32,000 nucleotides of DNA from Candidatus Omnitrophota bacterium (GTDB lineage Bacteria; Omnitrophota; Gorgyraeia; 2-01-FULL-45-10): contig JAMWCX010000003.1 in NCBI GenBank assembly GCA_023818895.1, positions 150,001-182,000 of the forward strand, read 5' to 3'. The number at the start of each line of letters is the position of its first letter. Within the stretch, counting starts at the first letter, position 1. This document shows, piece by piece, positions 1 through 32,000 of the stretch. Below the pieces are notes generated by a model, which ran no database searches, was not told the DNA's origin, and was given only the letters and a program-made list of their open reading frames with translations. Made by a program: the position numbers and the translations under genes.

Positions 1-788
1 CATATGTTATGTATATTTCGAGGTAATTCTAAAGGTAAATAATTAACTTTATCTTTCATTAGTCGCCAATCACCATCTACCCCATTCTTACCACTTTGAA
101 TGCTTACTGAGAATGTCCTGTTATTAACAACGGTTACTCTTACATCTATTTTGTTTGAAAGGAATTCTTGAAATATTGCAGGCGAAGACGATAATGTCTT
201 TCGACGAATATTAGATACGCTTATAGGATTAGTATATATAAATGCATCTTTTTTGGATATTTTTAATACTACCGAATCTACCGTTTTAATCGCTAATCTT
301 TTCTGTCCTGGGAAATAATTGTTTATAGCTTTATCTGTATTGGTAATTATTGTTTTTGGTATCTTAAAACCAACGGCCTTTGCCATATGAATTTGGAAAG
401 GTTTACTTTCTGCTGCGTATGTAGCCTTTGGATGATTAATCCATAAGCAGTCTTTAAATATCATTAGCCCTCTATTAAAAGCTGCCCATTGCGTCCTACT
501 TAACTGTTCAATAGGAGTGAGATTAGGATTATAGTTATCTCTTAAAAAAGTAGGTCTTCTAAAGAATATAGACTTTAAACTTTTATTAGTTATTTCAAAC
601 TTTATATTCTCAAATTTCCCTGCTAACTTTGACTCAATAGGAAATAGATTTATATCCATATTCACGAAGTCTTCTTGATTTAATCTAAGATAGGGTTTCC
701 TACGTTTTCTTAATTCCGCCGCAATATAATCTGATGCGAAGTCATATTTATTAGATAATATAAGAATTTCTGGCCTTAAGCTTTTCAT
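1..788 (-). CDS. ATP-grasp ligase, MvdD/RimK-like (N-terminal 262 codons only; C-terminus lies beyond the window start)
   Basis: It is absent from the ORF track because it has no stop in the window. I checked the frame codon by codon: ATG at 788-786, open to base 1. The N-terminus is MKSLRPEILILSNKYDFASDYIAAELRKRRKPYLRLNQEDF. Later segments AESKPFQIHMAKAVGFKIPKT, IDVRVTVVNN and GDWR resemble ATP-grasp peptide maturases/RimK. Assignment is by motif memory. Confidence 0.6.
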   Translation of the reverse strand, partial: MKSLRPEILILSNKYDFASDYIAAELRKRRKPYLRLNQEDFVNMDINLFPIESKLAGKFENIKFEITNKSLKSIFFRRPTFLRDNYNPNLTPIEQLSRTQWAAFNRGLMIFKDCLWINHPKATYAAESKPFQIHMAKAVGFKIPKTIITNTDKAINNYFPGQKRLAIKTVDSVVLKISKKDAFIYTNPISVSNIRRKTLSSSPAIFQEFLSNKIDVRVTVVNNRTFSVSIQSGKNGVDGDWRLMKDKVNYLPLELPRNIHNI

Positions 789-802
789 AAACTTAAAATT
801 TC

Positions 803-1030
803 TTATTCGCCTTTTTGATCTTCACCCGTTTCTAAATCGGCTTTTTTAGTCCCGGCCATGGGTTTGTTTATATCTTTTGACTTTACTAAAAATACTTCTT
901 CATTTTCTTCTCTACGCATCCAACCGCCATTTTCAAAATCATAATGGCAACCATCGGGTTGCAAAGACCTTCTTTTCTGTGAATATATATAAGCTTTTTC
1001 AATCAGTATATGACTAGACCGTTCCTTCAT
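803..1030 (-). CDS. 75-aa small protein with a Thr/Lys/Asp/Glu-rich C-terminal tail (candidate ATP-grasp substrate/precursor)
   Basis: The track ORF is 803..1057, but the internal ATG at 1030 is preceded by a perfect SD (AAAGGAGGTATTTTATG). It ends 14 nt upstream of the ATP-grasp start. The tail is ...KPMAGTKKADLETGEDQKGE. Confidence 0.5.
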   Translation of the reverse strand: MKERSSHILIEKAYIYSQKRRSLQPDGCHYDFENGGWMRREENEEVFLVKSKDINKPMAGTKKADLETGEDQKGE

Positions 1031-1063
1031 AAAATACCTCCTTTCTTTAAAAAACAATCTTTG

Positions 1064-1252
1064 TTAAATAATATAAACACTCCTTGAGGCATGCCATTTA
1101 TATCCACATTTAGGACATTCTGTTCGTTTTGTGCCTGCCAATAAAGCTAATAACCCAATCGGAAAGAAAAAAATTGATACAAGAATTTGCCATGTAGCAA
1201 ATCCAGCTTTATCGACTAATTCTCCACACTTACAACAAGGAACTTTTGCCAT
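1064..1252 (-). CDS. 62-aa split zinc-ribbon membrane protein
   Basis: The CCKCG and CPKCGYKW cysteine pairs flank a hydrophobic hairpin (WQILVSIFFFPIGLLALLAG). It sits in the same-strand operon. Confidence 0.5.
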   Translation of the reverse strand: MAKVPCCKCGELVDKAGFATWQILVSIFFFPIGLLALLAGTKRTECPKCGYKWHASRSVYII

Positions 1253-1279
1253 AAAATAATTTGGTAGTTTGCTATCGCT

Positions 1280-1666
1280 TTAATTTCTTGCAATCAAAAT
1301 ATCTCTGCTATTCCATAAGAACCAAGCAATTAACCCACCGCCCCAATAAACTATTATGTCTAGAAAGTCTCCTGTTCCTCGATACAAACAATAAGGACCC
1401 AGAAATTCAAAGAAGACGGACCAAATAGTTAAAACACTTATTATTTCAATGAGAGTAGGAGGCCTACAGTCTCTATGGCCAATTTTATGTATCACAAATA
1501 ATAAGAGGGGTAAACAGCAAGGCACTAGGAGTAAATCATTGAAATAATATAACTGGATGGCACTCAAAGAATGAAACTTCAACGTTATAAAAAACTTATT
1601 TAAAATATAAGCGGATAGGGCTATAATGAATATAGGATCAGAAAGATAATTAAATTTATTCTTCAT
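1280..1666 (-). CDS. 128-aa integral membrane protein (about 4 TM segments), function unknown
   Basis: Several hydrophobic segments (IFIIALSAYIL, LLLVPCCLPLLLFVI, IISVLTIWSVFFEFL, GGGLIAWFLW). Its start lies 4 nt from the stop of the upstream small gene. Confidence 0.6.
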   Translation of the reverse strand: MKNKFNYLSDPIFIIALSAYILNKFFITLKFHSLSAIQLYYFNDLLLVPCCLPLLLFVIHKIGHRDCRPPTLIEIISVLTIWSVFFEFLGPYCLYRGTGDFLDIIVYWGGGLIAWFLWNSRDILIARN

Positions 1667-1669
1667 GAA

Positions 1670-1846
1670 TTAAAGACCTATGGATATAACTATTACAGCT
1701 GTTATTATTGCTCCTACTATTAGCAAAAACCAGCCGCAGCCACTCATGCCCTGAGAAGTTTCTTTTAACCGATACCCGCAATGAGGACAGGAAACAGCCT
1801 GATCAGATATTTCTTTTTTACATTCGGGACAATTAACAATAGGCAT
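1670..1846 (-). CDS. 58-aa zinc-ribbon protein with a C-terminal TM helix (below the ORF-track size cut-off)
   Basis: Hand translation gives MPIVNCPECKKEISDQAVSCPHCGYRLKETSQGMSGCGWFLLIVGAIITAVIVISIGL*. A strong SD precedes it (AAAAAGGGGAGATATTATG). It has the CPxC...CPxC ribbon plus a TM tail. Confidence 0.55.
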   Translation of the reverse strand: MPIVNCPECKKEISDQAVSCPHCGYRLKETSQGMSGCGWFLLIVGAIITAVIVISIGL

Positions 1847-1945
1847 AATATCTCCCCTTTTTTAACATTTCTAATGTCTTGACATATTTTAAATCATGTC
1901 TAGATTCATTAATTTAACTAGCAAATATTATGCAACATAACTAAT

Positions 1946-2146
1946 CTAATGTTTTCTCCCAGCCAATTCATCTATTGAGACCTCAAAAACATCCGCTAAT
2001 TTAGAAAGAGTCTCAAAGGTTGGGTTCTTTGCCTTCCCTGACTCAATCTTAGAAATTGTATTATATGAAATATCAACCAATCTGGCAAGTTTCTCTTGTG
2101 ATAACTTCTTTCGTTTTCTTAATTTTTTCAAATTTTCAGCAAGCAT
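1946..2146 (-). CDS. XRE-family helix-turn-helix transcriptional regulator (66 aa)
   Basis: LKKLRKRKKLSQEKLARLVDISYNTISKIESGKAKNPTFETLSKLADVFEVSIDEL is a canonical HTH_3/XRE pattern. Confidence 0.85.
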   Translation of the reverse strand: MLAENLKKLRKRKKLSQEKLARLVDISYNTISKIESGKAKNPTFETLSKLADVFEVSIDELAGRKH

Positions 2147-2152
2147 TTATAC

Positions 2153-2181
2153 TTGACTTCGAGTAAATTACTCATTATAAT
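2153..2181 (+). promoter_or_regulatory. Near-consensus sigma70 promoter reading rightward (TTGACT-17 nt-TATAAT)
   Basis: TTGACT at 2153-2158, an exactly 17-nt spacer, TATAAT at 2176-2181. It is divergent from the XRE gene. The predicted TSS is about 2188, upstream of the hairpin array and the recombinase. Confidence 0.6.
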
Positions 2182-2188
2182 ACGAGTA
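2160..2188. promoter_or_regulatory. Operator-like repeat set overlapping the promoter: (C)GAGTA-aat-TACTC-N10-(C)GAGTA
   Basis: GAGTA at 2161-2165, TACTC at 2169-2173 and GAGTA at 2184-2188. The N10 spacer contains the -10 hexamer. The set lies 14-42 nt upstream of the XRE start codon. Confidence 0.35.
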
Positions 2189-2274
2189 TCAAAGGTTATA
2201 TATTATCATTTATATTATACTACTAAAAGTCTTTTTTAAAAAGTAAATTTTTGCCACTGTAAAGGGTAGTCGTT

Positions 2275-2620
2275 GGGGCGGGCGTGCCCGCACCACGCCC
2301 GCCCCAGAGATTTGGTTTTGAAGCACTGCGCGTGAGAAGCTTTGCCTCCCGCCTTTGTGGGAGTTTTTAGATTGTTGTAGGCGGGAGAGCGGACGAATCC
2401 GCTCTTTAAAATTCTGGTTTTACTTATAAAAAATCTTGAAGTAAGGACGCTTGCGTCTTGCGTTGAGTTTTTTAGGTTGTGCTCGCAAGACGCAAAGCAA
2501 AGCTTAAACCCGCAATAACATTAGCAAGAAGCCAGCCGGCCCAGGCTGGCGCCGAATGAGCCCCGCTCCCAAGCGGGGCGAATGGGGCGCGGGAGATGTG
2601 GGAGCGCCCCAAGGCGCGGC
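2275..2620 (+). ncRNA. Candidate structured non-coding RNA or leader (unclassified GC-rich hairpin array)
   Basis: Hairpins read directly from the sequence. H1: 2275-2286/2294-2305 (12 bp). H2: 2346-2353/2380-2387 (8 bp). H2b: 2386-2393/2398-2405 (8 bp, CGAA loop). H3: 2451-2462/2484-2495 (12 bp). H4: 2531-2537/2544-2550 (7 bp). H5: 2561-2566/2573-2578 (6 bp). H6: 2584-2590/2604-2610 (7 bp). An enclosing pair is 2551-2554/2617-2620. I found no credible ORF. It lies downstream of the consensus promoter. The strand is inferred from that promoter. Confidence 0.3.
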
Positions 2621-2673
2621 TAAAGATTGATAAAATTATGGCGGTAAAACATTCTGATTTCGTCGCAAGAACA

Positions 2674-2810
2674 CCGCCAGTCAGGACAGCCCTGCGATTT
2701 CGCGATGAAGTCGTAGGGCTTTTTATATGTAACGCATAGGGTTGTGTCTTTTAGGATGAGGTTCGAGCCGCAAATTTTCAAAAAATCTTTTTTGGGGCTT
2801 AAAATTTCCT
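2674..2810. repeat. Left arm of a perfect 137-bp inverted repeat (IR-L)
   Basis: I reverse-complemented 4220-4356 by hand and it is identical to 2674-2810 at all 137 positions. The match breaks on both sides (2673/4357 and 2811/4219). Confidence 0.95.
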
Positions 2811-2913
2811 ATTCGCTGAAAGCGAATAAGTAAATTTTTGAGGTTAATCAAGACCTCAAAAACTTTCTTTGCCAAGCGACAGAACAATAATTTTTTATAA
2901 GGAGGGTTAGACC

Positions 2914-4401
2914 ATGCCAAAATACTACTTATACGCCCGCAAGTCAACGGATGATGAAGACAGGCAGATATTGTCTATTGGATCTCAACTCAATGAACTC
3001 CGGGAATACGCTCAACGGGAAAATTTGTTTCTACTGGAGGAATTTATCGAAACCAAGACCGCTAAGAAACCCGGCAGACCTATCTTCGACTTTATGCTTA
3101 AGCAGATTGAGGCGGGCGTAGCTAACGGTATTTTGGCATGGCATCCGGACAGGCTTGCCCGTAACTCTGTAGACGGCGGAAAGATTATCTATTTAGTAGA
3201 TGTTGGTAAGATTCTTGACCTTCGCTTCCCCACTCTTCGCTTTGATAACTCTGCCCAAGGAAAGTTTATGCTCTCTATCGCCTTCGGGCAAAGTAAATAT
3301 TATGTTGATAATCTTTCCGAGAATATTAAGCGCGGGATGAGGGAAAAGTTAAGACGCGGAATCTGGCCTAATTGGGCCCCACTTGGTTATCTGAATAATT
3401 ACAAAGAACACAATATCTACCTTGATCCGGAAAAGGCTCAGTTTGTAAGGAAGATTTTTGAACTCTATGCCACAGATAGTTATACCCTCTCATCAATGGT
3501 TGAAGAAATTCGCAGGTGGGGCCTTACAGGAAGCATGGGCAAGCCTGTCTGTAAATCGCAACTGGCAAGGTTATTGAGGAATCCGATTTATTACGGTGTA
3601 TTCAAGTTTAACGGTGAAATGTATGAAGGAAGCCACCCGCCGCTTATCTCTAAGAAACTTTTTGATAGCGTGCAGGATATTTTGGACAACCGCCACCGCA
3701 ATCATAAACCCGCAGAAACGAAATATGCCCTTACCGGGTTAGTAAAGTGTGATTACTGCGGTTGTGCAATTACCGCAGAGAAACAAAAAGGACACATTTA
3801 TTACCACTGCACCAAAAAGAAAGGCCCCTGCTCAAGCAAAAAGTTTCTTAGAGAAGAGGCTTTGCTTTCTCAAATAAACGAAGCGATCAAAAAAGTTTTT
3901 ATAGACGATTCAACAAAAGACAAAATGATTAACCGCTTTGACGAACTCTTCCAAGAGGAAAGCAAAGCCTCCTCTTCTCTATCTCAAGAAGTTAAAAACC
4001 GAATCAGCGAATTTGATGCAAAACTTGAGCGACTCGTTGACATCTTCATTGACCGCCAGATTACTCAAGAGGAATACACCAAAAGGAAGGCAAAACTGCT
4101 CAACGATAAGAAGGATTTAGAAGGGAAACTCAAAGAGATAGAGAAAAGCGGCGGCGGGTGGCTCGAACCGGCAAAACAATTCGTAACTACTTGTAATAGA
4201 GCTGGTTCTGTCGCTTGGCAGGAAATTTTAAGCCCCAAAAAAGATTTTTTGAAAATTTGCGGCTCGAACCTCATCCTAAAAGACACAACCCTATGCGTTA
4301 CATATAAAAAGCCCTACGACTTCATCGCGAAATCGCAGGGCTGTCCTGACTGGCGGAGAGGCAGGGATTTGAACCCTGGATACCGGCTTTCACCAGTATA
4401 G
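2914..4401 (+). CDS. Large serine recombinase (resolvase catalytic domain + recombinase domain + zinc ribbon + coiled coil)
   Basis: YLYARKSTDDEDRQ...SIGSQ and HPDRLARN are the catalytic-domain motifs. LRNPIYYGV marks the recombinase domain. CDYCG...YYHC is the zinc ribbon, followed by a coiled coil (EFDAKLERLVDIFIDRQITQEEYTKRKAKL). SD GGAGGG at 2901-2906. The last 15 codons (4357-4401, RGRDLNPGYRLSPV*) are antisense of tRNA-Ser, so the C-terminal tail is context dependent. Confidence 0.9.
   Translation: MPKYYLYARKSTDDEDRQILSIGSQLNELREYAQRENLFLLEEFIETKTAKKPGRPIFDFMLKQIEAGVANGILAWHPDRLARNSVDGGKIIYLVDVGKILDLRFPTLRFDNSAQGKFMLSIAFGQSKYYVDNLSENIKRGMREKLRRGIWPNWAPLGYLNNYKEHNIYLDPEKAQFVRKIFELYATDSYTLSSMVEEIRRWGLTGSMGKPVCKSQLARLLRNPIYYGVFKFNGEMYEGSHPPLISKKLFDSVQDILDNRHRNHKPAETKYALTGLVKCDYCGCAITAEKQKGHIYYHCTKKKGPCSSKKFLREEALLSQINEAIKKVFIDDSTKDKMINRFDELFQEESKASSSLSQEVKNRISEFDAKLERLVDIFIDRQITQEEYTKRKAKLLNDKKDLEGKLKEIEKSGGGWLEPAKQFVTTCNRAGSVAWQEILSPKKDFLKICGSNLILKDTTLCVTYKKPYDFIAKSQGCPDWRRGRDLNPGYRLSPV
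4220..4356. repeat. Right arm of the perfect 137-bp inverted repeat (IR-R)
   Basis: It covers the last ~45 codons of the recombinase body (QEILSPKKDFLKICGSNLILKDTTLCVTYKKPYDFIAKSQGCPDWR). It also covers the terminal 6 nt (CCGCCA) of tRNA-Ser. Confidence 0.95.
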
Positions 4402-4444
4402 CGGTTTAGCAAACCGCCGCCCTAGGCCACTAGGCGACCTCTCC
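4351..4444 (-). tRNA. tRNA-Ser (anticodon GCT), CCA encoded
   Basis: Hand fold: acceptor GGAGAGG/CCTCTCC, anticodon stem GCGGT/ACCGC with loop TTGCTAA, a long variable arm (type II), T arm CAGGG-TTCAAAT-CCCTG, discriminator G, then CCA. Confidence 0.9.
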
Positions 4445-4661
4445 GATGTTATAAAGCAATTTTGGAGATGGGAAAATATTAAAATCTTTTAAAAAATAGA
4501 ACTTTGATTATCTCCTCTTTAAAATAGATCCTATTTAAGCTGCATTTGATTATACCACATTCCTATCATACCTTATCATAAGATTTTTGGTGGTAAAAAG
4601 CATATTTTCCAAGGTAAGTATTAACCGGAATTTCTAAGGTTTTTTGTCGGATGTTGCCAGA

Positions 4662-5300
4662 TTATTTAAAAATACGCGTGCCGTTGCGCTGATGCTTGTA
4701 CCTGAAGGTGCTGGTGCTGGGAAGATTATTGCTATCGGCCATAAACATCGTCTCAACAAGCGCATATGTGCCGTCACCGCAGCGCACAGCATAAATCCGA
4801 CCAGGTGCTCCGCTTGCTGCATCCTTGTATCCGGAGGCAGGCGCCTCGACTACGTTTTCAAGGCCAACGGGGCCCAGATCTACGAGGCCACCGCGGGATT
4901 CTATCCAGCCCTCGCGGCGCCTGAAGTCTGACTGGACCGGAAAAGGCGAAGTCTCCCGCGTCTTCGACCGGGTTGAAAAGTTAAAACCCTCTATGTCGAA
5001 ATTAGGCGGATGAGGAAGCTTGTACTGCGTCAGGGTAAAATTGCCAATGGTCACCTGCGACGCGGCCGGCGAGGCCGGGACCGGCGGGGTAGCCCCGCCG
5101 GTCCCGCCAGTCGTGCCGCCTGTCCCGCCGCCCGCTCCGGGCTGATCGCCAGTTCCGTCCCTGGCCGCTATCTTGATCTTCTCAATGACCTTCTCGCCAA
5201 GTCCGCTTGAGTCCGCTATTTCGGGCGAAAGCGTCGCGTAGACGAGGTCGCCGCGCAGGTTCCGCAGCCTCATGGAGCCTTCCTCGAGGGCGAACAGCAT
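4662..5300 (-). CDS. C-terminal fragment of P2 (212 aa): last strands of the NTF2-like module + Gly/Pro linker + C-terminal beta domain
   Basis: MLFALEEGSMRLRNLRGDLVYATLSPEIADSSGL aligns with P1 MMFVIEDGRMKIQNLRGNLIYATLSPEIAESSGL. VEAPASGY...GRIYAVRCGDGTYALV aligns with P1 VEAPTSGY...GDVYVFITRGGLYGKL. Confidence 0.6.
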   Translation of the reverse strand: MLFALEEGSMRLRNLRGDLVYATLSPEIADSSGLGEKVIEKIKIAARDGTGDQPGAGGGTGGTTGGTGGATPPVPASPAASQVTIGNFTLTQYKLPHPPNFDIEGFNFSTRSKTRETSPFPVQSDFRRREGWIESRGGLVDLGPVGLENVVEAPASGYKDAASGAPGRIYAVRCGDGTYALVETMFMADSNNLPSTSTFRYKHQRNGTRIFK

Positions 5301-5318
5301 CGTCGTGTTGCCTTTCGT

Positions 5319-7775
5319 CTACTGCTGCTTGCCTGTCTTCCTGACCGACTGGGTCTTATCCCATTTTGTTTCGGCAACGAATTCGGCACCGCGCTTCTCT
5401 ATCCTGTTAAGGAACATCGAAAGCCGTATACCGTCGAAAGTATCAAAATCGCGGCGGATGCCGTCTTCCAGAAAAGACCTATTGCCTATAAAATCCCTTG
5501 ACACCAGCGCCAAAAAAGCGGCGGCGTTCTTTTTCTCGTACGCCTCGGAAAGCTTCTTTACCACTTCTGCGACGAGCTGCTTATAATCTGTTCCCGGCGG
5601 TATACCAGGCGATGGACTTTGCGGGCCAGCCGGCCCCATAGTCGGCGGTGCAAGAGGAGGCGTGACAGGACTCTTATGCTTGGCGCTCCAGTCGCTTTCG
5701 ATCCGGGACAGGATCGCTTTGAGACGACCAACAACTCCATCTAGATTAGCACCTTTTGTGGCGCTCTGCATCTCGGCTTTGATACTCTCCATATTCTTAT
5801 TAAAACTTTCTTTGTCGAGGCTTGACCACCCCGGCCTTTCCTTTTCTATGCGCTCCCATATCTTATAAAGAGCGATCGCCTTTCCAGCGCGCGATGATGG
5901 TTCGAATGCGGCCGACGGTAGCTCGGGAATGGTCTCGAAACACTTGGCATAAGCAGCAACACCCGCTCCTTGTACTCGTTGGTATGTTTTGTCATCCATC
6001 GCAGGTGCCCTTAGGTATGCGTTTTCCACGCGCGATGCCGCATTCATATCACTGATGATCTCGCGATTAAGTCCTTTCACGCCGTCGACATAATAGTAGT
6101 AGTGCGCCAAGGCCTTGGTATATTTACTGTTGAGCAAATCGGATTCTTTCCGCAAGTTTTCATAGCTGGCCATAATCTTTTTCGCCGCTTCATAATTTCC
6201 GTTCGCCATAGCATCAACCAACTGTCTTTCGAAGAGGTTTGCGTCGAATGTCATCGAAAGTATGCTCGTCATCCCTCCCTTGGAAGTACTGTAGTAAAAT
6301 TCGCTTGCCGGTGGGTTCCGCTTCACCCCAAAACCTGAGGCCGCAACTAACTTATCGAATGCCGCAGCACTTCCTTCCATCTGCGAGAAGGCATTCTCCA
6401 TGTTCGTGTAATACTCATCAAGCTGCGTGGAAACGGCTTCATAAGCTTTAATCTTCGCCTCGAACATCTTTGCCAGCGTCTTCTCGTTCTTCGAAGATAT
6501 CTGGATAGCGTCCGGCAATAGTTTATCAATTCGCTCAAGGTCCGTATCGAGTGAGCTCGCTGTCGATAAGAAATCCGGTCCCCGCGAAGTTCTATCGAAA
6601 TTAACATACCCTGGAACGAGCCTGGAGAAGAGCCAAATAATCATCCTCTTCTGATCGACCGACCCCGCCCCTTGAATCTTAACGCGCTCATTCTCAAGCT
6701 GCTCACCTTGCTCAATTAATTTGGTAAACCTCCTCTCTTTCACCGCAAGCTCTGTAGCAGCCGCAATAAGCGATTTTAAGGTAGCTCGCAAACCACTTAC
6801 CGTTGATATCCACCGTGTAAAGACCTCTTGGCCTTTTTTAGCCCCTGCATGCAATTCAACGATCTGCTCTGCCGACAACGGTACGGCTGGATCTATCTCT
6901 TTAGGGACTTCGAAATACTGGAATTCCGCCATTTTGGCGGTTATATCGTCGAGCTGCAAACGAATCTTTTCGCGCTCCTCAATGATAGACTTAGCAAGTG
7001 GCGGCATCTCTTTCTCAAAGACAGCGGCAGCCGCGTCGTACTTTCTTGCCCATGCCTCGTAATCGGCGTCCGCTTTGCCTGTTAGGGCCAGCGGCGGAAG
7101 CGCCGCGGGCGCGCTTCCATCGGCCTTCTTATTCGCCTCGTTGACTATCTCATTGATCTCTTTTTCCTTCTTTTCCTTCAGAGTATTTATCAGGCGTGTC
7201 TGAAGCCCTCCCTTCCTTTTTACAAGAAGCTGATTCTCTTTATATAGTTCTGGCGGTTCACTCTCGATCTTCAACTTTGTTACCTTAAGCTCCGCGATAA
7301 TCTCATCTATCCTTTTTTGAAACTTTTCTATGCCATCGAGAGTATTTTTGAAACGGCGGTAGATCATAGCGATTTGGTCGTCCTCGCCAACATCGGAGGT
7401 CATACGAAGCCAGCCGTGGTATTCCCCGGCGCTCAACGATAGCTCCCACTGAAACTTTCGCATCTCAGGCACAATCGCGCTGGCATCTGAGCTAAGCTTC
7501 TTCACTGCCCTGCCATACGGAGACCGGGCCATCTGCTGAAGCGTATCCATCGCATACTCGTGTCCGCATGATCCAATAATACCCAATACAGTCGCCTCGG
7601 CAAATCCGGTCGCGAATTTGACCTTCGTCACCGTTTCGAATCCGACGGTGATCGTCGATTTGATAAGGTTCTTCCTCAGTATGGGTTGTAACTGCTGTTT
7701 AAGAGCCTCGAGGTCATTATAGACCCTTTCAAGGTCAGCCCGTCTTTGGGGATACGCCTTGAGGAATTCTTCCAT
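5319..7775 (-). CDS. Middle fragment of P2 (818 aa from the first ATG; the frame is open up to 7838): helical region + Pro-rich linker + most of an NTF2-like module
   Basis: Track ORF. It ends ...AETKWDKTQSVRKTGKQQ* where P1 reads ...ADTRWIKSQVPRSTGQQQR. As called it has no signal peptide of its own. Confidence 0.6.
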   Translation of the reverse strand: MEEFLKAYPQRRADLERVYNDLEALKQQLQPILRKNLIKSTITVGFETVTKVKFATGFAEATVLGIIGSCGHEYAMDTLQQMARSPYGRAVKKLSSDASAIVPEMRKFQWELSLSAGEYHGWLRMTSDVGEDDQIAMIYRRFKNTLDGIEKFQKRIDEIIAELKVTKLKIESEPPELYKENQLLVKRKGGLQTRLINTLKEKKEKEINEIVNEANKKADGSAPAALPPLALTGKADADYEAWARKYDAAAAVFEKEMPPLAKSIIEEREKIRLQLDDITAKMAEFQYFEVPKEIDPAVPLSAEQIVELHAGAKKGQEVFTRWISTVSGLRATLKSLIAAATELAVKERRFTKLIEQGEQLENERVKIQGAGSVDQKRMIIWLFSRLVPGYVNFDRTSRGPDFLSTASSLDTDLERIDKLLPDAIQISSKNEKTLAKMFEAKIKAYEAVSTQLDEYYTNMENAFSQMEGSAAAFDKLVAASGFGVKRNPPASEFYYSTSKGGMTSILSMTFDANLFERQLVDAMANGNYEAAKKIMASYENLRKESDLLNSKYTKALAHYYYYVDGVKGLNREIISDMNAASRVENAYLRAPAMDDKTYQRVQGAGVAAYAKCFETIPELPSAAFEPSSRAGKAIALYKIWERIEKERPGWSSLDKESFNKNMESIKAEMQSATKGANLDGVVGRLKAILSRIESDWSAKHKSPVTPPLAPPTMGPAGPQSPSPGIPPGTDYKQLVAEVVKKLSEAYEKKNAAAFLALVSRDFIGNRSFLEDGIRRDFDTFDGIRLSMFLNRIEKRGAEFVAETKWDKTQSVRKTGKQQ

Positions 7776-7996
7776 ACGAATAATGGAATCGGCAATGGGG
7801 TCGATCTTGCTTTGGACATATTGAATCTCTTTTTCTAGCTAATAAACATCTTCCTCGGCAATGGATGATGGTTGCAGGGGTAAAAAGACTGTGGCAACAA
7901 GGGGAATGAAGGTAATAAAAATAACATATCTGTATCTCATAGGGTCCTCCCTAAGAAATGATAGCGGCGGTTTTAATGAAGTAATAGCATTCTATA

Positions 7997-10900
7997 TCAT
8001 CGCGTAGCGATATCCCGCGAACCGTTGGTCTGGACAGCATATTCAAACGTCACTGTATCATTGACCATCGGAACATTGACCAGAGAGGTTATGCGCAATT
8101 TTCCGTAAAGGCCACCCCTTGTTATGAAAACATAGACATCACCCACCGCTACAAAAGCCAGACCGGTATAGCCGCTTGTTGGAGCTTCCACCAGGTCATC
8201 GAAAGAGCTTGTGGATTTTTGTATCTGAGCTGTGCCATTCATCAGGAATCTATTCATCTCCATGAAATCGAAATCGCCTACGCCGGTGGTTGTAATAGTG
8301 CCGGTGGCAAAGTCAAGACCGCGGACATTGGGACCAAAAGGCGGTGGGGCAGAGGTAATACTAACCGTCCTAGTAGTAAGGCCTCCGGGCGAAGAAACTC
8401 CCCCTGACTCCTCAGTTTGACCAGCGCCCGGCTGGACTGGAGTGCGCGTCTGCTGGGCAATCCTGATCTCTTCGACGGTCGTCTGCGACAGGCCGCTTGA
8501 CTCCGCTATCTCAGGAGAGAGAGTGGCGTATATGAGGTTTCCGCGTAGGTTCTGGATTTTCATTCGGCCATCTTCAATGACAAACATCATCGTAGTATTA
8601 CCGCTTGTGCGCTGTTGCTGGCCGGTCGAGCGGGGCACCTGGGACTTTATCCATCTTGTATCCGCTGAATAGGTGTTGCCTCGTACCTCTATCTTGTTTA
8701 TAAATATCTGAAGGCGTATGTTGTCGAACATATCGAAGTCAAACCGAACACCCTCTTCCAGGAATGTGCGGTTTCCCAGAAAATCCCTTGATATGAGGTC
8801 CGCGAAGCGTGCCACGCTCTCAGCCTCGTACGCTTCGGCAAGTTCCTTCACAACGGCCACCACGAGATCCTGGTAATCTATGTTCTGGTATTGTATGCCC
8901 TGGATGTTCTCGAAGGGTTTGATAACAAACTCGTCCATGTCAACGCCTTTTATCTTCACGGCTATTTGGTAAGTACGATTTGGTATCGGTGTAAAAGAAT
9001 ACCTTATTGCCTGGTCGACCGGAAGCTCGTTCCAGGTCCTTCCGTCATCGACGGATATGAGGAGCTTTTCTATTCTATCTTTGGTATTGAGCCGAGCGCT
9101 AAACTCTATGGCGTTATTCTTAAGGTCCGAGTTTGTGAACATAACCATTCCCGATGTGATGCTTTTTAAGTTGTTGCCGTTAACACGCGCGTCATAAAGC
9201 TTATAAAAGGACATCGGGTCAACCGGCGGTGATATGGGCATAGGGGCAGTCGGGCCTATGGGGCCTTTTGGCCCGGTCGGCGGCTGTGTCGGTATGGGAC
9301 CGGTCGGGCCTATGGGCGCGGTCGGCACTGTCGGCGTCGTCGGCGCGGTAGGAGCGGCTGGGCCGGGGGGGCCTTTTGGAGTCGTCGGCAAGTTTTTTAG
9401 ATACTCCTCTCTTTTATTAAGGATATCTTGTAAGGTATTGAGCGCGCTTAAATACTTATTCCCTAGAGGGTTATTGTAATCGCCCTCAAATCCTTTATGC
9501 CGTTCGGTGACAGCATACCTAACAGTCTTCGATGAGGGAACTAGCGCCCCAGCAAAACCCTGCGCTGTCGAAACCGCCATTATTGCCTTCTCAAACTCGA
9601 TATCGCTTGAGTTGTATTTCAAGTTATTGACTGCCGCTACGAATCGATCGAGCTCACTCTGCCAAATAACATGAGTTCCTTCGGAATTCCTTACGATGGC
9701 ATTTTCTTCTGAAGCCGTTTTTATTCCTGCCGGAGCCTTCAGAATCTTCTGAACCCAGGTGTAGACGTTAGGTGCGTACTTTCTCATGAACTCATATCCA
9801 GGGTACCTCTCCCAGTCCTTAGCGATGCTATCTATACGGGCTTTGACTTCAGACTCCAACATGTAATGGCGGTACGGAGTGCTTGTTACGAACATTCCGT
9901 CCATAACCTCGAAAATAAGTTCGTAGTTACCATTCACTTTCTTAAAAACTTTCTTTGCCAGTTCATCCTCAAAAAAATCGTTAACTTCCCGGGCTCTTTC
10001 CTCGAGCCAGGCAGCGTCTTTTTGGCGGTTCTCGGCATCAGATTTGACTCCTTTGAATCTCTGGCTCAAATCTGAAATAAACGAAGGGAGTTTCGCGACA
10101 GCGCTGTCGATCGATTTTTTCTCGGTATAAATAGCGTTCAGGTCCAGCGGGCCATTCGACTCTTTTAGCATAGTATTTATATTTACAAAATCTTGGTCAG
10201 AAGGCTTGTCGGCCTTCTGCCACATATCGGCATATGACTGCCAGGTGGAAAAAAATTTCTGGACTTCTGCTATAATAATACCCGCGTCGACCGGGTCTAT
10301 GCCATCCGCTCTTATCTTTTGTGCAAGAGTATTAATCTCTGATATCAACTCAACCTGATTACGCGGCTTCTCAAAGACAACCAGATGAGTGTACTTGTTC
10401 TTCTCTATCATAGAGAGGATCTCATCAAGTCGGCGTAATTCCTTATACATGTTGTACTGAGAGGTTGCAAACACACCCGTACTCATGTCCACAGTTCGCC
10501 CTGTGTTGATCATATCTATAGGAAGGTGCTGCTTTATCTTTTCCACAAGACCACGATACTTGGTTAGCTCAGCTTTGCGCAGAGCCCTTACCGCCTCATA
10601 TGCGCTCGCGATCTCTCCCATAGCCTCCCAGATTCTGTTCACATATTCGTGGCTTTCCTTCTTTATCCTTAAAATCTCATCAAACGCTTGCCGCGAGGCC
10701 TCGTTGAAAGCGTCTTCCTCTCTGCTTATCCTCGATGCTTCTTTGTAATCCTCCTTATCCTTAGCGGCCCTTTTTCTGGCAGCGAAGACAATATTTTGTT
10801 CATGAACGATCTCTGAAAGCTTTGAGTATATTTTTTTATAATATTCCTCTACAAGATTATCCTGCTCCCTCCACCTATTCCTGAGCTCCCAACCTTCCTT

Positions 10901-11884
10901 AAACTTGCCTTCTTTTAAAAGTTTTTCGATGTCTTTCTTGTATTGTTCGCCATCCTTAACCCAGCTATCAAAATTCTCCCGCTGCATAATGGGAAGAAAG
11001 AACTGGCGATAATAACCATCGGCTCCTGGTGAAGTTATGTTTGGTGATGGCGCTGAGGCAGGCCTGGCGGTCTTTACCTGCAGTCTTGTAGTCTCGCTTT
11101 GTATTTTTTCCAGACTCTTTTCTTTCGCCTTCTTATATCGCCCTTCCAATTCCGCAAGGCGAGCATTTAACCTTTCTATCTGCGGCATTATTTCGTTTAG
11201 TCGCTCTCTTGCTGCTCTATGTGTATTGTCCAGCTGCGTCATAAAACCATTGAGGACATTTCTGGCATTTCGTATCTCTTCGAACAACATATGATATTTC
11301 CTGTAAACCGCAGCCCTTTCCGTAAGCTCTTCGCCTTCCTCCTCTCTCGCAACTGCTTGGACTTCCTCGATCGTCATCCTCAAGGTGTTCTGCACATTCT
11401 CAAGGACTGGATATAGCTGTCTGGATTGTTCACTTATGCCTCTCATGGCTTGGTTATAAGAAGCGCTCATGAAATATTCGCCGGCCTGCTGGCCGGTCTC
11501 TGTAAGCGCTGACGCTATAAGAACTCCTACCGATTTTTGCAATGCACCGTAGCCAGCTGAGATAAGTGAGAAAGTGTCCAGCGAGGCTTTCATCACATCC
11601 TTGAGAATGTTGTTACGGAAAAACGTCGATAGCCTCTCTTCGAACCTATCCAGCTCTGTCATGATATTTGCGAGCGTGTCTCTTGCGGTAGGATACTCAT
11701 CCATGAATAGCCGCAGGTTAGCTTCCTCCCTCAGTAGCGGATCCAGATGGCGATGAGTCTCTTCTATCTCCTTCTGTAGATAATAGGGATCTTCATCGGC
11801 AAAAAGAGGGGCTAGTCCGAATAATGCCGAAACGGAAATAATTGAAAGCCAAACTATGATAAGATTGCGATATCTTTTGATCAT
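7997..11884 (-). CDS. P1: 1295-aa secreted multidomain protein of unknown family. Domain order: signal peptide, ~950-aa helical/coiled-coil region, Pro-rich linker, Ig-like beta domain, NTF2-like module, Gly/Pro linker, C-terminal beta domain.
   Basis: The ORF is long and uninterrupted. The signal peptide is MIKRYRNLIIVWLSIISVSALFGLAPLFA/DED. Heptad-like stretches occur (RLNEIMPQIERLNARLAELEGRYKKAKEKSLEKIQ). The linker is PTTPKGPPGPAAPTAPTTPTVPTAPIGPTGP.... There are no TM segments after the signal peptide. Confidence 0.85.
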   Translation of the reverse strand: MIKRYRNLIIVWLSIISVSALFGLAPLFADEDPYYLQKEIEETHRHLDPLLREEANLRLFMDEYPTARDTLANIMTELDRFEERLSTFFRNNILKDVMKASLDTFSLISAGYGALQKSVGVLIASALTETGQQAGEYFMSASYNQAMRGISEQSRQLYPVLENVQNTLRMTIEEVQAVAREEEGEELTERAAVYRKYHMLFEEIRNARNVLNGFMTQLDNTHRAARERLNEIMPQIERLNARLAELEGRYKKAKEKSLEKIQSETTRLQVKTARPASAPSPNITSPGADGYYRQFFLPIMQRENFDSWVKDGEQYKKDIEKLLKEGKFKEGWELRNRWREQDNLVEEYYKKIYSKLSEIVHEQNIVFAARKRAAKDKEDYKEASRISREEDAFNEASRQAFDEILRIKKESHEYVNRIWEAMGEIASAYEAVRALRKAELTKYRGLVEKIKQHLPIDMINTGRTVDMSTGVFATSQYNMYKELRRLDEILSMIEKNKYTHLVVFEKPRNQVELISEINTLAQKIRADGIDPVDAGIIIAEVQKFFSTWQSYADMWQKADKPSDQDFVNINTMLKESNGPLDLNAIYTEKKSIDSAVAKLPSFISDLSQRFKGVKSDAENRQKDAAWLEERAREVNDFFEDELAKKVFKKVNGNYELIFEVMDGMFVTSTPYRHYMLESEVKARIDSIAKDWERYPGYEFMRKYAPNVYTWVQKILKAPAGIKTASEENAIVRNSEGTHVIWQSELDRFVAAVNNLKYNSSDIEFEKAIMAVSTAQGFAGALVPSSKTVRYAVTERHKGFEGDYNNPLGNKYLSALNTLQDILNKREEYLKNLPTTPKGPPGPAAPTAPTTPTVPTAPIGPTGPIPTQPPTGPKGPIGPTAPMPISPPVDPMSFYKLYDARVNGNNLKSITSGMVMFTNSDLKNNAIEFSARLNTKDRIEKLLISVDDGRTWNELPVDQAIRYSFTPIPNRTYQIAVKIKGVDMDEFVIKPFENIQGIQYQNIDYQDLVVAVVKELAEAYEAESVARFADLISRDFLGNRTFLEEGVRFDFDMFDNIRLQIFINKIEVRGNTYSADTRWIKSQVPRSTGQQQRTSGNTTMMFVIEDGRMKIQNLRGNLIYATLSPEIAESSGLSQTTVEEIRIAQQTRTPVQPGAGQTEESGGVSSPGGLTTRTVSITSAPPPFGPNVRGLDFATGTITTTGVGDFDFMEMNRFLMNGTAQIQKSTSSFDDLVEAPTSGYTGLAFVAVGDVYVFITRGGLYGKLRITSLVNVPMVNDTVTFEYAVQTNGSRDIATR

Positions 11885-11902
11885 CTATTTATGCCTTTCA
11901 TC

Positions 11903-12400
11903 TTATAATGGTGAGTTCCCCTTTATGTCGTAAAGCCGCCACGCTCCGTTCTCCTGCCTGTAAACAAACATGCACTGACCTTTAAAATTTCGCTGCAGGC
12001 CCGTCTTTCGGACCATGACCTTTTTTTCCCACGAGAATGAAACCGCAAGTTTGTCAGCTGTCCTGTTGACTGTGCTTATGAAAAAATCGACTTGTGTGGG
12101 CTTCGCGCTGTAATATCTGCGCTCCACGCGGTTAACGAAAGCGTATTTGTCATTCGGAAAATCATCCGATACGCGATCAGTAAATTGACCTCGCGTGTAG
12201 CTCGTATAAGAGCTTATCGTCTCGGATACAAGCCTCTGGGCAAGGGACCTATCTTGTGCTGTAGTAACCTGCGGCCCTCCTTCGCAAAACAAGGGTGACG
12301 CATGAAAAAAAACTGATGTGGCCAAAATAAGAACAGCGATCCAGAACCGATTAGAAATTACTGAGAAAGCGAGTGATGATCCTCGTCTCGTCATACGCAT
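11903..12400 (-). CDS. 165-aa secreted protein consisting of a signal peptide plus the same NTF2-like module found in P1/P2
   Basis: The track ORF starts at 12436. I prefer ATG 12400 (MRMTRRGSSLAFSVISNRFWIAVLILATSVFFHASPLFCEG), which shortens the overlap with the upstream gene. The C-terminal ...FSWEKKVMVRKTGLQRNFKGQCMFVYRQENGAWRLYDIKGN parallels P1 ...TRWIKSQVPRSTGQQQRTSGNTTMMFVIEDGRMKIQNLRGN. Confidence 0.7.
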   Translation of the reverse strand: MRMTRRGSSLAFSVISNRFWIAVLILATSVFFHASPLFCEGGPQVTTAQDRSLAQRLVSETISSYTSYTRGQFTDRVSDDFPNDKYAFVNRVERRYYSAKPTQVDFFISTVNRTADKLAVSFSWEKKVMVRKTGLQRNFKGQCMFVYRQENGAWRLYDIKGNSPL

Positions 12401-14087
12401 TTCCGCTATCCTCCGCGTTATATCTGTTGAATTCACCTCTCAGAACAACCCGCGTATTGCGCTTCTTTTCCATAAGCAGGTTAAACTCAGCGTAATTCAT
12501 CGCGTTGAAATACCCCTGGGCCGGGCCTGCGGCTGTAGAAGCGTTGACATTATATCCGAAGTAAAACATGTGTTCGGCCAGAAAATTATACTGGCCCGTT
12601 ATGCCGAAGCCCGTGATAACTTCGTCGTCGTCTTCCGATTTCTGGTCGTGAAAATCCATACTAATGTTCGCATTACAATAGAATCTTTTTCCGAATATCT
12701 GCTGCTCGCGGCCGACATTACCTCCTAGGCGGTAAAAATAGTCCGAGCTCTTGCTGTTATACCTGTCAGTGTAACCCCTGAACTCGTAAAAAAGACCGTA
12801 GGAAGTCTTCTCATCAAGGTTGTCATTGATGCTCAGGCCGGGGGTGAGAGTAATTGTATTTATAAGGTGGGCAGGATCGTCTGAATTACGCTGCTGGATA
12901 TTAGTATAAGCGCGTATGTTAAAGTCGGGGTCCTTGTCAAGAGGAGCAAGCGTAAGAGTTATGTACTGCTCGTCATTTGTAGTCCGGTATGAACGTTCGC
13001 TTCTTGCAAGACGGTCCCAGTAATAGTTCTCCACGAATGATAGTCGCGCTTTTTTTGTAAGATCGGCATCAACGGTGAATTGGTGCTGCATCTTATCCGG
13101 CATAGCTGAACCGGAATCAGTGTAAAACTGCGGGGTGACATAATAGTAGAGGTATTTGACCGAAAAAGGGCCATATCTTAACCTGGGCTGAATCCTTAAC
13201 GCCGTCCCCCAGTTCACGTCGGTATTGACCTTCTGGTCAGGCGTATAGGCGCTTCCGGCAAGCTCATAGACGACGCTGAAAAACTTCCTGAAGTTTATCT
13301 CTCCATCCCAGCTTACGACAACATTGTGGAGATCCGGTATCGGTGTCTGCCTGTTCGTATTATCTACCGTTCCTCTGTCATCTTCGTTTGCTATGACCTG
13401 GAGGCCGTTCCGGAAAAGGGTAAAATCTTCAGATCCCTGAAATAGAAAAAGATCGGCCTTGCCGCCGGCTACATTGCGCCAGTAGGTGGCGGCGTCGGGA
13501 TCGGGGCTTTGGCTCCGGGCAGCCACGCCTTTAAATTGAAGTGTGTCGGATCCTTTGAGCTCCAGCGCAAATCCTTCCAGCGAATTGCCGAGGACAAACT
13601 GGGAAAAATCCCCGTAGAAATCACCGAATAACAGCATGTTTTCGGAATTGTATATCTTGGTGGTAAGCTGCTTTAACCGCAGGTCTTTTCGGCGCTCTAT
13701 CCTGCGGTCATCGGTGCGCCTTACAAATACCTGGCCTTCAAAACTATAGCCTTTCCAGAGACGCTCATAGGCGTTAACGTTAACTTCCGTATTCTGGTAT
13801 ACGCCTTTGCGCAGGAATGAATTATTGCCGTTTCCGCCCACATCGTTCCAGCTGACGTCTTCCATGACGCTACCGGTGATCATGCCTGACCGTTCAATAC
13901 CGTAATCGCCGTAAGAGGCAAAGTCCAAAAGATCGTCCACCCTCTTCTGCCATGTAAAAGCCGGGACCGCCTCGCCGGCCTCTCCGACGGTAGCGCCTTC
14001 TCCAAGATAGAAGACCTCGGCAGCGTAAAGTGAGGGCGCTAGGAAAAAAATGGAGAATAATAGGCAATGGTATCTGAAATATTTCAT
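12351..14087 (-). CDS. 578-aa predicted outer-membrane beta-barrel protein
   Basis: Signal peptide MKYFRYHCLLFSIFFLAPSLYA/AE. Alternating aromatic/polar strand patterns run throughout, with abundant Y/F/G/N/D. The C-terminus ...TRIITRFLSNF ends in Phe, which is typical of BAM-assembled barrels. No POTRA-like or plug motif recognised. Confidence 0.7.
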   Translation of the reverse strand: MKYFRYHCLLFSIFFLAPSLYAAEVFYLGEGATVGEAGEAVPAFTWQKRVDDLLDFASYGDYGIERSGMITGSVMEDVSWNDVGGNGNNSFLRKGVYQNTEVNVNAYERLWKGYSFEGQVFVRRTDDRRIERRKDLRLKQLTTKIYNSENMLLFGDFYGDFSQFVLGNSLEGFALELKGSDTLQFKGVAARSQSPDPDAATYWRNVAGGKADLFLFQGSEDFTLFRNGLQVIANEDDRGTVDNTNRQTPIPDLHNVVVSWDGEINFRKFFSVVYELAGSAYTPDQKVNTDVNWGTALRIQPRLRYGPFSVKYLYYYVTPQFYTDSGSAMPDKMQHQFTVDADLTKKARLSFVENYYWDRLARSERSYRTTNDEQYITLTLAPLDKDPDFNIRAYTNIQQRNSDDPAHLINTITLTPGLSINDNLDEKTSYGLFYEFRGYTDRYNSKSSDYFYRLGGNVGREQQIFGKRFYCNANISMDFHDQKSEDDDEVITGFGITGQYNFLAEHMFYFGYNVNASTAAGPAQGYFNAMNYAEFNLLMEKKRNTRVVLRGEFNRYNAEDSGNAYDETRIITRFLSNF

Positions 14088-14090
14088 ATG

Positions 14091-14588
14091 CTATTTTTTG
14101 CGATGCGATTTATCATATGTTGCGTTAATCTTTTTACAATGACGCTTTATCCTGAAGAATTCCCGCATTAACCTTGCGCAATCTTCCCTAAGCAATCCTT
14201 TTATGATTTTTATTCTATGATTTAATCTTGAGCTGTCAACAATATTTAGCACCGAGCCGGCCGCTCCCGCTTTCGGGTCGCTTGCTCCATAAACAAGCTT
14301 CTTCACCCGGCCCAGCACCATCGCGCCCGCGCACATCGGGCAGGGTTCAACCGTGGAATATACGGTGGTATCAAGTAGGCGCTCATTCTGAAGGTACGCT
14401 GCAGCCTGAGTCAGGGCAATCATTTCGGCATGGGCGGTAGGGTCTTTTAACATTTTTATCTGATTATGCGCGCGGCCTATTATCCGGCCTTTGTGAACAA
14501 TAATGGCGCCTACCGGCACCTCGTCAGCCTCGAAGGCTTTGTGCGCTTCTTTCAAGGCTTCCCGCATATATAGCACATCAGTGGACAT
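14091..14588 (-). CDS. tadA: tRNA-specific adenosine-34 deaminase
   Basis: VPVGAIIV...HAEMIAL...PCPMCAGA are the CDA-fold zinc motifs (HAE, PCxxC), with the typical TadA length. The true start is ATG 14588 (MSTDVLYMREALKEA). The track ORF extension to 14810 is read-through of the tRNA gene. Confidence 0.9.
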   Translation of the reverse strand: MSTDVLYMREALKEAHKAFEADEVPVGAIIVHKGRIIGRAHNQIKMLKDPTAHAEMIALTQAAAYLQNERLLDTTVYSTVEPCPMCAGAMVLGRVKKLVYGASDPKAGAAGSVLNIVDSSRLNHRIKIIKGLLREDCARLMREFFRIKRHCKKINATYDKSHRKK

Positions 14589-14733
14589 GATAAAACTGGC
14601 GCGCCCGGCAGGATTCGGTCTTCCGCTCGCAGAGCTCGCTTCAGACCTGCCGATTTGCTTACGGCCAGAGGCCTTTTCCTGCCGCTGGTCGGCGCAAATC
14701 GGCTTTGAATCCCCCGAAGCGCTGTAACTAAAC

Positions 14734-14810
14734 TGGCGTGCCCGGCAGGATTCGAACCTGCGACCTACTGGTTCGTAGCCAGTCACTCTATCCAACTGAG
14801 CTACGGGCAC
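14734..14810 (-). tRNA. tRNA-Arg (anticodon ACG), CCA encoded
   Basis: Hand fold: GTGCCCG-TA-GCTC-AGTTGGATA-GAGT-G-ACTGG-CTACGAA-CCAGT-AGGTC-GCAGG-TTCGAAT-CCTGC-CGGGCAC-G-CCA. This is a perfect cloverleaf. Confidence 0.95.
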
Positions 14811-14905
14811 GTGTTATCCGAACTTAATGTATCTTCTCTGCCCTACAAAGCCCCGTATTGTCATCTCATAGAAGACGAAGCAGGGACTTTAGGGAAGCGT
14901 TTATT

Positions 14906-15238
14906 CTATTTAACAATGCTACCTAACTGCATTTCGCGGTCGGGAGAAATGATGGCTATGCCGTTAGCATCCGACGCCGCCAGGATCATGCCCTGACTCT
15001 CAACTCCTCTTATGGTAGCGGGATCGAGATTGTCAACCACAACAACCTGCCGGCCGATAAGCTCTTCTTTCTTGTAAGAAACCCTTATGCCAGCCACAAG
15101 CTGTTTTGTCTTGTCTCCCATATCTACGGTCATGACAAAAAGTTTATCCGCGTTTGGGTGCTCAATAACTTCTTTTACTTTAGCCACCTTAAACTCCAGC
15201 TTCCTGAAATCCTCATATGTTGCCATCCAATCCTCCAA
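14906..15238 (-). CDS. Stand-alone tRNA-binding domain protein (CsaA/Trbp111/MetRS-C-terminal-like)
   Basis: KVAKVKEVIEHPNADKLFVMTVDMGD...QLVAGIR...LIGRQVVVVDNLDPATIRGVESQGMILAA is the OB-fold tRNA_bind pattern. Confidence 0.85.
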   Translation of the reverse strand: MEDWMATYEDFRKLEFKVAKVKEVIEHPNADKLFVMTVDMGDKTKQLVAGIRVSYKKEELIGRQVVVVDNLDPATIRGVESQGMILAASDANGIAIISPDREMQLGSIVK

Positions 15239-15262
15239 ACAGGCATCCCTGCCTTTACGCCG

Positions 15263-16594
15263 CTAAATTTTTATAATCCTCTGTATCACGTTCTTCAGCT
15301 TATCGCTATCGTGGCGCACCAGCTCCGTCTGGTGAGTTATATCTGCCCTTATTACCTTGGCTTTTGTAATCTTTTTTATTTTTTCGAGGTCCCCAAGCTT
15401 TACCGGAAACTGCCCTTTCGCCTTGTAAAGCCCTAGAAGCCTTTTAGAAACCTTGGAGTTAGAAACTACTATATAATCGAGATAATCTCCTCTCATGTAA
15501 TTAATGATCTCTCTTACGTGTTCGAACACTCCGTAATGGGCGGTTTCGCCGGGTTTGGTCATTAGATTGCAGACATATACCTTCTTAGCACGTGTCCGGG
15601 CAAGCGCCTCTGGTATATGCTCAACGATAAGATTGGTTATTACGCTTGTAAAAAGATCGCCTGGCCCTATCACAACAACATCCGCATTCAAGATGGACGC
15701 GAACGCATCGATGTTGCAAACAGCGCATGGCTCATGCCATAGACCCTTGATGCGGAGTTTTGGGTTCCTCCCTTCCGCAAGGTCTATCTTGTTTTCGCCT
15801 CTTATTATCTTACCGTGTTCAAACATTGCCATAAGCCTGACATTCGTGTCAGTTACTGGTATAACTATCCCCTGGATGTTTAATATATCCCCCAAACACC
15901 TGACACCCTCTTTCATCGAACCTGTGATTTCGTTAAGAGCGGTAAGAAATAAGTTGCCGAAATTATGACCTTGGTATTTTTCCCCACCTTTCCTGAACCT
16001 GTGCTGTAAGACTTCGTTCATAAGCAGCGGGGCATTTGAAAGCGCTACAAGGCTTCGCCTAACGTCGCCGGGCGGCAGCATGCCGAATGATTCCCTAAGT
16101 TTTCCTGTAGAGCCGCCGTCATCGCTCATGGCGACAATTGAATTTATCAAGACATGCGGTAGTTTTTTTAGTCCCATAAGAAGATTAAAAAGCCCTGTGC
16201 CGCCACCCATGCATGTTATTCTCACCTTTTTGTGGTAGCAGGAATTTATTCGAAGTATTAGTTCTCTGTAATTGTATGGGCGAATTACAATCTCGGAGGC
16301 TCCGAAGCTTTCCGCTTCCTCCGCAAGGCAAAAACTCGATGAAGATGACAGGAATATGAAACTCTTTCCTGAAGTTCTCAATATCTTTAAAAAATCGAGT
16401 CTTTTCGAATCAAGTCCTCCAGAAAATGCGTCATTGTCAAATAGCGCGCATGCCACATCACCGCGTCTTATTTTTCTTTTTATATCTGTCGCTGTGAACG
16501 CAAAATCAAAAGGTATGGCTATCTGCGCGAGTATGCTTTTAATTTCTCTGGCTTCCCTGCCTCGGCAGATTACGAGTATCTTTTTTTGGGCCAT
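15263..16594 (-). CDS. YvcK/CofD-family (UPF0052, gluconeogenesis-factor-like) protein with an N-terminal degenerate receiver-like domain
   Basis: CMGGGTGLFNLLMGLK...AMSDDGGSTGKLRESFGMLPPGDVRRSLVAL is the YvcK/CofD signature. The N-terminal ~120 aa has REC topology but reads ILVICRGRE where the acidic pair is expected. Confidence 0.85.
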   Translation of the reverse strand: MAQKKILVICRGREAREIKSILAQIAIPFDFAFTATDIKRKIRRGDVACALFDNDAFSGGLDSKRLDFLKILRTSGKSFIFLSSSSSFCLAEEAESFGASEIVIRPYNYRELILRINSCYHKKVRITCMGGGTGLFNLLMGLKKLPHVLINSIVAMSDDGGSTGKLRESFGMLPPGDVRRSLVALSNAPLLMNEVLQHRFRKGGEKYQGHNFGNLFLTALNEITGSMKEGVRCLGDILNIQGIVIPVTDTNVRLMAMFEHGKIIRGENKIDLAEGRNPKLRIKGLWHEPCAVCNIDAFASILNADVVVIGPGDLFTSVITNLIVEHIPEALARTRAKKVYVCNLMTKPGETAHYGVFEHVREIINYMRGDYLDYIVVSNSKVSKRLLGLYKAKGQFPVKLGDLEKIKKITKAKVIRADITHQTELVRHDSDKLKNVIQRIIKI

Positions 16595-16646
16595 TATTTA
16601 AGTTGTCCTTGAGCTAACTGCCTTCCGACAATTATGTTACAGAATC

Positions 16647-16675
16647 ATATTATCATTTTCGCTGACGAAGAACAA
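16647..16675 (-). promoter_or_regulatory. Possible sigma70 promoter for the yvcK-like gene (TTGTTC-17-TAATAT on the minus strand)
   Basis: The reverse complement of 16670-16675 is TTGTTC and of 16647-16652 is TAATAT, with a 17-nt spacer, about 50 nt upstream of the ATG at 16594. The hexamers are weak. Confidence 0.3.
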
Positions 16676-16709
16676 TAAAAAATTAGGTGGGGTTTGGGGA
16701 GACGATGCG

Positions 16710-18218
16710 CTAATCGCCCTCGTTAACTGATTGAGGCATAACCTGCTGATCAGGGTATATTCTGAACATACTCTTCAGGCCCTTTTGGTCCCATTTCAGG
16801 TCAAGCCATTGATCGCGGGCGCTCTTTATGGCTATAAATGGCGCGATAGTATCATTCACGGTTTGCGTTGTCTTGCCGACTATGGTCATCGGAACATAGA
16901 TTACGTCTCCGTCTTCAATCTTTATATTATTGGCAAGGTTACCCCTGTAGATCAAGTCAAAGGCATCTACCTTCTTGACAATAGGTGCTATCTCGTCAGG
17001 TTTAATGACAATGACCCTTCCCAGCGCCCTATTATTTCCCCAATCAGACAGGAAGAGGGCATCGCGCAGAGTGAAGTTCGGTCTGGTTATCGGATAAGGC
17101 GTGCAGCCTACCTCGTCAACGAAATAAAAAAGCTTACTGGTAGATACCAGCCTTACGGCGACATACGGATCCTTGACAAACTTGTTGACCTCAGCCCTTA
17201 GCTTCTCGGTGGCCTCCTCTATCGTAAGACCTTTTACCGCTACAGGGAGCTCAACGAGGGGCAAAATTACGTTTCCATCGCCTCCAACAGAAAGGTTGCC
17301 GCTAAGCTCAGGATGCTCATATACAATGAGCTGCACCACATCTCCAGCGGAAAGTGTTAGCGAGACTGATTTAGCTTCCTCCTCCTTAAGGCGCGCTATT
17401 ATCTCATCTACCGTCAGACTTAGCTCGGCCTCATCGAGCAACGAATCGCTTGTCTTCTCGCTTTTATTCATAATATCTTTCGCGGTAAAATTTGCATCAG
17501 CACCTTCGGTCTCACTCTCCAGCTCTCTTACCATATTGTCAATGCGCACCTCCCGCGAATAGAGGCCTTTTAGCTTATTCATATAATGTTTGGCCTGCAA
17601 ATTTCCTGGGTCAAGTTCAAGTACATCGCGGAAGCTCACCACCGCGCTTTCATATCTTTTTTGCTCATAAGCCGTTATTCCGTCGGCAAGCGCTCTCTTT
17701 ATCCTCTGTTTTTTGCGAAAAGAGGCCTCCTGTAGTGACTTCGCCTTCCATTGTGCTTCCTGGAACCTGTTGGCATTTTCGACTTTTGATAGGTAGTTTT
17801 TAACGTATTTATTCTGGGGGTCTTTTTCTAGTATATACTTGAGAATCTCTATCGCCTCTTCGTATCTACCCTGCTCATAAAATTTGGTAGCCGCGCCAAA
17901 ATATCGGTAAAGTTTCTCATCCTCCGTAAGAGGTGCTGCTTCATAGCTAGCTGCTGCGAACGTGGATGCTCTGCCGGTAATATACGGGCTGAGGAGCCTA
18001 TCCTTACCACGGAATTGGTAGGCATACTCGCGATCAGCTTCATGCCTTTCGCGCTCTGTGAGACCAGAGGGGGCAACTATGACAGGGCCGCTTGCCAGCG
18101 CAGTTTCCTCAACGGCCGCAAAAAGACAAATTTCCGCGGTAACTATAAAAACCGCGGCGCATACAAAAGCAACCTCTGCCGGCCTGATAAGTCGGGATTT
18201 TCCGAAATCCGTATACAT
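16710..18218 (-). CDS. Polysaccharide export protein (Wza/Poly_export + SLBB) with an N-terminal TPR region
   Basis: TPR-like repeats are present (YFGAATKFYEQGRYEEAIEILKYILEKDPQN; GITAYEQKRYESAVVSFRDVLELDPGN). The Poly_export pattern is LSAGDVVQLIVYEHPELSGNLSVGGDGNVILPLV..VAVKGLTIEEATEKL. The SLBB-like end is IKIEDGDVIYVP. Confidence 0.85.
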   Translation of the reverse strand: MYTDFGKSRLIRPAEVAFVCAAVFIVTAEICLFAAVEETALASGPVIVAPSGLTERERHEADREYAYQFRGKDRLLSPYITGRASTFAAASYEAAPLTEDEKLYRYFGAATKFYEQGRYEEAIEILKYILEKDPQNKYVKNYLSKVENANRFQEAQWKAKSLQEASFRKKQRIKRALADGITAYEQKRYESAVVSFRDVLELDPGNLQAKHYMNKLKGLYSREVRIDNMVRELESETEGADANFTAKDIMNKSEKTSDSLLDEAELSLTVDEIIARLKEEEAKSVSLTLSAGDVVQLIVYEHPELSGNLSVGGDGNVILPLVELPVAVKGLTIEEATEKLRAEVNKFVKDPYVAVRLVSTSKLFYFVDEVGCTPYPITRPNFTLRDALFLSDWGNNRALGRVIVIKPDEIAPIVKKVDAFDLIYRGNLANNIKIEDGDVIYVPMTIVGKTTQTVNDTIAPFIAIKSARDQWLDLKWDQKGLKSMFRIYPDQQVMPQSVNEGD

Positions 18219-18296
18219 TATGTTAAAAATATATCATATAATTCCCACATAGTCAAATGAGCTTCGGCATCACAGATTACTGTATAAGAGGTGTCC

Positions 18297-18325
18297 TTGA
18301 CAGTATCTTCTAATCCTGCTATAGT
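18297..18325 (+). promoter_or_regulatory. Near-consensus sigma70 promoter (TTGACA-17-TATAGT) for the PilZ gene, implying a leaderless or near-leaderless mRNA
   Basis: TTGACA at 18297-18302, a 17-nt spacer, TATAGT at 18320-18325. The ATG at 18334 is only 8 nt after the -10 element and there is no SD. Confidence 0.45.
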
Positions 18326-18333
18326 ATCATGTT

Positions 18334-18975
18334 ATGAAAGGGAAAAAATATTTTCTTATCGCGGCGGTCCTTTATTCCTTGATTGTTTTAGGAGCCGTCT
18401 TTTACGCTGTAAACATAGGACCTTCGACAGAAATTTTTCTATTAACGTCTATACTTATATTTCTCGCGTTCACAGGCATATTCACAGCATGGTCGTTAGC
18501 CGCTTTTCACAGAAATATCGAGTTAATAGCCTCTGAGATGGTAACTAAATACGAAAATATCGAACGCCTCCTTATCGATATACGAGATGGGACGAGGTAT
18601 TTCTACAGAGAGAAGAGACGCTCTTTTAGAATCAAAACCGATATACTTGCGCGTTTCGCGGATGGGAGGCAAACTGGAGACGATTTCTTAAAGATACATG
18701 ATTTAAGTTATGACGGTGCCTTACTTAAGACGACGCACCAGTTGAAGCCTGGCGATACTGTCAAGCTTGCCATCTATCTTCCGTTCTTTTCTGAACCGAT
18801 TACCGCAAAAGCGCGGATAGTAAGGGTCCGTCCTACGTCAGAGACAAAGGGTGCGTCCGCTGTTTATGAGGCGGGAATAGAATTCTCTGATATGAGTCCT
18901 ATCGACAACGAGAAACTTATTGAAACGGTCAACATATTAAGCAAAATGTCCCGCAAAAATATATCCCGCCGATAG
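18334..18975 (+). CDS. Membrane-anchored PilZ-domain (c-di-GMP-binding) protein
   Basis: Two N-terminal TM helices. The PilZ motifs are RRSFR (RxxxR) and DLSYDG (D/NxSxxG), followed by a beta-barrel-like segment. Confidence 0.85.
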   Translation: MKGKKYFLIAAVLYSLIVLGAVFYAVNIGPSTEIFLLTSILIFLAFTGIFTAWSLAAFHRNIELIASEMVTKYENIERLLIDIRDGTRYFYREKRRSFRIKTDILARFADGRQTGDDFLKIHDLSYDGALLKTTHQLKPGDTVKLAIYLPFFSEPITAKARIVRVRPTSETKGASAVYEAGIEFSDMSPIDNEKLIETVNILSKMSRKNISRR

Positions 18976-18976
18976 C

Positions 18977-19783
18977 TTAAGGCTCTTTTTCGGCCGTTGA
19001 TCTTATCTTCTGCTTATACTTGTAAAAGTGGTATCGCGAATCCAGGAGGTGAACCACGTTTGTCAGCACACATGCCTTAGGTGTAGCCTGTGCTTCGCTC
19101 AGGAGATTCAACGCTTCTTGAATCGCCTGCTCTTGGGTCGAAGCGGCCTTAACAACGAGAATAACCGCGTCACATAGCGAACCCAGTATGCTCGCATCCG
19201 TAAACTCAAGAACAGGTGGGCTATCAAAGATTGCGTAGTCAAAGGCTGATTTGATCTTTTTTATCAAAGGGTCTACATTGGTAGAGCTAAGTATTTCCGC
19301 CGGGTCGTCTATCGGGCTTCCTGCCGGTATGATAAAGAGATCTCCTATTGCCGGTTTAGTGGTGAACTTTTCCAACGAAACCTTGCCTGAAAGCAAATCG
19401 GAAAATCCCGGCTCATTTGGCAAGCCGAAAAAACTATGAATTGCGGGCTTACGCATGTCGGCGTCAATGAGTATCACCTTTTTCTCTTTGTCGTAGGATA
19501 TCGTTATCGCCAGATTACAGCAGGTTACTGTCTTACCTTCCCAGGGCTGACTGCTTGTAATCACAACCGTTTTTATCGGGTTCTCCGGAGAAAGTGAATA
19601 AAGATTGGTACGCAACGTCTTATACTGTTCGGCAACATATGAAAGCCTGTCAATATACGCTATGACGCGGCCGTCCACTCCTTCTTTATTGAAATCTTCA
19701 TGGACTATGTAGACCGGCGGCAAGTATCTACTCAAAGTCGTTCGTATTGAATTAAAAAATTCTGGGAAAACCTTCATTCTCAC
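18977..19783 (-). CDS. Polysaccharide tyrosine autokinase (BY-kinase, CpsD/Wzc catalytic-domain type)
   Basis: Walker A SSQPWEGKT, A-prime VILIDADMRKP, Walker B YAIFDSPPV, and a C-terminal Tyr cluster RYHFYKYK. The start is either GTG 19783 (GTGA overlap with the upstream stop) or ATG 19777. Confidence 0.85.
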   Translation of the reverse strand: MRMKVFPEFFNSIRTTLSRYLPPVYIVHEDFNKEGVDGRVIAYIDRLSYVAEQYKTLRTNLYSLSPENPIKTVVITSSQPWEGKTVTCCNLAITISYDKEKKVILIDADMRKPAIHSFFGLPNEPGFSDLLSGKVSLEKFTTKPAIGDLFIIPAGSPIDDPAEILSSTNVDPLIKKIKSAFDYAIFDSPPVLEFTDASILGSLCDAVILVVKAASTQEQAIQEALNLLSEAQATPKACVLTNVVHLLDSRYHFYKYKQKIRSTAEKEP

Positions 19784-21405
19784 ATCCTGAACATTTTAAC
19801 AGCTAAATTGACCGCTATCATCCCCGCTATGATAATGGCAGCCATTGATCCGACTATAAGATTTCTCTCGGCGCGTTTCAACTTTATGTCCTTGACACTG
19901 TATATCCTATCTATGGAAGCAAGGACCGGCAAGTGAAACTTATCTCTCAATTCAGCCGCGGATCTGACGGATTTATCCAATGAGTCCACGACATAAGAAA
20001 GCGCCGACCCTGCGCCTATGGCTATTATAATTCCCAGGAGGAGTCTTCCGGCTTTCTGGGACGGAAGCGGCGAAAGCGGCACTCTCGGCGGCTCGATAAC
20101 CTCTATCTGAAAACCGGCTTGCGTCTTCTCCGCTCTTCTCTTCAAATCTGCGTCCTCGAGCTGTTTTCTCAATTCATTATAATAGCGGGTTATCATCTCC
20201 TTCTCGTCTCGCAAGCTCTTGAGCTTCGCGGCCTCGGACGCGACCGGACCAACCAGCGTCTCCTCCATAGTTGTCCCCTTTTCCAAGTTAGCCCTATAAC
20301 CTTTCAAGACTTTTATCTTCTCCTCAAGCGTATTTATCAAGAATTCCGTTTCTTCTAGCTCGTCCCGCATAAGTTTCTCCGCGACCTTTTTTTCGCTTTC
20401 GGAAAGCTTGCCCTCCTTACCGGCAACCATATCTTCCATTTGTTTCTGCCGTAAATTTTCTATATCATCTATGCCCTTCTGAATGCTCTTCATCGCTGGA
20501 TGTTCGGGCAGATAACCCCTCGCCACCATATCGAGCATGAGCAGCTTCTTTTGTTCCACTGCTTTTTCGAATATTCCCTCTCGTAGGTCTCGTGATTCGC
20601 TCTTTGCTATTTCGAAATCTTTCCTTTCTATACGCATAGCGAGCAACTCTTTCTTCTTTCTGGCCTCTACGAGCTTCATCTCAAGATCAGCCATTACATC
20701 AGCGCTCCTGACCTCGCCCATGGCCGCGCGATTGTCCAATTGTCTTTGCGTCACAACCTCAGACGTTATCCTGTTAACAAGCTCACGCTGTTCAACATCG
20801 AGACTCATCGCCATTTCCCGAAGTTTTGCCGATACTTTTAGCATCTCAGAATCTATGGCAGCTAATCTATCCCTGTAAAGGTTAATCTGCCGAGTAAGAA
20901 AAACAATGGAAGCGTCAATCGCCTCTTCCACCGACCTTGAGTTTTCCATTCTTATAACATCTATCGTGGCTTGGACAACCTTATAACAGATATCCGGGTT
21001 ATAACCTGTGAAAGAGATATCCACTATATTGGCGTCCCTTCTGTCAAATTGGAACTTTATACCACCCTTGGGATTGCGCAGCCCGTTCCTAATCATCGCG
21101 TACCTCAAGGGATTGGCCTCCTCGCTTATGCCAGGCCATACAATCCCTATGATCTTTTTTATATTGTCTCCCAGAAGTACTTTGGATATGAGGTTTTCCT
21201 TTCTTTGAGTAAATCTCTGAGGCAGTGTTTCGACCGCGGCGGAACCGAATGAAACGACCGCGTGACATTCATAAACCTTAGGTAGGCTCATCACATAAGC
21301 TAACGTCATAAAGAGAAGCACCGTGAAAGGATATATGAAACACCAGGGATGGCGTATTAGAAATTCCAACGACTCAAGCGAAATGGAAGGTTCTTCTTTA
21401 GGCAT
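19780..21405 (-). CDS. Polysaccharide chain-length determinant / co-polymerase (Wzz/GumC-like, PEP-CTERM-locus type)
   Basis: It has an N-terminal TM segment (FIYPFTVLLFMTLAYVM), a long coiled-coil periplasmic region and C-terminal TM segments (LLLGIIIAIGAGSALSYVV). It lies directly upstream of the BY-kinase. Confidence 0.8.
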   Translation of the reverse strand: MPKEEPSISLESLEFLIRHPWCFIYPFTVLLFMTLAYVMSLPKVYECHAVVSFGSAAVETLPQRFTQRKENLISKVLLGDNIKKIIGIVWPGISEEANPLRYAMIRNGLRNPKGGIKFQFDRRDANIVDISFTGYNPDICYKVVQATIDVIRMENSRSVEEAIDASIVFLTRQINLYRDRLAAIDSEMLKVSAKLREMAMSLDVEQRELVNRITSEVVTQRQLDNRAAMGEVRSADVMADLEMKLVEARKKKELLAMRIERKDFEIAKSESRDLREGIFEKAVEQKKLLMLDMVARGYLPEHPAMKSIQKGIDDIENLRQKQMEDMVAGKEGKLSESEKKVAEKLMRDELEETEFLINTLEEKIKVLKGYRANLEKGTTMEETLVGPVASEAAKLKSLRDEKEMITRYYNELRKQLEDADLKRRAEKTQAGFQIEVIEPPRVPLSPLPSQKAGRLLLGIIIAIGAGSALSYVVDSLDKSVRSAAELRDKFHLPVLASIDRIYSVKDIKLKRAERNLIVGSMAAIIIAGMIAVNLAVKMFRM

Positions 21406-21514
21406 ATCTTGGTATATTTTAATTTGCTGTAGTAAAGTATACTACATGTTCAATAATTGTCCAATAATTTTTCGTGGCGTGTCGATCATCATAGCTCCTA
21501 TTCGCCGCCTTGAC

Positions 21515-22942
21515 ATGAAAAATTGCGTATGGTATATTCTTGACGTGAAAAACAAAAAATACGACCGCGCGCTAAAGCTCGCATCGATCCTTGCGGATAT
21601 CATCTCTTCCATCGGCGCCTCCGCTACAAGTTTGCACCTTCGATTCAGCTCTCTTATCCCCAAGAAAAATATTGAGACTTACCTCAATATGGCTATCCTG
21701 ATAATAGGGTTGCGCATACTCGGTTTCTACGTATTTAGGTTTTATGACGGGGTAAAAAACAAGACTAATTTCGACATTTTTGTCAACTCAGTCAAGGCCT
21801 GTACGGCAAGCTCCATTATTATAATAGCGGTTTTATACTTCCTTGATATTGAGTACTATCCTCGTTCCGTGGCCATCTTGGCATGGGCCATTACGATACT
21901 TTACGTAAACGCTTGGAGACTTCTTGCACGGCGAATCGGCGCCTCTTTTTTTGGTAGTGATATATTCAAGTCGCGAGTTCTAATTATAGGGACGGGGAAG
22001 ACGGCTCAAGAGACGGCCTTAAGAGTGACGATGGATGCCTCCCTAAGCTATAATCTGGTAGGCTTCATTGATACTGGAAGCGGTCTTCCCATTGAGGTCG
22101 ACAAGTCCAAGATCATCGGCAGAATAGACAAACTGCCGCTGGTGGTACGAAAATTTACCGTAGACGAAGTAATACTGGCCGATCCCCAATTATCCGAAAA
22201 GAGTATATCAGAGTTAGTAAGCCTATTGAGTTGGGAAAATGTATCCTTAAGAGCGGCTCCGCCGGCTTACGAGTCTATCATAAAAAATATGGTCCTTTAT
22301 GAAAGCTACGTGCCTTTCTTCGGTCCTACTTTTACAGAGCGACCGGCGCCGTCATGGTACTGGGCCTTAAAAAGAATGGAGGATATCATACTATCTCTTT
22401 TCCTCCTCATCATAACCATTCCTCTTATGATTGCAGCAGCCCTCCTTATTAAAATAACATCCCCTGCTGGACCAGTTTTATACCTCCAGAAAAGAACGGG
22501 TTTGAATGGCAGGCCTTTTATCATGTACAAACTCCGGACAATGCAACCGAACGCCGAGAAAAAAAGACCGAGGTGGGCAAAAGCCGGAGACTTAAGGGTG
22601 CTGCCGGTCGGCAGGATATTAAGGCGCTTCAGGATAGACGAACTTCCGCAGCTTTTCAATGTTTTAAAAGGTGATATGAGCCTTATAGGACCGAGGCCGG
22701 AACGCCCATTCTTCACCTCTAAACTCATGAGAAGCATCCCCTTCTATGCCCGAAGACTACAGATAAAGCCGGGACTGACCGGCTGGGCCCAGGTCAACTA
22801 TCAGTACACCGACACTGAAAAAGGCGCTCGTGAAAAGCTGCTTTATGACTTATTTTACATCCAAAATGCGTCGCTTGCCTTGGATTTCCTTATAGCATTA
22901 AAGACTTTTAGGGTAGTATTAACCGGACGCGGCGCGCATTAA
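21515..22942 (+). CDS. Polyprenyl-phosphate sugar phosphotransferase (priming bacterial sugar transferase, WbaP/EpsB-like)
   Basis: The C-terminal catalytic domain reads LKRMEDIILSL...SPAGPVLYLQKRTGLNGRPFIMYKLRTM...DELPQLFNVLKGDMSLIGPRPERP...KPGLTGWAQV. I moved the start to ATG 21515 because the track start 21323 overlaps the divergent gene. 21446 is an alternative start. Confidence 0.85.
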   Translation: MKNCVWYILDVKNKKYDRALKLASILADIISSIGASATSLHLRFSSLIPKKNIETYLNMAILIIGLRILGFYVFRFYDGVKNKTNFDIFVNSVKACTASSIIIIAVLYFLDIEYYPRSVAILAWAITILYVNAWRLLARRIGASFFGSDIFKSRVLIIGTGKTAQETALRVTMDASLSYNLVGFIDTGSGLPIEVDKSKIIGRIDKLPLVVRKFTVDEVILADPQLSEKSISELVSLLSWENVSLRAAPPAYESIIKNMVLYESYVPFFGPTFTERPAPSWYWALKRMEDIILSLFLLIITIPLMIAAALLIKITSPAGPVLYLQKRTGLNGRPFIMYKLRTMQPNAEKKRPRWAKAGDLRVLPVGRILRRFRIDELPQLFNVLKGDMSLIGPRPERPFFTSKLMRSIPFYARRLQIKPGLTGWAQVNYQYTDTEKGAREKLLYDLFYIQNASLALDFLIALKTFRVVLTGRGAH

Positions 22943-24016
22943 TATGGCTGTTATCCTTCTAGCAGTCTTTCCGTCCCACAATTTCGGTATCTTTCTTTTT
23001 ATCCGGCGCGGCAATCTTGATATGAGACTGATAAGGAGCTTTTGATTGTCCCCCACAAGGGTGTTGGTTCCCTGGGTTATAGTTACAGGCCTTTCTGTAT
23101 TTTTTCTTATAGTAAAACAAGGTATGCCAAGATAAGTCGTCTCCTCCTGTATCCCGCCCGAATCTGTCAGAACGAATTTCGCGTCTATCATAAGTCTCAG
23201 AAAATCAAGATAGCCAAGAGGTCTGGTTATTATTATATTATTTATACGTTTAAGGTTTTCCCAGTAGCCAAGAGCCTTCAACATCTTTACAGCGCGTGGA
23301 TGGGCAGGATATACTATGGTCGTCATCTTGGCAATCTTCTTGAGGATATTAACTATACGACTCAATGAGTTAGCATTATCCACATTGCTTGGCCGGTGAA
23401 GTGTAAGAAGGGCGTATTCCCTTCTTTTGACGCCAAGCAAACTTAAAGTATTTTTCTTGCGTGCGGCTTTTATAGAGCTTACCAGCGAATCTATCATTAT
23501 GTTACCTACAAAAAATATCCTCTCATCCGGTATCGCTTCATCACGAAGGTTCTTAAGCCCAGATGGTTCGGTTACAAAAAGATAGTCGCTAATAGCATCG
23601 GTAAATTTCCGGTTTATTTCTTCTGGCATCGAAAAATCAAAGCTGCGAAGCCCTGCCTCAACATGGGCAACTTTTATACCCAATGAGGCCGATACAAGAG
23701 CACACGCTAGTGTGGAATTAACATCTCCCACGACTACCACTATATCAGGTCGTTCCTTAACCAGAACCTTCCTAAAACGGCCCATAATCTTTTTCACCTG
23801 TTCAATAGGCTCGCCAGGGCCTGCCTTAAGAGCTATATGCCTGCCTATTTTAAGCTCCTTTATGAATATGTCAGACATTGAGCATGAATAATGCTGGCCT
23901 GTATGTACCAATACGCTTTCAATTCGTTTGTGCTTGCGAAACTCGCGTAAGAGAGGAGCGATCTTCATAAAGTTTGGCCTGGCCCCTACGACGCTCAATA
24001 TCTTTATCTTCTTCAT
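22919..24016 (-). CDS. wecB: UDP-N-acetylglucosamine 2-epimerase (non-hydrolysing)
   Basis: MKKIKILSVVGARPNFMKIAPL...HTGQHYS...HVEAGLRSFDFSMPEEINRKFTD is the canonical WecB/MnaA pattern. Confidence 0.9.
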   Translation of the reverse strand: MKKIKILSVVGARPNFMKIAPLLREFRKHKRIESVLVHTGQHYSCSMSDIFIKELKIGRHIALKAGPGEPIEQVKKIMGRFRKVLVKERPDIVVVVGDVNSTLACALVSASLGIKVAHVEAGLRSFDFSMPEEINRKFTDAISDYLFVTEPSGLKNLRDEAIPDERIFFVGNIMIDSLVSSIKAARKKNTLSLLGVKRREYALLTLHRPSNVDNANSLSRIVNILKKIAKMTTIVYPAHPRAVKMLKALGYWENLKRINNIIITRPLGYLDFLRLMIDAKFVLTDSGGIQEETTYLGIPCFTIRKNTERPVTITQGTNTLVGDNQKLLISLISRLPRRIKRKIPKLWDGKTARRITAILMRAASG

Positions 24017-25176
24017 TCAATCACCAAATCCAACTTTGAAAGATTCTTTTCCCAAGAATATTCTTCCTCCACAAACCTTCGAGCCGATCGACCGATAAAA
24101 TCCCTTAAAGACTTATCGCGAATAAGATCACTCAGTTGCCTGGCAAAATCGGCGGGATTGTCAGACACTAAAATGTCGCGGCCGGGCAGGGCCTTTACCG
24201 CCCCAGCCGCCTTTGAAGTCGCCACTACCGGTATGCCGCAGGCCATTGCCTCTAGTATCTTATTCTGTATACCCTGTGCTATGCGCATCGGTGCGATCGC
24301 TGCTATCGCGCCGCGCAGGTAATCTCTCACGTCTTTTACTGTGCCTGTCACCGTCACACCCGCTCTTTTACCAAGCGATCTCACAGCTCTGACAGGATTG
24401 TGACCAACAATATAAAGCTGCGCGTCGGGATGGCTTCTTCTCACAATGGGAAATATTTCCTCGCAAAAATAAAAGACGGCGTCAATATTAGCGTAATAAT
24501 CCATTGCGCCAGTAAAGACAATGCGTTTTTCTTCGGAGAATGGCCCGGGCGTAAAAAACCCGGTGTCAACGCCGTTTTCGATAACCTGAAATTTGTCAAC
24601 ATCGGTAATTCTTGCAAATTCGTCTTTCTCTTTTTCGGTTACAACTATAAGACGATCGAATTTGCTGGCAATCTCTCTCTCATAATTTCTCAATAATTTG
24701 TTCTCAAGGCCATATACTACTGACATGGGAAAGCCGGAATAAACGGTGTATTGCCTCCATTTCGCGGAATCACAGTCGACAAAATCCATTATTTTCGTTA
24801 TTTGGGCGTTCATCACGTATTGCGCCATAGGCGAAGAATAGGCGAATATGCGGTCTGTCTTACCCTCTCGGAGAATACTGTAAACTTTTCTTTTTAAGGC
24901 CGGGTGAAAAAAATACCCGACAGTAAAAGGCCCTCTCATAAAAAAACTTCCCAACGCCTGGCCTTTAGCTAAAAATGGATTTAGATAAAAGAGATGGACC
25001 TCTTTACATATATTGTTAAGCTCTCGTACATATTTACAATCGGAAAGCTCATCGTAAAGTGAAAGCAAACATACATCGTGCTGAGAGGCTAGATACCTCA
25101 TGATATTGTATGCCCTCAGTTTATCACCTTTATTTGGCGGATACGGAATCCTGTGAGTAAGCATTAATATGTTCAT
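24013..25176 (-). CDS. GT4-family glycosyltransferase (resembles the PEP-CTERM/EpsH1-associated sugar transferase type)
   Basis: The N-terminus is MNILMLTHRIPYPPNKGDKLRAYNIMRYL. The C-terminal GT1/GT4 EX7E-like region is GIQNKILEAMACGIPVVAT. ATGA overlap occurs at both ends. Confidence 0.8.
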   Translation of the reverse strand: MNILMLTHRIPYPPNKGDKLRAYNIMRYLASQHDVCLLSLYDELSDCKYVRELNNICKEVHLFYLNPFLAKGQALGSFFMRGPFTVGYFFHPALKRKVYSILREGKTDRIFAYSSPMAQYVMNAQITKIMDFVDCDSAKWRQYTVYSGFPMSVVYGLENKLLRNYEREIASKFDRLIVVTEKEKDEFARITDVDKFQVIENGVDTGFFTPGPFSEEKRIVFTGAMDYYANIDAVFYFCEEIFPIVRRSHPDAQLYIVGHNPVRAVRSLGKRAGVTVTGTVKDVRDYLRGAIAAIAPMRIAQGIQNKILEAMACGIPVVATSKAAGAVKALPGRDILVSDNPADFARQLSDLIRDKSLRDFIGRSARRFVEEEYSWEKNLSKLDLVIE

Positions 25177-26198
25177 GGGATAACGTATTTATAGATCCGA
25201 GGGCCCAAGATTTTCGTCACAGCCAGCGGCAGATGTTTCCAAATTTCCTTGGCAATATCAAAAGCCTTATTAGAAGGGCTGATATCCGGAAGGGACCTCG
25301 CCTTGATCAAGCGATACTGGTAATGAAGCTGCTTCGGCTCAAAACCCTGGTTTATTTTGAAATAATATGGGCCGGCACCTTTTCTGCTCCTGCCAAAATC
25401 AAAATATCTGAACCCTCTTTCAACCCCTACCTCCTGCAGTTTAAGATACATATAATTGCTGGGGCTGTACTTTTCATATTTGTGAAGCGCGCCCCCATAA
25501 AAAGGAAGAACCGTATCCCTATAGAAAAACGAAAGAACGGCGGCTATTGGTTTATCCGCGAGTTTAACCACAAGAACATCCGTCTCATTCTTAAAAGAAT
25601 TTGCTAGCGAAACAAACCATCTTCTCGAAACGACCGGTGAACCAAGCGCTTTCTGGTTAGCCGCATATAGCTCATAGCAGTCGCCCAGATATTCAAGGCC
25701 CGTTTCATAGGTTAAACCTTTTTCTATAGCATGCCTGACTTCTGCCCTTGCCTTGCGCGGCATTCTCTCTAAGCATTCCTCCTTGGTTTCCGGCAGTGGT
25801 TTTATGAACGTTACGTAAAGATCTTTCTGAAGAAAGCCGCATCCGAGATCTTTCATGCTCCTGAGTTCGAGATAATCGCACCCGAGCCTTTTAGCAAGAG
25901 AGGCGGCTTCGTCTGTTAATTTGTCTACCGTTGCCGGATCATCTGCTAAAGGGCCGGCATACACGCCTATGGGAACTGAGATAAGCCTTGAGCCAAACAT
26001 CGTTCTCACCAAGACGAGCGGCAGTATTCCGCGAATGTTTCCGGACTCTTCCGCAGCAAGATAATATTTTTTGAACCCGAATACTTCTTCAAGACACTCG
26101 CCCCATCTGTACAGATGATAAAAAAAAGAGTGGGGATGCCTGAATACGTAATCATCCCAGCCGGTTCCGTCAGATAGTTTTATGGTCATTTCACCCAT
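25173..26198 (-). CDS. FemAB-family / GNAT-fold acyl(aminoacyl)transferase, PEP-CTERM-locus type
   Basis: WDDYVFRHPHSFFYHLYRWGECLEEVFGFKKYYLAAEESGNIRGILPLVLV... resembles the FemAB-like proteins found in exosortase EPS loci. Assignment is by motif memory. Confidence 0.7.
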   Translation of the reverse strand: MGEMTIKLSDGTGWDDYVFRHPHSFFYHLYRWGECLEEVFGFKKYYLAAEESGNIRGILPLVLVRTMFGSRLISVPIGVYAGPLADDPATVDKLTDEAASLAKRLGCDYLELRSMKDLGCGFLQKDLYVTFIKPLPETKEECLERMPRKARAEVRHAIEKGLTYETGLEYLGDCYELYAANQKALGSPVVSRRWFVSLANSFKNETDVLVVKLADKPIAAVLSFFYRDTVLPFYGGALHKYEKYSPSNYMYLKLQEVGVERGFRYFDFGRSRKGAGPYYFKINQGFEPKQLHYQYRLIKARSLPDISPSNKAFDIAKEIWKHLPLAVTKILGPRIYKYVIP

Positions 26199-26203
26199 CG
26201 CTT

Positions 26204-27346
26204 TTATTTTGAAAGAGTATCAGCAACGGCGGACAAAAGCCTCTCCTCGGCTATCTTCCATACATACTTTTCAGAGCCCGCGCGTCTTGCATTTTCTTTA
26301 AGCCGTTCTAACGTTTGGGGTTCCTTCATTTTCTTAAGCGCCGAGGCAACGCTATCCTTTGTAAAATCCTCCAACGCGATGCCGCACACCTCTTCTCTTA
26401 TTATCCTGCCCATCTCACCAAAACTGCCTCCCAAAAACGCACATCCGACGGCCAGGGCTTCGAAAAGTTTGTTTGGATTACAGAACTCGGCCATGCCGGC
26501 CGTTTTGTCATATCCATAATAGACTATATCCGCTATCGCCGTATATAGCGGTACTTTGTCAGGTGCTACATAACCAAGATACTTTATCCTGCGGCATATA
26601 GCCGCGGCCTTTTCCACTACTCGTTTTTTGACACCATCTCCGCCGACTATCAGAAACAATGAATCGTCATCTTTTACTGCATCGAGGAGCGGCTCTATAA
26701 TCCTTTCTGGTCCGAGATTCGCAATATAGGAGATTATTGTTTTATTTGAAGCGCCGAGCCTTTCGCGCTCTTTTTGGAGAAACTCTGTTGAAAACCGAAA
26801 GAAAGAAGGTTCCTTATAATTAGCCACTACGGTTATTTTCTTTGCACCGATTTTTTCGTAAAATAACTTCATCGCTTCGCAAGTAACTATGATATGAGAT
26901 GCCATCTTTACAAAAATCTTCTCAAGCCAAGCGATAACATTCTTCATAAATCCTGGAACGTTCTTCCCCAGCATCCTCGAATAAACCTCGTGGCTGTCAA
27001 ATATAACCTTCTTTTTCGTAAGGGCGGCCGCGATGAAACCTGGAATAAGCGTGTCGAAGTCGTGGCAATATATAAGATCCTGGTTTTCTTTAAGAAGACT
27101 GATTGTCATTCTCAGCCAGACGATAATGATAAATACCAGCTGGGACAATCCCCTTCCATGGCGGGATTTAATACGGATGCGCTCGACCTCTATGCCATCT
27201 ACCCTCTCTTTTTCAGAAAGATTTTCCCCCCTGTCCCAGGCTATTAGCCGGACATGGTAACCGGCGCTGACCAGTGACAACGCCTCCCTGTGTGGCCTCG
27301 GGTCCGGCATAAATGCGTTTGTAAGAAGCATTGTTATCTTTTTCAT
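26204..27346 (-). CDS. GT4-family glycosyltransferase
   Basis: The N-terminus MKKITMLLTNAFMPDPRPHREALSL and the C-terminal FCNPNKLFEALAVGCAFLG region fit the GT-B fold pattern. Confidence 0.75.
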   Translation of the reverse strand: MKKITMLLTNAFMPDPRPHREALSLVSAGYHVRLIAWDRGENLSEKERVDGIEVERIRIKSRHGRGLSQLVFIIIVWLRMTISLLKENQDLIYCHDFDTLIPGFIAAALTKKKVIFDSHEVYSRMLGKNVPGFMKNVIAWLEKIFVKMASHIIVTCEAMKLFYEKIGAKKITVVANYKEPSFFRFSTEFLQKERERLGASNKTIISYIANLGPERIIEPLLDAVKDDDSLFLIVGGDGVKKRVVEKAAAICRRIKYLGYVAPDKVPLYTAIADIVYYGYDKTAGMAEFCNPNKLFEALAVGCAFLGGSFGEMGRIIREEVCGIALEDFTKDSVASALKKMKEPQTLERLKENARRAGSEKYVWKIAEERLLSAVADTLSK

Positions 27347-27352
27347 ATCGCC

Positions 27353-28630
27353 TTAGCCTTCTTGCTTATGCGCTATCTGAGTAAGCGCTATGGTAAGCGC
27401 TATAAGGTGCCATGATATATCTATAAACGCGGCGTTCACGAAGAAAGCGCTCGTGAAAAAGCCTACAAAACAGACTTGAAGCATTGAAGCGTAATCCAAA
27501 AAATAGGGTTCCAAAAGGCCGCGATTTACTTTACGTCTTATCTTTCCCAGCATTTTGTATCCCGTAAAGAATATGAAAAAATAAAGTAAAAGGGCCGGCA
27601 GTCCGACTTCGGCTCCGACCTGCAGTACAGAATTATGAATCGCTGTGTCAGATATCACCCTGCCTGTTTGTGGATCCGGATACTTTTCCATCTCCGCGTC
27701 GGACATATAAAATCCTACCCCGGTCAAAGGTTTTTCTATGATCATTCGAATGGCAGAATTCCATGCATGCATCCTTATAGCCGCAGACAAATCGGTTGTT
27801 GTTATTTCATCTATCCTGGTAACCGCCGTTATCCTTTCGAGATATGCCTTTGAAACAATATGTGTCATAAACAAAGCGGAAAAGACGGCAAATATAAGAA
27901 TCGCGAATATTTTGCGCCTTAGCTTAGTAATCAAAAAAACACCCGAAGAGAACATGCCTATAAAGCCGGCCCTTGCATAGGTAAGATAGGTAGCCAGTAC
28001 GTCGCCGCCAAGGATAACCACCAATATCACCTTAATCCACGCTCTCCTTTCAGTGGTCATAAGAAAAAATACCACCGGCATCATTGAACACAGTATTACC
28101 GCCATGAAATTTCTATCAGCTATAACGCCGGCAAATCCCTCTCTACTTCCCTCATAGACGATACCTCCAACAACACCCATTATGCCCGATCTGGCGGCGA
28201 CCGCGCCAACGAATATTGTTATCGCCCACAAATAATATCGAAACCTTTTGATATCATCTACGAGCGCCGTGATTACCAGAGTAATTAATATTACCCTGCT
28301 AAAATATTTGAACTGCCACATCGCAATATCGGTGAATCCGGCGGTAAATACAGATCCTGCGCACATAAACCAGAAGACGATAATGGCTATATTAAGCGGA
28401 TGTCCCGAAAATAGACGCTTTTTTCGCATGATAGTCATCCAAATAAGAATGACGCCGGTTAGGTAGGATAGTCCCTGGACAGGCAAAGTTCCCCACGTGG
28501 CCTTTTCCGGATAGGTGTATGACCAGAAGGCATAAGCTATGAGAGCGTAAAACGCGTCATAAGATATTGCGCCTATTATACCGAGGAACGTAATTAAAAG
28601 GGTGGCTAATACCCTTAGCCCCATTTTCAC
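27353..28630 (-). CDS. O-antigen ligase-like / Wzy_C-domain polytopic membrane protein (EPS polymerase or ligase)
   Basis: About 10-12 hydrophobic segments, with a large loop containing HNSVLQVGAEVGLPAL, typical of Wzy_C. The start is GTG 28630 (GTGA overlap) or ATG 28624. Confidence 0.75.
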   Translation of the reverse strand: MKMGLRVLATLLITFLGIIGAISYDAFYALIAYAFWSYTYPEKATWGTLPVQGLSYLTGVILIWMTIMRKKRLFSGHPLNIAIIVFWFMCAGSVFTAGFTDIAMWQFKYFSRVILITLVITALVDDIKRFRYYLWAITIFVGAVAARSGIMGVVGGIVYEGSREGFAGVIADRNFMAVILCSMMPVVFFLMTTERRAWIKVILVVILGGDVLATYLTYARAGFIGMFSSGVFLITKLRRKIFAILIFAVFSALFMTHIVSKAYLERITAVTRIDEITTTDLSAAIRMHAWNSAIRMIIEKPLTGVGFYMSDAEMEKYPDPQTGRVISDTAIHNSVLQVGAEVGLPALLLYFFIFFTGYKMLGKIRRKVNRGLLEPYFLDYASMLQVCFVGFFTSAFFVNAAFIDISWHLIALTIALTQIAHKQEG

Positions 28631-29754
28631 CGTCCTACGTGTTCAGCCACGGCTTCTCTGTAAAGCGCTTCGTACTCTTTAGAAATCTTTTCTATATCGT
28701 ATGAGGCCTCTGCCTTACGTCGTAAAGCATCGCCCACGCGCTTTGCCTCATCTGGACACCCCAAAAAATACAAAATACCTTTTTCAACTGCCTCAACATC
28801 TTTAGGTCTTACTATCACCGCCCCTATATTTGGCCCTGTGATATCTCTGATGTCTCCCACGTCAGTGGCTACAACAGGGATGCCGGTAGCCATGGCCTGA
28901 ATAAGCGCGTTTGGCATGTTTTCAGATAATGATGTAAGAACAAATATATCCATCACCCTGTAATATGGAGCTGTGTCTTTAATTCTGCCTGTGAATATTA
29001 CCCTGTCGGATATTCCTCCCGCAGATATAAGAGCTTCCAGCTCCTTTTTAAGCGGTCCATCCCCCACGATAAGGAGTCTGGTATGGGGGTGTCTTTTTGC
29101 AACACCTTGAAAGGCCTTTATAAGGCTATTATGGTCTTTGATGCGGCATAATGTGCCGACATTGCCGATAACAACATCTTCCGCACCTATTCCAAGGCTT
29201 TTTCTCAAAGCATTCTCTCTGCCGGGATGAAATTCATTCATGTCGCATCCGTTTGGGATATAAAGTACCTTGGACTTTTCGATTTTCACATCTTCTATGA
29301 GCCATCTTCGTAAGCATTTTGATACGGCGATTACTCTGCTACATCTGTTTAAAAAAAACCGGCGGGCAAAGACTCGCCTGGTTTTCTTAACATCCACCTC
29401 GTCCGCGTCAAAACCGTGCTCTGAATGTATCACAGTCTTCGCCTTTATCATGCCAGCTGCCATTATCCCTTCAATCCCGCTCCAATTATAGGTTCTGACT
29501 ATGTTAGGATTATACGCTCTCAAAGCGAGGGCAAGGCGGATAGCGCACGACGGATCGTGAGGGAAAGCTCTCTTTACGACCGCTATACTGACTCCGCCCC
29601 TAATGATCCTATCGCGCGAAGAAGTATCATTGCTTAATGTAAATACAGCGTGGGAAAACGTCTGCGTCTCTAACCGGTTAATAAGCTGGGCTACCATTCC
29701 TTCCAGCCCTCCGGTTCCAAAAGAGTACATGATGTGCGCTATCCGTATGCTCAT
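28627..29754 (-). CDS. GT4-family glycosyltransferase (PEP-CTERM/EpsH1-associated type)
   Basis: I moved the start to ATG 29754 (MSIRIAHIMYSFGTGGLEGMV), which forms an ATGA overlap with the asnB-like stop. The C-terminal region is NALIQAMATGIPVVATDVGD. Confidence 0.85.
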   Translation of the reverse strand: MSIRIAHIMYSFGTGGLEGMVAQLINRLETQTFSHAVFTLSNDTSSRDRIIRGGVSIAVVKRAFPHDPSCAIRLALALRAYNPNIVRTYNWSGIEGIMAAGMIKAKTVIHSEHGFDADEVDVKKTRRVFARRFFLNRCSRVIAVSKCLRRWLIEDVKIEKSKVLYIPNGCDMNEFHPGRENALRKSLGIGAEDVVIGNVGTLCRIKDHNSLIKAFQGVAKRHPHTRLLIVGDGPLKKELEALISAGGISDRVIFTGRIKDTAPYYRVMDIFVLTSLSENMPNALIQAMATGIPVVATDVGDIRDITGPNIGAVIVRPKDVEAVEKGILYFLGCPDEAKRVGDALRRKAEASYDIEKISKEYEALYREAVAEHVGR

Positions 29755-31592
29755 TTTCCGTCTACCCACTTCCTGTGCCACAGTTCCAGCATAAGAAACG
29801 GCCATAAGAGATCGCCATAATACGAGGACGCTTCACTGTCATGCATCTCCAGCATCTTTTTGAATACGCCTTTTTTGAAATATCCCCTTTTATCTAAACG
29901 GCCGTCCAGAAGGATATCTTCGGCAAACTTCCTTACCGTCCGCTCTTTACGCAGCCAGACGGCGAAGGGTAGCCCAAAACCGTGCTTTTTCTTTGCGACT
30001 ATTTCCTTCGGCAGAAAATTTTTGAATGCCTTCCTGAAAATATATTTTCTGGTAAAACCTTTTAGTTTTAACTGCGCCGGAATCGAGCACCCGAGATCCC
30101 ACAGCTTAGCGTCAAGCATCGGATAGCGCAGGCGCACACCAAATATCTGGGCGGCCTTTTCCATCTTATTTCTTAAATCATTATCAATCAGCCCCATTTT
30201 CGAGTCAAGGTAAAGCAGCCTGTTGAGCGGCGCGTCTGTCAGCGGCGCATTAAAATAGGAACTAAGAATATCTACGGGGCTGTTCTGGTTTATAGCTCTT
30301 AAAAAATCCTCAGAAAATATATCCACTCTATTGTGAAAAGCGTATAACTCATAAAAACAGAGCCTTTCCGGATTCGGCATATTGGCGCGGCCGATATAAC
30401 TTTCGACCTTCCTGAAAAACGGAATAGACCTAAGCACGCCGCTTAATGCTATCGGCTCCAAAAAAGCTTTACGTACGATAAGGGGCATATATTGATAGAG
30501 CGAATATATTTTGTCATTCACGTAGCGCTCATATCCTGCGAAATTCTCATCACCGCCATCACCGCCAAGGAGCACGTTGACACCGTTATCGCGGGCTATC
30601 TTCATACAATAGTACGCCGCGATAGCGGAAGAATTTCCGAAAGGTTCATCATATTCTTCAATCAGTTTTTCGGCTGCCTCAATAAGGTCTGGTGGCCTTA
30701 CGCAATACTTGTGGTTTTTTAAGGCAAAGTGGCTTGCCGCCAGGTCAATATAGCGTGCTTCGCTGTATTTTTCCTCATCGAATACTATCGAGAAAGTCTT
30801 TACTTCTGTACCGGCTATCTTTCTCATGAGACCTGAGATGGTGCTTGAGTCTAGCCCGCCGCTCAAGAATGCCCCTGTCCTGCTTAACTCTACTGACGGC
30901 TCAAACCTTCTGCGGGTTGCCTCCTCGATTTCGTCTCTTATCCGACGGCAGTAATCCTCTTCGCTTATCCTTAGATTACTGGAATAATTAATGTCCCAAT
31001 ATCTTAACACTTTTACACCGCCGTTCTGAACTACAATAAGGCTTCCCGGTTCGAGCTTGACTACCATTGAATATATCGAACGGGGCGAGGGGATGAAGGC
31101 AAGCACGCAGTAATCATATATCGCCTGCGCCTCTATGGATGGTGACACCAGGGCGCTTTCGAAAATAGCCCTTGGTTTAGAGGCAAAAACGAAATATTTC
31201 CCGTTATTATAAAAACTGATAGAACCAGTACCGAAACGATCCGTGGCTACTATGAGCTTTCCTAACCTAACATCTAATATGCAGAGGTTGAACCTACCAT
31301 CTACCCGCCCCAAAAACTCCTCCCCGCTTTCCCGGTATAGTGACTCTATGAGCCTGGCGGGATCGGATGTCCGAGGATCATGTATCTCCCCGTCAATGGC
31401 GATTATGATGTCCTTAACTTCAACGAAAACACCACCTTCAGGATGAACGCAGGCGCCGATGCCAGCCTGACTTTCGGCGTGCGCAAAGATTTTTTCACCC
31501 GGCACGCTTTGCATGGAAGAAGCCATGGCAAGGATAACTTTTTCTTCAACTTTGCCGCCACCTATACTTACTATACCGCATATGCCTGACAC
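29751..31592 (-). CDS. asnB: Asparagine synthetase (glutamine-hydrolysing)-family amidotransferase, EPS-locus type
   Basis: The N-terminal Ntn domain reads (M)SGICGIV. The synthetase domain has SGGLDSS (PP-loop) and GGDGGDENFAGY. The track start is a GTG at 31592. Confidence 0.85.
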   Translation of the reverse strand: MSGICGIVSIGGGKVEEKVILAMASSMQSVPGEKIFAHAESQAGIGACVHPEGGVFVEVKDIIIAIDGEIHDPRTSDPARLIESLYRESGEEFLGRVDGRFNLCILDVRLGKLIVATDRFGTGSISFYNNGKYFVFASKPRAIFESALVSPSIEAQAIYDYCVLAFIPSPRSIYSMVVKLEPGSLIVVQNGGVKVLRYWDINYSSNLRISEEDYCRRIRDEIEEATRRRFEPSVELSRTGAFLSGGLDSSTISGLMRKIAGTEVKTFSIVFDEEKYSEARYIDLAASHFALKNHKYCVRPPDLIEAAEKLIEEYDEPFGNSSAIAAYYCMKIARDNGVNVLLGGDGGDENFAGYERYVNDKIYSLYQYMPLIVRKAFLEPIALSGVLRSIPFFRKVESYIGRANMPNPERLCFYELYAFHNRVDIFSEDFLRAINQNSPVDILSSYFNAPLTDAPLNRLLYLDSKMGLIDNDLRNKMEKAAQIFGVRLRYPMLDAKLWDLGCSIPAQLKLKGFTRKYIFRKAFKNFLPKEIVAKKKHGFGLPFAVWLRKERTVRKFAEDILLDGRLDKRGYFKKGVFKKMLEMHDSEASSYYGDLLWPFLMLELWHRKWVDGK

Positions 31593-31602
31593 AAGAGGCC
31601 CC

Positions 31603-32000
31603 CTACAAATATTTCTTTATAACTTCCGATACCACGAACTTATATTTGCCCTCCGATCCTATCTCATCCTGGCCTACATATCTGAAGATTGTCTCGATTG
31701 CCACTCCCATGACACCGTCTATCCTGGCCTTTATATCGGTCTCCAATTTCTTTTCAAATCTATCATTGACGGACATGGTTACCACCAACTTATCCTCCTT
31801 TTCCTGAACGATCTTAAAATAATCTATTCCTTCGAGTTCCCTGAAGATGTATTCTAGGGCAAGGGGATGAATAAATTCACCGCTAGGACTGACTACATAA
31901 TCCGTATCTCTCCCAATTATCTCATCCATAATGGGGTAGGGCCTCCCACAAGCGCACCGCCTATTGCCCACAACACCTTCATCTCCTGTGCAATATCTTA
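31603..32000 (-). CDS. Phenylacetate-CoA ligase-family (PaaK/CapK/F390-synthetase-like) adenylating enzyme, C-terminal part only
   Basis: The frame is open from 32000 down to TAG at 31603-31605 (...RYCTGDEGVVGNRRCACGRPYPIMDEIIGRDTDYVVSPSGEFIHP...). CxCGR...GRxxD is the PaaK-family C-terminal pattern. The N-terminus is beyond the window end. Confidence 0.65.
   Translation of the reverse strand, partial: RYCTGDEGVVGNRRCACGRPYPIMDEIIGRDTDYVVSPSGEFIHPLALEYIFRELEGIDYFKIVQEKEDKLVVTMSVNDRFEKKLETDIKARIDGVMGVAIETIFRYVGQDEIGSEGKYKFVVSEVIKKYL

Follow-up and report, generated by a model that had tools for sequence, protein, structure and literature searches.

An outer-membrane gene module, conserved in the phylum Omnitrophota and hitherto undescribed, encoding a predicted large beta-barrel and NTF2-like partners

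The window, that is, the whole stretch of 32,000 nt analysed (contig JAMWCX010000003.1 of a Candidatus Omnitrophota bacterium), contains four genes, all on the minus strand (Table 1); they encode an outer-membrane barrel protein, a small NTF2-like protein and a long exported protein, P1, which is followed by the P1-like P2. As the earlier note had described, the genes are tightly packed, with 3 nt between the stop codon of tadA and the start of the barrel gene, 18 nt before P1, and 56 nt, including a GGGAGG motif, before P2. The start codon of the small gene has a GGAGGA Shine-Dalgarno sequence upstream and the gene overlaps the 3′ end of the barrel gene by 50 nt; barrel and small gene are, as read from the sequence, translationally coupled. 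The signal peptides named for the barrel protein (...SLYA/AE) and P1 (...LFA/DED) and the barrel's C-terminus (RFLSNF) were found as described, and the signal peptide is the sole hydrophobic segment of each protein. Scans for promoters and terminators gave nothing above shuffled expectation; the sole strong terminator lies after the tRNA-Ser gene (4342-4310).

Table 1. Genes, domains and in-frame stop codons of the module
Feature	Position in window	Residues or codons	Strand	Remarks
Barrel gene	12351-14087		(-)	578 aa ORF
Small NTF2-like protein gene	11903-12400		(-)	165 aa, ATG at 12400
P1 gene	7997-11884		(-)	1295 aa ORF
P1 signal peptide		aa 1-29	(-)	Sec type
P1 N-terminal region		aa 30-820	(-)	Long, charged, 0 Cys
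P1 Pro-rich linker		aa 821-891	(-)	
P1 beta-sandwich, Asp-box-like 'SxDDGRTW'	8879..9211	aa 892-1002	(-)	AlphaFold all-beta, pLDDT >90
P1 NTF2-like domain + helical hairpin 'NLRGNLIYATLSPEIAxSSGL'	8426..8878	aa 1003-1153	(-)	Foldseek, HMM
P1 Gly/Pro linker	8381-8425	aa 1154-1168	(-)	Low AlphaFold confidence
P1 C-terminal beta domain, HmuY-like type 'YGK...YAVQTxGSRx'	8000..8380	aa 1169-1295	(-)	AlphaFold
P2 pseudogene	4662-7940	1092 codons	(-)	P1 paralogue
P2 first in-frame TAG	7839-7841	codon 34, 'VY*LEKEIQ'	(-)	Aligns with Tyr of 'YYLQxEI' box in P1 and L001_G2
P2 second in-frame TAG	5319-5321	codon 874	(-)	Within NTF2-like domain, variable position after 'TGxQQ'

P2 had been counted among the products of the module; it contains two in-frame TAG codons and, since TAG is a normal stop here, is a pseudogene. 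At least five ordinary genes of the window terminate in TAG (tadA and those for the tRNA-binding protein, the CofD-like protein, OPX and PilZ), and recoding or read-through of TAG in P2 was rejected on this ground; further, the two codons align with differing residues, one with a tyrosine and the other with a variable Arg/Lys position, and no suppressor tRNA is encoded within the window. The HMM matches to the NTF2 and C-terminal beta domains of P2 are divided between two ORFs. Because two amber mutations inactivate P2, P1 would be the only functional long protein in this genome. The modular plan that had been ascribed to both proteins proved correct as to their paralogy (40% identity over the C-terminal 300 aa, E 2e-58; 21% over the N-terminal 250 aa, E 4e-14), the NTF2-like domain, the linkers rich in Pro/Gly and the beta domain at the C-terminus; the domain sets are not identical, as the Asp-box beta-sandwich occurs in P1 only.

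The barrel protein consists of a Sec signal peptide, a periplasmic N-terminal segment of 44 aa and 26 predicted strands. In the AlphaFold2 model (pLDDT 86.7; alignment of 25 sequences), DSSP assigns 26 strands, plug and POTRA domains are absent, and the 13 external loops comprise just 6-16 aa each; by strand count and Foldseek coverage, the protein is predicted to fold as one 26-stranded barrel. Its 25 homologues are nearly all from Omnitrophota. Residues facing the lumen are better conserved than those facing the lipid (0.70 vs 0.59), as is common for porins in general, and loops L1-3, L7 and L8 are conserved to the same degree as the strands. Neither the single sequence nor the alignment gave a Pfam, NCBIfam or PDB sequence match above threshold, and Foldseek returned only generic large barrels of ~10% identity; the top structural matches, the 26-stranded MtrB (TM 0.53) and FimD, are of the kind that has a partner or substrate inside the barrel.

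The C-terminal part of P1 combines beta-sandwich (HMM match E 4e-40; present in most orthologues), NTF2-like domain (E 2e-78) and terminal beta domain. The NTF2-like domain together with its helical hairpin is the best-conserved part of the long proteins, as judged by the invariant columns of their alignment (A2). Foldseek aligns residues 1003-1116 of P1 with 3rob, 3hx8 and 3soy (target TM 0.69-0.76, rmsd ~2 Å, E 2e-6 to 1e-5), and the domain has the alpha+beta cone of NTF2-like folds, with three helices on a curved antiparallel sheet; at the sequence level, Pfam SnoaL_4 and DUF4440 stayed below threshold. On profile comparison with this domain (hhalign 98.6%, E 6e-16, 118 columns), the small exported protein is its paralogue, and it matches no Pfam or NCBIfam family above threshold either. 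About 16 of 34 orthologues of the small protein carry a lipobox-like motif before a Cys when their N-termini are read by eye, 13 of 34 under a strict pattern, and roughly half of the species are predicted to have it as a lipoprotein. The claim that the module belongs to no known family thus stands: Pfam, NCBIfam and PDB sequence searches yielded nothing significant, among them no profile match to TPS, POTRA, ATPase, T9SS-CTD, LPXTG or PEP-CTERM (Pfam, NCBIfam), and Foldseek found only generic large barrels and NTF2-fold proteins.

Conserved co-occurrence of the genes had been set beforehand as a test of the proposed module. Homologues of P1 were retrieved with its C-terminal 404 aa as query. 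The order barrel gene, small gene and one to three module-bearing long proteins recurs in ~40 Omnitrophota loci, among neighbouring genes that are unrelated. Directly behind the barrel gene comes the small gene in at least 30 of 34 loci, and in many loci barrel stop and small-gene start overlap by 1-50 nt; a module protein is encoded downstream in 25 of the 27 loci whose downstream sequence reaches 5.5 kb or more. The three parts are not strictly obligatory in cis, since L013 and L031 have no module protein within 10 kb and L003, L022 and L036 lack the small gene; in L003 and L022, short forms consisting of signal peptide and module alone are encoded beside the barrel. Literature searches on 26-stranded barrels, on NTF2-like proteins with outer-membrane barrels and on beta-barrels, lipoproteins and the surface of Omnitrophota listed no paper about such a system, and the papers on giant genes and lifestyle of Omnitrophota describe other, far larger proteins beside T2SS-like loci, the module being absent from them (PMC10066038; bioRxiv 10.1101/2023.11.21.568195). 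This outer-membrane gene set of Omnitrophota is genuine and conserved, and has not been described so far.

An EPS locus is encoded on the same strand at a distance of 2.6 kb, separated from the module by the CofD-like gene, the tRNA-binding protein gene, tRNA-Arg and tadA; the module is situated downstream (3′) of it, not upstream as had been stated. The OPX protein of this locus shows just Poly_export and TPR, with no Wza_C, the part spanning the outer membrane, detected. OPX proteins of this kind pair with beta-barrel porins, for which DUF6029 has been named a candidate (PMC9603273), and one distant relative of the barrel matches DUF6029; all this would suit a polysaccharide-export porin serving the neighbouring locus. 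However, phmmer comparison of the EPS proteins of the window with all ORFs of ~40 related loci revealed no EPS-gene homologue; none of these other loci has a homologue of OPX, Wzy, BY-kinase or sugar transferase within 10 kb of its module (one weak BY-kinase match in L036, E 5e-8, was taken for a ParA-type ATPase), and the barrel is linked instead to the NTF2 and module genes. The EPS connection implied by the earlier note therefore falls away, and a role as export porin, already disfavoured, is hardly credible.

Several known systems share single traits with the module, and membership in each is ruled out by a missing defining feature. LptD-LptE likewise combines a 26-stranded barrel without plug domain of its own (here by DSSP of the model) with a small lipoprotein partner, but neither an N-terminal beta-jellyroll nor an LptD/OstA or LptE profile match (Pfam, NCBIfam) is present here, the partner is NTF2-like, and additional long partners carry a paralogous NTF2 domain. 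MtrB of MtrCAB (6r2q_B), with its 26 strands the best global match of the barrel (TM 0.53), is encoded in a single operon with the partner it sheathes, which links periplasm and surface; however, identity is ~11%, the partners are unrelated and none here has CXXCH haem motifs, the small protein, P1 and P2 being devoid of them and P1 of any Cys. FimD/PapC ushers, large barrels passing folded subunits, gave the top Foldseek E-values (3e-9); they have 24 strands, a plug and periplasmic domains, the likeness is confined to the barrel at ~10% identity, and there is no Usher, PapD or fimbrial Pfam match and no chaperone or pilin gene in the module. The comparison with two-partner secretion had been put as the same logic with unrelated parts, and so it is: a barrel gene precedes those of very large Sec-dependent exoproteins, but TpsB is a 16-stranded Omp85 protein with POTRA, whereas here ~44 residues precede the first of 26 strands. 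The barrel has no Bac_surface_Ag, POTRA or ShlB Pfam match at E<=1, the long proteins have no N-terminal TPS (haemagglutination activity) domain (Pfam, NCBIfam), and the conserved recognition element of the cargo is a C-terminal module of 400 aa rather than N-terminal. In this last respect the long proteins resemble T9SS cargo, in which diverse proteins have in common a conserved, beta-rich C-terminal element presumably targeting an outer-membrane barrel; the element here, though, comprises three domains including an NTF2 fold, P1 and P2 match neither TIGR04183 nor TIGR04131 (NCBIfam, E<=1), and no T9SS genes were seen in either the window or the loci.

The terminal beta domain of P1 directs attention to HmuY-family lipoproteins: the last ~50-120 residues align, the A2 profile retrieving 8b6a (E 4e-5 over 50 aa) and 6eu8 (E 7e-3 over 120 aa) from the PDB, and Pfam HmuY (PF14064) matches 4 of 28 members (best E 0.0034), all below the gathering score. 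This weak likeness, the adjoining genes for barrel and lipoprotein, and the frequency of ligand pockets in NTF2-like folds could indicate that the barrel is a channel, with the HmuY-, Ig- and NTF2-like domains capturing a nutrient in the manner of HmuY-HmuR or SusC-SusD. We consider such an uptake function very unlikely. The barrel is no TonB-dependent receptor, having no plug, no Pfam match and 26 rather than 22 strands; the terminal domain is the end of a giant protein instead of a lipoprotein, its columns in A2 contain no invariant or near-invariant His/Met as haem ligand, and in several species it is replaced by an unrelated Ig-like domain. Finally, N-terminal extensions of 800-1300 aa would be left unexplained.

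These long N-terminal regions are charged, low in Pro and Gly and free of Cys; the ~800 aa of P1 and P2 are putatively helical, judged from composition only, and no internal repeats were found in that of P1. Such properties would befit a periplasmic tether or spacer, with the module docking to the barrel from its periplasmic side and the helical part spanning the periplasm (compare Thermotoga Omp-alpha, Lpp and the Deinococcus SlpA coiled coil), and some distant barrel relatives do have AMIN or TPR periplasmic domains and weak SlpA_C matches. This is an unlikely arrangement, considering that P1, P2 and six orthologous long proteins show no match to SLH, OmpA (OmpA_C), LysM, SPOR or AMIN and no long protein tested has a transmembrane segment; besides, the short forms lack the rod entirely, and unrelated types of head, in one case with a PAAR domain, are hard to square with a spacer.

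By sequence comparison, nothing but the C-terminal module is universally conserved among the long proteins; their N-terminal heads are of several unrelated types, and the terminal beta domain itself is swappable between HmuY-like and Ig-like types. A conserved terminal element, diverse cargo including one PAAR-domain protein, a Sec signal peptide on every module protein and a wide barrel that is usher-like in Foldseek may also be the marks of a secretion system of T9SS or TPS kind, in which a barrel translocon reads the module as export signal and releases or presents the cargo, for example to prey or host. It ranks as a serious though rather unlikely possibility: the module has no energy source and no POTRA, chaperone or peptidase gene, a plug-less pore of 26 strands would require gating, and a three-domain 'signal' of 400 aa whose conservation exceeds that of the cargo, along with the existence of short forms without cargo, fits a structural partner better.

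Barrel, NTF2-like partner and long exported proteins are probably parts of one structure of the envelope or cell surface, anchored by the barrel. More specifically, and tentatively, as its likelihood is put somewhat short of even, they would constitute a plug-and-barrel docking complex, specific to the Omnitrophota lineage, that fastens or displays the long proteins at the outer membrane. Large barrels require globular plugs, LptD folding around LptE with BAM doing the folding (PMC13048289). Because the barrel described here is very wide and its loops are so short, it would need a partner to fill it, as LptD has in LptE and MtrB in MtrA. The NTF2-like domains would be the docking or plug elements, sitting in the lumen or heterodimerising with one another; charge and pI of the barrel lumen and the NTF2 domains gave no signal of complementarity. 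A flexible linker would thread the barrel, so that the long proteins are fastened to the outer membrane with one end at the cell surface, and the outcome would be a barrel-anchored fibre, coat or set of adhesins with exchangeable N-terminal 'heads'.

Omnitrophota are uncultured, mostly ultra-small and believed either to be dependent on other cells or to prey on them; to our knowledge, almost nothing is known of their surface-exposed components. The module is a concrete and testable candidate for this surface, with a conserved barrel and a docking module carried by several long exported families. If the docking complex is real, it would represent a third 26-stranded 'barrel around partner' architecture beside LptDE and MtrAB, made from unrelated parts. 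The locus defines at least three families without a Pfam or NCBIfam model, those of the barrel, of the small NTF2 partner and of the docking module, and the last could be used as bait for further cargo in metagenomes. A more far-reaching proposal, which we regard as speculative and on balance unlikely, is an as yet unrecognised Sec-dependent display or secretion pathway of the outer membrane: the plug-less 26-stranded barrel would recognise the beta-sandwich–NTF2 module, the NTF2-like lipoprotein would act as resting plug or co-receptor, and interchangeable long effectors or adhesins, including PAAR-bearing ones, would be threaded and presented on the surface of ultra-small, probably host-dependent Omnitrophota.

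A simpler version consisting of barrel and beta-sandwich–NTF2 protein exists in distant relatives of the barrel. Downstream of more distant barrels (E 1e-37 to 1e-58; L045, L047, L048), a small NTF2 lipoprotein or beta-sandwich–NTF2 proteins are encoded, and still more distant ones are followed by secreted proteins of CARDB- or Ig-like type.

Scans against Pfam and NCBIfam gave no above-threshold match for any product of the region, nor did per-member scans of the barrel and the module alignments; the impression of the earlier note that no family is recognisable thus holds, and the module is, as far as sequence searches tell, built from protein families for which there is no existing model. 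Every part of the region lies on the minus strand, and its end is bounded by a tRNA-Ser(GCU) together with the only strong terminator (see table). Only 3 nt separate the tadA stop from the barrel ORF. The small gene, which encodes an NTF2-like product, has its first 50 nt in common with the barrel gene's end, and its ATG is preceded by a GGAGGA Shine-Dalgarno sequence. Each product contains a single, N-terminal hydrophobic segment; a CXXCH motif is absent from all of them, and P1, the first of the two long paralogous exported proteins, has no cysteine. The tRNA-Arg(ACG) directly upstream of tadA shares its strand, and TadA is known to deaminate A34 of this very tRNA to inosine. A tadA gene is also found within ~2 kb of the module in two other loci (L015, L027).

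Features of the region and its surroundings (window positions)
Feature	Position	Strand	Remarks
tRNA-Arg(ACG)	14734-14810	-	
tadA	14091-14582	-	
Barrel ORF	12351-14087	-	578 aa, Sec signal peptide, C-terminal ...RFLSNF
Small gene	ATG 12400, end 11903	-	165 aa
P1	7997-11884	-	1295 aa, 18 nt past small gene
P2	start 7940	-	56 nt past P1, gap contains GGGAGG
P2, first in-frame TAG	7839-7841		codon 34, 'VY*LEKEIQ'
P2, second in-frame TAG	5319-5321		codon 874
P2, longest residual ORF	5319-7775		no signal peptide
tRNA-Ser(GCU)	4351-4444		closing end of region
Terminator	4342-4310		
Large serine recombinase gene	2914-4401		
Inverted repeat arms	2674-2810/4220-4356		137 nt, perfect
CofD/YvcK-like gene	15263-16594		
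EPS (polysaccharide) locus	16710-31592		
OPX (outer-membrane polysaccharide export) gene	16710-18218		
PilZ gene	18334-18975		near module
541-aa ORF	19780-21405	-	
Sugar-transferase ORF	21323-22942	+	

The 578-aa product had been taken for a barrel with a signal peptide, and AlphaFold2, supplied with a 25-sequence alignment, agrees (mean pLDDT 86.7, pTM 0.75): the model has 26 strands, and only ~44 residues precede the first one, which leaves no room for a POTRA, plug or jellyroll domain. If the usual topology is taken, the periplasmic turns mostly comprise 2-4 residues and the 13 external loops 6-16; loops L1-3, L7 and L8 match the strands in conservation, and lumen-facing residues are more conserved (0.70) than lipid-facing ones (0.59). 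Searches of PDB sequences with single sequences and profiles returned no match for the barrel, and Foldseek found only generic large barrels in the PDB at ~10% identity, with the best E-values for FimD ushers and the best TM (0.53) for the 26-stranded MtrB. Strand count and full-length alignment to single large barrels suggest that the predicted product is one 26-stranded barrel.

All-against-all BLAST revealed the last ~400 residues as the universally conserved part of the long proteins. In the AlphaFold2 model of P1 aa 892-1295 (27 homologues, pLDDT 86.9), an all-beta domain that contains the Asp-box-like motif 'DGGxTW' is followed by an alpha+beta domain and two helices, a low-confidence Gly/Pro linker and a terminal beta domain. 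The structures that Foldseek matched to this module have the NTF2 fold (target TM up to 0.76); the succession of NTF2-like module, Gly/Pro linker and C-terminal beta domain read earlier from the P1 sequence is present. The most conserved stretch is the NTF2 domain with the hairpin following it, 'NLRGNLIYATLSPEIAxSGL'. By sequence comparison, the small protein is a paralogue of this NTF2 domain (BLAST E 1e-9; HMM E down to 1e-15; hhalign 98.6%, E 6e-16 over 118 columns); searches for known families gave marginal NTF2 matches only for it. A lipobox-like motif before a cysteine was seen by eye in ~16 of 34 small proteins (13 of 34 by a strict pattern); the others have signals of the signal peptidase I type, and the one of the window is ambiguous ('PLFC').

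The terminal beta domain occurs in at least three types. The P1 type resembles HmuY-like proteins weakly but consistently: profile searches of the PDB gave E-values of 4e-5 and 7e-3, and 4 of 28 members matched Pfam HmuY, all short of its threshold. In the alignment of module homologues, this type has no conserved His or Met. The P2 type closes with 'F[KR]Y[KR]xQxNGTRxF', and P2-like proteins lack the beta-sandwich; the third type is Ig-like. That the barrel and its partners form a ligand-uptake complex is quite improbable, as features of TonB receptors are absent and the terminal domain is swappable.

Homologues of the barrel (25, with 37-100% identity) are, where the source is named (under half of them), all proteins of Omnitrophota MAGs. 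A motif-based scan of species-representative genomes, which divergent members can escape, found 37 loci, nearly all labelled Omnitrophota; the few other labels seem to be placeholders or results of mis-binning. When 1.84 billion representative proteins were searched exhaustively with a profile, 332 relatives emerged, including 58 with E<=1e-30. In all loci, six-frame ORFs were annotated with HMMs of the barrel, of the small protein and of three P1 C-terminal sub-domains: the small gene lies directly 3' of the barrel in at least 30 of the 34 loci with enough sequence, frequently with stop/start overlap, and of the 27 loci whose downstream sequence extends for 5.5 kb or more, 25 encode a protein carrying the C-terminal module there. 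Gene order, which the earlier note had put up for checking, is therefore conserved, unlike the flanking genes, which vary between loci. Two or three module proteins are encoded in eight loci; none was found near the barrel in L013 and L031, and no small gene in L003, L022 and L036. One MAG, GCA_015231405.1, has two barrel paralogues: in L001 the barrel is accompanied by a small gene plus three long module proteins, in L003 it is directly followed by a short form.

Distant barrels (E 1e-37 to 1e-58) are followed by a 157-aa NTF2 lipoprotein (L045), a 258-aa protein consisting of signal peptide, beta-sandwich and NTF2 domain (L047), or a 499-aa protein with a beta-sandwich and a Pfam-significant Cds6_C NTF2-like domain (L048). 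Still more distant ones (E ~1e-21 to 1e-26) carry AMIN or TPR extensions and are followed by secreted proteins of CARDB or Ig-like type; an NTF2 domain was not detected in these partners. Judged from these partner types, the ancestral unit seems to have been a large barrel with a secreted beta-sandwich(–NTF2) partner.

The N-terminal parts of the long proteins are charged, poor in Pro and Gly, and without repeats or transmembrane segments; they sort into several recurring head types unrelated to each other, and all intact members have a Sec signal peptide. The 1735-aa module protein of L012 (3733-8940), also with a Sec signal, contains a PAAR_motif domain (aa 588-651; Pfam E 1.3e-13, significant) in an otherwise unique N-terminal region; PAAR domains are normally T6SS spike tips loaded in the cytoplasm. 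Short forms consist of signal peptide and module alone (e.g., 448 aa in L003). Such forms without cargo speak against a true secretion system, as does the lack of a gene for an energy source, chaperone or peptidase, which makes this reading rather doubtful.

The analysis establishes the parts with their folds, the paralogy among them and a tight, conserved linkage; how the module works is inferred. Known barrels of such size enclose a partner, as LptD does LptE and MtrB does MtrA. With 26 strands and such short loops, the barrel presumably cannot stay open; larger barrels need globular plugs, and LptD folds around LptE (PMC13048289). The NTF2-like domains are the sole elements common to every barrel partner and also the most constrained, and are for these reasons proposed as docking or plug elements, which might sit within the lumen or pair at its mouth as NTF2-NTF2 heterodimers. 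The barrel would then be traversed by one of the flexible Pro/Gly linkers, which would anchor the long proteins at the outer membrane and leave one of their ends on the surface. This anchoring or display is put forward tentatively, at slightly less than even chances. It is preferred to a purely periplasmic role because the heads are diverse, the terminal domain is swappable, distant relatives have adhesion-type partners and a PAAR variant exists; a periplasmic tether is unlikely, since no peptidoglycan-binding or membrane-anchor domain was found in the long proteins tested.

In its working, the module is closest to LptDE and MtrAB, as plug-and-barrel or sheath-and-core complexes; the logic of its operon recalls two-partner secretion, and that of its cargo the T9SS C-terminal domains. 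From each of these families it lacks a feature that defines the family. The module is not described in Omnitrophota papers on lifestyle (PMC10066038) and giant genes (bioRxiv 10.1101/2023.11.21.568195), and further literature searches yielded no report of such a system.

P2, counted earlier as a second giant exoprotein, is not encoded by an intact gene: its frame (7940-4662) is free of frameshifts, yet interrupted by two TAG codons. TAG is a normal stop in the window (tadA and the tRNA-binding protein, CofD-like, OPX and PilZ genes), the homologues have differing residues at the two sites (Tyr at one, a variable Arg/Lys position at the other), no suppressor tRNA is encoded in the window, and the longest residual ORF lacks a signal peptide; as assembled, P2 is therefore a pseudogene, an inactivated paralogue. 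The TAG codons may also stem from an error of assembly or from variation between strains.

The EPS locus, which the earlier note had placed downstream, is transcriptionally upstream of the module; it encodes TPR-OPX, PilZ, BY-kinase-like, sugar transferase, epimerase, glycosyltransferase, Wzy and AsnB-like proteins and is followed by the CofD-like and tRNA-binding protein genes. In the other loci, no homologue of the EPS genes lies within 10 kb of the module, and tadA alone recurs (two loci), which argues that the adjacency is incidental; a function of the barrel as EPS porin is, for the same reason, very improbable.

Several further observations concern the surroundings. The OPX protein combines TPR repeats at its N-terminus with a Poly_export domain; Wza_C was not detected, and the protein may rely on a separate outer-membrane porin (PMC9603273), none being identified in the window. 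An N-terminal extension of 125 aa without Pfam match is present in the CofD/YvcK-like protein. The 541-aa ORF, also without Pfam match, sits where a chain-length regulator would; it diverges from the sugar-transferase ORF with an 83-nt overlap of the called 5' ends, and one of the two starts is probably further in. Genes for PilZ, a c-di-GMP receptor, lie on either side of the module in L006 (3183-3614, 11568-11927), and pilZ genes occur downstream of Omnitrophota giant genes (bioRxiv 10.1101/2023.11.21.568195).

The inverted repeat surrounds most of the recombinase gene, its right arm being made up of the 3' coding end of the recombinase and the initial 6 nt of tRNA-Ser(GCU). Possible explanations are an invertible segment, a duplicated att site or, 137 nt being near assembler k-mer size, an assembly artefact. 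GC content is 0.32-0.33 across the first 2 kb of the window and 0.42 by 2-3 kb. Positions 1-2900 contain small ORFs only, by eye an HTH protein (1946-2146) and zinc-ribbon membrane proteins, and with the serine recombinase and tRNA-Ser beside it, this stretch resembles a mobile element that has integrated.

Follow-up and report, generated by a model that had tools for sequence, protein, structure and literature searches.

The window analysed here, a stretch of 32,000 nucleotides from a Candidatus Omnitrophota contig, carries an Omnitrophota-conserved operon that encodes a 578-aa protein, a small NTF2-like protein and two large paralogues, P1 and P2. The P2 frame runs on the minus strand from 7940 to 4662 and holds 1092 codons (1093 in the translation of 4662-7940, which includes the terminal stop, TAA at 4662-4664), with two internal stops, both TAG. 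The features of the locus are as follows.

12351..14087, minus strand: 578-aa protein, opening the conserved cluster; its N-terminus resembles a signal peptide, and it belongs to no known family
11903..12436, minus strand: 177-aa protein akin to the NTF2-like module, conserved upstream operon partner; adjoins an OMP-like gene in many related loci
7997..11884, minus strand: P1, intact upstream paralogue, 1295 aa, ending in TGA
7946..7951, minus strand: Shine-Dalgarno (SD)-like GGGAGG, 5-nt spacer to the P2 ATG (7938-7940); anti-SD duplex -11.8 kcal/mol
4662..7940, minus strand: P2, complete frame of the interrupted paralogue, by translation; matched by the intact orthologue P0002 (49% identity, 99% coverage)
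7842..7940, minus strand: piece A, codons 1-33, signal-peptide-like (MRYR, hydrophobic core, SSIA/EE boundary) by inspection and by alignment to the N-termini of P1 and P0002-P0004
7839..7841, minus strand: TAG1, codon 34; Tyr/Phe in relatives, one step from TAT/TAC
5319..7775, minus strand: piece B, 818-aa ORF, NCBI hypothetical protein NC938_06455; runs from codon 56, the first ATG in frame, to TAG2
5226..5588, minus strand: predicted NTF2-like module of P2, about aa 785-905, from an AF2 model of the homologous P1 module; severed by TAG2 ahead of its last two strands
5319..5321, minus strand: TAG2, codon 874; Arg/Lys in most of the family, one step from Lys AAG
4662..5300, minus strand: piece C, 212-aa ORF NC938_06450; rest of the NTF2-like fold, Gly-rich linker and C-terminal beta domain
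4351..4444, minus strand: tRNA-Ser(GCT), immediately 3' of P2; the operon ends here, and an integrated element has its edge here

Searches of Pfam, NCBIfam and PDB sequences returned no significant family for P1, the P2 pieces, or the 177-aa and 578-aa proteins, the sole match of the family searches being a sub-threshold one of P1 to FlgK_D1. Members of the P1/P2 family commonly stand in tandem arrays of two to four paralogues, so that a spare copy is usual. An invertible segment lies nearby, downstream of P2, and a TadA gene lies near P2.

A sequence-only reading of this DNA had described P2 as a frame of 1092 codons interrupted by nothing but two TAGs and preceded by a strong SD at ATG 7940. 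Retranslation gives the same picture, with stops at codons 34 and 874 and the terminal TAA, and the GGGAGG motif with its spacer and duplex energy agrees with the second point; a strong SD is missing from many window genes, P1 among them. That TAG1 follows a signal-peptide-like N-terminus is likewise borne out by inspection and alignment, and if TAG1 terminates, piece A is the sole product from the strong start.

Relatives of P2 and the columns hit by the stops

Homology continues across both stops, as had been claimed, both in BLASTP against P1 and in alignment to intact orthologues. The C-termini of P2 and P1 share 41% identity over 306 aa (E 5e-60) in an alignment that crosses TAG2, and the N-termini share 21% over 249 aa (E 1e-15) in one that crosses TAG1. 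P2 is a real gene, because the intact 1085-aa orthologue P0002, 49% identical, aligns over 99% of it. P1-type and P2-type genes adjoin in other genomes too, and the duplication is old, as had been proposed. At the first stop P2 reads EEDVY*LEKEIQ, where P1 has DEDPYYLQKEIE, and at the second KTGKQQ*TKGNTTMLF, where P1 has STGQQQRTSGNTTMMF (asterisks denote the stops). The codon-34 column holds three Tyr and two Phe in other genomes, and Tyr in P1. Sixty copies from other genomes cover the codon-874 column (R24 K22 M5 L3 T2 A2 N1 S1), with Lys or Arg in 46 of them. A single substitution suffices for each stop, from Tyr TAY and from Lys AAG respectively. The ancestor of TAG2 was most probably Lys AAG, to judge from this column, rather than the Gln (CAG) or Arg suggested earlier: Gln never occurs there (0 of 60), and no Arg codon lies one step from TAG.

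A comparison with orthologues, which the sequence-only reading had called for, found no in-frame stop in any of 41 related loci from other genomes (tblastn), and the only subject in which an alignment crossed a stop was the same-strain contig L001; none of the 41 loci is split at the TAG1 or TAG2 position. A search with the full-length P2 protein returned the identical 818-aa piece and otherwise relatives of at most 49% identity, with no near-identical intact allele, and an exact-pattern scan of JGI metagenome contigs in which NNN replaced each TAG gave no match. The genome that holds the window is not among the GTDB representatives, and the closest genome locus is 41-62% identical.

The predicted module hit by TAG2 was modelled on P1 and transferred to P2 via the 41% identity. 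The AF2 model of the P1 module (pLDDT 86.8; strands at 51-66, 69-82, 89-102 and 105-113) matches the NTF2-like structures 3rob and 3hx8 in Foldseek (prob 1.00, TMt 0.74-0.78, rmsd ~2 Å), and TAG2 corresponds to module residue 90, which agrees with the earlier placement of this stop inside an NTF2-like fold. The P2 module is thus modelled as an NTF2-like alpha+beta cone, with N-terminal helices packed against a curved antiparallel sheet. It shares this predicted fold with the SnoaL/DUF4440-type superfamily but matches none of the Pfam or NCBIfam models at the sequence level, and it forms one module within a putatively secreted protein of 1100-1300 aa and unassigned function.

One might ask whether P2 has undergone fission, with the 818-aa and 212-aa pieces acting as subunits re-initiated at ATG 7775 and ATG 5300. 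Each piece is a long ORF with a gene annotation at NCBI. The ATG that had been noted 18 nt past TAG2 is present at 5298-5300, with Met in P1 at the same position; it is near enough for termination-reinitiation, and GAAAGGCA ahead of it is the same weak motif as that upstream of the P1 start (the piece C ATG has a weak GAAAGG at -16..-11). Against this, neither piece has a signal peptide although the family N-termini are signal-peptide-like, ATG 7775 has no SD-like sequence (many window genes have no strong one), and the family shows no split at either place (0/41 loci). Functional fission is very unlikely, because the pieces made after either TAG lack an export signal and the NTF2-like fold is cut between strands.

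How TAG is read in the window

If TAG had been reassigned to a sense codon throughout the lineage, one would expect it to be avoided as a terminator. TAG-recoded genomes, such as those of some phages that read TAG as Gln, share with P2 the presence of in-frame TAG codons, but there such codons occur in many genes. In the window, TAG ends six of the 20 other ORFs tabulated. These ends coincide with the ends of known domains (tRNA_bind, profile positions 1-95/96; CofD, 1-289/290; PilZ; a deaminase) and are followed by new genes or further stops. In-frame TAGs are confined to one of about 22 window genes, P2, the other genes having none inside their homologous region, and the two TAG columns call for different amino acids. 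Genome-wide reassignment, for which the only point is that both in-frame stops are TAG, is contradicted within the window and can be regarded as virtually negligible.

A less drastic possibility is that full-length P2 is made at a low level, by near-cognate readthrough of UAG or with the help of an amber-suppressor tRNA or a pyrrolysine system from elsewhere in the genome, with the stops throttling a costly surface protein. The start signals are intact, homology is undecayed on either side of both stops, and the same codon occurs twice, followed by C or A in both cases. C or A after TAG is a weaker termination context in E. coli; C also follows five of the six native TAG stops in the window. 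Lys is frequent at the codon-874 column, and pyrrolysine is a lysine derivative. The resemblance to amber suppression and pyrrolysine decoding (tRNA-CUA; pylTSBCD) lies in an in-frame UAG within an otherwise intact gene, but P2 is not a methylamine methyltransferase, and the residues of its relatives differ in type at the two sites, aromatic at codon 34 and basic at codon 874. The window encodes just two tRNAs, Ser(GCT) and Arg(ACG), neither of them a tRNA(CUA); no pyl gene was seen in the window, and none of 15 window proteins scanned against Pfam matched a Pyl-related family. Our literature search found no link between Omnitrophota and either stop-codon recoding or pyrrolysine. Programmed readthrough likewise shares with P2 a stop inside a continuing frame and C or A after the stop, but there orthologues share the stop and a stimulatory element often lies 3' of it, whereas the orthologues of P2 show a stop at neither site and the RNA 3' of TAG1 and TAG2 folds no better than shuffled sequence (z = +1.22 and -0.61). 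The ordinary use of TAG as a terminator and its absence from the homologous regions of other window genes also count against suppression, and the yields of two successive readthroughs would multiply to a very low value. We therefore consider low-level expression of full-length P2 quite unlikely, and the broader proposal, that the lineage tolerates or exploits UAG readthrough (by a suppressor tRNA, a Pyl-like system or near-cognate decoding) so that the ambers are maintained and P2 is throttled, highly improbable.

Three other mechanisms were rejected on inspection. The TadA encoded nearby might in principle convert UAG to UGG by A-to-I editing, but it targets tRNA-Arg(ACG), and the UACG loop motif of that tRNA occurs at neither stop. 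Neither TAG lies in a simple repeat that would allow phase variation, and the invertible segment lies downstream of P2. Mutagenesis by a diversity-generating retroelement was discarded, there being no reverse transcriptase in the window.

Age and origin of the interrupted allele

The damage to P2 is probably young, because conserved positions have not diverged more than usual: P2 departs from its orthologues at 17.6% of the columns conserved among them, against 14.6-20.7% when the orthologues are compared with each other. Such values fit a very young event, and continued function would give them equally. This accords with the earlier remark that P2 does not look long decayed. Compared with P0002, all three segments of P2 have pN of 0.31-0.34 and pS of 0.82-0.95, values that speak only to long-term constraint, synonymous sites being saturated; their uniformity across the segments suggests that constraint was long-term and uniform until recently. 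The sequence-only reading had set some store by the presence of TAG alone, without TAA, TGA or a frameshift, and this weight does not survive a count of P2's own codons. TAG is the commonest class of one-step nonsense outcome (51%), and two nonsense hits would both be TAG with a probability of 0.26-0.28, so that finding the same codon twice is no greater a coincidence than chance predicts. Since 4.2% of P2 substitutions would be nonsense, about 24 neutral substitutions, or ~0.7% divergence, are expected from one stop to the next, and because so few are needed, the lack of other damage is unremarkable. For a 3.3-kb gene that is otherwise undamaged, two nonsense hits without an indel are mildly unusual, though not in a statistical sense.

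It is also possible that the stops belong to the consensus rather than to most cells, as sequencing or assembly errors, minority alleles or merged haplotypes, with P2 intact, or hit only once, in the majority of the population. The DNA derives from metagenome-assembled genomes. Both TAGs recur in another assembly of this strain (locus-tag prefix NC933, GCA_023818765.1; contigs L001 and L044), which matches at 100% identity over ~9.5 kb, but the two assemblies are not fully independent, because they share the strain and probably the study. Other public copies for comparison were not found, nor did our literature search return papers citing this assembly. On the other hand, the assemblies agree base for base despite very different contiguity (a 321-kb contig against contigs of 5.6 and 3.9 kb), and substitution errors that created stop codons twice in one gene and nowhere else would be odd. 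We regard such an artefact as unlikely.

The evidence fits best with recent inactivation: P2, one member of a tandem set of paralogues, is in our view probably a young pseudogene created by nonsense mutation, or else a loss-of-function allele in the majority. Among the four explanations offered earlier, this one stands; population heterogeneity cannot be told from it on these data, and suppression and fission fare poorly for the reasons given above. We envisage P2 as standing last in a tandem array of paralogues for large secreted proteins; two single-base substitutions in it would have made ambers, from Tyr TAY at codon 34 and most probably from Lys AAG at codon 874. With TAG probably acting as a terminator throughout this bacterium, as it does in the window, ribosomes that begin at ATG 7940 would release a 33-residue signal-peptide fragment; anything translated downstream of TAG1 would have no export signal, and TAG2 would additionally sever the NTF2-like fold. 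The first stop would silence P2 and the second would then be neutral, with the inactivation too young for further damage to appear. No full-length P2 protein would be made. Either stop may have come first, and the allele may be fixed or merely the majority one in the sampled population. A point that runs counter to inactivation is that the start codon and strong SD of P2 are intact.

The closest known counterpart of P2 is the nonsense pseudogene in a redundant paralogue. Ordinary bacterial examples likewise have in-frame stops where all relatives have sense codons, one substitution away from the family residue, with an intact paralogue adjacent and the stop codon used normally elsewhere (here, in the window). 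P2 differs from them in being very young, with neither a frameshift nor measurable relaxation, in coming from an uncultured population, and in being annotated by NCBI as two hypothetical proteins. NC938_06455 and NC938_06450 are best treated as fragments of one disrupted gene and flagged as a pseudogene. More generally, TAG without other damage can mimic recoding and yet be expected by chance in a nonsense pseudogene of recent origin. Should full-length P2 be made after all, a candidate phylum of free-living or episymbiotic bacteria would offer a natural case of amber suppression or readthrough, but nothing in this analysis suggests it. The conserved, uncharacterised operon itself, with its 578-aa protein, small NTF2-like protein and two to four large paralogues, may outlast the stops in interest.

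Two amber codons in the P2 frame

The interrupted gene and its neighbour lie on the same strand:

4662-7940, minus strand: P2, interrupted large secreted-protein gene
7997-11884, minus strand: P1, intact distant paralogue upstream of P2 (1295 aa)

P2 opens at ATG 7940, with GGGAGG upstream at a spacer of 5 nt, and runs for 1092 sense-or-stop codons to TAA 4662-4664, its only internal stops being TAG 7839-7841 (codon 34, TAG1) and TAG 5319-5321 (codon 874, TAG2). Alignment with P1 crosses TAG1 uninterrupted over the N-terminal 249 residues (21% identity, E 1e-15) and TAG2 uninterrupted over the C-terminal 306 (41% identity, E 5e-60). The frame, the two TAGs, the start signal and the homology across the stops, all described in the sequence-only reading, are thus reproduced, and the double stop, though real, is an ordinary one. 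NCBI lists the 818-aa middle piece as protein NC938_06455, on a 321-kb contig of a Candidatus Omnitrophica/Omnitrophota metagenome-assembled genome.

A second bin (locus tags NC933, GCA_023818765.1; neighbouring accessions) holds two short contigs, L001 and L044, that match the window at 100% identity over about 9.5 kb with both TAGs included, so the stops are reproducible across assemblies. A consensus or population artefact seems to us unlikely, at perhaps the level of an outside chance; the NC933 bin is the same strain as the window and hence without evolutionary depth. That assembly breaks within P1, leaving the P1 middle (8325-10099) outside both contigs, and the covered parts are 100% identical.

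The nearest relative beyond the strain, P0002 (Logan assembly), is uninterrupted at 1085 aa, aligns with 99% of P2 at 49% identity and lies just downstream of a P1-like gene; P0003 and P0004 are likewise intact (41-44% identity). When P1, P2 and P0002-P0004 were searched against all loci with tblastn, stops appeared among the 413 alignments in those to L001 only, so the family as a whole does not share in-frame stops. Outside the strain, no orthologue in these alignments or among the aligned relatives carries a stop at the TAG1 or TAG2 position, so the two TAGs lack conservation.

Meaning and origin of the TAGs

TAG serves as a genuine stop in this genome: of the 20 other window ORFs that were tabulated, 6 end in it, and Pfam domains finish at the ends of such ORFs: tRNA_bind (1-95/96 in a 110-aa protein), CofD (1-289/290), PilZ and the TadA-type deaminase. 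Two apparent cases of a TAG followed by open frame, from the deaminase gene into the 578-aa protein gene and from the CofD-like gene into the tRNA-binding protein gene, are merely adjacent genes in a common frame. The base after TAG is C in 5/6 native window TAGs, so the TAG-C context of codon 34 is normal here.

Where P2 has TAG1, the relatives carry Tyr (3) or Phe (2) and P1 also carries Tyr; the column of TAG2, read in 60 copies from other genomes, is R24, K22, M5, L3, T2, A2, N1 and S1. A single base change turns Tyr (TAT/TAC) or Lys (AAG) into TAG. CAG had been proposed as the ancestor of TAG2, but Gln occurs in 0 of the 60 copies and no Arg codon is one step from TAG, which makes Lys AAG the likelier source. 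Because the two columns want different residue classes, they argue against one recoded meaning for TAG. P2 differs from a case of reassignment in this inconsistency, in the use of TAG as a common terminator and in the involvement of a single gene of the window, and we consider a reassigned code extremely improbable.

Full-length expression through readthrough or a suppressor is improbable too, somewhat more so than an artefact. P2 differs from programmed readthrough in lacking both conservation of the stops and a stimulatory structure: over the 100 nt 3' of either TAG, folding is no stronger than in shuffled controls (z = +1.2 and -0.6). The tRNAs within the window are tRNA-Ser(GCT) and tRNA-Arg(ACG) only, and we found nothing in the literature tying Omnitrophota to stop-codon recoding or pyrrolysine.

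The surrounding operon and a possible integrated element

Members of the family occur at 41 loci, mostly in Omnitrophota, in a scan of GTDB representative genomes, with a recurrent gene order of a 578-aa protein, a small NTF2-like protein and one large P1/P2-type protein, often followed by more tandem paralogues (2-4 in total). The operon (window 7997-14087; L003-L042 elsewhere) is conserved, uncharacterised and widespread in Omnitrophota MAGs; the 578-aa protein has a signal-peptide-like N-terminus, the NTF2-like protein has roughly 177 aa, and the 1-4 tandem large proteins have in common a C-terminal module of NTF2-like fold, Gly/Pro linker and beta domain. Its proteins gave no significant Pfam, NCBIfam or PDB sequence matches, and the large-protein family remains without assigned function except for the NTF2-like module. 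Just ahead of that module, an additional domain of ~110 aa is present in P1 (8879-9210, aa about 891-1000), P0003, P0004 and most copies of the family; P2 and its orthologue P0002 have a short Pro-rich linker in its place (alignment A1 columns about 950-1075).

Within 14091-14810, the probable start of a tadA-type deaminase gene (Met ~14588) comes ~145 nt after tRNA-Arg(ACG), a TadA substrate, on the same strand. Because the mechanical 239-aa deaminase ORF overruns this tRNA, the ~74 residues at the head of the ORF are probably spurious. The CofD/YvcK-family protein (15263-16594) has an N-terminal extension of ~120 aa ahead of its CofD domain (126-419), with no match in a Pfam search.

Directly downstream of P2 lies tRNA-Ser(GCT) (4351-4444), whose 3' end adjoins a low-GC stretch (1-4356; 0.32-0.33 over 1-2000 vs about 0.45 elsewhere) that looks like a small integrated element. 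It contains an XRE-type HTH regulator-like ORF recognised by eye (1946-2146, minus strand), small Zn-ribbon-like membrane ORFs and a recombinase:

2914-4401, plus strand: large serine recombinase gene (Resolvase, Recombinase and Zn_ribbon_recom domains; weak XisF/Ccr-like NCBIfam matches)

A perfect 137-nt inverted repeat (arms 2674-2810 and 4220-4356) brackets the body of this gene, its right arm holding a terminator-like hairpin (4310-4342) after the tRNA. The 1.4-kb segment between the arms has the opposite orientation in the second assembly (L001 3970-5597), the ORF being open either way (495 or 498 aa). Either the segment truly inverts, or its orientation is an assembler's ambiguity over the repeat, given that the L001 contig ends within it.

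Termination, decay and the standing of P2

Codons 1-33 (MRYRYVIFITFIPLVATVFLPLQPSSIA, then EEDVY) have the look of a signal peptide plus five residues, by inspection and alignment with relatives' N-termini. The next in-frame start after TAG1, the ATG at codon 56, lacks an SD-like sequence, and its product would be without export signal. For the homologous C-terminal module in P1, AlphaFold (28-sequence alignment, pLDDT 86.8) predicts helices and four long strands, then a linker and beta domain; Foldseek pairs residues 1-120 of this model with NTF2-like structures, 3rob and 3hx8 among them (probability 1.00, TMt 0.74-0.78, rmsd about 2 Å), bearing out the earlier suggestion of an NTF2-like module at TAG2. 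In P1 module numbering TAG2 is residue 90, where the third strand begins, and on this model termination there would lose the last two strands of the fold.

Functional fission into separately translated pieces might draw on the ATG 18 nt past TAG2, which has GAAAGGCA ahead of it, a weak motif also found upstream of the P1 start, and on sequence grounds re-initiation there may occur; but the product would be half a domain with no signal peptide, and 0 relatives are split at this position in the 413 alignments or the gene order of related loci. We rate fission as improbable, marginally below readthrough. The octamer lies about 9-16 nt upstream of both starts (11885-11906 for P1, 5301-5322 for P2); this may be chance, or the genome may use it as a weak ribosome-binding motif.

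P2 departs at 17.6% of columns where three orthologues agree, against 14.6-20.7% for the orthologues themselves by the same leave-one-out measure, and at conserved columns the segment beyond TAG2 is no worse than that ahead of it. In comparison with P0002, all three segments have pN 0.31-0.34 and saturated pS, 0.82-0.95; long-term purifying selection therefore acted over the whole length of P2, any relaxation being too recent to measure. Both measures agree with the earlier view that P2 is not a long-decayed pseudogene, and such undecayed sequence is equally the look of a just-broken gene.

Enumerating all single-base changes of P2's own codons, we find that one-step nonsense outcomes are 51% TAG, 34% TAA and 15% TGA, so that two of two nonsense changes would both be TAG with probability 0.26-0.28, depending on transition bias. 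Nonsense makes up 4.2% of all substitutions, and a second stop is therefore expected ~24 substitutions (roughly 0.7% divergence) after silencing; the lack of other visible damage in P2 is as expected of a young pseudogene. P2 behaves like an ordinary bacterial nonsense pseudogene. We think it probable that P2, the last copy of a tandem paralogue array, became a nonsense pseudogene recently or is a loss-of-function allele in the majority; one stop would have silenced it, and the second would then have arisen neutrally. In practice the annotation should be corrected: NC938_06455 and the 212-aa last piece, NC938_06450, are pieces of a single disrupted gene.
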